From: Sphagnum compactum
Taxonomy: Eukaryota
Reading direction: 5' to 3'
DNA: 64,000 nucleotides
Assembly: GCA_965153455.1 (NCBI GenBank)
Contig: OZ234493.1
Coordinates: 27,208,213 to 27,272,212 of the forward strand
Shown here: in pieces, positions 1 through 64,000 of the stretch
Layout: each line of letters starts with the position of its first letter
How positions within the stretch are numbered: position 1 is the stretch's first letter
Made by a program: the position numbers and the translations under genes
The notes under the pieces: generated by a model
What the model was told of the DNA's origin: nothing
The model's input: only the letters and a program-made list of their open reading frames with translations
The model's database searches: none

Positions 1-315
1 TTGATTTACATGGGAACCATAGTCCTATGGCTCACCATTGTATGTTGAAAGAAACACACACCATTTCTTACATCCAACAAACTAGCCATGTGGATAGAGG
101 GAGATGAAAAAGAAATAGCTTACGCCCAAGCTACTGAAAGCTTGAAGGTGGTTCCTACTAACATTCAACACGGACCAAAGGTTTTATAGAGGTTCAAAGC
201 AGCCCACGAGCCCTTGGTCATAGCTCTGTCTAGTTTTGAGAACATGGAGAGCCATGGCAAATCGATTAAGCCAGTACTTCGTCAGCTAATCACCTGGACA
301 CCCCCTAAGGAAGGG

Positions 316-1250
316 ATTACATTACAAGAGCTCTTTGGTGGTATTGGTATAGGTCTCGAAACCCTACTATAGTCAGGGATGGTGGTTTAGAAGTTTTTAT
401 ACGTAGACATTGATCCTATTGCAAGGCACTTGGCGGCATCGAGAATGATGGAGCTCATAGCCAGATTTCCACAACAGTTTGCAACCACCACATGGAAGGC
501 CAGTTTCACTTTCTTGCCCTTTGACATACAACTAATTCAAAAGAAGCATATGGAATTACTTGGCTCCATGGACCTCATCATTTCAGGTTGTGAGTGTCAA
601 GGATTTGGAGAAGGCTTGAGTGACACAAGATCCGGTCTCTTCACGGACATGGTACGATTGATCATTTAGGCTCAATCCATTTCTCCTACGCTTGATATGT
701 GATTGAAAACACCCCTTCTCAACTTGACCAGAGGGAGAAAGTCCAGGAGCACTACACGCTGGTCAAACATTACCTTAGAAAATTGTTCCTACTCGATGTG
801 GCACAATGCGATTCATGTGCGCACCAGCTGCGCAACTGGTGGACCAACCTTGCACCACTCTCATTTTTGCAGTTGGTTTTGAAATATACCATCAGATTCC
901 CCAACCTACAGGTTTTTCACATATTGGATGATCAGAGCTCCTGCCAACCAGTTACAAGGTAAAAGAAACCTCCTTGGTTTCCTACGAACATAATAGGAAA
1001 ACCAAGAGGTGCTTGGCCCACCTTTGTCTCCTTCCCAGCAACACATGCCTTTCAGGGAGTTGGACCAGGCCTAGTGTATCATCATGCTTCAGCCACTTGG
1101 GATGAACCAAGCCCAAAAGAAAGAGAAAGGGTTATGGGGTTCTAAACTGGCAAACTAGTCACACTAAGGTGACTAGACTGGAGCATAACGCTCTACTGAG
1201 GAGAGGCATGGACCTAAATTCCCTTACATGGTTGTTGGTAACTTGTGTAT
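316..1250 (+). pseudogene. DNMT3-like C5-cytosine DNA methyltransferase domain embedded in the retrotransposon polyprotein (disrupted)
   Basis: Manual translation gives the motifs in canonical order: ITLQELFGGIGIG (I, FxGxG, 328-354), YVDID (II), PFDIQ (III), DLIISGCECQGF (IV, Cys at 595), GLSDTRSGLF (V), YVIENT (VI, ~696-713), LDVAQCDSCAHQLRNWWTNL (VIII), EPSPKERERVMGF (IX, ~1104-1143), TRLEHNALLRRGMDLNSLTWLL (X). Stops at 370, 388, 667 and 960, plus frameshifts. Confidence 0.88.
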
Positions 1251-1554
1251 TCTTTCAAATTTACACAACACCAGCACTGATTCAATCAACTTGCAGTTCT
1301 AGCAATGCGACTACATGGCACCCCAACCAAGTACACTTGCCTATCTTCAACACTTTACACTTCACTCTTAGTGTTGGGGGGGAGGAGGTACCATGTAATT
1401 TGATCAAGTTGTTTCTGATACACTTGGAGGTACATCAACTTCTAAAGAAATAATTACAACCTTCTACGAATCTGCGCAGTTGGATAATGGAGAACCCAAT
1501 ACAGCAAGTTCTTCAACACATTTTCCAACTCCATTCCATGTGTTTCCAACTACC

Positions 1555-2860
1555 CTTTCATTATGGGGAACCAGCTCACCAAGAAGGAGAGAGACTAGGT
1601 CACAGACTTACTAATTAAGTATGAGAATGTGTTCGCATTCTTAATGAAAGACTTAGGTAAGTGTAAGAGCAGAAGTTCTCTATAGACCTTATAGATGAGA
1701 CACCCATCTATCGGAGGACGCATAGGTTGAGCAAGCATGAATGGGAACTGGTAGATGAAAGATGCAAAGAGCTCCATGAGGCTGGTCTCATTCAGCCATC
1801 AAGTTCTAATTTCGCAACCGCAACAGTAATGCCAACAAAGAAGGATTCAGCTGGATTATGGACTGAGAAAGGGATGTGCAAGGATTATAGGCTTTTGAAC
1901 CTGGTTACACCTTAGGACAGGTACCCCATGCCCATCCCTAAAGAACTATTTGATAACATTGGAGACTCAAACATCTTCACAATTGTGGATCTGAAGCAAG
2001 GCTTCAACCAAATTGTGCTCGCTGCGAAGGATCGCAAGAAAACGGCGTTCCATGGAATGAACAAGTTAAGGGAATGGCTTGTGATGCCTTTTGGATTGAA
2101 GAATGCACATGTCTTTTTTCAGCAAGTCATGGACCAAGTTCTCAAAGGGGTAGATTTCTTGAAGTGCTACATAGATGATGTCCTAGTGCATAGCAAGGGA
2201 CTCTTGCAACACTTGGTTCATCTTGAGGAATTATTCAAAAGGCTCCAAGAAGTCGATATGAAGATCCATCCCAAAAAGTGTGAATTTGTTGTCACCTCAA
2301 TAGTCTACCTTGGCCACAAAATTTTGCCAAATGGTATTATGGCTCATTGGGCCAAAGTAGTAGCCATTTTGGAGATGCCCATTCTTACTAATGTTCACTT
2401 TGATGAGCTTCATCGGACTATGTAATTACTACAAGATTTATGTCCAAAACTTCAGTACTATTGTTCATCCTCTTTATGCATTGTTAAAGAAGGATGTTGT
2501 TTGGACATGGAGTGAAGAGGCTCAAGACGCTTTCAACACACTCAAGGAAAAGCTTTCAGAGTTCCCCACTCTAAGAAGACTTGATTTCAACAAGGTCTTC
2601 ATTCTACACACTTACTGGAGTGCTCTTGGTATTGGTGTTATTCTTGGCCAACTTGATGAGGAATGCAAGGAATATGTTATCGCCTACGCATCCCAAAGCA
2701 ACAAGGCTGAGAACAACTACTCTTCATACGAGGGGAAGTGTTTTGTTGTTGTATGGGCCATCATACATTTCAGGCCCTATCTTTATGGCACCAAGTTCAC
2801 TTTGCATACCAACCACCAACCTATCAAGTGGTTGATGACCAACGACAAGCTTATTGGTAA
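1555..2860 (+). pseudogene. Gypsy reverse transcriptase and N-terminal RNase H of the outer element
   Basis: ORF fragments 1727-1915, 1928-2425 and 2391-2860 with standard gypsy RT/RH motifs (YIDD; FILHT..SALGIGVILGQ; YSSYEG.C..VVWAI.HFRPYLYG). Confidence 0.95.
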
Positions 2861-3127
2861 TGTTATGGACCGACTACAAACAAGTGGAGAATTACAAGAC
2901 AAGACAAGCTTTATTGACCCATCAACTAGTGTTGATCTGCTGAAGGGTTGTTCCCTAGACTATCTCCTTTTATAACCCTGAGCCATACTAGTCCCAAAAT
3001 ATCCTAGGCCATGATATTGCCAAAAGTATCCCAAATTATCCTAGGCCATGATATTGCAAAAAGTATCCCAAAATATCCTAGGAAATGACATTGCCAAAAG
3101 TATCCCAAAATATCGTAGGCCATGCCA
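2861..3127 (-). repeat. 3' LTR of the nested chromovirus (267 bp)
   Basis: Direct repeat of 8353-8619 with 8 substitutions by manual alignment; contains about 3.6 copies of a 37-bp unit TCCCAAAATATCCTAGGCCATGATATTGCCAAAAGTA. Confidence 0.97.
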
Positions 3128-6100
3128 TTATCCTCTCCTCAAGCGACATCTTCTAGATGGAGCCGGTTTGTTAGGATACCGTTGGTGAAACCGATTAACT
3201 AAGTCTTGGGCATGAACTAGGTTTCCAGTAGGCTCCCAAGTAGCTTCAGAAGGAGGATAACCTCGCCAAAAGACAAGGTATAAGAACTTTCCACGAATCT
3301 TCTTGGAGTCCAAGACCTCCTGAACTTCAAACTCTTCTTGGCCTTCAATTTCGACTGGAGCTGGGGGTTCTTGATGACGTTCTGGGATCGGGTTTTCAGG
3401 ATAGGGCTCAAGCAGGGAGACATGGAAAACATTGTGGATTTTGAACTGGGGTGGAAGCTCCAACTGGCAAGCCACTAGACCAACCAATTTGGCGATTTTG
3501 AAAGGCCCGAGGCGCTTGTAATCCAACTTGGCACATGGGCGAGTGGTAGCAATGTTCTTTCTGAGAAGCCAGACCTTGTCTCCAACCTTGAAGTTTGGAT
3601 GGTCCTTGCGTCGGCGGTCTGCTTGCTTCTTTTGCCACTCCTCTGTTAGCTTGAGTTCTGCCATAAGGTTCTGTTGAACTTGTCCAAGCCTCGTGGCCCT
3701 TTCTTCAGCCGAGGGGTTTACAGAGTCTCCAAGAATTTCAAGGCTGAACCTGGGATGAAAACCGTAATTGGCAAAGAATGGACTGATCCCGGTCGATGCA
3801 TGTGTTGTGTTATTATAAGCAAACTCTGCTTGAGATAGTAGGTCCAGCCAGTCGTCCTGTTGGTAGTTCACAGTGCAGCGAAGGTATTGCTCGAGTGTCT
3901 GGTTTGTCCGTTCGGTTTGTCCATCTGTCTCAGAGTGGAAAGCTGAAGATAGTCGAATGTCAACTCCAAGAAGCTCGAATACACGATGCCAGAACTTGGA
4001 TGCAAACTAAAGACCTCTGTCGGACACAATTTCCTCGGGGAGTCCATGCAGTCGGACAATCCCGTCTAGAATTAACTAAGCTGTCTCTTTTGCCGTGATT
4101 GACTTGGAACAAGGGGTGAAATGGGCCATTTTGGTGAGTCGATCGACCACAACCAGTATTGAATTATTGGTTCTGACAATAGGGAGGTCTGTGATGAAGT
4201 CCATTGCAATAGATCCCCAAGGTCGGCTAGGAATCGACAGAGGCTGTAGGAGTCCAAACGGGCAATGCCTGGGAGCCTTGGATCGAGCACATGTATCACA
4301 AAACTTGACATACTCCCGTAGCATCTTGTTCATTTTGGGCCACCAATAAGTCCTTGACACTAGTTCGTGAGTCCGTGCCATTCCAAAGTGACCCGCCAGG
4401 GTGTTGTCGTGGCATTCTCTCAGGATTTTTAGGCGTATAGGTCTTTCGGGTACATAAATCAGGTTATTTCGAAGAAGTCCGTCTTGTTGCTCAAACTGAT
4501 CCAAGTCATCACGATTTGGGTTCCTTGGTCGTTGCTGGAGTTCCTTCTTGATGTTGATAGCCCAGGTGTCTTCCTCAGTTGCCATCTTGATGTCCCTGAC
4601 AAGGTATGAATCTGGGAGGGTGCTGATTGTTGCTGCAACTCAAAATTGCTCGGGGTTGAGTAAAGTCTGGTTCTGCTGGCCGTAGGCCTCATCCCCTGCT
4701 CGAAGTTCATATTTTAAACGACGAGATAGCGCGTCAGCTTTCCCTTGCTAGGTGCCGGGTTGAAACTGAATCTCAAAGTCGAAATCAGCTAGGAAGATAG
4801 ACCAGCGTGCCTGGCGACAATTTAAGGTCTGAGTAGTTGTGAAATAAAGGAGATTCTTGATCTATCAGAACTTGGACTCGATGTTGAGCTCCGGCAAGAT
4901 ACGGTCTCCACTGCTCGAATGCCGTGATGATTGCCAGGAGTTCCTTATCGTAGACCTGGTAGTTGATTTCGGCACTGGTTAACTTTCGTGAATAGAAAGC
5001 AACTGGATGCAGCAACCCATTTATTCCAAATTGAGATAGAATAGCTCCCAAGGCAAAATCTGAAACATCCGTTTCCACAATGAATGGCTTGGCAGGATCG
5101 GGATGTATCAGGATGGGTGCAGAAGTGAATGCCATCTTGAGAGTATCAAAAGCAGCCTGGGCCGTTGGATTCCACGAGAAGGGCTTGTCTTTGCAAGTCA
5201 GGGTTATTAACGGTGTTGTGATCTTAGAGTAGCCTTTGATAAACCGACGATAGAAGTTGGCAAACCCTAGGAAGCGTTGAATGTCCTTGACCGAGGATGG
5301 AGTAGCCCAACACTGGATGGTCTCGACCTTTGACTTGTCCATGAAAATGCCATCTGGAGAGATCACGTAGCTGAGGAACGCCACTGAAGATTTGTCGAAT
5401 TCACATTTATCCAACTTGGCGTATAAGCCATGCTCCCGGAGCGTCGCAAGCACCAATCGTACATGTTTGTCGTGGGTTTCCTGGTCCTTGGAAAAGATTA
5501 AAATGTCATCCAAATAGACCACGACAAATTCGTCCATGTAATCCCGGAAGATATCATTTATTAAATGCTGAAAGACTGCGGGTGCATTGGTGAGGCCGAA
5601 GGGCATGACCGTGTATTCGAAGTGGTCGTAGCGTGTGCGGAAAGCTGTCTTCCATTCATCACCGGGGCGAATCCTGAGTAAGTTGTAGGCTCCACGGAGG
5701 TCAAGCTTGGTGAAGATCTTCCCGGTATGTAGTCGATCTAGGAGACCTGAAATCAAGGGCAAGGGATATCGATTCTTTTTGGTGATCTTGTTGAGTCCAC
5801 GATAATCCACACAGAGTCGAAGGGAGCCATCCTTCTTCTTGACAAACAAAATTGGGGCGCCGGCTGAAGACTTGGAATGCTGAATGAACCCCTTGGCAAG
5901 ATTTTCAATAAGGTAATCACGCAAGGCTTGGAGTTCCGGTTCCGATAGGCCATAGATAGGACCAAAGGGTGATGAATGTCCTTCTTCTAGATCAATCGGG
6001 CAGTCATATGGACTATGGGCGGGGAGCTGATCAGCATTAATCTTTTCAAAAACATCAACAAAGTCCTTGTACTTCTCGGGAAGTTTGACAGGTGTTGGTT

Positions 6101-6940
6101 CTGATTGGGGGTTTATGGTGTTGGCTGGGTTGACATGGATGGCGAAGACTTGAAGATTCTTAGCAGCCCGATAGAAAGGGACAGCTCTATCAACGAAGAT
6201 CTGGACAGAGTTGGTTTTCTGGGCAGGATTCTTAACAAGATTCTTGACAGGACAAGGTTTAGTTCTGACCAACCAGGGGTTCTTGACTGCAGGACTTGAC
6301 ATAACAGACTTTTGATAAAACTGGAATTGGTTCCGACCCTCTTTGGGTTCTCGACCACAGGGTTCTTGGCAGGACTGGACAAAGTGTTTTTCTGAGCGTG
6401 GGGTTCTTGAGAGGTGCACCGTTGTGCGCTGAAGGTGAGGGTTCTAGATTGCCAATCAATGATAGGGTTGTGTGCTTCTAGCCAAGGCAGACCAAGGATG
6501 ATGGGATGGTGAAGGGTGTAGATGATGTTGAGAACAATCTTCTCCGTGTGCTTGTCGATACAGAGTTCTAGAGGGGTTGTCTCGTGTGTGATTGCACCAG
6601 AAGCAATGGTTCTCCCATCAATAACCTCTACCGGAACAGGGGTTGACTTCTTGACCATAAGGATGTTGTGTTCGACGACAAATGTTTGGTCGATGAAAGA
6701 AGAGGTGGCGCTGGAGTCCACCAAAGCTGACACTTGTGGTATGTCTTCTGGAATACGAATGATGTCCACATATTGAGTGAAACTGGGACTGGGACCAACA
6801 GCGGAACAGGAGCCTTTGTAAAGGTGGTGTTGGGTGAGATCCAGTCGCACGGCTCCTACTGTGACTGGATGTTCTTGTTTTCCAACTCTTGGGGAGTTTC
6901 CACAGCTTGTAATTGAAGTTTGATAAGCTTTTGAGGGCAC
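3128..6940 (-). pseudogene. pol of the nested chromovirus: aspartic protease, RT, RNase H, integrase, chromodomain (frameshifted)
   Basis: ALVDSSAT (protease); LRLCVDYRGLN, YLDD (RT); ETDVSDFALGAILSQ, DKELLAI (RH); HDNTLAGHFG..CDTC, MDFITDLP (INT); GPF motif; FEVQEVLDSKK..YLVFWRGYPPSEATWEP (chromodomain, ~3180-3335). Confidence 0.96.
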
Positions 6941-7830
6941 TAACGAGCTATATGCCCTGGGTTACCACAGTAAAGACATAGATTGTTTGTCCTTCGGCGA
7001 AGTTTTTCGGCTTCTGTCAAAGATTTAAACTTAGCTGTGTCGATCTACATCAGAGCAGGTCGAAAAGCGGCAGGTCGGGCAACTGGTGTTGTTTGGGGAA
7101 CTAAGGGGAGCGTAGTAGGCCGATTGTTCCAAAGCTGGGCGTTGGAGGTGATTTTCTTTTCCTGACGACGTTCAAACAAACGATTATCGCACCGAATTGC
7201 CTGGGTGATGGCTTCACTGAAGGAAGAAGGGTCTGCGAGTGTCAACAAAAAATCTTGAACATCATCACGAAGCCCACAGCGAAACTGATCAATCAAAGCA
7301 GCTTCTCCCCAATTGACGTCGTAGGCAAGCGGCCTGAATTCTGAGGCGTAGACGATGGCCGAACGTGTCCCTTGCTGGAGGCGACGCAGCTTGTTGGCTG
7401 AAGTCCTGGCCTTGTCACTGTCCCCAAATACTGCTTCAAATTTCGCCATAAAGGCGTTGAAATCTTATAGGAGAGGGGATGATGTTTCCAGGATGGGAGC
7501 AAACCATGCTGCAGCTGTCCCAGTGAGTAGGGTTCCAACGAATCCTACACGAGTGGTGTCATCAAAATAACGACGGGGGTGTAGTTACATGATCAGGCGT
7601 ACCTGGCTGACAAAGCCTCGAAATTTGAGGCGCGTTCCATCAAACTTTTCTGGTAGACTGATCTTGGGCTCTGAGGCGGCCATTGCAAGAACAGGAAGCA
7701 TTCGGGCAGGAGGTGGTGGCTGATTCTGTAGGCGGGTCACCGAGTCTCTAAGCACGGCATTTTTTTGTTGAAGGTGCTGAAGGGCGGCGAGGATTTGAGT
7801 GAGATCGATGTTTGATTCTGAGTTGTCCAT
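6930..7830 (-). pseudogene. gag of the nested chromovirus (disrupted)
   Basis: MDNSESNIDL..., EPKISLPEKFDG, LRRLQQGTRSA..YASEFR, CCHC knuckle LCLYCGNPGHIA..CP near 6935-6985. Confidence 0.9.
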
Positions 7831-7868
7831 GGTGGTAGTTCTCACACTTTTGCGCTTTCAATCTTCAA

Positions 7869-8177
7869 ACTTGAAACTTCAGATGCTTGGATCTCTCTCA
7901 ATACAAGTCCAAATGACATGAAATTTTTCTCACACATATATTCTTATATAATCTATAAGATCACAAAGTTACAGACCCAAAAAAGCTTAAACAAAGGAGA
8001 TATGACCAAAAAACCAGATCTGCACTTGAAACTTCAGATGCTTGGATCTCTCACAATACAAGTCCAAATGACATGAGATTTCTCTCACACATATATTCCT
8101 ATATGATCTATAAGATCACAAAGTTACAAACCCAAAAAAGCTTAAACAAAGGAGATATGACCAAAAAACCAGATCTG
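7869..8177. repeat. Two tandem ~155-bp copies in the 5' leader of the nested chromovirus
   Basis: ACTTGAAACTTCAGATGCTTGGATCTCTC... starts at 7869 and again at 8024; the copies are near-identical. Confidence 0.93.
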
Positions 8178-8352
8178 GCACAGAGTTTTCAAAAGCTCTT
8201 AACTCTCACAAAACATATCCTTTTCTTTTGAAACTTTGAGAGTAGAAGCGTCCTATAGTCTTCTATAACCTTTCCAAGTTTCACTCCAAGATACCTCTAG
8301 CTACTTACTGAAACAACAAAACAAACAAACAAGAAGAAGGAGTAGATCAAAT

Positions 8353-8619
8353 TGTTATGGATCGACTACAAACAAGTGGATAATTACAAGACAAGACAAG
8401 CTTTATTGACCCATCAACTAGTGTTGATCTGCTGAAGGGTTGTTCCCCAGACTATCTCCTTTTATAACCCTGAGCCATACTAGTCCCAAAATATCCTAGG
8501 CCATGATATTGCCAAAAATATCCCAAAATATCCTAGGCCATGATATTGCAAAAAGTATCCCAAAATATCCTAGGACATGACATTGCCAAAAGTATCCCAA
8601 AATATCCTAGGCCATGACA
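8353..8619 (-). repeat. 5' LTR of the nested chromovirus (267 bp)
   Basis: TGTTATGG...CCATGACA termini; minus-strand TATAAAA at 8466-8460 and AATAAA at 8407-8402. Confidence 0.97.
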
Positions 8620-8624
8620 GGTAA

Positions 8625-10300
8625 GTTAGCTCGTTGGGCACTTATACTTCAAGAGTATGAGTTCAAGGTTATTCACCGACCTAGTATTAGACATCAGAAT
8701 GCGAATACCATGTCGCGGAGACCCCTCATTACCTCTAAAGATTTCTTAGAAGCCAGGCAAGAGTTCGACCATATTCCAGCATTACATGTATCTTATACAT
8801 CTAGTTATTTTGCACTATTGTAATGTAACTTGGTTGAACATCCCATTGTGGATATATGAGAGGACTTGGACACTTTGAGGTTCCTTCAGCATGGGGAATA
8901 CCCTCCCCAAGTCACATAAAGTCATCAGGATTGCATACAATAGCGGTCCAAACACTACTCATGGAGGGACAATCACCTTGTCCGATGCTTACCGCAAGGT
9001 GACATAGTGGTTCCTCCACCACATGAACGAACTGATCTTATTCAAAAGGTACACTCAAAGCTTGGACATTTTGGAATTAAGCATACTTATAGCCTTCTTG
9101 CTCCTCATTACCATTGGAGAGGTATGTATGCTCAAGACCGAAATGTCATTGCTAGGTGTGAACAATATGATAGAGTGAGAACTTCCTTCTCCTCTCAACA
9201 GCTCACGCTTTCTCCACTCCCTATTCAGGGCATGTTCTATCGTTGGTCATGTGATTTAGCTAGAGAATTACCACAGACCTCCAGGGGTAATGTCTACATC
9301 ATGATTATGATTGAGCATTTTTCAAAGTGGGTCGAGCTTGTTGCACTGCCCGACAAGTCATCACACAACACTAGTTAGGCTTTCTTACAACGAGTCTTAA
9401 GGAGGTTTGGGGCTTGTGCTGAGTGCCTTACTAATCAAGGATCAGAATTTAGAGGAGAATTCCAATACCTACTTGATCATGCTCTCATTCACCATCGCCG
9501 GACTTCAAAGGATCATCCCCAAGCTGATGGCCTTGCAGAAAGGATGGTTCAGACATGCAAGAAGGGACTTTGGAAGATTTGCCTCATTAGGAACAAAGAG
9601 AGTTAGGACCTGGCCTTACCTTACATCGCCATGGGTTACAAAATGTCCAAACACGCCTCTTTGTCTCATTTCGCTCCTTACTTTCTACTTTTTGGGAGAC
9701 ATCCCATTCCACCCTCTTCCATTGCTACTCAAATGGACCAGGTTGTGGACTTGGACTCCCCAGCCACTTGGGTTAGGGTCCCATCGCAGAGAGGGCTGCT
9801 TTATTTAGGAGGGTTATGCCCATGGCCATGGAGAACTTGTCCATTGCATAACATCAAGACACCTTATGGTATGCACACACATGAGGTGGCAGTTACAAAC
9901 CTAAGGTGAGACAATTTGATGTTAGTGACTTTGTGTATCTCCAGTCGCAACCTAATGATACTCTGGACATTTCTTCTGGTCGCACTATCTTGAGGATTAA
10001 GGCAATCAGGCCTTCAAGTGTGTTAGAGTTGCAAGGAGCTGACGAATGCACAATTTAGGATCACTCTAAAAATTGTGCGCCCTGCCACCTGCCAAACTTG
10101 GATCCTACCATCATCACGTCGACTTGGATTGCTCCACTTGACTATCCATGTTAGATATGTTAGAGGATAGATGATCTTGATTAGATGCTGCTTTGCGATA
10201 ATTATAATGGTGGATAACATCCATTCTACCTCAAGCCAAAGCTCACTCAAATTCCTTCTGACATTTGGTATTATTCATCATGTTCTCCTGTAGCACCTTG
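8625..10300 (+). pseudogene. C-terminal RNase H, DDE integrase and C-terminal PHD finger of the outer element
   Basis: LARWALILQEYEFKVIHRP..HQNANTMSR; HHCC; core integrase (WSCDLA, TNQGSEF, HPQADGLAERMVQT); from 10140: DYPC*IC*RIDDLD*MLLCDNYNGG*HPFYLKPKLTQIPSDIWYYSSC, a decayed C4HC3 PHD. Confidence 0.88.
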
Positions 10301-10350
10301 ATTTCTACTTAAACCATGCCACGTTTTTCCCGGCTCAAGTTTAGGGGGGG

Positions 10351-11642
10351 ATACATGAAAATTTTATCTACTAGTTTCCTTTTGTGCATTATATATATAT
10401 ATGTGCGTGCATCTCTTTTTGGTTGATTAGTTTCTACCTTTAACTGGTTTTAGTCTTTTTGTTCAATAGAGTTTACTATGGATTTACACCCTTACGACAT
10501 CGTACGTCACGACAGTTGTCATGCTCGTATGCATGGCCTCATACATGACAGCCAGTTACGAGCATGCCAATCATGCCTTTGGGGTTAATGTACTTTCTTA
10601 AGTTACTTTACGTTATTAGGTGTTTTAGGGTTATGGCTTGTTTAGGGTTTCAACTTTGTTGACGGCTGTATAAAAAGCCAAGTTTTTCCCTTCTCTTGTC
10701 AATTTGTCTATAATTCCTTTATTAGGGAGAGTTTCCTCCATAGTTAAATTGGATTTCTAAATGCTCACGACGGCTATTATACGGCCACCGTTTACATACA
10801 CCATACATGAGAATTTCATCTACCAATTTCTTCTTGTGCATTATATATATACTAGTGTGTACCCGGTGCATAATGCACCCGTTGAGCTCCCTCCCGCCCG
10901 GTCCTTCCCATTGCCCACTCCGGTTCTTTACCCCGTCGACCCCCCCCATCCTTCGCATTTTCCACTCCGATTCTTTAACCCGTTGATCCCCCCCCCCCCC
11001 GTTCCCCTGTTATATATGATTAACTTCCCGCCCCGTGCTGGCCCCCCCCCCCCCCGATGCTGGATGGATTCCAGACATTTCATCCATTTAAGCTGGACGG
11101 ACATTTCATGCATCTCATCATCCGTCTATTATCGGACGGACATTTCATCCATCCCGTCATCCGTCTAATTAAGCCGGACGGACATTTCATGCATCCTGTC
11201 ATCCATCTATTACCGGATGGACATTTCATCCATCCCGTCATCTGGCTTAAATGGGGTGAAAGGAGGACAACATTTGACAAAACATGCATGGAAAGGGTGA
11301 TTATCTACTGTCCAAGTGGAAATTGAACAGTGGACAGTCCACTTTCCACACCAAACACAATTGGCCAAAAAAATCCACTTCCTCTCCCCCCCCTCCCTCC
11401 ACCCACCCCCCAAAACCTCTGTCCCTGTCACCCGCTGCTTCACCGGGTGACATCCCTCCCCCACCCCCCAAAACCTCCATCACAAACACAGAGACTTACT
11501 GAATTAATATATTAAGATGTGTGTGCATCTCTTTTTGGTTGATTAGTTTTTACCTTTGACTGGTTTTAGTCTTTTTGTTTAGAGTTTACTATGGATTTAC
11601 ACCCTTACGACACCGTACGTCACGACACTACACGTCATGACA
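10351..11642 (+). repeat. 3' terminal repeat region of the outer element, A(10351-10514)-B(10517-10802)-A'(10803-10851 + 11518-11642)
   Basis: A ~165-bp direct repeat occurs twice (ATACATGA.AATTT...TTACACCCTTACGACA.CGTACGTCACGACA). B starts TGTCATG and contains TATAAAAAG (~10669). The region ends CATGACA. Confidence 0.75.
10852..11517 (-). mobile_element. Non-autonomous Helitron
   Basis: Minus strand begins A|TCTTAATATATT (11517) and ends with the hairpin GGTGCA-TTA-TGCACC (10865-10879) followed by ...ACACTAG|T (10852). Inserted at an AT dinucleotide with no TSD. The empty site is preserved in repeat copy A (~10390-10415). Confidence 0.88.
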
Positions 11643-11669
11643 AATTAAAAATAATAATATTCATATGAT

Positions 11670-12550
11670 ATTGACCATGGCTAAACTAACTTTGGGTAAA
11701 TTAATGATGACTAAACTAAATTTGACTAAACTAAATTTAACTAAATTAACCATGGTTAAACTTAATTTGATTGACCTAACTATATATGGTTATATCAATG
11801 AAAATTTAAATTAAACATGTTTAAACTATTTAAGAAGCTAAACTAACAATGGCTAAATTAACTAAAAGGTTAAACTAAACATGGTTAAACTAATCATGAT
11901 TAAACTATCCACGTCTAAATTAATTAGAAGGCTAAATTAATTAATTTATGTTTACTTTAACCATGTTAGTTTAGCCATGGTTAATTTAGGCTCTTAAATA
12001 ATTTAACCATGATTAATTTAAATTTCTCATTAGTTTAGCCATGGTTAGTTTAGCCAAAATTAGTTTACCCATCATTGATTTAACTATGGTTAATTTAACT
12101 AAAATTAAAGTAGCCATCATTAGTTTAACCATGGTTAATTTAACCAAATTTAATTTAGCAAAAGTTAATTTAGCCATGGTTAATTTACTCAAATTTAATT
12201 TAGCCATTGTTAATTTAACCATGGTTTGTTTAATCATGGTTAATTTAACAACAACTAATTTAACCAAAGTTAGTTTAACTGTGGTTAGTTTAGCTATGAC
12301 TAGTTTGGTTATGGTTAATTTAATTAGTTTAAGCATGTTAGTTTAATTTCCTAGTTATTTTAGTCATGGTTAGTTTAGCATCCTAACTAATTTAGTCATG
12401 GTTAATTTAGTTAGTTTAGCCATGGTTGGTTTAGCTTCATAATTAGTTTAACCATGATTAGGTTAACCTAAGGTGATTCAACCATTGTTGATTTAACTAA
12501 GGTTTATTTTAGGTTTAGCTTAAGTTAGTGTGAGTTTAGCCTAGTTTAAG
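11670..12550. repeat. AT-rich ~15-bp degenerate minisatellite (TTAACCATGGTTAAT / TTAGCCATGGTTAGT) with an orientation switch near 11940
   Basis: Visible periodicity; it produces the spurious 5-aa-repeat ORFs 12013-12336 and 12041-12346. Confidence 0.85.
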
Positions 12551-15500
12551 AAGTGTTTTGCTTTGGGTAACAATAATGAACATGGGTATAACCTTAGTAG
12601 TAGTACAATACATAGTTTAGGTAGATGTATTGGATGTATTAATGTAGGTATGTATTGGTTTAATGCCATGATTTTTATGACATGTGTCTTTTTGTACACT
12701 ATTAATTGCATGTTAGTTGCAAGCACAACCAATCTAATTGCAAATGACACGTAGTTGCATGATGACTAGTCATAAAAGACAAGATGTCTATTAGTGAATT
12801 GGATTGGTAGTATGAATGCAACAGACAATGAACAAGACACAATTTTTGCAATTATAATAAAATACACATAAAAAAATTCATCATATGTAAAGATTTTATC
12901 ACTTGTGAAAAATTTGTTAAAATAGTTGATGTAAAAGAAATGTGAGTTTGTAAATGGTCAAGGAGCCTAGATTTCCAAACCTCATTCAAGGTTGCTCAAT
13001 ATACTCAAATTATGAACAATTTGATTATTTTCTTTTCTCCTATGATGCTTTCAACAAGGTGGTGCCCTTCTATTGTTTTGACATTGTTCCTACAATTCAT
13101 TTTTGTATGTAGATATAATGTTGCCCACATCTCCATTCTCAATTTTGTTTTACAACTTCTTCACCTACTTTGAAAACAAACACTAGAAAATATCCTTTTC
13201 GAAGGACCCAAGAGGGCAAAATTCCTAGGTGAAAAATAACAAATGAATCCTACTTGGTAAAAAGACTTTTCAAAATATACATAACAATAGGTAGGCAACT
13301 TGACATAAGTTCATATGCAAAAAAATTCATTCAATTTTGAACTATTGTCCAAGAAGATTCAAGTGTTAAAGTGAAAACATGAAAAAATTATAACTACTAG
13401 CTCTCGATATAAACAAAACAAGTTTTATCATAATCAAATAACTTGGACACTTAAACCTACTAGAATAAACAACATTCAATTTCAATATTCTCTTAATAAA
13501 CTATAACCAAATTATGCATGTGGGAAGAGGCTACAATAGTCCTTGGCAAAAAAATCTAACAATGTAACAAGAACTCCTCTAATGATTGTTTAGAGGCCTT
13601 TTTATTAGGATTAAACACTAATGGATTAAACATTCAACACATATCTACCCCTAGGTAACACACACTTTAGTAATGAGATCAATATACGAAAAATGGAAAT
13701 ATAACCCATTGTTTTTATACTTGTTTCACAATTACACATTACAAAATTGTTGGAATATTATAGTAGTTTAGTATCACTATTGTAACCCTTGTTTAGGTGT
13801 GATCTACACACATAATATACACATTAGTCCTTTACCCAAAAATCTCCACGCATGTACCGTTACTTTCCTAACATGATGATACTTTCACATTAAATATAGC
13901 CCTACATAAGTAGTTGAAGTAATTTTACCTATCTCATACAAACGTGACAACCACAATCATTTTAATCACTCATAACTCTTCCAAAGTCAACCAAGATCTT
14001 ACTTTAATTGCTAAACTTTGGTTGCCTAACTTGACCTTTAACTTATTCTTCTAGAATACTAACTAAAATAGTGAAGGCAAGTCACCTACGTCTTGAAACA
14101 ATGGAAATATTGGTTCTTTAAACACTCTAACCTACTACTAATAATTTTGAATTATCAAACTACTGTAATAAATAGTAAAAACCAGCACCAAATTTTAATT
14201 CAATAAATTTTCCCTTAATAAACACCTATGATTGAATTTTGATTATTTTATCTATTTACAAACTTTGTTGTGAATGCAGATGTTTTGCTTGGAACATCGC
14301 ACATACACCAACCATAAGTCTCTAAAGGCAAATGATCATGGTGTAACAATTATGGTTTGTCATGGCTACTTATAGTCAATGCAATTGGTGTTAAACAAAG
14401 AGCCAAATGTAACATGGAAGCATCATGTGTAAATAAATTGCAATATTAAAAACCATGCCAAAGCCAACAAGAAGCCTTGAAATCCATTATGAAACCAAAT
14501 TGGTGTCAAATGTTAGTTTCTTCATGGTGTATATTATAAAAGAAAGGTTCATGTTGATGTAATGTATTGGCAATGGAGTTGTTTCAAATAGTAATGTGTT
14601 ATTCCCTTGTTTTCAAAAACAAATGCATTTCAATACATATTTGACATATTTAAGGCATAATATATAACCATAGTGGAATTTGTCTTCTAGTAAAAACAAA
14701 GTTTTAATCAACACAACTAGGTGTGCATGTGCCTTTCAAATCCCAAGTATAAATCAATTATGTTATTTTTATCCTTGATAATGTGGTATACAACAATTGT
14801 ATTATATAGAGGTGTATTTCAAACATTGTTTTATGTAAGATCACAATTGTGATATGATTAGAAACTTAATGAAAATTGTAGGAGTTTGGCTTCTTTTGCT
14901 AACATGTTTTTTAGAAGCTTAAAAAAATAACATTGTTTAAAATCAAGGCATAGTCAAAAAATATTTTGAAAAAATCATCATTCACAAAATTAAGAACATT
15001 CAGTGAGGTGTTGACATGGCTACAATCCATAGCACACTTAGTTCAAACATCTATAAAAACATGCATAAGAAAAATGATTGTAAGGGTAAATGCATTATAT
15101 GGTGATTCACTTTTGGGGTCATGTCGATGTCCATTTTGGCAAGGTACCCTTTCCTTGGACACCTATAATGAATAATACAAAAATTATTTTGTCTATTGGC
15201 ATTTGGTTCTAGATTAACAACTTGATTTTGAAGACACATTCTAAACTTTTTAAAATAAAAGTAACCTAATTTTTAACAATGGTCTTTTGAAATTAAAAAA
15301 AGGTTTGGTTGGTTGATGAAAACAAAAAAAAAATGAAAGGTTCATAGTAATTTCAATTCAAATTATCTATAATGACCTAGTATGTTGTGTAACATAAATA
15401 ATAAACTTTTATGTGAAAGCTTTCTCTCAAAAATCATAGTCAAATTCTAATTTAGGACTTTTGAATGACAATAATTGAAACACATTTTCATAAATCCCTA

Positions 15501-18500
15501 ACATTGTTGTTGTTCTTCAAATTTTTGTTTTCCAAAAGGTGCATATATTTGAAAATTTTAATTGGGCATCTATTAGTATGGACTTTATTTCTTCTGATAC
15601 ATGGATTTATTACCATTTAATTAATGGTATCATAAAAAATTATAACTTTAACATTGTACAATAAACTATGGGTTTTTTTAATAAAAATGAACCACCATAC
15701 TATGTGTTGCAACACTAGCCTTGGGCTAGTGACCACTTGGCTAAGGCAAGGCAAAAAGAAAAAGAATCAAAAAACGGATAAGGTGAAAAATAAGCTTAAA
15801 CACATTAGAGGAATGAAAGGGAATTTTTTAAAAATTTTAAAATGAACTTCCACTTTGGGAGTTGGGAGTCTTGGAGTGTCATGAATTTTTGTGACAAAAG
15901 TGCAAGGTGTAAATGTTGTCCAAATTAAGAGTTTTGAATACCATTGAAAAGCTCTTGAATTTTAAATATTTAAAGTGAATTTCGTATTTTTCATTTGGTG
16001 TTGTAAGTTAAAAGGTATGGCCAAAAGAAAAGGTCAAAAATCAAATTGGTAATATGATTCCTAACCATCAACCCAAAAATAGTGGTTAAATGACCTTTGA
16101 TGGAAACATACAACATGGAATTGAAAATATCTCATTGAATGTTACAACTTTGTAATTGAAAACTATTTAATAGAAGTTCATATGAGGAAGTTATGAACCC
16201 GCAACATTACAAGATTTATAACTTGGAAAGTCTAAAAAAAAATTAGTCATTTCAATATAGGCCCCACAATAAGGTCCAAATTAAAGTACAGTGAATAAAA
16301 TGGTGGTTTCTACTTAAATTTGGGTAATGAGTCCAAGGTAAGTCCATGACCCAAATTGAATCCATCTTCACTAACCACCTGCATTGTTTGGTTTGTGCAA
16401 ATGACTTGTACATGAAATGTTCATGAACTTGTCATGTCATTTTAATTCTCATTATGGAGCTCCCACACATTCTTTTTTATTTATTTTGTAGAATTAAGGA
16501 ATACGTCGCAAGTGTTTTTTCATTTTACCTTTTCATTATCACCATTCATGGGTTCATCTCCCAAGCCTTGGGAGGAATTTAAAGGTGCATCGCTATACAT
16601 TTATCCATAAGCACAAATGACATCTTTAACAAGGTTCGACAAAATTTGGGTATGGAAACATCCCATCCTTTGCAATAGTCAAAAAGTCAAACATTACATA
16701 GGAGAAAAAAGTCCATAGTGCCAATTTCATTTTTCCATAGTCATGAAATTGATAAAACTCATGGAGGGTTTTCATGCAAGTGGACCATTAGGGGAATTGT
16801 GTCATGTATACCCAAGTGTGGAAAGGGATTCCATGATCTAACCACATTGGTGAACCATGTGGAGAAATATCATGGTCACAAATCCTAGATTTTCAACTTG
16901 GTTCAACATTTAGGGGTTAATTTAAGAAATGTCCTACTATATGTTGAATGCGGTATTTATTTCATTGTTAGGATTTTAGGTCAAGGATTGAAGCAAAACC
17001 AAATGAAATCTTGTGTGTGGAGGAAATTGCTTCATAGTTGATAATAATACAATTGTGTTTTTGCAAAGCAAAGAAGATGTTTGCTTGCTTACTCCATTCC
17101 CAATTGAAACCCAATTTTAATGCTAGCATAAACAAATGAAAGTCTATCACTTTTGTTCATATTGTTGGTTTTACTATTTTTCATTTAAGTTCTTCCATTT
17201 CACCATTTTTTTTTTTCTTTTTCAAGGTTTTTCATTCCATAATCCATAATTCTTTCATTGACTTTAAGAAAAAGTTTTGAACTTAGTTCTAACTTACTTA
17301 ATAGTGAGTACATGGAGATTTCTCCAATTCTCATGAAAATTATTTATGTTCTAATGTCAACTTGAGTTTTCATGCGCACATCTATTGTTGCATTATGGTG
17401 AAGATAGTCACATCTAGTTGATTAATAATATTGTAGAATTTAATCAAATGTAATTTGTAACCAAATTCATAAAATCAATCTGAAACCTTATAAAGATTAA
17501 AAACTTCTTTTCTTTCATTCAAACCAAGCATAAGAGAATGAAACCCATGTAGGGAAAGGAAAACACAAAATTATTACTTATTTATTATTGTTGATTTTTA
17601 CAATCAAAATTTGTAGTTATGTCTTTAATTTGACATTTTTTCCCCCTTCTTGATCATTCCATTTCAAACATCAAAATAGGTTTTCACATTATTCATACAT
17701 TTAGTTAACTTGGAATGATTTAATCAAGTTCAACTCCAAATTGTTAAAATGTGAATACATGATAATGAAATTTATCTTAGTATTTAAAATCCACATTACC
17801 GTTACACCTTAAATATTTTAATCCTTCAAGCTTTAAATCCCTAAACCCCCCACCCCCCCCTCCCCCCAAAACATAAAACTTGAAACATAAACAATAAATC
17901 TATTCAACCAAAAATCCCTAAAAATCTTTAAACTTTGAATTTGAAAAAACTCCCAAATTTATTTGGGCTTTGTTCTTCTCACTACGATTGATGATTATTT
18001 ATTTTCAATTCAACACAATTAACACATAATTATTTATAACAACATATGAAGTGTATATATGCATCATTGTATAATATAACTTTGTACGTATTACATTATT
18101 TAAGTGTTTTTGAACGTTGACAAATATATCTCTAAATGTAACAAAGTTAAGTGAAACCAATAGACAAAATAAACACAATGACAAAGCCCTAACCACAAAG
18201 GTGAAAGTGTGAATCACAAAAGACGTTGAGAGAAATCTTGATAATAACAAAAATAAGACAATAAATAGATGTAGTCATGGTGGTGCAAGCATAAACCATG
18301 CTTTCAAAAGTATAAAAATTATATTGTGCAAGTGTGTAATTCAATATGTTTAAACCAACTACCACAATACTCTTCTACAACACTTCCATGTATGGCCTAG
18401 CTGCATGAGAAATTCATGTTTTATCCATCCTCCCCCCCTAGCGAATGAAGGAGAAACCAATGGGATTCAAGGTTTTGGCTATCTAGTTGGCATGTATTAG

Positions 18501-21500
18501 TCCTTGATGGAAATTGTTCAATTCAATATAGAAGCAAAAAATTGATCAAACATACATAAAAGATAATTGTGGAAGAAAACAAACAACCATTTTCGTTAAG
18601 ATTGATTTCAATCAATGGTGTACTTTGTACACCATTTACTTTGCCTCCTACTTTAATATGTTTCAACATGTAATTCCCAACCACAATTTCTTTTTTCATG
18701 TTAGCAATGCATGCAACACCTTTATCATATTGGAAAACCTTTCTCTTATAACCGTCTTATTTGACCAACATCTAACATCTATTTGGAAAGCCTTCCAAGC
18801 ATGCAAGCTTGGTTACACCAACAACACACCCATTCATCTCTCCAAATCGAATGTAATTTCGAAAACATTGATAAAATAGATGATGGCATACACAAATAAG
18901 GCCAAAGTGTGAAATTTGAAACTAGGATTGCTAAATTTGGTGCATAAAAGGTCTGGAGGCTATTGTTAACAAGGTGTAAATTCCTACAAGTTAAACATTT
19001 CATCTAAAGATCAAGCTCACATATATTGTAGCATGTTGAGGATAATTTTTAAAAAATCAATGAAATACAACTTGGGTTAAAACACATTAATGAAGCCAAG
19101 ATTAAGCATGTCAAATGTCAAAAACTACAATTCAAAATCATAGATCTATTTATGTTTACCCATTTGAAACTATGGTAAGGATGGCAAGTTGTTTACTTTC
19201 GCACATAAATGTCAAAAAACTCAAATTAAAAATCCATTTGGTTCAATTTTAGGTCTTGATATTAATTAAATATTTTTGAAAATGAAGAATCATCATGTTA
19301 AAAAAGGACATTTTTGTAAAAGACTTCAAAAGGACTCATATGATTAAAAAAAACATGATGTGAAAAAAATCTAAATGATAATACTAACATTTTATTCACA
19401 TTCAAAAATTAAGCATCCAAAATTTATTTTTTTGGAATTTTTGGAATTTTGAATTGAAAGTATGTTTTACAATTTCAAGACTCCTTACCACATATAAATG
19501 TCGTGTAATGTACATGAGGTATCAAGTGAAGCTATAGATTATAATATTAAAAAAATGAACTCTGAAATAGTGAACATTCTTTAGTATGACTTGATATTAT
19601 GTTAATTTTATTAAATGAAACACAAAATCTACAAGGAATTTACATCATTTAAAATTTTCATATTTATTCAACAATGATTAAGAAAAATAAATTCTTGAAG
19701 CAATTCTAAGCATTTTTCATTACAAGTTGGAAAAAATCATTTGTATGATAAAGTCATTTTGGGCCAAAAAAACTTGTAGTCTTTATATAAAGTAATGTTT
19801 GGATTTCCTTTGAGTGTGCTTTGTCTAGTTCAAAAACTAAAATCACATTTGTTATGAATTATCAAAAGTGCCATCATCACAAATGATGTTTGAAATGACC
19901 TTGACATTAAACATCACTAGGAATTCTCCTAGCTAAATTGTTTCCGATTAAAGCACATACCCATGGTTGACAATCACATTTTAAAAACACGTTAAGAAGG
20001 AAAATAAACTCATGGACCAAGTAATGTTATAAACTTGAGGTCAACTTCAAATTATCCTAATTTTTTTTGGGATGATCCAAGACCCTACACCACTTGATCC
20101 AATTACAATAGTCAAATCTAGTAAATTACAATTTGTATTAGCTCCATCAACTTTTTCAATTTGAGTGGTTACTTTTTGGATAATTTGCATCCATGTGAGA
20201 AAAATACCTTGGGCTAATTTTTATTTACAAATTACACAAGTAAATGGTTCATACATTCACATTGACATTTGGATTCTGTCTCAAAATCTCAAATTTGACA
20301 TAACCTAGTTGATTTCTTAAGGATTGCAAATTGTGCAACCCTTTTTAGAAGGAAACAAACATAATTTCAAATGGGTAGAAAATTTCATATTTGAGGGTTC
20401 TAAGAATTTGACTATTTTATTATACATGTTGGTAAGAGTATATAAGATATCTTCTACAACTTTAGATTCTACAAAGAACTTTCACATACTATAGTTTAGC
20501 TTTCAAAATGTTTAAGCAAAATTGTTGTAAATCTTAAAAACCAAAATAAATCATCCTATGGTCCATCATTTTCATCCTAGGCCTCAAATTCTTCTACTAT
20601 TCAGTTTCCCTTTTATTCCTTGGAAACATAAAAATGACTAACATCAACAAAGTAGGAAACAAAAGCCCAAGTGAGATGTTCCCTTTAGTGAGGTATCTCC
20701 TCTTATTTCTTATAAATTTCACTTTACAATGACATACCTTAGAAAGATGACTTGACGAAATCTACCACTTGCTTTTCATGTTCATATGACAAAACTTAAC
20801 CTTTCTTTCCAACTCCATAGCCACTATAGAAACTTTGTAAACCCTCTTTGATTTCCTTCGCACATCAACATGAAGTTCTAAAACCACTATTTCACTAACT
20901 TGAACCCTGAAACATTGAAAGTGCATTCCCACAAATGATCAAAATTAGTCACAAACCTTGCATACAATTATCCCTAAGCAACCCTCCTATCCCCACCCAT
21001 GTTCAAAGAACCCTTAAAATTTTGACAAACATACTCCACACCAAAAAAGAAACTCATAACACATAATTCCATATATACATATATTCCTCCTCCTCTCTCT
21101 TCATTCCAACATCACTTCCTTCAATTCAATTGCACAAATAGTTTTGAAACATGCAATTGAAATTTCAAAAAGACACAAAACATAAAAGCAAAAATGAAGA
21201 AACAACATCGAAACTTAATTGAATCAAATCATAAATGATTTTTAAAAAAAAATTCAAAAAACTTCAAATTAACTTCTTCCAAGAAGAAAAGAAAATTTAC
21301 GAAGATTATCATTTTATAATTGGAGGGTTGGCACACACACTTGTTGCAATGCAAATCTAAGCAAGCTTTAAGTTTACTAACAACAAGAACAACAATCCAT
21401 AATTTGAGCTTTGATATGAAGAGGCATAATTTTTTTTTACAAAAAGTCCAAGAATAAACATGTTTTGAAAGAATCCATGTTAAAATCATAAAGTCTAAAA

Positions 21501-22031
21501 ATGTAATCCACAAAGACAAGACTCTAAAATCCCAATGCAGTTGAAGAGCGGGTTATTTTAAATAACAAGGCTTTTAAGGGTTGGTGTGTAAGAGCCTTTG
21601 GGCCGAAGGATTTTCTTTTTGTAACTTGCACTTTTCAAACAAGATGTCCACAATTAAAAGTGTACCATTGTCACTTGAATTAAACAAGAAATCCTTAAAC
21701 CCTAAATCTTAGACTCTTCAAAACACTTCAACCCCCATGCAATTTGAAGTGTGAACATGTGAACCCATGTTTTATTTTTCCCTGATTTTTTTCATAAATA
21801 AAAATTGGAGTGAAAAAGAAAAAAAGAAAAAAGAAAAACCTACCAAGGTGAACCCTAAATTTGCAATAAATTCACAATTTGAAGTGTGAACATATATTGC
21901 AAAGGAGAAAATGCCTGGATAAGGATGGATGATAAATTGGATGAGGACTGGATGAGAATTGATCCTAAACCCTAAACAGTATGGGAGTAGAAGACGAAAG
22001 GAAAGGGTAAAGATTTGCGAAGAAGGGAAAA

Positions 22032-23570
22032 ATGGCGATGGCGGGGCCGATTTGCTCTGCGTCTTCTCTCAATTTTGCAGCGTCGCCTCCTCTACAACTC
22101 CCCGTCTTGCGACCATCCTCAGGCATGACATGACCCACTATTTTCTTTTGCCCCTTTCTCTCTTTCCTCCAACTTAAAACACATCAGAAGTCTTGTGTGT
22201 TTCCTTCCTTGGGTGTTGTGCAAGAAGTTCAGACAAAGAGAAGGTGTGAAGATTGGGTAGTAATGGGTTCTCTTCATTTTAGCGGATTTCGAGGTTTTAT
22301 GAACTTTGAAGATTGATTGTTTTGGCATTTTGATGTCTAGAATTTTTTTTTCTGTGATTGAGTCGGTTGGACAATCTTCAGGAACTACATGTACGAAATG
22401 GGGATGGAAAGGGATATGGTCTTGGCAGCAGCAGCAGCCTCTGCTACACTCAGCTACTCACAAAGTGCCCATCAGTGTGGGCAGAGGGTTTAGGGTTTGC
22501 AGAGCTTCGGAGAAAGGTACATTGCAGGTACCCAATTGATTGTTTCTCGAATCAGAAGAGGATCCTTGGGTAAATTCAGTGCTAATGTGAGAGTTGAGAG
22601 TTGGTCCTTTTTGGGAGCCTTTCTGTTGCTCGGCCCACGAAGCTTATGTTAATTGTTTAGGGTTCTCTTCCTGCTTGCTTGCAGAAAGAGTGACGGAAGC
22701 ACGAAAGTATCAGTTGCAAGCCACAGAGCTTCTAGCAGAGCTTATTAAGTCTGACAATCCACAAACTACAGCACAAACACATGTTGATTCTCTTACTGAA
22801 GACTTCTTCCTGGTTGCTTCCACATATCTCGAAATGGTACACATTTTTTGCCTTTCTTGAGTGTGTCTATTGATCTGTCTCCCATTTGCAATGATACTAG
22901 AATGCGAAGAAGCAATTGAGAACTCAAACACACTCCACAAACCTTCATGCCAATCTTGATTTGGCTTTGCCTTTGAACAGCAACTATAACTGTAATTTTG
23001 CAAATGGTGGAAGCTGAGATAGTAACTCAGATCTTGTGTGGTGCTAGGAAGGCCAAGAAGGAAGGTAATGCAGAGGTCGTGAACAAGATTGAGACTACTC
23101 TGAAAGTTGCCATGGCTGAGAAGAACAAAACTCTCCGCCCAGAAATCCGCCTCTTGAACCAGGTTCAATTCTTGTACTTTCAACTGCTCTTTGTGGCCAA
23201 TGGTCTTCTTGGTTATGTGGGCTTTTCTGCACTGGTATATGGTGATTTGTTTCAGGGTAGTATTTGTCTGTGAAATATATACATGCCCAGGGGCTTTGCA
23301 TTTGTTTATTCTGCTTTCTTTCTGATCCACAGATGGTGGGTGATGCAGCTGCTCACAGACAATGGAGTGCAGGAACGTGCAAAGACTATTCAGAGCAATT
23401 TAGACTATTTAAGGACAGATAGTTACTTTTTCCAACTCCTCAGTCGCATGCTTGCTGATGTGGAGAAGCAACGCAACAACCCCAAGCGCTTGCTGCTCCT
23501 TGCGCAGCTCCGCACCATCAGCAAGGAGACCAAGGAGGCTGCCAAAGCCCTTAAAAAGAGCAGTAATTAA
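22032..23570 (+). CDS. Uncharacterised, probably plastid-targeted helical protein, 5 exons (22032-22122, 22382-22516, 22685-22836, 23052-23162, 23349-23570), 236 aa
   Basis: Phase-consistent splice sites give a 711-nt open frame. N-terminus is Ser/Ala/Pro-rich and transit-peptide-like, ending ...FRVCRASE. Core: LTEDFFLVASTYLEMAKKEGNAEVVNKIETTLKVAMAEKNKTLRPEIRLLNQLL. Intron 1 needs a GC donor. Confidence 0.8.
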
Positions 23571-25299
23571 GAGCCTGGGAGATTCTTGGTGATAATATTT
23601 TCTTCCCACATCAATTTTGCTCTTTTTTCTATAGAAGGGTATATCTGGAATTTATGTGCTGAACTTGAGTGAAGACATTTTTATCATGGTTGTAGAAACC
23701 CAAATCTGACTCTTTAACCCACTCGGTTTCACCAAAGTATGCCAGGTCTAAACCTCAGCGTAAGGTTCTTGTAGACATGTGAGAGGTCTCTGACTGAATT
23801 TGTTAAGTTCATAATCCCATCTTGTATTATGGCAATGTTTCAAAGTTCTGTCACTACCCATGGTGACCAACTCAATTCTCACCTGTTTTGTGTGTCAAAT
23901 CCTCAAGATGATTTTCAGGAGTGGTTGATCAGGTAGTAGATTCTTCTGAATACTTCAACTGGCTGATTATATATTGAACTTGACTGGTTGGTGTATAGTC
24001 TCTGAACTTGCTGTGAGGCCTAAATTTCCAATTGACTGGACCTGAAGTTTTTGCACCCGCACAATGTTAAAATTAGTTTGACTTGGTGACAGCTGCTAGA
24101 GAAGTGCCCCAAAAATTCCTCTGCTGTATAGGGTCCTGACCTCTTGCAGAGTATGCTGCAACATTGTATATGGAAAAAATGAAGAACAGTCTCCTCTTGA
24201 ACACCAACACGTTGCAAGGTTCAACTGGTTGCGAGGTTCAACCAGTTGCGAGTTGGACAGGTAGAGAAGGAAGAAGGTGAAGTACAATATGGAGGAGACC
24301 AAGCAAAGGAACGTTAAATACATGGAGGCTGGATTGTGAGAATACAACACTGGGTCTAATACTGGCATGGCAGTGAAGACCAGGTAGTGTCATGTACACC
24401 ATGCCGCTGTGTTTAATAAAAATGCTGGAGCCTTGGAACCTCTGCAGCAACATATGCTTTAAAGGGTTCACAACGAGAGATAGCTATAAGCAAGAAGATC
24501 AAGGTTTGTTCCACCATCAGAAATTGCTGGAGCAGCTCATCATTTTCTGGTCAGCTCCTTTCTATTTCACAAATGCAAGTGGAGAATCTTCTTGCCCCAG
24601 GTTCAGAGCTGCAGAATTCTTTTAAAGTAAGGTGCCATAGTTTCTGCTCCAATCAATTCTATGGTACTGCATCTGCACTTTGAAGTGTAATAAATCTGAC
24701 TTGTTTTCTGGTGAGCAATTTGACAAAGCTTTTCTTGTGATTTGAGTGGAAAGTTCAATTCTTTGGTTGCAAGGTTTTCTGTCATAGAATCTGAATTCCG
24801 ATCAAGGCAATTTGTTTCTAAGGACAGATGCATTGCAACAGGTTTCCAAGGAGAAGAGGAAGAAGAACAAGAAGAACAAGAAGAAAAATAAATTGTTTTG
24901 TTATAGAATGTGCGCAATAGAATGTGTGCGATGGAGTATGTTTCCTTCAGCAAATCAATCAGTAAGCTACAAAATTGGAGTCCTTCACAGGATCCAACTC
25001 CAAAAAAATTGTCCTGCTGATTGCAGCTGGACCACTCCTGCATCATGTTCAAGCTTATGGAGTAGACAAGCTGACAAAAGCTTGAGCTTGATCCTTGTAG
25101 TTGTCTGGTTGCAACAGGAAGCAAACCTCTGGAGTTTGAATTGATGGGTGCTCAAATCTCCTGCTTAAAGCAAGGATCTTGACATTCATGTTTGCAACAA
25201 TCTCTGTTTTCGATAGTGTTGAATCTCCCTCTTCATGGTTTTGCAACAAGCATTGAAAAGTTCAAAACTCTGATCATCTTGTCATTGAGTTGGGTTGCA

Positions 25300-25760
25300 A
25301 GTGAGCACAAAGTAGATGTCCCAAAACAAAGTCCTCTCATGTGAAAAAGGCATTCATCCACCATAGGCAGACATCCTAAATGAAGACCTGATATGAAAGA
25401 AACATTCATCCAATGTAGATAGACATCCTGAATGAGGTTTTCTCCTGTGAAAGAGATATTCATCCCACATAGACAAGCATCCTAAAAATAGTCCTCTTGT
25501 GCTGAAAGAGACATTCATCCAAGGTAGACAAACATCCTAAATGATGTCTCAAGTTGAGATGACGTCCTATAAACAGGGGTAAATGATGTCTCAGATGATG
25601 TCCCAAGGTAAAGAGAGGAGATGTCTTGAAAAGGCATCAATTCAGATATTTGTTCCCCAAAACAAGGTCCCATTGTGATTGAGGGGAAGTCCCAAAATCC
25701 CAATGGGACAACATCCCAAAAATAAATGATGTCTTGAAATAATATTCCAAGGGCAAAGTG
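25300..25760. repeat. Degenerate tandem repeats (GACATTCATCCA..TAGACA.ACATCCTAAATGA-type units)
   Basis: Similar motifs recur at ~25350, 25400, 25455 and 25510. Confidence 0.6.
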
Positions 25761-26959
25761 AGATGTTAAGAAATTCAAATTTAATTTCTTTTGTTCTAAT
25801 TAACGACTTTTGAAAGTGAACAACAATTATGTCAAATAAAATAATTTTGTAAAAGAATCTTTACTTTTTGTCGAATAAAAAAATTGATGATAAAAAAAAT
25901 TTAAGCGGTGAAAACTTATTGTTCCCACTCAAAAAATGTATTCACAATATTGAAAATGAGAATTTTAAATTATTATAAATTCAAAATATGTTGTAAATTC
26001 TCAAAATTTTAAAAATCTTTTACCAAGTGTAAATGAGATATAATGTATATGATGTATAAAGCAAACTTGTAATAATAATAAAAAATTACAAAATTATGAA
26101 CATGCTTTGGAAAGATTTGAAATTGTGATCATTTTTTGAGAGAAAACATAGAATTGATGAGATAGGGTATGGAATTGGGGAGGACTTTCTGGATATTTTT
26201 ATTCATTCATCATTAACTCCCCTATTTGGGTTCCTTTTTTGCACTCATTGTTGCTTATTGCACATGAAATTCATGTAAAAGAATGTTAATTTATCAAAAG
26301 ATAGGTTTCACGAATGATCAACTAACTCACCAAGAGACATGCTTCACAATTGATCGATCAACCTAAAATATTGGTTGACAAATGAAATGTGTGTGAAAAG
26401 ACCAATTAGATAGAGATCCAATTAACACTTGAATCCACCATCATCGATAACCCATTGTACCCAATTGGGTTAATGATTTACCACCACAACACAAACATGT
26501 ATTTTTAATGCCATTTTCCACCACCTCTTGGTTCGAACACATGGGTGTAGTTGTAAGTTGTAAAGGGCCAAACTAGAAAATGCACTATTTTGGTTGGATG
26601 GGGGGATTTGAAACTCCAACAATCATGAAATGTCTACGAATGTAGTATGTACATTCGTGTCCCTAAAGAATCCAATGAATGAATGAAAACCCATGTTCAA
26701 AATAATGAGCACCCCAGTGACATTGAAGAAGATGGACTCTTCCATGATTGCACTAAAACAATGCCAGATGAAAAGTGCGAAAAGTCGAATGGGAGAAGTG
26801 CAATTTTCTCTTTAAGAGTTTGGTTGCAGTGTGGTACCATATTGTCATTGCACACACACATTACTGTCCTTCTTGTTGAAGATAACTTTGCAACTGCAAA
26901 ATTTCTCATGTTGATCATCACAAGAACAAGGGGGTGTGTCACGCTGTGGCCTTGCCATT

Positions 26960-27235
26960 TTACATTAAAAAAGTATCTTAAGGCAAAAAGAAGAATGTTG
27001 AAAACTCAACTATTTCACCATGCAAAAATACACCTAATCTTCAAAAGAGAAATCCTCTAAAAGAAACCCAAATCAAGATATCATAACTCTATAACTAATC
27101 TCAAGTTTTAACACAACCCAAAATATCATCTTTCGAAAACCCTCGTATAAACCTACTACTACTACCTAGGGACCAAAATCCCTTAAGCTACTATACTCTA
27201 TAATGAATCTAAACACAATATCCTTGCCTTGGTAG
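26960..27235 (+). repeat. Dispersed ~270-bp repeat family X, copy 1
   Basis: AAGT.TCTTAAGGCAAAA...AAACTCAA.TATTTCACCAT...CAATATCCTTGCC is shared with 36827-37108 and 63275-63533. Confidence 0.85.
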
Positions 27236-27597
27236 GCAAGGCCAACAAGCTCATGGATAAAAGAGTGCCTTGGGAGTGTGATGTATTGTATCTTAAATTT
27301 TTCAAGTCCATCATTACCATCAAAAACCAAAAATAGCTGGGTGGCCACTTGACTTGCATTGTGACCTTGCACCTCACAAAGTAGTTGTGGGGTTTCAATT
27401 CATTCTTTATGTCCTTTCCATGCCCACTACTCATCATGCCCAACTTGGCAAGAGTGAAACCAGCACCCACCAACACCTTCAGGTGGGCACCACTACCATA
27501 CCGGATGGATGGGAAACACTTTTTGATGGTATTCATGTCCCATAACTACCCATGTAATTTGCTATGTATTAACCATTCACATGCATCCTACACACTT

Positions 27598-27935
27598 AGT
27601 AACCACCAAGTGCTTTAACCACTTACCCACCTACATAGTAATCACTTACATTCCCAACCTACTTACTTACCTATGATACATACCCACCTATTTAAGTAAT
27701 TTCTTAGGTAGCCTAATGGAAAGAAGGAGCATTAACATGATGGGTTACCAATTATGGTCCCCTCCCCTAACTAACCATGATGATTAGCTACTACTAAACA
27801 TTCACAACATGCATCCTACCTATTTAGTAGCCACCAAGTGCTTTAACTACTTACCTACCTACATAGTAACCACTTATATCCTCAACCTACTTATGTATGA
27901 TATTTACCCACCTACATACATAATTTCTTTAGGTA
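27598..27935. repeat. Local duplication of a ~110-bp segment (AGTA.CCACCAAGTGCTTTAAC.ACTTACC.ACCTACATAGTAA)
   Basis: Copies start at ~27598 and ~27826. Confidence 0.7.
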
Positions 27936-28490
27936 GCATGAGGGGAAGTAAGAGGGTTTACAAGATGGGTTGCCAATTACATAATGGGTTTCTATGTCCT
28001 ATTTAGACACTTTTACAAGCATTTTCATGGGCAGGACAAGCAACCATTTCCTAGCTTTGCTTTACTTGATTTTGAAAAACTGGTGGAATTTTGCTGAAAT
28101 AACACATTTTTACACTGAAAAGATCATGTTTTCTCCAGAGTTTTTTAATATAGAAACATTGTGATGTAGCCACATTGGTGATCACCCACAAGAGGAATTA
28201 GCCAAATTGGGTTACAAGTCAAGGAGGAGAGTAGAAAGTTTTAAGAATCCTGCTACATTCTGGCGACCTGCTCTAACATATTATCTAAATATGGCAATTT
28301 CAGAAAAAAAAAGTTTCCTTGAAATCAGATGATTTGGTTGTTTTATTTTCACAAAAATCCACTGGATTTTTTCGGTCACCAAGTGGTGAAATTCACTAAT
28401 TAAAAAAAAATTTAAACATTGGTTTCCTCCAACTTTTTATTCTAAAAAAATCATAAACAGTAAATTCATTGGTTAATAGTAGTGGTACAA

Positions 28491-28719
28491 GTAGGAGCAG
28501 TGAAAATATATGTAGCAGCGGTGGAGGCGCTCCCGAAAAAGGAGAGACAGGATGAAACTCAGTTTACCACCAAAATATGCTGGAAAAACGAGTTTGGGTC
28601 CCAGTTATTCCGTTTTGTAAAATTCTCATTCCCAGTTAATAACGTGTTCGATGCCCTATTATGCCGAAACTGACCATTGTTACCCCCCAAATCGCGGGAC
28701 TTTATCGATAACTCTATTG
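28491..28719 (+). repeat. Dispersed repeat family Y, copy 1
   Basis: GTAGGAGCAGTGAAAATATATGTAGCAGC...GATAACTCTATTG is shared with 34796-35203. Confidence 0.85.
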
Positions 28720-31700
28720 TATCCGTCTTAAATCAATCCTGCAATCCTGGCATTAATATTCTTACTGTAGTTGGAGGGCACTTTACATGATAGAACATAT
28801 AATACATGTGACTTCACATGGCATTTCAATGATGGCCTTCGATTTCTACACTTTGGCCTATTTGCTGTAAGTTCGTATATAAAAATTGTTGGCTTCTCCT
28901 GGGTTTACTTGTGACCTCTTTGTATTAGGTAAGGGATGGGAGGTGCCATATTGAATAAGGAATATTTTCTTCTTTAAATATTTTTCACAAAACGGGGAAA
29001 ATTTTTCCACCCAAAAAAAATTTCACTACTTAACGGGTTCCACATGTTCCTAATAATGTTCCTGTTAAATTTCCTACTTATGTTCCCAATGTGTTCCCAA
29101 TGTGTTCTCCATGTATCACCGTAAATTTTATCAAAGTTTTGTCAATTGCTCCCTATGTTTGCTCTCACAAAATTCGTATAATGTGTCCTCATATTCTTCC
29201 CAATAGCTCCACTTTTTGGTCCATGTTACTTGACCTAAGTGCTACTTTTTAAACCAGTGTTATTCGGTTATTTAAACCTAAATAGATTAGGTTGGCCCAA
29301 AGCTCAGAAACATCTATATGTGAACATGTGATTGTGGTATTTCCTATGCGTAATTTCACTCTGCAGTCAATTTTATTGTTAAAAGTTTTAATTAAGGGCA
29401 ATCTGGCTAACTAGATCCACTAGATCACTTAAACTAATACATCAATGTAAATTTTTTTTAATCATATTAATATATTTAACAGAAAATTAAATAATTAACA
29501 CCAACTTATAGCACCATTTTTTTAAAATTGTGAATTTCAACCACTTTGCAAAAAAGGGGCCCGACAACATGGTGAAAGGATTTTTTTGAAAAAAATACCC
29601 AAATTTTCACCAGATTTCAAGGGAGAAAGCTATGGAAATTGTCAAAAAAATTGGCAGATTTTGGCAATTACCAGATAATTACCAGATTGAGATCGTTAGT
29701 TCTAGAAGGTCACAAAAAATATGGCAAGATTTTTATTTCTCTATTTCTTTGTAGCCAAATTTAGCTAAATCCTCATGTAGTTGATTGCCATTTTGAGTGC
29801 CACATCAAAAAATTGAAAAAATAAAAATAAAATTACGGGCCTAAATTACACAGGACAAGGATAAAAGAATGCCACTACAGTACGTGTGTTTTTGGATGAG
29901 TAAAGATGTAATTTCCTCCAATGGATGAATTTCCAACTCGACATGCCAAGCAAGGAAGGAAGGTGGATCACCTTGACATAAAGACCCGCACCAAATTTTC
30001 TAGTGTAAGTGGAGAGCACTTTATAGAGCATACTTGTTCTTTTGCTGTTTGCGGGGGTGCGTTTTCAAAACGGGAACGCCCATTGCGGCAAGTGTTCCAT
30101 TTTTCAAAATGCCCTGCAATTTTTAGGGTTTTTGAGGGAAACACTCAATACAGATCTTTACTCTTGATAGAATACACGTATAGTATTGAATGCATAGTTC
30201 ACAGTTTCCCCAGGACTTGTGTGGGTGAATAGTGAATACCATGTGTACTCGTTCACAAGTAAGTTCATGTCCTAGAGTTTTAACAACCTGTCCTTCACAT
30301 GGAAGGATGATGTTCAGCCTGAAAGAATTCTCTAGAGGTCAAGTTGCAAAAATTTGACCGCACCCTCAGAGATTTTTCAAGAGGTGAATCATTTGTTAGA
30401 GAATACATGAGTTGAATCATTCACTTACAAAAGACAGACCCAGGGGACCATTGGATGATGAAGTTTCGACAGTGGTTTCAAATTACAAACGGAACCTTGT
30501 GAAATTTTACTTGACACTCAAACTCTTGAAATGTTTAAACTGGGGCCATTGGATCCACTTTGATTCTAGTTTAGTAATAACTAGACCCAAAAATCAGGTC
30601 TGATCTTCAATTGAACATGTTTTTTGGACTACACAATTTGTTAATATTAATATGCAAAAAAACTTTAGGTGCTGAATAGGTTATCCAATAAATTGGTTAA
30701 TAGCTATTGGTTATGCCTAAAGGTCGGTTTTCAATTAACAGATTGAGAATCATCGGTTAACTTGCTAGTTATACACCACACACGTTGTAAGATTTTTAAA
30801 ATAATAATTTATTTATTTATATTTTTTTGTATTAGTGTTTTAAGGATTGATAACCTATTTACATCACAAACTTATTATTTCATCGGTTCATTTAAAATTT
30901 GCGAGAAATATATAATTTCATGGATTTTTCTTTTTTACTTAGAGATGTATGATATATGTATAAATAAGATGAAATATTTTTAAATGATTAAAAATATTTT
31001 ATTTTAATTAGCCGTACATCATATGTGTTTTTAACGTACAACATCTATGTGCAAGAAACACAAACTTATAAAAAAACGATTTTTTCACAATTTTCATTAT
31101 CAAAGTATGGGATAGAAACTTTGTAATGCAAATAATAATCAGGTCATCCACTTGTAAGTTATTAAAAACTGAAAATTCAATACCAAGTGATTATCAATTG
31201 TTAGGTTAATTAGGTTAAATGATAACCGTTTGATATTGAATAAATTATTGATTGATAACTGAGTCAAAACTCAATAACTCGCCAACACTAATATAAGTTG
31301 GCACCAGACTCACACTGGAAATTTCACAACTTAGTGATTTTTGTGATTTATGGTGACCAAATTTCCCCCCAAAAAATCAGAAAATTAGAAAATTAGAAAA
31401 TAAATAAAAATAATATTTGGAAAAAAAAAAGGTAGCTTAAATAGGCAGACCTAAATTTGGCTTCTGTTGTCTTTGGGGGTGATTCAACAGAATTCTAGAA
31501 TTTTTAGATCTATAAAAATTATTATTAAATCAAAGGGACAAAATTTTGTAGGCTTACAAATTTTCTGTTGTGCATATGTGACAATGGAATGTTGTACTGT
31601 AGGATGTTTCTATGGTTATATTGTATTGAAGGCTATTGGGTATGATTACTTTAAGTGATACTTAAGAGCATATCCACCCCAAAACTGTGAACAACTCCTT

Positions 31701-32059
31701 TATTTTAGAATAGAATACCGTTTAATGATCACTCGTCCCCACCCACAAAAGTCATAAAAGTCCCTTTAAACACTCAAAGACCATTTATGTCTTTACATCT
31801 GGATGAGTACCTAATAGTCACTGTCCAAATCCATAGTAGGAAAAAGCTTTTAAAGGGTTAAGGAAAAAACCCAATACTTTGTTTCCATAAAAATGACCAC
31901 TGCAAAATGGACCAATAGATAAACTCAACATGTGAACATTGTTTTGCAATGTATGTATTGATTTTTTGAACAGCCAAATATAAAAGGAAATCATGCTTGA
32001 ATTGAATGGTAACCTTCAAGTGTTACCACGTTCTCAACTGATTTTTCCTTCCAAAACCT

Positions 32060-32418
32060 GGTTTTTTGGAATTTATTTGAATTTTTCAGTGGGCAAAATC
32101 ACTTAAATAAAATCAATATCTCCCACATTCTGAATCCAAATCTTACCAAATAAATTCTATTGAATCCTTCTCATCGAGATCTTTCCAACAACACCAAAGG
32201 CACATTCCAATTCCTCCAAAATTTTCAGCTACAATTTAAATTTAACTTTCAGTGAAAGAAATCATTCAATATTCAAGAACTTTTGTCATGGAACCAAGCC
32301 CATGCACCGCTCCTTGTGAGAGCTTTCCAAAGCCACCAAGAACACAATTTGAAACCTCTTGGTTACGTGGATCTCATAACTACAAAACAAAACAAACTAC
32401 CTTCCTTCATAGATAGAT
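32060..32418 (-). mobile_element. Helitron-like non-autonomous repeat related to 35762-36577
   Basis: Minus strand starts A|TCTATCTATGAAGGAAGGTAGTTTGTTTTGTTTTG...GAGATC, matching the starts at ~35762 and ~36205. The 3' end was not identified. Confidence 0.5.
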
Positions 32419-34795
32419 TTGTTCAATGAATTCACATAGGCCAAGATAGATATGATATAATAGTAATTAATTATGTACAACCAATTGAGAAATTACTTGC
32501 ATAAAAATTAAGGTCAGATTTTTTGTAATAAAAAAAGTTGTACTTATGTATCTAAGAAAAACTAAACCTGTTGAACAAGGGACAACACCCCTAGTTTTTA
32601 GGTTCTAGTTCAATATTTTAAATGGCCAGTTACACGGTTTGGTTTTAATAACAATTCCATCTAGAGCAGCTACAACCTACCTCTAATTTGGACTTGAACA
32701 TGCATAAAATTGGGAACATGCCATCATTGGTTTGGACTAATGTTGTGCATGTATATGGTTTTTGATATACAAGTCATATAAGGGGTAAGTGTATAACAAA
32801 AAATATATACATTTCATGTGTAAGTGTAAAACTAAGTAATGCTATTTCATCACATGTAAAAAAAGGTAAATGTGAATATAAAACAAATGCACTTATCCAA
32901 TTTTATACATTGTTCAAATCCTAAACCAAAATTTGGCTTGTTTATACAAAGTCAATCAAAATTTGGTAATCGGCATTCTTGATTGATAAAAATTTTAATG
33001 TTTATATTAACACTCTTGGACAAAGAGGTATAGGTGCCCCTCAATGTAAGATCATTTAGGGATAAAAAGAATAGAAAATAATTTTCATTAGGGAAATTGA
33101 GGTTTTTTTAAAATTTGCCTATAGGCCTAAAGCCTCCAAGTCCAACTATCCTTGCCATAACCCTACCCACAAAACCAAATCATGTTTTGATTTCATTTCC
33201 ATTGCTATAAAGTAAACCACTTCAAAAGTAGAATCAACTATTGTACATAAAAAGAACACACACACACACACACAAAATGAAATATGCAATTGCAAATGGT
33301 ATTTTGGTATTGTGATCATTATCCCACAAAAAGTTGAGGATTATGACAAAATGGGGGGCACTGTACCTCCCATTGCTATGGAAGATTATGGTTTGTAAAA
33401 ATTGAAAAGATTTCACCTTCAACTTACTATTGAGGATAATGGTTTTTTTAACAACAAAGCAAGACCATGATGAAAGCATGAGCAAAATGATCAAGGAATG
33501 AGCTTACTTTAAAAAGGTGCTCATGAAAACTTGCAACAATGCTAAGAGTTGCAAAATAACTACAATGCTACCCTTACACTTGCAAAAAAATGTAGATGGA
33601 GAGAAGCAACATGTGAGAACTCACCTTGAACCTTAATCCTTATCATGCAAGACAACAATGAAGAAAGTTACAATACAACCACAAGAAAAAAGAGTGCAAA
33701 AATTACAAAAATGGTATGGAATAAGAAACTCCCACAAGTCATTGTTGGAAATTGTAAGAACACAAAGAATTGCAAGATGATAATAACACCATCACTTAAG
33801 GCTATAAACATTCTAGAAAAAAAGGATCAAGATGGAGGAGCTCACAAGACCACAATGAAATGAAATCTACAAAATATCATGCTTTCATATTCTATACCTA
33901 ACACTCTCTTCTCTCCTACTTACCTCCCTCCCTTTTCTTTCCTTGTTCCTATCATTTGCCCTTTCCCCTTTCCCTTTTATTTCATACGTTATTTGGTGAG
34001 CCAACTCCACTTCCAAAGTTGTTGTCTTTAAGCTTGAAAAGAAAGAAAAATAAAAATAATATGCAATATGCATATGTAAAGGGTATTTTGCATTATGTTC
34101 ATTATTCCTTTTTTCATTTCGCCACCAAAAATTACAGTTTTGTAATAAAATGAGAATATTGCATCTGTATATACACTTACATAATGAAAATATACACAAA
34201 GCATTATGTAAATGTATCTCAAAAATATATGCACACACAAGATACATGCAAATGTAAATTCCAAAATATGCCCAATGAACAATGTAAGTATTAAAATTGG
34301 GGTGTGTAAAGGCAAATGATTTACACTTGGTTTTACGCAACATGCAAATCTGTCATTTACACTTACACTTATTTGGACTTGCAAATTCGCACATAATATA
34401 ATAATCTACACACGGCACAATTATTTTAAAATGATTGCTTTTTATTGGCCAGTTTTCCTGCTTTGTATTGGCCCAGTTTGGTGGCATTTAAGTTCTCTCT
34501 CAACTCGTACTTGTCCAATTTTCATGAACATGAGAGGTGAGGCTGAGAAACCACTCAACACTCTATGTGGGATGTAATAAACACTTGTAAAGGCCCAAAC
34601 ATGGGTTGATAGTGGTGGACCCACTCTTTTTGTTTTGCACATTAGAGTTATCCATAAAGTCAACCTCTGTTCCACCCCCCATCCCCTCTTTCAGTGGTAT
34701 CCACAAGTAAGGAAATTTTATTAAATCTGGGTATGAAATGCTGAAACTCAGCATTTAATGCACAAGGTTCGAGAGTAATCATAATATGTGTATAC

Positions 34796-35203
34796 GTAGG
34801 AGCAGTGAAAATATATGTAGCAGCAGCGGTGCGGGCGCTCAGGAAAAAGGAAACACAGGATGAAACTCAGTTTATGACCAAAATTGGTGGAAAAACTAGT
34901 TTGGGTCCCAGTTATGTAGGATGAAACTCAGTTTATGACCAAAATTGGTGGAAAAACTAGTTTGGGTCCCAGTTATGTAGGATGAAACTCAGTTTATGAC
35001 CAAAATTGGTGGAAAAACTAGTTTGGGTCCCAGTTGTGTAGGATGAAACTCAGTTTATGACCAAAATTGGTGGAAAAACTAGTTTGGGTCCCAGTTATTT
35101 CCTTTTATAAAATTTTCATTCACAGTTACACATTTGATGCCCTATTATGCCCAAACTAGTCGTTCACGCCCCCCAATCGCCTGACTTTAAGGATAACTCT
35201 ATT
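34796..35203 (+). repeat. Dispersed repeat family Y, copy 2, with an internal 4 x 61-bp tandem amplification (34857-35098)
   Basis: Unit AGGATGAAACTCAGTTTATGACCAAAATTGGTGGAAAAACTAGTTTGGGTCCCAGTTATGT at 34857, 34918, 34979 and 35040. Confidence 0.92.
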
Positions 35204-35761
35204 GATTTTCTATACCCTCTACCCCTTGAGAGGACAAGCTTAAAATTCAAATGATTTTTGATTCATGCAGTACCCAGGCTGGTAGCCCAAGTCTTGGAAT
35301 CAAATAGGCTTTGGGTTGGATCTTGCTTGCCCAGGTTTTGCCAGAGACTTCCCAGTTGTTTGTTGGGTTAAAAGGTTGCAAGCTACACTGTAGAATTGAG
35401 GCAAACAGTTCTGCAAAGTTGGGTGTGCGGGGGAAGTCCTCATCTACCAGAGCCGAAAGGGTTGTTGTTGGCAGTGCCTATTCCTGTCTGTTGCAGCAAA
35501 TCATCAGATTCCCCCCATTACCCCCACGTATTCTAGGCTACCTATTTTTTTACTTATATCAATTAGTTTGTGGGTCCACTCACATTTTAATTTAATTTAA
35601 TTTAATTAATTTTTTATTATTTATTTATTTATTTAATTTTTAATTTTTGGAAGGAGCCAATTTGATTGGCCCATCACCCATTTCTTTTGAAAACACTAGG
35701 GGGGTCCCCAAAATAGAAGTAGAGAGGTGATTCCCTTTGGCCCACCTATAGGTATTATATA

Positions 35762-36577
35762 TCTCTTCTTGTCAAGGAGGTTGTTTGTTTGTTTTGTTTG
35801 TCCAGTTGAGATCTCCCAAACCACAATGTCTCTTGCCATGCTCTTTGCACCGTTGGAAAGTCCTTATTGAGTAGGGGTGGTGCCACCGACTTTTGTTTTT
35901 GGCCTACGATGGAGAAGTTATTGAATATTGAACCCTTTTTTTTTCACTTAAATTTCCTTTAAATCAAAACTAAAAATATGAGAGAATTTGGGGGCATTCT
36001 TCATATTATAGGAAAGCCCTGATTGAGTTGGGATTTAATGAAGGCGATTTGAAAAGTTTTAGGTCTAAGATGCAAGAGATATTCAATTTTGAGTAATTTT
36101 TTCATCATAAATTCCATTCAATTACAAAAATGGTTTTGGAAGGAAAAATTAGTTCGCTAACTAGTTTACATTTGGGCCAATGACATAGACTACACTAATA
36201 TATATATGTGAAGGTAGTTTGTTTTGTTTGTCATGTTGAGATTTTCCAAACCATAGTGCCTCTTGTCGCATTCATGGTATTCTTGGAAAGCCCTAGATGA
36301 GTAAGGGTACATTGCATTTGTTTCATAACATTTTGAACTATGATGGAGAAATTACTTATTTTTTAAAAAAAATTGACTGAATTTTTATATAAATAAAAAA
36401 TTGTAGGGGAATCTGGGTGTGCTAAATTTTGAAATTTTTTTTGAACTAATATGCAGGATACATTGAATTTTGAGTAATTTTTTTCATTGCAAATTGAGTT
36501 GAGTTGTAAAAAATGGTTTCGGAAGGAAAAATTAGTTGGGTAACCCATTCACACTTAGGCCAATGGCATAGGCTATA
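35762..36577 (+). mobile_element. Two head-to-tail degenerate Helitron-like copies (~35762-36198 and ~36200-36577)
   Basis: Both start ..AAGG.AG.TTTGTTTTGTTTGTC..GTTGAGAT, share internal blocks (GGAAAG.CCT..TGAGTA; AAAAATGGTTT.GGAAGGAAAAATTAGTT) and end GGCCAATG.CATAG.CTA. The first copy starts A|TC and ends ACACTAAT (degenerate CTAG|T). Confidence 0.55.
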
Positions 36578-36826
36578 TACGAAAGTTCAACTTTTGCCAA
36601 AGTATATGGGGTAAAAGTGTGATGCTATTGAGAACATCTTGGGAAACACTTGCAAACTTGATGGGAACCAATTGGGAACTCAATCAGAACAGATTAGGAA
36701 CAGCAAAAACAAATGCACACACCCCGCTCCCCTCCTTCAAAACACAACCCCCACAAAAAAAAAAAAAAAAAAAAAAAACCGGGGCCTTTATGGATATTTC
36801 TCAAGCTCATTGGCTGCATGTAATTT

Positions 36827-37108
36827 TACATTAAAAAAGAGTATCTTAAGGCAAAAGAAGAATTATGGAAACTCAAATATTTCACCATAGCAAAAATATA
36901 ATCTTCAAAAAATCCTCTAAAAGAAACCAAAATCCATCAAGATATTATTATAACTCTACAACTAATCTCAAGTTCCGACACAAGCCAAAATATCATGTTT
37001 CAAAAATCCTCGTATAAAAATAGACCTATTATTCTTACCTAGGGGGCCAAAATCCCATAAGCTACTATACTTTTTAATGAACCCAAACACAATATCCTTG
37101 CCTTGGTA
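36827..37108 (+). repeat. Dispersed repeat family X, copy 2
   Basis: Collinear with 26960-27235. Confidence 0.85.
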
Positions 37109-38875
37109 AGCATACATTTGGCTACATACCATATATGAAAGGTCTTTAAGAAAAAAAAAAAAAAACCAAGGGTCCTTCTATATTCTATAGCTACCTAAAT
37201 GGAATATGTCAGTAAAATCTCGTGCCTTGAATTTTTTTTTTTTTCAAAATCTGACAAATTTGGGCCATTTTTTTTCCCATGAAAAATCCTTTGTATAGGT
37301 GAATTTGGGCCATTTTTTTCAATTAAAAATCCTTTGTATACATACCTAGGTGAAAATCATATTTTTCAGGTCAAAATTTGATAAAAATTCGGAAGGGAAA
37401 AAAAAAGGTCACTGCATGGATGAATGACAGAGGCAGTGGTATTTTTTTTTTTTTCAGTTTTCTCATGTTGCTCCAAAATTGGTGATCAGCCACACAAGAG
37501 GGTTTAGCCAAACATGGCTACAAGACAGACAAATAGAGAAATAGAAAGAAAAAATCTAAGAATTTTATTACATGTTGACTAGAGCCTAATAGTTAAATAT
37601 GGCAATTTGGAACCAAGAATTTTTTTTCTTTAAAAGAAAAATGTTAAAAATTCATCACCAAAAAAAAAATCCACTGGACAGACTTGAGGCTCAAGTGACT
37701 TTTTTTTGTTTTGCCAAAAATAATTCGCCATTTTGCTGTTGTTTTTTTTTTGTTTTTAAAAAATCCCAAGATGGTCAAGGGAACTTTTTCAAAATTCATC
37801 ACATTTTGAGGGAGAAAGTTATGAAATTGTCAAAGATTTTGTTGTTTTTGGAGGATTTTTGGGTAGATTTCATGCTTTTCTTCTTTTTGAAATCATCATT
37901 TTTAGCTAATAGGTTCAAGTAGGTCACCAACATGTAATGTAATAATAGGTAGGGTGTTCTTTGCAAGGGGGTATTATTATTAGCCCAGGCCAAAAGTGGT
38001 GACCAACAAACTCTTTTGGGAAGAAAAATTTCATGCAGCCAATGGCTTCTTTGCCCAACAAGCATGCACTCAAGGTGCCTAGCTTCTTTTTTTTTCCCCA
38101 TTAGCACCTCACTTTTATCCTATATGCTTTGGCAAATGTTGTCCTCAAGTTCACCTATATAGGTGGGGCCAAAGGCAAGGAACTCCAAAAACATTCTAGA
38201 AAGGTGGGTTCAAGGTTTATAGTAATATATAGCCTTGTACTTTGGGGAGCCTTCCATAGTCTCATTTTTTTTTTGAGTGATGGGCCAATCAAATATTATT
38301 ATAATAATAATAATGATGATGATGATGATAATAATAATAAAATAGGCTTGTTGCAAAGAAAAAAAAATTGAACTTGGGAAGCACCTCATCCAATTAATAG
38401 TAGGAGAGGTGAATAGGAAAGCTGAATAAGAAAAAAAGCTAAAAAGGAGATTCCTGGTTTTTTTTCTTCTCTATTTGTCTTGTTAATCAGGTTTGGCTAA
38501 ATCCTCTTGTGGCTGATCGCCACTGTTGGAACAAAATGGCAAATTCGGGGGGAGGGGGAAAAAAAAAAAACACTGGACCTGAGAGAGAAAGGCGAGTGAA
38601 AGCGGAAGGAAAGGGAGAGAGAGAACGAAGGAGCCACCATCTCTTCCCACGGCATTCTGTTTTTGTTAGTGTTCATCTCCCTGCATGGAACGGACTCACT
38701 CGCGCTGCAGCTGCTTTGTGTTGGTTGAAACGATTTGGAGAAAATTTTCAATCTGTTCTCATTTCGTCGTGTCTTGTTCAAACATATCTCTATCTATCTA
38801 TCTATCTATCTATCAGTGTTCAATATGATCTGGCCGGTGATTCTTTTCTTTCTTTTTGGTTGTTGATAGACTAGA

Positions 38876-38899
38876 GGAGAGAGAGAGAGAGAGAGAGAG
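38876..38899. repeat. (GA)n microsatellite; (TATC)n at ~38790-38814
   Basis: Direct reading; both lie in the probable 5' region of the downstream gene. Confidence 0.9.
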
Positions 38900-40104
38900 T
38901 AAGCAGAGAGATATATTAGAAATGCTGCATCAGCACCTGATCATAAGTGCTCCTGGATGTCATACAATATTAGCAGAGCTAGAATGATTTTCTTCGATTT
39001 GCTTTGTTTTCTTTTGATCTCGGTTTTTCTGTTTTTTGGCTTATGTGTTGCAGCAATACAGTCCGACTAGAATGTGGAAGAGACAACTCTCTGTCAACGG
39101 TTGCAATACAATAACGTGAGTCTGTCTTTCAGATATCCGGTTTGATCTGCGAGCGACTTGCGGAATCTGTGTCGAAATCGTGTCTTGGAGCCGTTCTTGA
39201 TCATTCAAATTTCCGTCGTGAACTCTCTGTCTGTTGCTGGCAGGTACATGTGAAGAAGATCATGTCTCACGTCCTTCGGCGTACACGGACGTAATTCAGC
39301 ATCGACTTGAGGAGAACAAGAGCTACAACAAGAGTCTCTGGTGGTTGAGAGAATCTGCTAGCAAGGGATGAAAGGCCGTCCACTTTCTCGCAGCCATTGC
39401 GCTGCAGCACTTGTGCAAGTGATACATGTCGATGATGCTGCCAACAACAACCTCGAAGGATTCACGCAGGAAAGACGATGCAGTCAACGGGAACCGCTTC
39501 ATGCGATATTGTGAGCCTCCTTCAGTGGCTTCAAATTGGTAAACATTCCTATCTATCTGTGACCAGCCCTCTCCTGCCGCCTTCAGTCCCGGTTCTCGTT
39601 GCTCGTCTCCACTCCGCAGATAACTGTCTCTTCAACACTTCTCGCTCTAACTGAGAGATCAAACGCTGCATCGTACATATCCAGACACACATATGTGCAT
39701 TGAGTACGTTCCTGACAATGGCCGGCCTTTAGCATCTCTTGTTTGCAGTTAGCTGTACGCAGTCTTTCAGGAGCGAGCTGAGGACCCTTCAGTAAAGCTG
39801 CAAGTGCAGTATTCTTATCCTCTTGAAAAATGCTACAATAGTACTAGCCAGTCTATAGATCTGCTTTCCCAGGGAAAACGTTTTACAGCCAGCTGCCACT
39901 AGTTTCTTCTTGTTTCCATATGTGGTGCTGTCTCTTGAGTTCTCTTCCAGTCAGTTTTCCTCAAACTGATTAATGTAACACACCTGGAGCACAGATAGGT
40001 AGGATATCTCTCAGTCTGGGGTTTCTAGATTCTGTGCAGGAAAATTTTGCACTTGAGGAGAAGCATCACTTAACCTCAGCTGCATCTTGGATCTCCTCAG
40101 AACC

Positions 40105-42685
40105 ATGTGGGAGCAGGAAACACAACAGCCTGAAATTCAGGCCTTTAAGAAGGTACCCAATGCAACTGTTATAGAGAAGCTGCAGGTGCAGAGGCAAAGC
40201 TGTGAAAGGAGGGTTCCTACTGATGATCAGAGACACAGACGAAGAGAATTGCCGGTTTTTGAAGACTCCTTCACCAAAAGGCTAGGGATCCAGGCTGATT
40301 TTGACCACATGAAACTAGAGCGGAGTTTTCCTCCATCAACCTCATCACAGTGGCTGAGAAAGAAAGAGGTTGAACACATAGCAAAACAAGGAGGTGAGCT
40401 TGCTGCAGATCCCCTAATTTTACTGAGTACACTTCTAAGTTCTTTGATGCACTATGTGGAGTTGTTTGTGTGTTCTATGATCCTCAGCTCAGATTGTGTG
40501 ATGCTTGTCAAGCTGGAGAAATTATGCACAGGATTTTAGTCGGACCCAGGAACTGTCTTTCCATTGCCCAACTAACAAAGAACATTCCAGATGGAAAGCT
40601 TCCACTGCTTATGATATACTTATTGTCCTCATTTGTTGATGCATCAGTCATAATCACCTCAAGTTTGTCTAAGATTGTGAGGCCATTACACAATAGCTCG
40701 GCATATGCATGCTCTGAATGTTGCACTCATGTCCTATATATCAAAACCTGTGTAAAAGTGCCCTGCATGAGATCTCACAAGAAAATGTGAAAGATGGTTT
40801 AACCTAATTTAATAGAGCTTTGAGAACTTAGTTCAATGCCTGCCCTTGATCTAGGGTCTTTCAATAGGTCTTGCTAGAAGGCATGTGGGAACTGAGCACT
40901 CCTTAGTTTAATTGCTGCATTAATTGGATGATGGAACAAATGGTGGTGTACATGCTGTGGTCACCTTGAGATTTTTGTACAATTTCTCTTGCAGATGCAA
41001 TCTCAGGCAATCTGCTTCACTGTAAGTCCTTACTTCCTTGCACCATGGGTGACCTTGATTACCTGTTACTGAAAGATCTATTCTCTTCATGCTTCATTCC
41101 ATGTTGTAACACTAAAGTATGTGGTCCAACCATGATGTGGAGCAGGGAGGGCTCTTGAGGTTGTCAAGGTTCCAAATTCAGGCTGCAAATGTAGGCCTGA
41201 TAATGATGGTTCCTTGCCACTTGGTGTTGAAAATCAGAGACATTCTCATGCTTCAACCAAGCAGTCCTCTGCAGCTAGGGCTCTCAATGGAAAGCAGTTG
41301 AGAGGACTGGGAGCATTTACATGGAAACTCTTCAGGTATGTTTCATCAAACTTGCTGTTTGCATCAGATGAAGTAGAGGTAAAACCACATGAAGTGAGAT
41401 ATCGTAGGAAAAAGGTGTGTTGGATGCTGAGCTGACTGAATAACAGGTTTGAAACATGATCTAGACAGTGTTGCAATTGTATCAATGCTGAGACTGGTTT
41501 GGTTCCTCCAGGCAAAAAAGTACAACAGTGTTCAATCCAGCCTGGGAGGTTGAGTGGGCTAATTTCCGTGAGCAACATGAGCAAGAAATGAAAGAGATGA
41601 AGCAGATGTATGCTGGTCTGCAAGAGATGTGCCAGGAGATTAAAAGGTTGGGATTGCAGCAGGATGACATGTTAATGTCAAGCTCACGATGTGCTTCTTC
41701 GTCCAAAAGCTGTGATAGTCATGGTCACAGGCTGGATGGAGCTCCTCTAATAGCACAGAACAAATGGCGGCCAGGACCTACTACTACCACTCATGCATCT
41801 GGTCTGCCTCATCAAACCAGGAGGACAAAATCTGCTCCAAAAACAAGAGTTAACTGGAACATAGGCCTTACAAAGGAGAATAGCATGCATGCAAAAGGGC
41901 CTTACAAGGCTGTTTGGTACTGTCCCACCACAGCTCTCTTTGAAGAAATTGTACAAGTGGAGAGAGTCTACCTACGGAACTTCTGTGGAACCCTCATGAA
42001 ATTTGGTGAAACTAGGATTGCAGCAGCAGATCTTGTGATGGATCATCAAAGGAGGGAAGCAATGAGTAGCCTTGTTGCCAGGCTTGTACCTCATGCCAGG
42101 TTTGCGAAACCTTGGCATTTCAAGTATGGCATGGAAGCCTGGTTGAACAAGGTGGTTTTCCAAGACTTTGGCAGGGCAAGCTTAAGCCTACAGGATGATG
42201 CATCTGACAGGGTACAGGAGGCACAGGCACGACGAATATCGTCATGGGAAGAATACCAGAAACTGTCCCTACTGAGTCCTATTGATGCAATTGACCCAGA
42301 AGGCAAGGTTTACTACCGCAACTTCCATGTCTTTTGTCACAGAAAATTTCAAGTCATTCATGATCAGTTGCAATGGTGGGATGAATGGCCAGACAACCTT
42401 GTGGAGGACTTCCTTGAAGCAATGAAGCATGTTTGGCGTGCCTACAAGCTAGCTCTTGTCTTTGAACCACCGGCATCTATATTCAGTGCCAAACCATCAA
42501 CAGTTTTTGATGAAAAATTCATGGAGCATTTGGAAGTTTTGACAGCCTCGCCGAATGATGAATTACTTGCTTCTTCCAATCAAGCAGGTTTTTCAGTAAC
42601 ACCAGGATTTGTTGTGCAGAAACGCATCATTAAAAGTCAAGTCTACTTGATTACAAAATCTGGCCCGAGTGAATCCCAGATGTGA
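40105..42685 (+). CDS. GIL1 / IRK-interacting protein-like (DUF641-associated family C-terminal domain); exons 40105-40393, 40995-41021, 41146-41335, 41512-42685; ~559 aa
   Basis: GT-AG, phase-consistent model of 1680 nt. C-terminal motifs typical of the family: HFKYGMEAWLNKVVFQDF, FHVFCHRKF, WPDNLVEDFLEAMKHVWRAYKLALVFEPPASIF...FDEKFME, GFSVTPGFVVQKRIIKSQVYL. Short coiled coil upstream. Start codon uncertain. Confidence 0.82.
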
Positions 42686-43344
42686 GCCACACTACTGGCT
42701 CATGTATTGAGTACTCTAGATGTCCAGTGGTGGCCCAGCCATTTCCAATCTTGGCACGGAAACAACACAGATCACGGATCATTGTGAAGTTGTCCTTGCA
42801 ATGGCCTTAAAAATTTACACAGTTTCAGTTGTGACAGAATTTATGCTACAGAGGTGGAAACCCTTTGTCCATTGATCCAGACATGTTCTGGATGCACTGG
42901 CATGAACTTCTGTTGATTTGCAAACCAATAGTTTCTTCCTTCCTCAACACCCCAAACAGCATCAAAGACTTGACAATCCTCTAACTAAGAGGATTAATTA
43001 AGAGGAAAATTAGAAAGTTGCAATGACCAAGGGTGGTTGGTGGTCTGCACAAAGCAAACAGCTTGCAATAGCTGGCTAGTAAGATTTCAGTTAGTTGCAA
43101 ATCGGGCTGTGGTAAAGACCGACCATTAAGGACTAACTTTCAAGTCTATGGGGCTGGTTTTGAGTTCACCATTCGGTCTCTTACTACTCTCATACACATC
43201 ATACTCTAAGAGGTTGCAAGGGTTGGTTGGTAGCCACAATTGTTCTATTGCAAAATGCTAGAAACTCTAAGCACCTGACAAGCTGACAGGTGCTGCACAT
43301 TCCCTTGATGGGGGCCATCCCACTCCTTGGCATCTGCAACCTTC

Positions 43345-43675
43345 TGTAATTTACATACAGAATAGCATGACAAAAGAACTCTACATATATATTTGCTTAC
43401 AGAATAGCATGACAAAAAGAGTTCCATACATTTTTAGATACAAAAATAGCATGACAAAAACTTCCATGATCTAATCCATAGAAGCTTACATACAGAATAG
43501 CATGACAAAAAAACGTTCCACACATTGTACATACAAAAATAGCATGACAAAAAACTTCCATAATCTAATCCATAGAAGCAGAATAACCTGAGAAAAAGAA
43601 TATGATATATTCTACATAAAAAAAATAGGATGACAAAAAACTTCCACAATTGAGCCATAGAAAAATAGCATGATT
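43345..43675. repeat. Tandem array of ~35-55-bp units with core ACA(G/A)AATAGCATGACAAAAA..TTCCA
   Basis: The core recurs about 7 times between the two convergent genes. Confidence 0.8.
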
Positions 43676-43890
43676 GAAAAAAATGAGGTTAGGGGGTTTC
43701 TATTTCATGAAACACACCATAATATACACACCTGGTAGCTTGAGGGAAAACATGTTACACAAGAGCTCTCTCTCTCTATTCATGATTGCTAATCTGCCCA
43801 CAATACTACATACTCTCTGCTTCTAACTGGCCTAGAAAAGCCACTGAATGAATTTCTCTACACTCTAAAAGCCTCTCCATTGGTAATATC

Positions 43891-46800
43891 CTAGGAATTT
43901 GTGGCAGCCCGAGATGATTGTTGTTGTTGGCTGCTGCTACTTATCTTAGCCACTTGAGGATCACTCTTATTCAATTGAGCATTAGCCTTAATCACATCTT
44001 TACAAGCTTGCTCAAGCATGGTGAGAAATTCACGGACAACTACAAATACCTTAAGGGGTTGAGAATCGTCTTTTGCTGCAAGTTCACCATAGAAGTAGAT
44101 ACTTACTTTCTTCACCAATCCTAAAACTTCATCCAAATCAGATTGTGCCAATCCAACGTTGGTCTCTGCCTCGTTAACAAACACCTGCATTGCTGCCTGG
44201 AAATTATCTTCGCTTAAGTCAATTGTTGTTTTCTTGGCCACCATTCCATCAGTATTTGTGTACCGACCTTCTTGAACTTGCACCCTAATTCCATGTAACC
44301 CATTAACTAGTTTCATCACTGCCATCTTCAATGAACTTATGTCTAAGCCACCTGCCCTTCTTGCATTTGCTAACTCACTGGGTAATGCCATGACAACATC
44401 CATGCCCATCTTTTTTGTATCTTCAACATTCGGTCTGTCCACTGTTCCCTTGGCCATCTCTGCTTCAAGATTTGCAGCAAACTGTGGCAAATTTGGTGAC
44501 TGAGGAGTATAAGGAGATGACGGAACACTGTTCAAATTATCACTTGCCATCCGAGCAACTCGGATCGCTTCAGACTTGATAATCTCTTGGATCACAAAAT
44601 GCAGAAGTGTTGTTTTTCCATCAGTTCCCTTCACATCAGCTAGTTTCAGTAAGTTATCCAACTTGAAGGCTCTTGCATCACCCCGAAATGTCCCCATGTT
44701 AAGACGATTTCCTGTCTTTAATACTGCCTCCAAAAGCTTTCGGAATGTCCGGCTACCCTTCAGCTCCTTGCATGCCATCTACAACACACAATTTACATCA
44801 ATAAACCTTGCTAATACCTCGCTGGTAGGAGACACATAGCTTAAGGCAGATTAAGGAAAGCATGAACCTTTAATTACTGTTACAGGAGAGAGTTTGTCTC
44901 TAAATTCAGGTTCTAGAGCTGCCCAACAGTGAAGGGCAAAAACACAGCTACAAAACCACATCAGGACTTGAACTTAGACAGCATCTTCAACTCTCAATAT
45001 TATCAACTGTTCAAATGGGATTTCACAACTGAGTACAGGTCCCTCAATGTCAAAGGCCTGTGGGTTGCAGCTGGCCATTAAGTACAGTACATCAGGACAC
45101 ATCAGGAGATCAAAAAAATTATCCTATGTATGAATACCTGGAAAGGTCCCACAGACTAACCTCTAATATTGCAATGGCATCTTGAATTTCGTGAAGCTCA
45201 TCTTGGTATTGTGCCCGATATAGCATGGCATTTAAGCGTGAAAAAGCATTCGGGACCTCCAATACACCCTGAAGGAAACGGTCTGCTGGACCAAGATCTA
45301 ACCCATTGCCTGAATAGTTCCAGAATTTCTTTTTCTCTTCATCTGAGGGGGCCACCTTGACTAGTGTCTCCAGCACTTCAATGCTTAACCCATCACCTGA
45401 AAATTACAAATCAAATGTAAGATAAAGCCAAATTGTGTATCACAAGCAAACTCAGGCTGTGATTGGAATGCCATGTGACTTTGCATAAAAACACCATGTG
45501 TAAGCTTCAACAATCATCACATGCCAAACAATTGCTCAGTGGAAAACCATGTTCCTCCAGCATGAATCAGATCTTGAGGTCAAAATGTAAGAACAGAGTC
45601 ATCCAAACTTGATGGTCACGCATTTCAAGACGTCACCAGAGTGCTCACTCATGTGCACAGAACAATGCAGCAATGGCTTCACCTAAATCAATTAGCAAGA
45701 TGCTATATGGCCAACTAATTGCTTACAGCAATGTAAAGAGACATGGGGGCCTACAGTAACAGATGCCCTACCAGACAACAGATCACAAATCCTTGATTGT
45801 CTTCATCCCATATGAATTTGAGAGAAACAATGAAATATATCTTAACAGGTATTTATCTGAACACAAATACCTGCTAAGATACTCAAAGTGTGCAGCATCA
45901 ACTGTATTCAAGTTTCCACTGCACCATGACACTAATTGACTTTGTTACAAAGAATTAGATGTAGTGCTATACTGACAAGCTTAGCATCATTAAAGAACAT
46001 CAAGGATGTACCTTCCATCAATGCTTCACAGACTTCACGCCTGGTCAATCCAAGAGCACGAAGTTGAATTGAAAAATTATGGGCCTTCCTTGAATCCAAG
46101 ATGGCATACTGCCCTGCCATTGCAGATGATGCCACAGGCCTTTTGGTTTGTTCTTTTTTTGGAGCTGCTGGTTGAATCCCAAATAAAGCCTCAAGTACAG
46201 CAGGATCAAGCCTGCACACACCTCAATCAGCAAACTTTTACACAATGCAATATAAGACAACACATCTCTAGGAAGCCCTTACCACATGATTACTGATGGT
46301 TTTATAATAGCAAAGCATCTGCCTACATGATAGCCAATTAGGGAGAATAATCTGGATTGTGCTATGCGTGGTACATGGCATTGGTCAGTGTTAAGTGGCT
46401 AGACTTGGCCAGTGTTGCATCACAGAAGAAACAAAAGCAGAACAGTTTGATTGAGAGGTGACTTACTCAAATGATTTGCTCAAGTTGTCCCAAACCATTG
46501 ACTGATCTGGGGCTGCCTTCACTTTATCCCAATGTAGGGGCTTCAGCTTGGACAGAGGTTTTGGAGGAGAGCTTGGTGCTTCAGTAGGTTGGCCTACTTT
46601 TTGAGAATTTTCACTGCTTATAGATGTCCGTGAGCCTATAACCAATGGTCGTAACCCTGGCATTGGTGGTGGAGGTTTACCACCCTTTGGAGGAGGTGGT
46701 GGAGGTGGAGCTAATCCTGCACGTGAGGGAGGAGGTGGTGGAGCACCTCCAGTAGGGGGCGGAGGAGGAGGTGGTGGATGACCTGATCGAGGAGGAGGAG

Positions 46801-49800
46801 GTGGAGGGGGGGGAGGACCTCCCCGAGGAGGTGGAGGTGGAGGTGGGGGAGGACCTCCACGAGGAGGCGGAGGTGGAGGCGGGGGAGGACCTCCCCGAGG
46901 AGGTGGAGGTGGAGGTGGAGGTGGAGGCGGGGGAAGACCTGCACGAGGAGGCAGAGGTGGAGGTGGAGGAGGACCTCCCCGAGGAGGCGGAGGTGGAGGT
47001 GGGGGTGGAGGAGGACCTCCACGAGGAGGCAGAGGTGGAGGTGGAGGAGGACCTCCACGAGGAGGTAGAGGTGGAGGTGGTGGAGGTGGAGGAGGAGGTG
47101 GGGGTGGAGCAGGTGGAGCAGATGGAAGCTGGGGTGTTGCACCTCCAGGAGTTGGTGGTGGTGGTGGTGGTGGGGGAGGCAGCTGTCCATGAAGAGGTGC
47201 AGGGGGAGTTGTAAGATGGCTATTCCCTTGTGGAGGAGGTAGAGTAGGGGAAGGTGGTGGATGGCCATGTCCTTGAGGGAAAGATTGTGGTGGGGGAGGT
47301 CGAGGGCTTCTCTGAACTAAAGGAGAAGCTGGAGGCAGAGGAAGAGGAGCAATTTCTTCCGTGGGGTGAGATGCTGAGGAAGGTGAGGAGAAAGATCTTT
47401 GGAAAGCAGGAGGTGGAGGGGAAGGAGAAAACACTTTTGCAGATGGGGAGTGCAAGTTGGATTCAAGACAAGGACTGGAAGCAGGAAGAGGGGACCCAAG
47501 GGAAGGACTAGTAGAAGGAAAAGAACTTTCAAAGGGCAAAGGAGCAGTGAGAGGGGGCTCTGCCTGAATTGTGAATCCTTCAGGCCCCTGGGTAAAAGAA
47601 CTTGGGGGCTTAAGGTCAAGAATGCCATGAAAGGGCTCTGAACCAGCCCCTTGCCTGTGCCCTGAAATACCCTCATTTGCCAATGCAGATGAAACTGGAA
47701 TATCTGTTGGGCCTTGAGAGCCTGGAAGATTGGATTCAAGGTCTTGAATGTCAGCGAAGCGATTCCTCCGAACACCCTTCCAAGGAATCTCTCCAGTAAC
47801 AGCATTTGAATGCAGTGGCTTAGGTGGAGGGTTTTCAAACTGACGTCGGGGTTCAGGAGATGAAGGTGATTTCTCAGGTGATGACCAACCTCCACTAGAA
47901 CTTGAGTCTTTGTCAAATACAGGCTCTGAAAACTGTTGCATATAGTCCCAGAGATTTGGTAAAACCACTTCTGGTGGTTCAGCAGGCAGAGGGGTCACCT
48001 TTGGAGCAACTGGAAGTGGTGGTGGAGCAGGTGAAGGTGCAATAACAAAGCTTGACTTGACTGGAACTTCAGGTTTTTTTGGTTGAGAGCTTCGCTGCCA
48101 GTGATACCCAACTGGATAAGGGTCAACATGATCTTCAAACTTTTTATACCGATTGTTGTGAAGAGCTGGTCTAGATGATGGGACTACTCCAGCTAGCATA
48201 TATGAATCAGGTTCTTCTGGGACAACTGAACCCTTAAGAGGTGAATGAGATGGCACAGACGGAGAAGGGCTCATCAAAAAATTACTCTTCTGTTTAGTTG
48301 CATTGTGCTGATCCATCAGGTTCTCTGGTATAGCAGTTTCTTTCCTTGAATTTGATACCCTAGGTGGCTCCTCTTCAGATGAGGAAGGAGCAGAGATGAA
48401 GCTGTCACTTCCCAAGTCAGCATCTGAGAAGGGTCCTGATGACAGGTTGCCTGCATCTGATCCTTTCCTGTTATATGCTGGAATACTGGAATTCCTGAAA
48501 AGGCTTCCACTTGCACTACCACCAGAGTCAACTCTTTCCATAGGATGTGAACGGTCACGGTTTCCCAGTAAACTTATGCCATCATCACTAATCTTTTTCT
48601 TCAGCCCCCGTCCCCCCTCAGCTTTATCTGGTTCTGCATTGCTTGAGGAGTCTTTATGTTGCACCTGCACTAATTCTGGGCTCAAATCATCACCATAACG
48701 TGACACCTTGGTGCCATGTCTCCTGCCCATTTGCAAGCCTTCTTCAGGGACCTTTGTCATCTTCATAGGAATGTTGACATCTGAAACAACTCTTGTCCCA
48801 ACTTGTGAAGAATCCCTCCTGCCTTGTCCAACACTGCCAGTATTAGTACTTGCAGGCTTCCCTGACACTTTTGGAGTCAACTGCTGCTCACCATATTCTG
48901 GAGGCCTGGTAGAGGGTCTAAAGGGGACTGAGGGAGGCTTGAACTGACCATATCCCCAACTGTATTGCTCCAATCCTGAGGCTGTAGGACTTGGATATAG
49001 AAGGGGTTTCTGACCTCCTGGACCTTTTCTGATCTTCCATCTGCGATAAATGCAAAAGAGGGCAACAGCAACTCCCAGTGCAATGCAGGTCGCCACAACA
49101 ACGCCAATTACAACTGCTGAATGATTAGTGCCTGATGTCAAGGCCCCAACTGGAGATGAGACTGGAGCTGAAATCAGAGATCGCCTGAGGGAAGCAAGGG
49201 CCAATATTGAGGAGCTTTCTCCCCCATCCTGTGGTGGTTGACCTGTCTGCAAGTAAGAGACGATCATGGTCTTACTTCCAAAGTTCAATCCATGGAAATC
49301 GGTATCATAGACACAAGCATGAGAATTAAGCATGGAATCGAACATAAGGCACCAATGGAGGAACTCTTAGATAAGTTCAGGGACTGGAAAACTGAGAGAA
49401 GAACTAACTCTTCTCAATAAGGATACTAGCTGATCATTTAGGTACAGCTACCAGCAGCTACCTGAAGAAAAACCAGTCAATCCACAAAACATTTGTAAGT
49501 TGTGGAAAATGACATGATCCTGCAAAGTTATAGGGTTTATTGAGCTCATTTTGGTTGTCTCAAAATTGTGAACATGGGGAAAACCCCCTCCCTCTTCAAG
49601 CAACTATACATCTGCATAGAGAGAAGGAAATGGGAGATTTTGAAGGAGGAAACTGCTCTATAATCCCAATCTTTGTCCTAATGCAATCACAAATCCAAAA
49701 TTCAGTCAAGTCGATGAATCAGCTGAAGTGTTTTTTCTAACCTAATCTCATTAAAAAAGATTGGAAATGTTCATAAAGCTTCTCTTGGAACTCACAAGGG

Positions 49801-50822
49801 CGAGATAAAACACTTGAGAAAAACCTGTAATTCTGGCATTTGGGGACACTAATGAATGATCCAGGACTTTAGCTAATAAGTAAGTTCAAGCTTCAGCACA
49901 CATACAGAACTGGTGGATTTTTTTTTAGTGTATGTGAAGGGCATCCTAAATTGCAGAATTGGAACCTTACTGGAAATTCCCTGTAAGATACCAGTTCTTA
50001 GTGCAGGGGAAGTCCCCTTACCTCAGGACTGCCTCGGGTTGAGGTGACAGACCTGAGGGCGCCGTCACCTCAACCCACGGAAGTCTTGCAGTAATGGGAC
50101 GTCCCCTATACATAATTTGCTTCAAGAAGGGCAAAAAAAAGAGTTTAGAGGATGCTAATCAGCCAAGACCCCAAGCAGTTAAAGAGTGACCTAATGACCA
50201 AAACTGTAGTCTGTAAGCAACGAGGAACTCCCAAGGCTGATAAAAATCCATCCTTCTCCTTCCAGTCCAAAACCCTAACTATGGATGACTTTGACAATGA
50301 TAGACCTCAAGCTCATTAACGTATTCTGATTTGATGTTTCAAGAAGAAAAAACATGTCACGAAGATTGCAGCCACAGAAAGAGACCTTCAGCAGGTTTGG
50401 TAAGCATTCCAAACAAAGGCTTCCTAGGACAATTTGGTAAGCATTCCAAACAATGGCTTCCTAGGACATCAAAAGCTCCAAGAAACGTTTACCGCAACAT
50501 CAATAGCAGCTGCTGCTTCTTCTTCTTCTTCTCCCGAACTTTGGTGCCCGGAGCTCCAAAGATAGCCTCTGAGGAGCAGTAAGTTAGAATCTCCGGATTT
50601 GTCAACGCCTACTTGCAACCGCAGCCCCCCGGAAGTTTGGCTGCTTTCAGATTCTGGCAAGCCGTTGTTGTCGATGGCTCCAAACCACTCCTCCTGCTGC
50701 TGCTCCTCGGCTTCCTTGAACAAGGCGGCATCAGGTGCACACTGGAAGCCACGAACGAAGCTCAAGTAGTACAAGTAGATGAGCAGGAACAGAAACCCTC
50801 GCACTCTGCTCTGTGTCACCAT
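43891..50822 (-). CDS. Class I (membrane-anchored) formin: signal peptide, TM helix, long linker, FH1, FH2; exons 50822-50613, 49246-46467, 46211-46012, 45396-45161, 44778-43891; ~1437 aa
   Basis: Hydrophobic N-terminus (RGFLFLLIYLYYLSFVRG), TM (VVIGVVVATCIALGVAVALFCIYRRW), polyproline FH1, FH2 motifs KLKPLHWDKV..SMVWD, LDSRKAHNFSIQLRAL, LLEAVLKTGNRLNMGTFRGDARAFKLDNLLKLADVKGTDGKTTLLHFV. All junctions are GT-AG and in phase. The exon 1-2 junction is the least certain. Confidence 0.93.
50005..50107. other. Imperfect 44-bp inverted repeat (hairpin) in formin intron 1
   Basis: Arms 50005-50048 and 50064-50107, ungapped, 36/44 complementary, inner 13 bp perfect (GGGTTGAGGTGAC / GTCACCTCAACCC). 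Confidence 0.8.
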
Positions 50823-50959
50823 TCCGGCACATGGAAAATTTAGAAACTCAGACCGACAAAACAAAGATACAGATGCAAAATGTTGTAGTACTAACATGTG
50901 AGATCACTTGGGAATGGAACGTTTCTCTCTCTCCTCACTAGAACGTAAAATTGCAGATG

Positions 50960-50961
<2 letters not shown>

Positions 50962-50998
<37 letters not shown>
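50962..50998. repeat. (GA)n microsatellite ((CT)n on the formin sense strand, 5' leader)
   Basis: Direct reading. Confidence 0.9.
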
Positions 50999-51000
<2 letters not shown>

Positions 51001-54000
51001 ACAAAGAGAGCAAAACGTAGCATTGCCGTGAAGCAAGCGAGACGCGCAACGAACGCGCAACGAAGAAAAACGGACACTAACGACAACGAGACCGAGGAAT
51101 AGTGGGTGCGACTGGAAAGATCGTCTATGAGGAAGAAATTCAGTCATCCAAGACTTCTTACTCTCTTTGTCCATCGACAAAGCTAGATACCAGACTTTTC
51201 ATCCATGGATGAGAGGGTTACAATGTCAAACTTGAGCCTCTCTACTCGGTAGGTTATATCTGGTAACCAGCTCGAGTACTCTCTCTAATTGTCATGAATA
51301 GTTTTGGGCACCCACTCACCTTCCTTTATTATTCACAATAACTTGTGCACTCTTGCAGCTTACCTAGTCCAGTGATGCCCACAATACTATTCACAATAAC
51401 TTGTGCACTCTTGCAGGTTACCTAGTCCAATGAGGTTGGTCGCACCACAACCTCGTCCCTGTCCAGGAGCATCATGAGGGATAGGGTAATTGTGCAGAGG
51501 GGAAGGGGGGGTTTTTTCTTTTGGGTGGGTTCAAATTTTTTTTGTTATTGAAAATTTGGTGAATTTTAGCCCCCAAAAAAAAATTAGCAAAATTAGTTGA
51601 ATTTTTTTCACTCCTAAAACAAAAATTTATGAAGGATTTCTCTTTTGCTTCAACAACACTGCTTCAGCAACAACAACCCACATTAGGAATTGTACCAAAT
51701 TAGTTGTGTACCACATCGACATGAACCGACATTGAAGTTCAAATTCGGTGTTGTTGACAGGTTCCCTAGTGTGGAGTGTTAAAGCCGGTGTTCAGAGCCA
51801 AGGAGTGTTCCCCCAATTAGGGGGGCCCCACACAAGGGGGTAACCCAAGTGCTCTGGTCTGGCCCCAATTTGGGGAACCCTTATGTTTGAGAGTGCTCTG
51901 AGAGGGCCCTTATCTGGCATAAAGACCCAACATTTTATTTTTCTTTTTAACATGAAAGAGTTGGGAAAACGAAAAGGAGGAACCATTTAGTCTTTAAAGA
52001 TTACAAAGGAAGGTTTAGTAATCCACATGTGAAGGAAGCATGCATGGCACATTACATTGTGGAGGAGGATGAAGATGGCACGACAAATGTGAATGAAAAA
52101 AGTGGCCATATCATTCACCAGAGTTGTTAACATCATCCAAGAATCTAATTTGTATGCTCAAATTGAGGGCACATCTGGATGAGTTCTGTGAGTAAATGGA
52201 TGGCATCCTATAGCTGGTACAACTGGCCTACTGAGTGACTGACTAGTCAGCCATTGACGAGGTTGAGGTTAGACAGTGGCGACATACCAGTCTGATTTTT
52301 GGCATGTGGCTAACAAACGGCACTGTTCAGCATAACGGCACTGTTCGTTATGGCAAGTTCAGAGTTCAAACCAGTCAGCCGCCCCACCAGTCAGCCGCCC
52401 AGCCGTCACAAACTTTTCAAATTTTCCCTTTCTAATTTCAGTCACCCTCCTCTGACAGAATTTCCCTCTAGAAGGACCCTTCCTTTCCACTCACGGAAAG
52501 ATCCATCCCAATTATATGGGAAAGGTAAGAGAGTTTCGTCCATTATATTTCATTCATCAACCGCAACTTCATCCTTTCCTCCACTGAAAATTCATGAACA
52601 AACATTTTATGAATGCTCATCATCCATGGAATTTGGATGACTGATTCTTTTGGGCAGAAGTTTCATCAAACGGGGCCGAAAAAAAAAGAAAAAATGGTAA
52701 TTCAATAAATATTTGAAGAAAATGAAGGTTGTGAGAAAATGAAGGTACCTTCTAGTATGGTATTATTGTTGCCTTTTTAAGTTGCAAAAGAACAATGTGT
52801 TAAGCTCTTCATTATTCCTCATGATCACCCAATGACTTGGTACTTGATTAGTAGTAGAAAATCATATATGCAAAGTCAAGATTGCCAGAAAACACACATT
52901 GTTAGAAAATAGCAAGACTAATGATTTAGGTGAAAAGTATGTCTGAAATTATCATCTAACAAAATAGTTTTTTTTCAAACACTCTGTGAATTTTGTGATA
53001 ATCATGTAAATAAATGAGTAGTAGAGATATTGCACAAAGCTTTAGACTGGACCTAATCCTTTTGGGTTAGGGTTAGGGTTTTGGCAGGGTTATCATCATT
53101 TTGGGTCATATGTCCAACAGATCTTATCTTATTCCCAGGTGACTTGACTTGATTACTCTCTTATTTCAATGAATTTAGGATTAGTATAATTTTGGTCAAG
53201 TGCTAATTTAATGGGCTAAAACCTCTTATTGTTGTTGATTGATCCCAAGATTGAGTTATGTACGACTCCTGAGACAATTAATCAATCTTTCTCATCTCCA
53301 GACTTCTAGTGGCAATCAATCATGAGTCCTTCATTATGTTGCACAACATTCAATCTTGTCATTAGGTCATGACTCATGAATACAACTAACTTAATGTTGT
53401 TCAATTTGATCCATAATGCCCTATACCAAACTCCCAGTTTCACATTTGGTTAAGTTTTGTTTTGTGGGTTGTTAACCTTCAATTGAAACATGACAATACC
53501 TGATTAGGAGTCTCTGTTTTTTTAATTTAATGGCTGTTTAATGTTCATGAACATCAAGTAAACCCCCACCCCCTCCATCACAACATCCCCCTAACATCTA
53601 TCTTCTGCTTAGAAGAAGAAAGGAAATAACTAAAGTTGATCCATCAAGCCCCAACAAAATGAACTACTTCATTTCTGAGTATTCCAAGTATGGGGGAACC
53701 TTACAACTTACAACCATGGTACCTGAAATGTGGACCCTGTTCCTCTCTAAAAACCTGTTAAAACAAGTGCTGGGCAGTTCTGATGTTTTTTTAAGACCTC
53801 TTGGGCTCAGTAGATATTGTTTATCATACTCCTCAACAATATTCACAACTTGCCCACATTCAATAAAAAAGGTTTTTAAATCAAAAAATTTAAATCTAGG
53901 ATGTAATATTAAAAATAATGTGTTAGGAGTTTTTTTTTTTCTTTTTTAAAAAGAAAGATTCCAAAACATCACAAATTTCCATTTTGATGTTGGAAGCAAA

Positions 54001-56309
54001 CGAAGACAACTCAAGAACAATTCCAAAATCATCATCAATCAAATTGACTTGGGCTTATAAATTTGTAAATTTTTTCTTGAATTTTAAACACAATATGGTA
54101 ATGGCACCCTACAATGCATCAAAAAACAACCAATGGCTATTAAACTAGTTAAAACAAAAGCACTCACAACAACAAAAAAAGATTCCACAATTTTCTTTGT
54201 ATGTGCCATGTAAAGAGAGGTGGCACTTTGCCAATACTTCTAATAGTATTTTGTCTATTGTAACAAATGATAATAACATCCTTAAATTGCAAAGCCTTTT
54301 GAAACATAATGATTTTGCTTACAAACTTTTAAAAACATTTAATAATGTTATATTAGTATATGCATCTAGCAAGATTCAATGAAACAAAGGAAAAAAATAA
54401 GGTTGTAAAAGATAATTAAAAGTTCACCTTGTTTTCAATAGAGTATTCAATTTTCTTGGGAAAACTTTAGAATTGGAACAAACCTTGTTCCATTCATGTC
54501 TACCATTCCCAAATTTTGTATGCCAAGTTATACATTTCTATAAATCTGATTGGGTTCACTTGAAGGAAACAAATCTAAATTGTTCACAAAAAATTTTTGT
54601 CAACAATAACATGTTGACATGCCTTATAAACAAATATGGCCAAAACAAGTACCTTGAAATTTTTCATCTAAACCCAAGACTTCACATTTCACAATATATG
54701 TCAAGGTAGTTGTCATAACATTCAAATTTGTTCCCTCATCTTTGACATATGCAATGATTTTTTATCCATGTTGATCACACAATTATGTCAAATTGATAGC
54801 CAAGGTTTGATTAGTTGTATTTGTTGCCTCAAACAAATTGATAATCATTTATTTAGGTTGCTAATCAAATTCCACAAAATTAAATAACAAAAGCAAATAT
54901 ATCATGTGAAGAGGTCTTAGTCCCTCTTCAATATGCTAAACACTATAGTGTAATTATGATGAATGTTTCCCATTTTATGCACTATGACCCTCTCAAAATC
55001 ACCAACATTTTCCAATCTATAATTGTGCATCGTTTTTTTGCAAAAATGTGGGCTGTTACGTAAGGTAAATTGTTAAAGACACTTGAATGGAAGTAAAAAA
55101 TTATCAAAGAATAGTTGAGTGTGGCTTGATGGACCACAATAACTATCTAATTACGAGTGTGGGTTTTATGTCATGAAATTCATGACCAAATATGTCAATT
55201 ACATGTATCGAGACAATGCACTTGATATTAAGGTTAGTTACCCTTACCCAAACCACAAAAGTTTTTGTTGTAATTGAGTACAAGATTATTTACATCTTGA
55301 ATCTTGTAATTGTTTGTTGGTTGCAAGTGACACCAACTTGGTTTTCAAGGGATGATGTGATTACAATGCACTCAATTCTAATGAATGCAATATTACAAAC
55401 GTTGCATATGTCAGATTTTACAAACACAAGTTGGGTTGTCGACTTGGGAGATGTAACTAGTGATGAGGGATCAACATCAACATAATTTGTCATGTTTCAG
55501 CATCTCGTAGAAGTGGCAAAACCAGGAAGTTGGTGTCTTATGTCAACTAATGTTCAACAAAAACATTAAGTTTGAGATGGGTTTGTAACAACAATAACAT
55601 ACTCATACCAAGTAAACTGCAATGGTATAATGTTTTTTATGGCAGTGGTATAATGTTTTCTATGTGTTTGGAAAGAGCTTCCAATAGCTGGATGTGCTTT
55701 TGGTTTGGTGCTAAAGCTTATGAAACTTGATGGGTTTGAAAGGTTTAACACATGTTAAAAGATACTAAAACCATGCATTTTTGTAGGTGGACAAAATGCA
55801 ATATGTATTGTGGTACAATTTAACAAGTGTTTATATTTCTACATTTGCAAAAAACTATGTGATAGTAATGTGGTTATAGTTTAGGGGAAAGTGGGATTTT
55901 AAAGGGTGTTTCCCATCTTGGCAATTTGGGTTGATTTGGAAATGTTAGCAAGTGTTCAGATGCTAGTTTATTTTTGGCATTACTACTCATACATCTTATA
56001 ATGCTTTGTTTTTCATGTGGTTCCGGTTATTGCCATAGGTTGTGTTACAATGAAATGCAAAATGTCACCTGATCATTTACTATTCATGAATACAAGGGTT
56101 GAGAGACCATCAAGTTTGCAATGGTGTCTTGGATCAATCATTGCAAGTTGTAAATACAATTGTCATAAAACAATGTTCTATAACATGCATATCACTAAAA
56201 GACTATGGCAATGGTATGGAGTCCCACAATAAATACATAAACAATAATAAAAAAATATGGCTTAAATGAAAATTGTAGTTCAAGTACACAAAGTAATAGC
56301 AACCTGCAA

Positions 56310-58800
56310 TTACATATCCATACCCACATTTGGTATCTTGGATTCCCTTGCATCTAAATGCGCATGTGTCTTAGCTGCTCTGTCCTTTAAGTGATTCTGT
56401 TTTTGAACATGGGGTTCTAGGATTCCTCTATGTCGTCTAAATGTGTTATCACTAGGAGTAGATGGAAACAAAGGGTCTACGTTTGGGTGTTCAAGAATCC
56501 CCCTAGCTATCATGTCTTGTTGTTTGCATCTCAACACCTTTAGTCCTGAAAGTAAATGTAGTTGTAGGATTAGAATTTAAATCGCAGTGGTTTTTATGTC
56601 ATGAAATACATGGTCAATGAGTTCCCCTAGGTTGGCATATTCGAATTGGGCAATAATGGTTTTCATATCCAAGATACCAATGTCTTCATTTTATGGGTCA
56701 ATGTCAAGTTGTTGATTAGGTAGGTCATCACAAACCATGTGTCCAATTGTTGGAGGACCTTTGTTTACTCCATGGAATGTGCCCGTAGCCCTAACAATGG
56801 CATCATCATGGATGTTAGGGTGTAGCATTTTGAATACTTTCATGACATGTTTGAATGCAATCCCTTGTTTTGCAAGTGGGCAATCACATTGTGGCCACTC
56901 AGATGACGGAGAGTGAATGGTCCATACTTTGGGTGTGTGGTTGATGTAAGCAACATATGCAATGTCCTCCCCATTAGGACATAACAAGACAAACATCCAA
57001 TTGCTTGGCATAGGTTTTGATAGTGCTCGAAGAATTGGGTCAAGGTCACTTTCTTGACTTTTTCCAATGATAATGAATGCAACTTTTATTCCATTATTCC
57101 ATTCATCAAACACCATTAGGGTGTACAAAGGGTACTGCAAATAACATAACGCCAACATTAGTTACAATGTTGTGGAACATATTAATCATGTGGCATTTCA
57201 TACAATAGCAAAAAGGGCATACCTTGCTTTGATTAGTGTCAAATGTTGCATCAACATATATTGCACTACCAAGCCCAAAATTTTGCATAATTTGCAACTA
57301 CCATGGAATTTGGATTCCTAATGTGAACAAAGTGTCATCATGGGTTCGTGAATTGAGGTCCATAGGGCATGCTGAACATAAAAGAAAACCAAATCACGAT
57401 TTTTTAAAACCCACATTCTAACATTGATGGGGTCCTCGTGGTTTTTTTGCCATAGTTCATCAACTTGTTTTTTTGCCAAGTTTCTCACATCGGATAGGAG
57501 AACAAACGTGTTTCAAATCACAAGTTCATTTTTCAATGCCATCTCTTTAACATGTGCTTTGTGATGAATAATTACTTGAGTTGGGGATAGGCCTTGCCTT
57601 AACAACCCCATTATGTGAGCCTTCATACCATCTGATAGTTGGGAACCTAGAGCATGCTAGTATCCAACAACATTTTTCTTATGGCATACTTGACCCTCCT
57701 TGTCTTTATGTTCTGCACTCAAGTATATTTAGTATTGACAAAGGTTTTGGTCCAAATATGGTTGCTTTGCAATGAAAGTTCTTTGACAACCACATTTAAT
57801 GGACATACCAGACATTGTCTTTGAAATACGAATCTTTTGTTATGCTTGATGGCTAATTTTGAGAACTCCACGAAAGCCTGCTTCCCCTTCTTCTTGTTGG
57901 TTGTTCCATTCATTTGGTGATGCTTTCGCTTTTATTGTGTAGACAATAATAACTTTTGCATGTCCTTCTAAAGTACATTAGTGTAGTCTTCGGGTCCAAA
58001 GTTACAATAGAACCTACAACACAATGACATAGGAAATGAGCTCCAAATTCAGAATAAGCCTTGAACAACAAAATCATCCACATAATATTTAGTTATTTGT
58101 TAAATTGAAATGTGAATGGTCATGTTACGTTGGGACAATTAATACCTCAATTCAATTTATATATCATGAAAGGATGTTTAGTAACAAACTTTCACAAGAT
58201 CTAGAATCATGGTACAACACTAGAACTTTGCAAACAACATATAATTCAAAAAGAAAAGGGAGATTGGAAGGAATATAATATAATTTGACAACCAACATTG
58301 CCAAATTTGCAATATGGTTAACTATGCCAAAATTGAAAAACCAAAATAATACACATCGAAAATTTAAGCCCAAATAAAAGTGCAAAAAAAAGGCTAGCAT
58401 AGATAAAATATTCTGCTATTTATTTCTTCACCTAATAACAAGCGATGCAAAGTTGGTTCTTGGGTGTGTTAATGTGTTTAGGGGATTGAAAAACTTGTGT
58501 TCCTTTGTCCTTGTAAATTTGCAAGGGAATTTTGGATTGTTTTATTCCCCCTGCACAAAATCCTCAAGCCAATCTTGTGGAATGACCGTAATTTCAACTT
58601 GCTTATAAAGACTGTGCCCAGATGTAACATGAAGCAACCATGTGATATGATCTTTCTAGAATGGTCCGAGAGGAGGTGATTGCACGGTCTCCTTCAAAGC
58701 TTCAATTAAATCCCTTTCCTTTGAAGCAACAAAAGGTTCATCTTGTAAGATCTCCGAGATTTTTACATCATCCATAACCACCTTGTAATAATCATGGTCT
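56310..58800 (-). mobile_element. Decayed Mutator-like (MULE) transposase with SWIM zinc finger
   Basis: IYVDATFDTNQSK|YPLYTLMVFDEWNNGIKVAFIII, joined across a GT-AG intron (57222-57135); SWIM-like CDCPLAKQGIAFKHV. Multiple stops and frameshifts; boundaries approximate. Confidence 0.78.
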
Positions 58801-61800
58801 GACATTACATAATATAAATTCTATACCCTATAATGAATATTTGTTACAATATAGACCCTTGGAAGCTTTATTGAAGAAGACTAAACAAAATTAACATTCT
58901 AGTGCAGAAGACATTGAATTCCATATCTAAGGAATCCTGCTGCATTTTCAACAAGAAAGTAAGGTCAATAAACCTTAAGTCCTTTAGATTCCCAAGCATT
59001 GTGGAATGTGAACAATAGTAAATCTTGTTGCAATTTCTTCCTCCCTCAAAACAAGGTAAAAAAGTTGAACCTTCAATTGTGGGTTGCTATAGTATAGCAA
59101 CAATGAAAACACAAATGTATTTAGTTTTTATAAAATAAAAATAAGTAAAACTGAATCCTAGGTTGGAAACTTGAATAGAGTCTACAAGCAAGAATTTTGG
59201 AAAGAACATCGAGGAAGCACTATATTTTGATAAGCAAAGCAAGGTCAACAAACCTTAAACATAGGAGATGATGTGTTAGAATAGAGGTGAAAGGGAAGGT
59301 TGCTAATTTGACTTCTTGGGATGGAATTGGAAAATATTTCACACTCTACAACTAAATATATGTAAAGAACACAAACTATTGCCATGGTATTCCATCACCA
59401 AATGAAATTTTGACGCATTTCTTGTAAGCTTATAAGATATCTTGGTTTGTAAATGTAATGCAAATTGGTTTATGGAAGTAAAATGTTGGGGTCAAAAATA
59501 AGTTTTGCATATGAGTCTCAATTAGAAAAGATGAGGTTGGGTTTCAAGGTACGTGCTGGGTTTACTTTGCTTTCAAATGCTTGGTTGTGGGTGCTTTAAG
59601 AACCTTATACCAAATCTGCTAATGTTAAATAGATTTCAGTTTTGAATAGTGTTATTTTTTACACACTATTCAAATTCCTTGGTTGTTTGAAGATTTACTA
59701 TTCAGGTAGGTAGCAAAACAATGCAGACTTGTCATCGATGGGGAAAAATGTCTATCGATTCAAATTATTGACAGAAAACGAAAACTTTTCGTCAACAACA
59801 ATAACGTTTGAGGGTGGTGGACAATGATTGAAATGTTCTATGAACGATGAAGAGAGGGGCTCGCATGTGTGACATAGAAGGTTTAGTGGTGGGGCATCGT
59901 GACTTGGAATAGGCGTTAAATATAACTCAATGGGGGGTATTTAACGTCTCGCGTTTACAACCTTTACTACCAATGTTCCAACAATTATTAATATTCTGAA
60001 ATTAATGTTTTAACATTTATAGTAACTTGGGGGCCAATTTGGAACCCAAAAAAGCTCAAAGTTGGTGCTAAGTTTTTTTGGCCCTAACTCCTAGTGTAAA
60101 GCAAGCCTAATTAGCTAGTTCATAGTGGGGGTTGTTGCCCATTTTGGGCTGCCCTTGGGTAGGTTCCAAAATGACAGGAACAAGAAGCACAAGACCCCAA
60201 AAAAGTAAAGCAAAAGACAACAGATACAAAATTAACCCCCCAAAATGGGGGCCAGGTCAGAGTCCACCAAAAACACCACTTAGAAATAGAATTGACTTTG
60301 GTGAGTACCTAATTTTGAGGCCCACCTTATTTGGATAATAGTGTTAGGAGTCAATACTTAAAATTCTAGGCCAAATAAGGTGCCTTCATTTGATCATAGT
60401 TGTTAACTTTCATTATAAGGTGAAACTTTATGCCAAATGAAGTGGCTTCATTTGATCATAGTAGTTGGAAACTGGCTTCACCAAAGTGACACAATCTAGA
60501 CTATGTGTTTCCTCTCCACCAAATACATTAGGCAACAACATTAACTAATGGCTCCACCACTAAAGCTCTGTGCTAAAAGTAAGCTATAACATTTAATGTT
60601 TTATTATGAACTCAAGTTATATTGGATGAAAGTTTGTTGGTTTTATGAAAGATCATGAAATTATTATTTTTCACATTTGTGTTAAGAAAAAAATAATTCT
60701 AACCCTCTTCGAATTCATTGTGGATATGTAAAAATTGAAACCATAGTTCCATTGTCTTTCTTTTAACTATACAAATGAGTATAAAGTTGTAAATAATCAT
60801 ATGGTTAAAAAAAATCCAAGTTTTCCAAACTTGAATAATGTAGACAATTTTTAGCAATGTGCATGAGGTATTTTGATGTTTGAAACAAACATCAATATTG
60901 AATGGATAATATAAATGGAAAGATTTTTATTCTTAATCTCATTTTCATTTATTAAGTTTAAGAATTTGGCAACTCTTATATTTGTTTTTGTCACATTTTG
61001 GTAAATAGGTTTTTCATGAAAGGTGTTTTGTTATGGTGTTTGATGGGTGTATGTGTGAATAAAAAAATTGTCCAAATTATTGTTTATCTTGTTATTGATA
61101 TTTATGAATTTTTTTTTACACATGGTCCATGAAAAACAATGTAATATTTCAAATTCAAGCCATAAGGTGCCAACATTTTGGGAATATTAATTAAGTGGAA
61201 AATGCATCATTTACATGCATATAATCACAAATGTCACACTTTAAATGAATGGAAACATTAATGGATTTTTTTATACATTGGAAGTGTGTTTGGTAATTTG
61301 AATGCAATATAAATTAGTTTGTGAAAACATGAACAATATGCTTATGTTACACCATATTTGCATTAATTTTCAAGGACATTTGCCCATATATGGTATAATT
61401 GAAATCTAACTTCTGTGGTGTTTTCACCAAATTGTGATTTTAATTGAAATTTATCTAAGAAATTTAATATTTTTTGTTATTTTTTGCTTGGTTATTGTCT
61501 TTTAAAATGTCAACATTAAAATCTCCCATGATGATGATTGGATAATGTTCGAGAAAATGTTGAATTATAGTTTGAAAATTGTTTAGGAATGCAAAAGTTG
61601 AACATGAATGAGTTCTATACACACATAATTTATGTATTGCTTTTCATGTATTAATATTAGAAGTTGTCATTATATATATTGAACCATCATTAGGTATTAT
61701 ATTGAAAGAATTTAAGTGCATGTGTATGTCATACATCATCATTAACCCATGACCATCATGGATTGAAATATATGAATACTTTAAAAAATTTATAAATTTG

Positions 61801-62559
61801 TGCACATTTGTTGATGCATGGTGTATTCTTGTTTTTATAAGACAAGATATGAGACATTTGAAGGTTATGATCATGATTGATGGTTTCGTAATGTTGATGT
61901 AAAAATTTTATATTCAAGGCTTATATAATTACATGAGAATTATGTAAGTTTTTAAATTGAGGAATTAATGGTATCCAAGTTGCAATTATTTTCAATCTAT
62001 TCAATTCTATACGTATTATTAGATCCACATAAAATTTTCATGTTGGAGAAGAGCTAATAAAAATAATTTTTCTTTTGGTCAAATGTGGGATAATGCTATA
62101 TATGTTAACGCATGTTTTTAAACATTAGTGGGATCAAAAACCAATTTTGTCAAGGATTCAAAAATGCACAAGAACAAAGACTAAAAAAAAGGTCGAAGTT
62201 TAACTTTCATACAAGGAATAAGACAAGATTATATGATTCAAAAATAAAAACACAAGAACTAAAACCAAGAACATGAGATGTGCAAGACCAACATGAAAAC
62301 AAATTTTCATTATGTTAACATATGCAAACATGAACATGAAAAGAACATGAGAAGGCTATGGTGTAAGATCATGCTTAAGATTAGTGTTGAATAGATTGAA
62401 AGAAATTAGGGGTCCTACTCCTATTTATACCCCTTTGAAAATTTAGCTCAAAGAAATTTCCAAAGAGGCTTCTATGTGTGCATTTAGTAAAAAAACTTTT
62501 TGAAAACCTTCTTAATTGAAAATTCATTATGAGTTAATTGAAACTTAACTAAAAATTAT

Positions 62560-62860
62560 TTAGGATTTAATTAAAAATCAATTGGGAGTTAACTAGACTT
62601 AATTAGGACTTTACAAAGAGTTAATTTGAAGTTAATTATAACTTATTAAAAATTAATTAGAAGTGAACCAAGACTTAACTAAGAGTGAATTAATAGTCAA
62701 CTGAAAATGAACATAAGTTAAGTGAAAATGAAAAGTCAATTTGAAGTGAACTATGAATTAAGTGAAAATGAATTAAAAGTTAAATGAAAATGAACTATAA
62801 GTCAAATGAAAATGAATTAAAACTGAACTAAAATTAAACTAAAAATAAAATACAAGTTTG
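62560..62860. repeat. AT-rich low-complexity tandem repeats (AAGTGAAAATGAA / TTAATT units)
   Basis: Direct reading. Confidence 0.6.
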
Positions 62861-63274
62861 TTACAAGTTATGAATGATCATTCATATATAACCTCATGAA
62901 AAAAAATTGGAGAAAGCATTTTTAAATTGAGCACTTGTCTTGCAAGTGAAGTTGTAATAAAATCAAGCCCATGCTTGTCACATTTAACTTGTTGTTCCTG
63001 TTTAGTGCTTGCCGAACACAAATTACATTTTGAGATATCAAATTCCTCTTCCTTAATTATTATTATTATTATCCTTACATTAAAAAAAAGAGAAAAAAAA
63101 GGCCTCATTTAAAGGATTGAGCAGGTTGAGCAGGTATATGTGTCCACTTACTTATGAAAATTTCAAAAACCTATATTTGGTATGTAAATCACAGTTTTCA
63201 ATTTTGTTTGAAAAAAGGGTCCAAACAACATGTTCCAAAGATAACCCAATTATTTGGATATATGTCCGTCCAAC

Positions 63275-63533
63275 AAAAAGTGTCTTAAGGCAAAAGCCCA
63301 ATTATAGAAACTCAAATATTTCACCATGCAAAAATATAATCCTTAAAAAATTCTCTAAAATAAACCAAAATCCTTCAAAATATTACAACTCTGTAACTAA
63401 TCTCAAGTTTCAGCACAAGCCAAAATATCATCTTTCAAAAATCCTCATATAAAATAGACCTAATGTTACCTAGGGGCCAAAATCCCTTAAGCTACGAAAC
63501 TCTATAATGAATCTAAAGGCAATATCCTTGCCT
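63275..63533 (+). repeat. Dispersed repeat family X, copy 3
   Basis: Collinear with 26960-27235 and 36827-37108. Confidence 0.85.
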
Positions 63534-64000
63534 CTATCAACCTGTGGTCATTGTAAAGAATAAGAAACATTCATATGAAGAAAAAACACCAATTCAGAAG
63601 AGAAAAGCAAAACATCAATCCAGAAGGGAAAGTAGGAACACAAAGAGAGGACCAATGTTCAAAGCCAAGAAGATGATGCTCACAAGCAAAAGAAATGAAA
63701 AAAAAGCACTCACCCAAATCCAAAACCCAAGCCTAGGTCCTGAACCTTTCACCAGTGATGTGAAGCAAATCAGACAAAGAGAGAGAGAGGGAACCCTAAA
63801 AGAATGGCAAGCTTAGAAGAGACCTTGTTGACAACAAGTGTCCACATTGTGAATTCATTGTTTGGGAACTTCATGGAGCATGTTGCATTTAAACAGTTGT
63901 TGGTTTCAAGTTTGGTCAGTTATTTCTTTTTAAAATAATCACTGGGTAGTTTATTTAATTTTTTTTTTTCCAGATGACACAAATTATCAATATCAATTAA

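What the first reader, a model, noticed from the sequence alone, without database searches (positions are those of the whole stretch)
316..1250. LTR retrotransposon carrying its own DNMT3-like cytosine methyltransferase in a land-plant genome
Seen: the C5-MTase motifs I-VI and VIII-X lie in order, intron-free, on the same strand and immediately upstream of a gypsy RT. Apparently coding sequence continues on both sides, so the domain probably sat inside the polyprotein. Motifs VIII-X (AHQLRNWWTNL; ERERVMGF; TRLEHNALLRRGMD) resemble the DNMT3 pattern (AHRARYFWGNL; EMERVFGF; SRLARQRLLGRSW). They are not circularly permuted as in DRM. Established: DNMT-encoding retrotransposons have been reported in dinoflagellates and a charophyte alga; I do not know of them as a normal feature of land-plant gypsy elements. 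Inference: this is a lineage of retroelements able to methylate its own cDNA or its target, for self-silencing or host mimicry, that persisted into land plants. The ORF track fragments the domain, so automated annotation would miss it.
Basis: partly seen in the sequence, partly recalled or inferred. Interest (0 to 1): 0.92.

Follow-up and report, generated by a model that had tools for sequence, protein, structure and literature searches.

The report
Dead moss retroelement carrying DNMT3 methyltransferase
This is a decayed copy of a gypsy-type jumping gene in a Sphagnum-like moss whose polyprotein includes its own DNMT3-type DNA methyltransferase, a kind of element so far described in print only from green algae.

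Summary
Window 316-1250 holds the remnant of a C5 cytosine methyltransferase domain. Its motifs I-X run in normal order on the + strand, directly upstream of a Ty3/gypsy RT. This copy is dead: the domain has 5 stops, 2 frameshifts and a 15-nt deletion beside the catalytic loop, and a chromovirus is nested in the RNase H.

It is not a stray host pseudogene. In 51 of 55 related metagenome loci with enough flank, RT follows the domain at the same distance. Natural open frames join gag-PR-DNMT (L026) and DNMT-RT-RH (L012). dN/dS of the DNMT part (0.37) equals that of RT (0.37).

By sequence, profile and predicted fold the domain is closest to DNMT3A/B/C and is not permuted like DRM. The host is a moss near Sphagnum. 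Relatives occur in Sphagnum, Calypogeia, Marchantia, Closterium and Klebsormidium (order PR-DNMT-RT). They also occur in chlorophytes (order RH-DNMT-INT). All carry a PHD finger behind the integrase.

The repeats are split direct repeats (B...A-B-A), not plain LTRs, as reported for KnitGypsy-Dnmt3 of Klebsormidium.

It is a new land-plant member of a known kind. Catalytic activity and its target are inferred, not shown.

The parts
1..315 (+). Stretch between the protease and the DNMT domain. The window starts just after the protease.
   Evidence: tblastn: P0018 residues 16-157 match window 3-426 at 73-93%. The same stretch follows the protease (DTG, YDVLIGQEALF) in the open frame of L026.
316..1250 (+). 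Remnant of a DNMT3-type C5 cytosine methyltransferase domain, motifs I-X in order. It has 5 stops, 2 one-base deletions and a 15-nt deletion next to motif IV.
1251..1666 (+). Linker between DNMT and RT. It is collinear with the linker of L012 and with that of the Closterium protein P0076.
1667..2422 (+). Reverse transcriptase of Ty3/gypsy type
   Evidence: PF00078, 97 bits
2364..2860 (+). RNase H, first part, cut by the nested insertion
   Evidence: PF17919 94 bits, PF17917 86 bits. Loose ends at 2860 in all four runs continue with the sequence found at 8625 onwards.
2861..8619 (-). Nested chromovirus (gag, PR, RT, RH, INT, chromodomain). Its LTRs are 2861-3127 and 8353-8619. A 5-bp target duplication, GGTAA, lies at 2856-2860 and 8620-8624. 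It is not part of the DNMT element.
   Evidence: Pfam. LTRs are 267 nt, 97.0% identical, with no gaps.
8620..8823 (+). RNase H, last part
   Evidence: tblastn of polyproteins
8848..9900 (+). Integrase (H2C2 zinc finger and DDE core), decayed
   Evidence: PF17921 51 bits, PF00665; tblastn
10140..10292 (+). PHD finger remnant at the C-terminus of the integrase (several Cys changed to Tyr, plus stops)
   Evidence: Translation. Relatives carry PF00628 at this place. PHD present in 21 of 24 loci.
10351..10514 (+). Terminal repeat A
10519..10800 (+). Terminal repeat B. Its other copy would lie at the 5' end of the element, outside the window.
10803..11643 (+). Terminal repeat A' (10803-10851 and 11517-11643), split by an unrelated insertion of about 665 nt. 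This is the end of the element.

Best explanation
Shown: window <1-11643 is one old, dead copy of a gypsy-type retroelement family of a Sphagnum-like moss. Its single polyprotein runs gag - protease - DNMT3-type methyltransferase - RT - RNase H - integrase - PHD finger. The element is bounded by split direct repeats (B ... A-B-A). The finding's region is the methyltransferase domain of that polyprotein. This copy is broken by stops and frameshifts and by a chromovirus inserted into its RNase H.

The family is the bryophyte branch of the streptophyte 'Gypsy-DNMT3' elements first described in Klebsormidium. A sister branch in chlorophytes has the domain order RT-RH-DNMT-INT-PHD.

Inferred, not shown:
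- In intact members the domain is an active de novo C5 methyltransferase made as part of Gag-Pol. My odds are about 0.5-0.6, because it was kept under the same constraint as RT.
- It acts on the element's own new DNA, either the cDNA or the fresh insertion. My odds are about 0.35.
- The C-terminal PHD finger, which resembles readers of unmodified histone H3 tails, tethers the integrase to chromatin lacking H3K4 methylation. My odds are about 0.4. If so, the element would carry a reader and a writer, as DNMT3 enzymes do with their ADD domain.
For: - Homology: 551 representatives at E<=1e-3. Of 25 long hits scanned, 22 are RT/RNase H/integrase polyproteins; 21 of these carry an integrase domain, and 18 of those 21 also a PHD finger.
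- Same order as the window in other copies: RT follows DNMT in 51 of 55 loci (median 1012 nt; window 1001). INT follows in 33 of 36 and PHD in 21 of 24.
- One frame: L012:5908-8448 is an 847-aa open frame with PF00145 (37.8 bits), RVT_1 and RNase H. L026:3521-6013 is an 831-aa open frame with two zinc knuckles, the protease and the start of DNMT.
- Constraint: across 465 pairs of 31 distinct copies, dN/dS is DNMT 0.37, RT 0.37, RH 0.35 and linker 0.44.
- DNMT3 type, by sequence: phmmer gives DNMT3A 4.4e-9, DRM 3.4e-4 (mapped as permuted) and HhaI 7e-3, with no DNMT1 or CMT at E<=1.
- DNMT3 type, by profile: DNMT3A 1.6e-25, DRM 4.4e-14, HhaI 1.6e-9.
- DNMT3 type, by fold: AlphaFold model pLDDT 92, pTM 0.91. 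The 31 matches listed, to rank 50, are all DNMT3A/B/C, best E 2.5e-20, TM 0.81-0.85.
- Host: a formin exon is 89% identical to Sphagnum jensenii, then 61% to Ceratodon.
- Named relatives: Calypogeia, Sphagnum, Marchantia, Klebsormidium and Closterium.
- Tree: the DNMT tree has two clades, separated by a branch with support 96. One holds the 33 PR-DNMT-RT type rows, one stray row of the other type (P0131) and all 11 named streptophyte rows. The other holds 59 RH-DNMT-INT type rows and all 6 named chlorophyte rows.
- Repeats: B...A-B-A in 7 of 7 distinct loci where both ends are visible.
- PHD: the nearest solved relatives are KDM5 PHD1, KMT2C/D, WSTF, DPF2/3, ATXR5, KAT6A, UHRF1, CHD4, BAZ2, AIRE and PHF21A. 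That most of these read unmodified H3 is recalled, not tested.
- Abundance: 15,728-25,420 contigs per DNA run lie on window 1-3200 at >=85% likeness.
Against: - The window's own fragments stay just under Pfam's cut-off (21.9 and 20.4 against 22 bits).
- No enzymatic activity was tested.
- The residue before the catalytic Cys is Glu, not the usual Pro, in this lineage. GWECQGFS occurs in 17 of 32 copies, and E is kept in the variants listed. Pro is found in Marchantia and some other members. This could mean altered or lost catalysis.
- Of 31 distinct copies, only L012 is open over DNMT-RT-RH; the others have 2-22 stops.
- No close relative of 1484 aa or more was found; the best is 41% identical. 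So no intact full-length moss copy was seen.
- dN/dS between dead copies mixes selection with neutral decay. Stop codons were skipped and no CpG correction was made.
- No tree with host DNMT3, DRM, MET1 or CMT was built, because no such sequences were obtainable here.
- The tree is FastTree only, rooted at the midpoint.
- Some loci are the same region assembled twice. 44 full-length stretches collapsed to 31 at 98.5% identity, and the locus counts were not dereplicated.
Confidence: 0.85

Rival explanations
1. A host DNMT3 pseudogene or retrocopy that merely lies next to a gypsy element.
For: The window copy is a pseudogene and scores under Pfam's cut-off. Mosses do have host DNMT3 genes (recalled; Yaari et al. 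2019 seen only as a cited reference).
Against: The same DNMT-RT adjacency at the same spacing holds in 51 of 55 loci. Natural open frames run across PR-DNMT and DNMT-RT. dN/dS is equal to that of RT. There are no introns.
Confidence: 0.01
2. A composite of two copies: one copy of the RT-RH-DNMT-INT type truncated after its DNMT, joined to a second copy that lost its DNMT. On this view DNMT upstream of RT would be an accident of this locus.
For: Most of the long homologues scanned first have DNMT between RNase H and integrase. In the window the integrase follows RNase H directly. No homology was found for 1320-1548 with those proteins.
Against: The order PR-DNMT-RT is the rule in the moss copies. 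It also holds in the Closterium proteins P0076 and P0329. L012 reads DNMT-linker-RT in one open frame that is collinear with window 316-2860.
Confidence: 0.02
3. The domain is conserved but no longer a DNA C5 methyltransferase. It could be a DNA- or SAM-binding module, an RNA methyltransferase like DNMT2, or a regulator like DNMT3L.
For: Glu replaces the near-universal Pro before the catalytic Cys in the moss, Calypogeia, Closterium and some chlorophyte members. No activity data exist for this lineage. Its position next to RT would suit an action on RNA or on RNA/DNA hybrids.
Against: The catalytic Cys, the ENx Glu (motif VI), RxR (VIII) and motifs I, IX and X are kept across the family. The model superposes on active DNMT3A/B. 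P and E alternate within both clades, which suggests the position is tolerant. Retrotransposon DNMTs (of Symbiodinium, as I recall) methylated CG de novo, according to the abstract of PMC5890265 (passage read).
Confidence: 0.25
4. The family did not persist vertically into land plants but reached bryophytes, or moved between them, by horizontal transfer.
For: The Calypogeia (liverwort) protein P0290 is 71% identical to the moss DNMT domain. A host formin exon is only 49% identical between the window and Calypogeia. Each bryophyte holds members of two separate sub-lineages.
Against: Formin FH2 is one gene only and is not a calibrated yardstick. The split between streptophyte and chlorophyte clades follows host taxonomy. 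No DNA of the Calypogeia copy was available, so no dS could be computed.
Confidence: 0.2

Closest known systems
KnitGypsy-Dnmt3 of Klebsormidium nitens (de Mendoza et al. 2018, PMC5890265; passages read, figures and supplements not seen)
   Same: - An intron-less, non-permuted DNMT3-type domain inside the Pol polyprotein of an element with gypsy-type domains.
- Repeats arranged like those of a DIRS element rather than as two LTRs.
- The DNMT domain under purifying selection.
- A K. nitens protein (P0331) falls in the same DNMT clade as the moss element.
   Different: - The host is a land plant (a moss), with at least 491 relatives in metagenome contigs.
- The paper calls the acquisition specific to the K. 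nitens lineage. Here the family spans chlorophytes, Zygnematophyceae, liverworts and mosses.
- The PHD finger is not mentioned in the paper's text (0 occurrences).
- I could not see their figure, so the domain order of KnitGypsy-Dnmt3 is inferred only from P0331's close relative P0326 (gag-PR-DNMT).
- Ka/Ks is reported as <0.2 there, against 0.37 here.
DNMT3A/3B/3C methyltransferase domains (animals)
   Same: They are the best sequence, profile and fold match. Motifs I-X run in the same order. Motifs VIII-X follow the DNMT3 pattern.
   Different: - About 21-22% identity.
- No PWWP or ADD domain in the same chain; a separate PHD finger sits behind the integrase.
- E-C-Q instead of P-C-N in the catalytic loop.
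- An extra stretch of about 45 residues between motifs VIII and IX, part of it (about residues 240-260) with lower model confidence.
Plant DRM methyltransferases
   Same: Second-best family by sequence and profile.
   Different: DRM is circularly permuted. The moss domain's N-terminal half maps to DRM residues 228-353, the C-terminal part of the chain. The moss domain is not permuted.
Chromoviruses (Ty3/gypsy with a chromodomain behind the integrase)
   Same: A chromatin-reader domain is fused to the C-terminus of a DDE integrase. One such element is nested in this copy.
   Different: There is an extra methyltransferase domain. The ends are split direct repeats.
DIRS/Ngaro/PAT-like elements and SymbioDIRS-DNMT3
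   Same: Split direct repeats (A1 ... B1-A2-B2). Some members carry DNMT3 or Dam domains.
   Different: Those use a tyrosine recombinase. This family has an H2C2 and DDE integrase and a protease.

Membership tests
C5 cytosine DNA methyltransferase (Pfam PF00145) | Profile match at or above the gathering score | tested here: inconclusive
   Window fragments score 21.9 and 20.4 bits against a cut-off of 22. The open relative L012 scores 37.8 bits. Family members score 22.6-54 bits.
C5 cytosine DNA methyltransferase (Pfam PF00145) | Catalytic motifs: I (FxGxG), IV (P-C with catalytic Cys), VI (ENV), VIII (RxR), IX and X, in this order | tested here: inconclusive
   All motifs are present in order in L012 and, degraded, in the window. 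The Cys is kept, but the preceding Pro is Glu in this lineage. Motif names and consensus patterns are recalled.
DNMT3 subfamily | Closer to DNMT3 than to DNMT1, CMT, DRM, DNMT2 or bacterial enzymes | tested here: met
   phmmer, profile and Foldseek all rank DNMT3A/B/C first by wide margins. This comparison covers solved structures only.
DNMT3 subfamily | Placement inside the DNMT3 clade in a tree with host plant DNMT3, DRM, MET1, CMT and the Symbiodinium TE-DNMT3 | not tested
DNMT3 subfamily | Non-permuted motif order, as opposed to DRM | tested here: met
   Collinear alignment to DNMT3A: 6-193 to 6-174 and 280-312 to 236-268. DRM matches only as permuted.
Ty3/gypsy (Metaviridae-type) LTR retrotransposon | Domain order PR-RT-RNase H-integrase, with gag zinc knuckles | tested here: met
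Ty3/gypsy (Metaviridae-type) LTR retrotransposon | Two complete long terminal repeats in direct orientation | tested here: not met
   The 5' end has B only and the 3' end has A-B-A, in 7 of 7 distinct loci with both ends. The window has A-B-A' at its 3' end.
Streptophyte Gypsy-DNMT3 elements (KnitGypsy-Dnmt3) | DNMT3-type domain within the Pol open frame of an element with gypsy domains | tested here: met
   L012 and L026 open frames
Streptophyte Gypsy-DNMT3 elements (KnitGypsy-Dnmt3) | Repeat structure like that of a DIRS element | tested here: met
   legend of Fig. 4c in PMC5890265
Streptophyte Gypsy-DNMT3 elements (KnitGypsy-Dnmt3) | DNMT domain groups with K. nitens TE-type DNMT3 | tested here: met
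   P0331 (KFL_000540020) lies in the 44-row streptophyte-type clade, support 96, FastTree. That P0331 is a KnitGypsy-Dnmt3 copy is my inference; the paper's gene list was not seen.
DIRS-like (tyrosine recombinase) retroelements | Tyrosine recombinase instead of DDE integrase | tested here: not met
   Integrase_H2C2 and rve are present. No recombinase domain appeared in any scan.
Chromovirus | Chromodomain at the integrase C-terminus | tested here: not met
   A PHD finger sits there instead.

The most novel reading that the evidence does not exclude
An ancient retroelement family found across the green lineage pairs a DNMT3-type writer with a PHD reader of the unmodified-H3K4 type in one polyprotein. 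It moved the writer from RH|INT to PR|RT on the streptophyte side and stayed mobile in bryophytes until recently, or still is. The signs of this are open frames of 831-847 aa, contigs in a moss metatranscriptome, and copies annotated as genes in Marchantia. On this reading TE-encoded DNMT3 activity contributes to de novo methylation in land plants, and it can be tested genetically in Marchantia.
Probability: 0.25. Interest if true: 0.8.

Novelty: new member of a known kind. Interest (0 to 1): 0.58.

Why it matters
Retrotransposons that encode their own cytosine methyltransferase turn the usual picture around, in which the host methylates the transposon. In the papers I could search they are described only for dinoflagellates and the alga Klebsormidium, and more recently as dual-methylase elements in Cymbomonas and Euglena.

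The same Gypsy-DNMT3 lineage turns out to be abundant in a Sphagnum-like moss. It is also present in liverworts, including Marchantia polymorpha. That moves the question of what a transposon gains from carrying a DNMT3 into land plants that can be transformed and have well-studied methylomes.

It also shows that the acquisition is not a Klebsormidium oddity. It is an old family across green plants and green algae, with a constant PHD finger and two domain orders.

There is a practical point as well. Gene sets of bryophytes contain such open frames as 'hypothetical proteins' or automatic 'DNA (cytosine-5)-methyltransferase' entries. These could be mistaken for host DNMT3 genes in surveys.

Tried and rejected
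- Whole-genome search of the window's own genome: no genome is held.
It was repeated with the 92-aa window frame.
- Composite-of-two-copies idea: raised, tested, and rejected.
- PR domain in window 1250-1660: nothing found. That stretch is the DNMT-RT linker.
- CpG depletion as a mark of methylation of the element: not discriminating. CpG o/e is 0.30-0.37 in the element, 0.21 in the host gene region and 0.33 in the whole window.
- Search for long intact moss polyproteins: none at 1484 aa or more. This is weak evidence, because the search is word-limited.
- Sequencing runs: no run holds more than 0.37 of the sampled words, so none could be taken as the source. Contigs cannot show RNA level, strand or ends. 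The RNA run X20 may contain DNA, so transcription is a hint only.
- First MAFFT run timed out. It was repeated with faster settings.
- Papers PMC9033089 and PMC11982613 held nothing relevant in the passages read.
- Supplements of PMC5890265 (Suppl. Figs 13-14 and Data) could not be seen. They may list bryophyte sequences or the domain order of KnitGypsy-Dnmt3.
Full report
**What is in the sequence.**

Taken alone, the window's fragments are borderline. PF00145 scores 21.9 and 20.4 bits against a cut-off of 22, and the C-terminal half has no Pfam hit. PDB phmmer hits are weak (E 0.065-0.8), but all but one are DNMT3.

With relatives the signal is unambiguous. phmmer of the N-half against 1.84 billion representatives found 551 proteins at E<=1e-3 and 140 at E<=1e-10, best 3.5e-43.

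**Surroundings.** The RNase H is cut at 2860 by a complete chromovirus on the minus strand, 2861-8619. It has gag, PR, RT, RH, INT and a chromodomain. Its LTRs are 267 nt long and 97.0% identical, and a 5-bp duplication GGTAA flanks it.

The host element resumes at 8620 with the RNase H tail, then the integrase (8848-9900) and a decayed PHD finger (10140-10292). It ends in repeats A (10351-10514), B (10519-10800) and A' (10803-10851 plus 11517-11643). A' is split by an unrelated insertion of about 665 nt. The window starts just after the protease.

Host genes further on are a class of formin (43894-49366, minus strand) and a GIL1/IRKI-like gene (41492-42682). The formin exon is 89% identical to Sphagnum jensenii, 61% to Ceratodon and 49% to Calypogeia. 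The genome is therefore a moss close to Sphagnum, which is a land plant.

**Is the domain part of the element?** An early doubt arose from the long homologues. Of 25 scanned, 22 are RT/RNase H/integrase polyproteins, and in them the DNMT sits between RNase H and integrase, not before RT. The window could then have been a composite of two copies.

That idea was rejected. Of these, 491 were confirmed as relatives, and 80 loci were kept at 73-80% amino-acid identity.
- Among the 55 loci with at least 1400 nt after the N-half, 51 have RT on the same strand, at a median of 1012 nt (window: 1001).
- The four exceptions are L021 (RT deleted), L031 (an insertion), L066 (cut by an inverted copy) and L068.
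- The integrase follows in 33 of 36 loci and the PHD finger in 21 of 24.
- These counts were not dereplicated. 44 full-length stretches collapse to 31 distinct copies at 98.5% identity.

Two natural open frames settle the polyprotein question without any reconstruction.
- L026:3521-6013 (831 aa) reads two zinc knuckles, the protease (DTG) and the start of DNMT.
- L012:5908-8448 (847 aa) reads DNMT, linker, RT and RNase H.

The Closterium proteins P0076 (DNMT-RT, 604 aa) and P0329 (PR-DNMT-RT-RH) show the same order in a charophyte.

**State of the window copy.** Against L012's frame, window 300-2860 has these breaks:
- 7 stops;
- six frameshifting deletions, one base after 695, 1152, 1403, 1514 and 1671, and two bases after 2398;
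- a 15-nt in-frame deletion right after motif IV.

Five of the stops, two of the frameshifts and the 15-nt deletion lie in the DNMT domain. Motif residues are also altered: W to C in motif IV, R to Q in VIII, and R to H and G to R in X. The copy is 86-90% identical in DNA to the metagenome copies.

**Was the domain kept by selection?** Over 465 pairs of 31 distinct copies, Nei-Gojobori dN/dS is 0.37 for DNMT, 0.44 for the linker, 0.37 for RT and 0.35 for RNase H. The DNMT part was thus as constrained as the replication enzymes while the family spread.

There are caveats. The copies are now pseudogenes (2-22 stops each, except L012). Stop codons were skipped and CpG hypermutability was ignored.

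**What kind of methyltransferase?**
- By sequence: L012's domain hits DNMT3A at 4.4e-9, DNMT3C/B near 1e-7, tobacco DRM at 3.4e-4 (mapped to DRM's C-terminal part, i.e. permuted relative to it) and HhaI at 7e-3. No DNMT1 or CMT appears at E<=1. The alignment to DNMT3A is collinear.
- By profile: a 26-sequence profile gives DNMT3A 1.6e-25, DRM 4.4e-14, HhaI 1.6e-9 and DNMT2 about 1e-5.
- By fold: the AlphaFold model is confident (pLDDT 92.1, pTM 0.91). The 31 Foldseek matches listed in the PDB, to rank 50, are all DNMT3A/B/C (E from 2.5e-20, TM 0.81-0.85).

One oddity: the catalytic loop reads G-W-E-C-Q, with Glu where C5 methyltransferases normally have Pro. Glu is kept in the moss copies (GWECQGFS in 17 of 32). 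Pro and Glu alternate across the family.

**The wider family.** Named relatives are:
- Calypogeia fissa: P0290, 71% identical, PR-DNMT; and P0306;
- Sphagnum magellanicum (P0303) and S. fallax (P0332);
- Marchantia polymorpha: P0308 = Mp_8g17980, P0311 and P0316;
- Klebsormidium nitens (P0331);
- Closterium;
- the chlorophytes Scenedesmus, Monoraphidium, Chromochloris and Haematococcus.

The Marchantia entries are not the host gene MpDNMT3b, which is Mp5g09290 (passage read).

Of 117 stored proteins with most of the domain, 60 have the order RH-DNMT-INT, 34 have PR-DNMT and/or DNMT-RT, and 23 show DNMT only. A FastTree of 116 domains splits into two clades, separated by a branch with support 96.
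- One clade holds all 33 rows of the PR-DNMT-RT type, one stray of the other type (P0131) and all 11 named streptophyte rows.
- The other holds 59 rows of the RH-DNMT-INT type and all 6 named chlorophyte rows.
- The order needs two changes on the tree (one if only starred branches count).

The root is at the midpoint only, so which order is ancestral is open. Bryophytes hold two sub-lineages. No close relative of 1484 aa or more was found (best 41%), so I saw no intact full-length moss copy.

**Ends of the element.** In 7 of 7 distinct loci where both ends are visible (L003, L012, L024, L033, L045, L060, L076), the 5' end has repeat B alone and the 3' end has A-B-A. In L012, B is 292 nt and 92% identical between its two copies, and A is 185 nt and 94% identical. 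This is the split-direct-repeat layout of Ngaro/PAT-type DIRS elements (recalled). It is equivalent to a two-LTR circle opened inside one LTR. The legend of Fig. 4c in de Mendoza et al. 2018 says the same of KnitGypsy-Dnmt3. Yet the family has a DDE integrase and no tyrosine recombinase.

**Abundance and expression.** At 85% likeness or more, 15,728 to 25,420 contigs per DNA run from three coded organisms lie on window 1-3200. This fits a high-copy family, though contig depth is not copy number. One moss metatranscriptome run gave 329 contigs covering all 30 bins, including a 400-nt contig across the DNMT-RT linker (1370-1766). DNA carry-over cannot be excluded.

**How it most likely works.**
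- Shown: the domain architecture, the DNMT3 affinity, the constraint and the distribution.
- Inferred: the domain is made as part of Gag-Pol. It sits between protease and RT, so it would be in the particle where cDNA is made.
- The abstract of PMC5890265 states that retrotransposon DNMTs can methylate CG de novo and suggests self-methylation of retrotranscribed DNA (passage read). I take that as the leading model here, with odds of about 0.35. My odds for catalytic activity as such are about 0.5-0.6.
- The PHD finger's nearest solved relatives are KDM5 PHD1, KMT2C/D, WSTF, DPF2/3, ATXR5, KAT6A, UHRF1, CHD4, BAZ2A/B, AIRE and PHF21A. As far as I recall, most of these read H3 tails without K4 methylation, and none of the classic H3K4me3 readers ranks near the top.
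- By analogy with chromodomains of chromoviruses, the PHD finger would tether integration to chromatin free of H3K4 methylation (odds about 0.4). Reader plus writer in one polyprotein would echo the ADD plus methyltransferase logic of DNMT3.

**Comparison with what is in print.** Seven searches returned these relevant papers:
- de Mendoza et al. 2018, which attributes the acquisition to the K. nitens lineage;
- a 2026 preprint that names 'streptophytes (Gypsy-DNMT3)' and reports other TE-borne DNMT and Dam combinations.

None of the passages I read mentions land plants, a PHD finger or chlorophyte Gypsy-DNMT3. The library lacks most subscription journals, Repbase-type catalogues are not searchable here, and supplements were closed.

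**Verdict.** This is a dead land-plant member of the known streptophyte Gypsy-DNMT3 kind. Its value lies in extending that kind to bryophytes, and in showing that it is an old family across green plants and green algae with a constant PHD finger and two domain orders.

Noticed in passing
window 2861-8619 (minus strand): A complete-looking chromovirus (gag, PR, RT-RH in a 552-aa frame, INT, SH3-like domain and chromodomain) is nested in the RNase H of the DNMT element. Its LTRs are 267 nt and 97.0% identical, and the target duplication is GGTAA. It is much younger than its host element.
   Followed up: partly
window 10852-11516: An insertion of about 665 nt sits inside terminal repeat A'. It has long C and G runs and an 81-nt tandem duplication (11083-11244, 88%). 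Its nature is unknown.
   Followed up: no
window 11640-12400: A satellite-like array with a 15-nt period (units like TTAGTTTAGCCATGG) starts right after the element's end. It gives 109-aa open frames on both strands.
   Followed up: no
window 41492-42682 (+) and 43894-49366 (-): Host genes: a GIL1/IRKI C-terminal domain protein and a formin (FH2 in several exons, with a 967-aa proline-rich first exon). The formin exon is 89% identical to Sphagnum jensenii.
   Followed up: partly
proteins P0024, P0116 and others versus L012, P0076, P0329: The family has two domain orders. RT-RH-DNMT-INT-PHD occurs in chlorophyte-type members and PR-DNMT-RT-RH-INT-PHD in streptophyte-type members. The DNMT tree splits almost cleanly along this line.
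   Followed up: yes
P0290 (Calypogeia fissa) versus L012: A liverwort copy is 71% identical in the DNMT domain to the moss copy, while a host formin exon is 49% identical between the two. This may point to horizontal transfer between bryophytes.
   Followed up: no
P0308 (Mp_8g17980), P0311 (MARPO_0008s0049), P0316 (MARPO_0084s0073): These Marchantia gene models, of 961-1275 aa, belong to this retroelement family. One carries an automatic 'DNA (cytosine-5)...' name in UniRef. They are distinct from MpDNMT3b (Mp5g09290).
   Followed up: partly
P0040, P0090, P0111, P0313: Some family members carry further domains: a Dam adenine methylase together with DNMT (P0040), a G-patch (P0090, P0111), and a Tudor domain after the PHD finger (P0313).
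   Followed up: no
L066:6472-9093 and L080:3988-4619: In two loci the DNMT domain is cut by an inverted copy of the same family (PHD-INT-RH-RT on the minus strand), i.e. the family has inserted into itself.
   Followed up: no

Follow-up and report, generated by a model that had tools for sequence, protein, structure and literature searches.

A decayed PHD finger at the integrase end of a Gypsy element from Sphagnum compactum and its putative role as a histone H3 reader

The Gypsy element on the plus strand of the window, which is the whole stretch of 64,000 nucleotides that was analyzed, carries at the end of its Pol the remnant of a PHD zinc finger, and in functional members of the family this finger would tether the integrase to the tails of histone H3. 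We assign a probability of about 80% to this reading as a whole. The PHD forms the last ~50 residues of Pol, directly after the integrase C-terminal beta-barrel, and according to the proposed mechanism it would most likely bring the integrase and the pre-integration complex to the N-terminal tails of H3 in functional members, which might bias the landing sites of new copies as the chromodomain does in chromoviruses. The mark read in this way is probably H3 with unmethylated K4. The window copy is without function of its own and is of value as a pointer to its family. The family offers a checkable case of a PHD finger used where chromoviruses use a chromodomain, and in part of it the polyprotein also includes a cytosine methyltransferase.

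The host element and the nested chromovirus

The region from 190 to 10301 on the plus strand represents one decayed Pol of the Ty3/gypsy type, in which the domains follow each other in the order C5 cytosine DNA methyltransferase (DNMT), reverse transcriptase (RT), RNase H, integrase, beta-barrel and PHD. The following features were assigned:

190..1151, plus strand: decayed C5 cytosine DNA methyltransferase domain, in several frames and with stops
1673..2860, plus strand: RT and most of RNase H (Pfam RVT_1, E 1.6e-27; RT_RNaseH_2, E 5.9e-27)
2861..8619, minus strand: nested chromovirus (gag, protease, RT, RNase H, integrase, SH3, chromodomain), interrupting the host RNase H
8620..9804, plus strand: end of RNase H, then integrase with H2C2 zinc finger and catalytic core (Integrase_H2C2, E 1.3e-13; rve, E 9.2e-4)
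9903..10136, plus strand: integrase C-terminal beta-barrel (SH3/Tudor-like) and linker, in frame 3, interrupted by a stop at 10056, aligned to relatives
10149..10283, plus strand: degenerate PHD finger, ligands 1, 2, 3, His and 8 kept, ligands 4, 6 and 7 Tyr, four in-frame stops
10299..10301, plus strand: TGA stop at the site corresponding to the polyprotein end of intact relatives (P0002, P0276 and P0278 end 5 residues past the last Cys)
10341..11627, plus strand: probable 3' untranslated and terminal-repeat region (the 5' end of the host element lies beyond the window)

The host element has RT, RNase H and an integrase with both the H2C2 finger and the DDE core, the domain set by which a Ty3/gypsy Pol is recognized. 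It is collinear over 190-10298 with the related protein P0278 at 61-83% identity in tblastn searches: residues 2-327 of P0278 fall on 190-1151 (DNMT, 61-73% identity), residues 517-915 on 1673-2864 (RT and RNase H, 72-83%) and residues 911-1307 on 8614-9804 (integrase, 77%). The DNMT lies inside the Gypsy Pol frame, as seen from the collinearity of 190-1151 with the DNMT of P0278 and also of P0018, of which residues 31-317 match 310-1151 (tblastn). The Pfam family PF00145 is found in the decayed domain at 391-666 with E 1.4e-4 and 21.9 bits, just under its cut-off of 22 bits, which the DNMT of relatives passes. A Glu in the catalytic 'PC' motif of the DNMT was first taken as decay, which was rejected because Glu is common at this place across distant relatives. 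Two in-frame stops (9376 and 9604) interrupt the host integrase, and its frame changes near 9783-9804. Gag and protease are placed outside the window, to its left, where the 5' end of the element also lies, and only short repeats are visible at the 3' side, where 10351-10408 resembles 10803-10860 and 10391-10514 resembles 11507-11627. This 3' region starts with a G-rich purine run (10341-10350), and the read-through tails of the close relatives P0118, P0121, P0141 and P0164 match it.

The chromovirus inside the host RNase H is bordered by LTRs of 267 nt (2861-3127 and 8353-8619, 97% identical) and by an exact target duplication of 5 bp (2856-2860 and 8620-8624), across which the RNase H frame of the host resumes. 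It encodes a chromodomain on the minus strand at 3131-4006, with Pfam matches to Chromo (E 7.4e-14) and SH3_Tf2-1 (E 5.7e-18). The comparison with this neighbor bears out the proposal of the earlier note that the PHD finger takes the position of the chromodomain. Neither the host element nor the relatives scanned gave a Pfam match to Chromo, hence the host does not belong to the chromoviruses itself.

The host copy is dead, being split by the chromovirus, having stops and frame changes in DNMT and integrase, and having lost three of eight zinc ligands in its PHD finger. Its CpG observed/expected ratio is 0.30-0.36, with TpG and CpA in excess. Such strong CpG depletion is typical of methylated, deaminated repeats, and it agrees with the transition-type damage of the PHD finger of the element. 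Searches of the window with P0018, P0025, P0002, P0003 and P0278 (tblastn) returned the host copy and, besides it, only weak matches to the nested chromovirus but no other family copy.

The PHD finger and its relatives

The codon-by-codon reading of 10149-10283 on the plus strand in frame 3 reveals a degenerate C4HC3 PHD finger. Cys codons are found at 10149, 10158, 10194 and 10281, a His codon at 10218, and the conserved Trp codon, two residues before the last Cys pair, is present at 10266. Tyr codons take the places of ligands 4, 6 and 7 (TAT 10203, TAC 10227, TAT 10272), such that the zinc-ligand pattern reads C C C Y H Y Y C with five of eight ligands left. The amino acid string on which the PHD finger had originally been proposed is present exactly in this frame, and the three codons are consistent with the single G-to-A changes from Cys to Tyr that were suggested along with it. 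Four in-frame stops interrupt the finger (TAG 10152, TAG 10161, TAG 10182 and TAA 10215), and one further stop (TAG 10056) lies upstream in the C-terminal module. As had been pointed out, the finger is missing from the ORF track, with no plus-strand ORF of at least 60 aa covering this stretch. A Pfam scan with the stops read as X found PHD (PF00628) at E 0.0037. This check, which the earlier note had recommended on a stop-corrected translation, supported the assignment in so far as PHD was the sole Pfam family at E <= 10 and was matched over its full profile (positions 1-47 of 47), but the score of 17.7 bits stayed below the gathering cut-off of 24 bits. The window copy taken for itself thus lacks both formal marks of a PHD finger, the eight ligands and the gathering score.

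The identity of the finger becomes clear from its relatives. The C-terminal module of the window is a sequence of 133 residues translated from 9903-10301 in frame 3 with X at stops (P0001). Its residues 1-131 are matched by the C-terminal 131 residues of P0002, a protein of 929 aa, with 72.5% identity (BLASTP, E 5e-63). A phmmer search with P0001 among 1.84 billion representative proteins gave 982 matches at E <= 0.001 and 338 at E <= 1e-10, the best one with 4.1e-61. The three Tyr of the window are aligned opposite Cys in all 16 relatives of the alignment (16/16), and of its stops three are opposite Gln and one opposite Tyr of P0002. A chance Cys/His-rich stretch, or the fragment of a host PHD gene that came to lie beside a transposon, could be imagined as long as one considers that the window copy alone is under the Pfam gathering score. 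This origin was rejected and has practically no probability left in view of the P0002 alignment, the phmmer matches and the collinearity with P0278: the stretch continues collinearly from the integrase into the C-terminus of an intact polyprotein, the same module ends Pol in hundreds of relatives, and even the sequence past the stop is common to other copies. Judged from these alignments, the window PHD is the pseudogenised remnant of a canonical PHD zinc finger that ended the integrase. It cannot fold around zinc and the copy is inert. The compact epigenetic toolkit that had been envisaged is not at work in the present copy, because nothing is read or written by a dead element.

For the counts in the family an integrase-only query (X at stops) was used, which returned 115 proteins. 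The family was defined as the 101 proteins with E <= 3.2e-31, while the remaining 14 of the 115 were ordinary Gypsy and other integrases and were left out. The Pfam PHD was found in 90/101 of these integrase-selected relatives, and with a module HMM built from 16 relatives the C-terminal module was detected in 98/101 and all eight ligands in 91/101. The ten relatives without eight ligands are cut off or have the module missing. Three proteins (P0018, P0061, P0067) received no Pfam PHD call, yet have divergent fingers with all eight ligands. The C4HC3 pattern was also present in 192/234 fetched proteins that match the module HMM, a count biased towards PHD presence because the query contained the PHD, so that 91/101 is the fairer value. 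The Pfam scores for PHD are above the threshold in the relatives P0002 (43.0 bits), P0276 (42.5) and P0269 (44.6). The Pfam coordinates place the PHD at the extreme end of Pol, ~200 residues past the integrase core, in P0002, P0006, P0025, P0276, P0271 and P0269, and the proposed location at the integrase C-terminus holds for the intact P0002, P0276, P0271, P0269, P0025 and others, in which finger and integrase are contiguous. Two findings had been named in advance as speaking against the initial proposal, the lack of the eight zinc ligands in the family and a PHD that is not contiguous with the integrase in intact copies; both were examined and neither was observed.

The family, to which the PHD finger is ancestral, is large and belongs to the green lineage; among its named members are proteins of Klebsormidium, Closterium, Mesostigma and Calypogeia. 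In the integrase search, the nearest relative with a name was that of the liverwort Calypogeia fissa, at 70% identity. Decay is also seen in most of the close relatives, which share 60-87% identity with the window copy, and Cys-to-Tyr losses recur among them; P0141 even shows the same three losses as the window copy. An intact close relative is P0117.

The second domain of interest, the DNMT, is distributed differently from the PHD. PF00145 was found in 12/101 integrase-selected relatives and together with the PHD in 8/101, frequencies that are lower bounds because many relatives are contig-limited fragments. A search with the DNMT part of P0018 yielded 17 proteins, including named members from Closterium and Mesostigma; 9/17 reach the integrase and 8/9 of these have a Pfam PHD, while the ninth is P0018 itself with its divergent finger and all eight ligands. 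The complete arrangement is seen in P0278, an uninterrupted ORF of 1471 aa sharing a 90% cluster with P0002, with DNMT at 112-168, RT at 580-733, RNase H at 796-925, integrase at 1045-1212 and PHD at 1422-1466; two ligand positions are changed in its own finger. In P0253 a CCHC knuckle and a protease are followed by the DNMT. Two layouts of the family can be distinguished. The DNMT is N-terminal to the RT in P0018, P0025, P0278 and the window element, and it is located between RNase H and integrase in P0053, P0055, P0071, P0072, P0084, P0094 and P0045, whereas the location of the PHD behind the integrase is the same in the two layouts. Hence, the pairing of PHD and DNMT that had been proposed exists in so far as a C5-DNMT occurs in the same polyprotein, but it is not obligate (PHD in 90/101, DNMT in 12/101). 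The DNMT is a separate accessory domain carried by a minority of the family, and its combination with the PHD is facultative.

These distributions bear on the question which of the two activities the finger would serve. Alternatively, the PHD might be a partner of the DNMT similar to the ADD domain of DNMT3; in this case it would read H3K4me0 and direct or activate the cytosine methylation of the element itself instead of its integration. Such coupling is suggested by the occurrence of both domains in one uninterrupted ORF (P0278, P0025, P0053 and others), by the 8/9 DNMT-selected proteins with a Pfam PHD among those reaching the integrase, and by the nearest solved PHDs, which include readers solved with unmodified H3. 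However, with the PHD in 90/101 and the DNMT in only 12/101 relatives, a DNMT that could be regulated is missing from most PHD-bearing elements. Moreover, in P0278 a distance of >1200 residues, which includes RT, RNase H and integrase, separates both domains, and no Pfam match to ADD_DNMT3 at E <= 10 was obtained for the C-terminal module of the window. Since the DNMT is found at two different places of Pol but the PHD always follows the integrase and adjoins its barrel, the PHD seems to serve the integrase and not to act as an ADD-like partner of the DNMT. We therefore regard the coupling to DNA methylation as rather improbable and favor the tethering of the integrase.

Fold and likely histone mark

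An AlphaFold model was obtained for the C-terminal module of P0117 from an alignment of 27 sequences (mean pLDDT 85); the PHD fold was thus established on this relative and not on the broken window copy. The model shows a five-stranded barrel, with its strands in residues 9-59, followed by the zinc finger. In Foldseek comparisons the P0117 PHD superposes on the PHDs of BAZ2A/B, ATXR5, DPF2/3 and KMT2C with an rmsd of 0.9-1.8 A (48-52 columns for BAZ2A/B, ATXR5 and DPF2/3), and the pair of barrel and PHD was matched to the Tudor-PHD cassettes of PHF1, MTF2 and UHRF1. The conserved Trp of the finger (W121) is invariant in alignment A1.

On the sequence level, the best matches in the PDB are KMT2D, the PHD1 of KDM5/Lid, WSTF, BAZ2A/B, ATXR5, CHD4, AIRE and PHF21A. 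KDM5 PHD1, AIRE, BHC80 and CHD4 PHD2 prefer unmethylated K4. The titles of fold-match entries for BAZ2A, ORC1b and UHRF1 name unmodified H3 or H3K4 peptides. Readers of H3K4me3 have a cage Trp two residues before the His, and the family consensus has a Gly at this place. The family PHD is therefore probably a reader of the H3 tail that recognizes unmethylated K4 (K4me0), because this is indicated by the nearest solved PHDs and by the missing Trp of the aromatic cage; the call of specificity is based on likeness to solved PHDs and on the binding preferences of those domains.

The finger might also read another mark, such as H3K4me3 or acylated H3K14, or bind a non-histone partner, and would then steer the element to active chromatin or recruit a host factor. 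The specificity of PHD fingers is hard to infer from sequence, and the close matches of the family PHD include the DPF2/3 and KAT6A double PHD fingers, thus fingers of the DPF type that recognize H3K14 acylation, as well as the Ehd3 finger in complex with H3K4me1. Against this stand the absence of ING, BPTF and TAF3-type fingers among the 60 PDB sequence matches listed, the Gly that the consensus has two residues ahead of the His, and the presence of a single finger instead of the tandem found in DPF proteins. Taken together, the reading of another mark or partner appears unlikely, though less so than the coupling to the DNMT, and the recognition of unmethylated H3K4 by the integrase end is preferred. 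If the PHD reads unmethylated H3K4, the green lineage would have, with this family, a second and independent model of integration guided by chromatin.

Relation to described elements and domains

The window family resembles the chromoviruses in that a putative histone reader follows the integrase beta-barrel at the end of Pol, with the presumed role of tethering integration to a chromatin state. It differs from them in the kind of reader, which is a zinc-binding PHD finger and not a chromodomain. With the ADD of animal DNMT3 it shares in outline the combination of a Cys-rich reader of the H3K4me0 type and a C5-methyltransferase in one polypeptide. However, the ADD consists of a GATA-like and a PHD-like part and adjoins the methyltransferase, whereas the window family has a plain single PF00628 PHD, which has RT, RNase H and integrase between itself and the DNMT and mostly occurs with no DNMT at all. 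As a more speculative extension, it is conceivable, albeit on balance doubtful, that we deal with an old, streptophyte-wide Gypsy lineage with an H3K4me0-reading integrase end, some branches of which, that of the window element among them, took along a DNMT; such elements would pick chromatin with unmethylated H3K4 for insertion and also write 5mC, as a transposon counterpart of the ADD-plus-methyltransferase logic of DNMT3 that was assembled independently and at two places of Pol.

Regarding the single components, the idea of an epigenetic toolkit inside one element turned out not to be new, since Gypsy elements with DNMT, retrotransposons with PHD fingers and elements combining methyltransferase and chromodomain are already in print. 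Retrotransposons often carry PHD fingers according to sections of several reports (PMC6673714, PMC8557442, PMC9940879, bioRxiv 10.1101/2021.11.30.470311). Among these, REM1 and CR1-like elements are cited as PHD-bearing (PMC8557442, PMC9940879, PMC6673714), fusions of PHD and transposable elements are surveyed in bioRxiv 10.1101/2021.11.30.470311, and Gypsy-7a_cRei is a further PHD-bearing retrotransposon, for which the legend lists the PHD before INT (PMC9940879). As far as these sections describe them, algal and other elements of this kind resemble the window family in having the PHD as an accessory domain of the polyprotein with a proposed role in chromatin or insertion choice. Compared by description with Gypsy-7a_cRei, the window family differs in that its PHD ends Pol after the integrase and is accompanied by a DNMT in some of the members. 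A multi-part epigenetic toolkit inside one retrotransposon is likewise found in the available text of a 2026 preprint, in which methyltransferases are combined with chromodomains in single elements. In contrast to the window family, the reader in those elements is a chromodomain, and in this text the letters 'PhD' occur only in the acknowledgements.

The most similar DNMT-bearing element is KnitGypsy-Dnmt3 from Klebsormidium nitens, described as Gypsy elements whose Pol includes a Dnmt3-like domain (de Mendoza et al. 2018, PMC5890265). It shares with the window element the Gypsy LTR type, the C5-DNMT inside the Pol ORF and the streptophyte host. In that report, DIRS-like split repeats (A-coding-B-A-B) are stated for it and the acquisition of the DNMT is treated as specific for the K. 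nitens lineage (PMC5890265). The PHD is mentioned 0 times in its main text and in one supplementary text file, while Fig. 4c or the PDF supplements may show one. In a search of full-text literature, the coverage of which is incomplete and which gives weak evidence of absence, no text was found that pairs PHD and DNMT in one Gypsy Pol. Hence, DNMT-bearing Gypsy elements and PHD-bearing retrotransposons are each already described and the components are not new, whereas no description would exist in the texts searched for the pairing of both and for its persistence past Klebsormidium, up to genomes of the land-plant type. If the PHD reads unmethylated H3K4, the known range of DNMT-bearing Gypsy elements would also widen beyond Klebsormidium. 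In contrast to KnitGypsy-Dnmt3, the relatives of the window element also come from Closterium, Mesostigma and a liverwort. K. nitens itself is represented among the integrase relatives of the window by P0004, which has integrase and PHD at 53% identity, and by P0026.

Variation in the DNA methyltransferase

The DNA methyltransferase (DNMT) carried by the dead Ty3/gypsy-type host element has Glu as the residue that immediately precedes the motif IV catalytic Cys (approximately 590-615). The same substitution, giving G-W-E-C-Q, was found in 13 of the 23 transposon-borne DNMTs with a recognisable motif IV among 29 scanned relatives, and the canonical Pro occupies this position in the remaining 10. 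The sources of the Glu-bearing relatives are distant from each other, and P0278 (a collinear ORF of 1471 aa), P0253-P0255, P0258, P0053 and P0055 are among the DNMT relatives concerned. The placement of the DNMT is also variable, as two locations occur inside the Pol of one integrase family: in some members the DNMT precedes the reverse transcriptase (RT), in others it separates RNase H from the integrase. This suggests that the domain was captured twice or moved once internally.

PHD finger relatives

Among the relatives of the host polyprotein, the decayed copy P0141 from elsewhere bears Tyr at the same three PHD ligand positions (4, 6 and 7) as the window copy; either both could derive from one ancestor that had already lost these ligands, or the same sites could have been mutated repeatedly. 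The integrase-PHD protein P0024 belongs to the same eukaryotic transposon family, and its source is labelled as a Spirochaetia metagenome-assembled genome, probably due to eukaryotic contamination of the bin.

The nested chromovirus

The RNase H region of the host element is split by a chromovirus with the following features.

Features of the nested chromovirus
2861-8619, - strand: nested chromovirus with 267-nt LTRs, 97% identical to each other
2856-2860 and 8620-8624: target duplication, 5 bp, exact
7869-8178: tandem 155-nt unit within the leader, two copies, 95% identity

This insertion is clearly younger than its host, with a CpG observed/expected ratio of 0.61 compared with 0.30-0.36 in the host element. 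Its reading frames are mostly open, including an RT/RNase H ORF of 552 aa, and its integrase carries an SH3 domain and a chromodomain. The 155-nt tandem pair is placed between gag and the 5' LTR.

Repeats downstream of Pol and the remaining window

Downstream of the Pol stop of the host element, a run of G-rich purine sequence leads into several repeated blocks, and an array follows them.

Features 3' of the Pol stop
10341-10350: G-rich purine run, 5' of the repeated blocks
10351-10408 and 10803-10860: repeated block, 83% identity
10391-10514 and 11507-11627: repeated block, 92% identity
11083-11244: 81-nt unit, present twice
11670-12520: satellite-like array, 15-nt period, self-matching also in reverse complement

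The blocks at 10351-11627 may represent a 3' LTR or split repeats like those reported for KnitGypsy-Dnmt3, a DNMT-bearing Gypsy element of Klebsormidium nitens. The satellite-like array starts right after the final block. Further copies of the host element's family were not found by tblastn screens between 13000 and 64000, where the base composition alternates in blocks of 29-53% GC.
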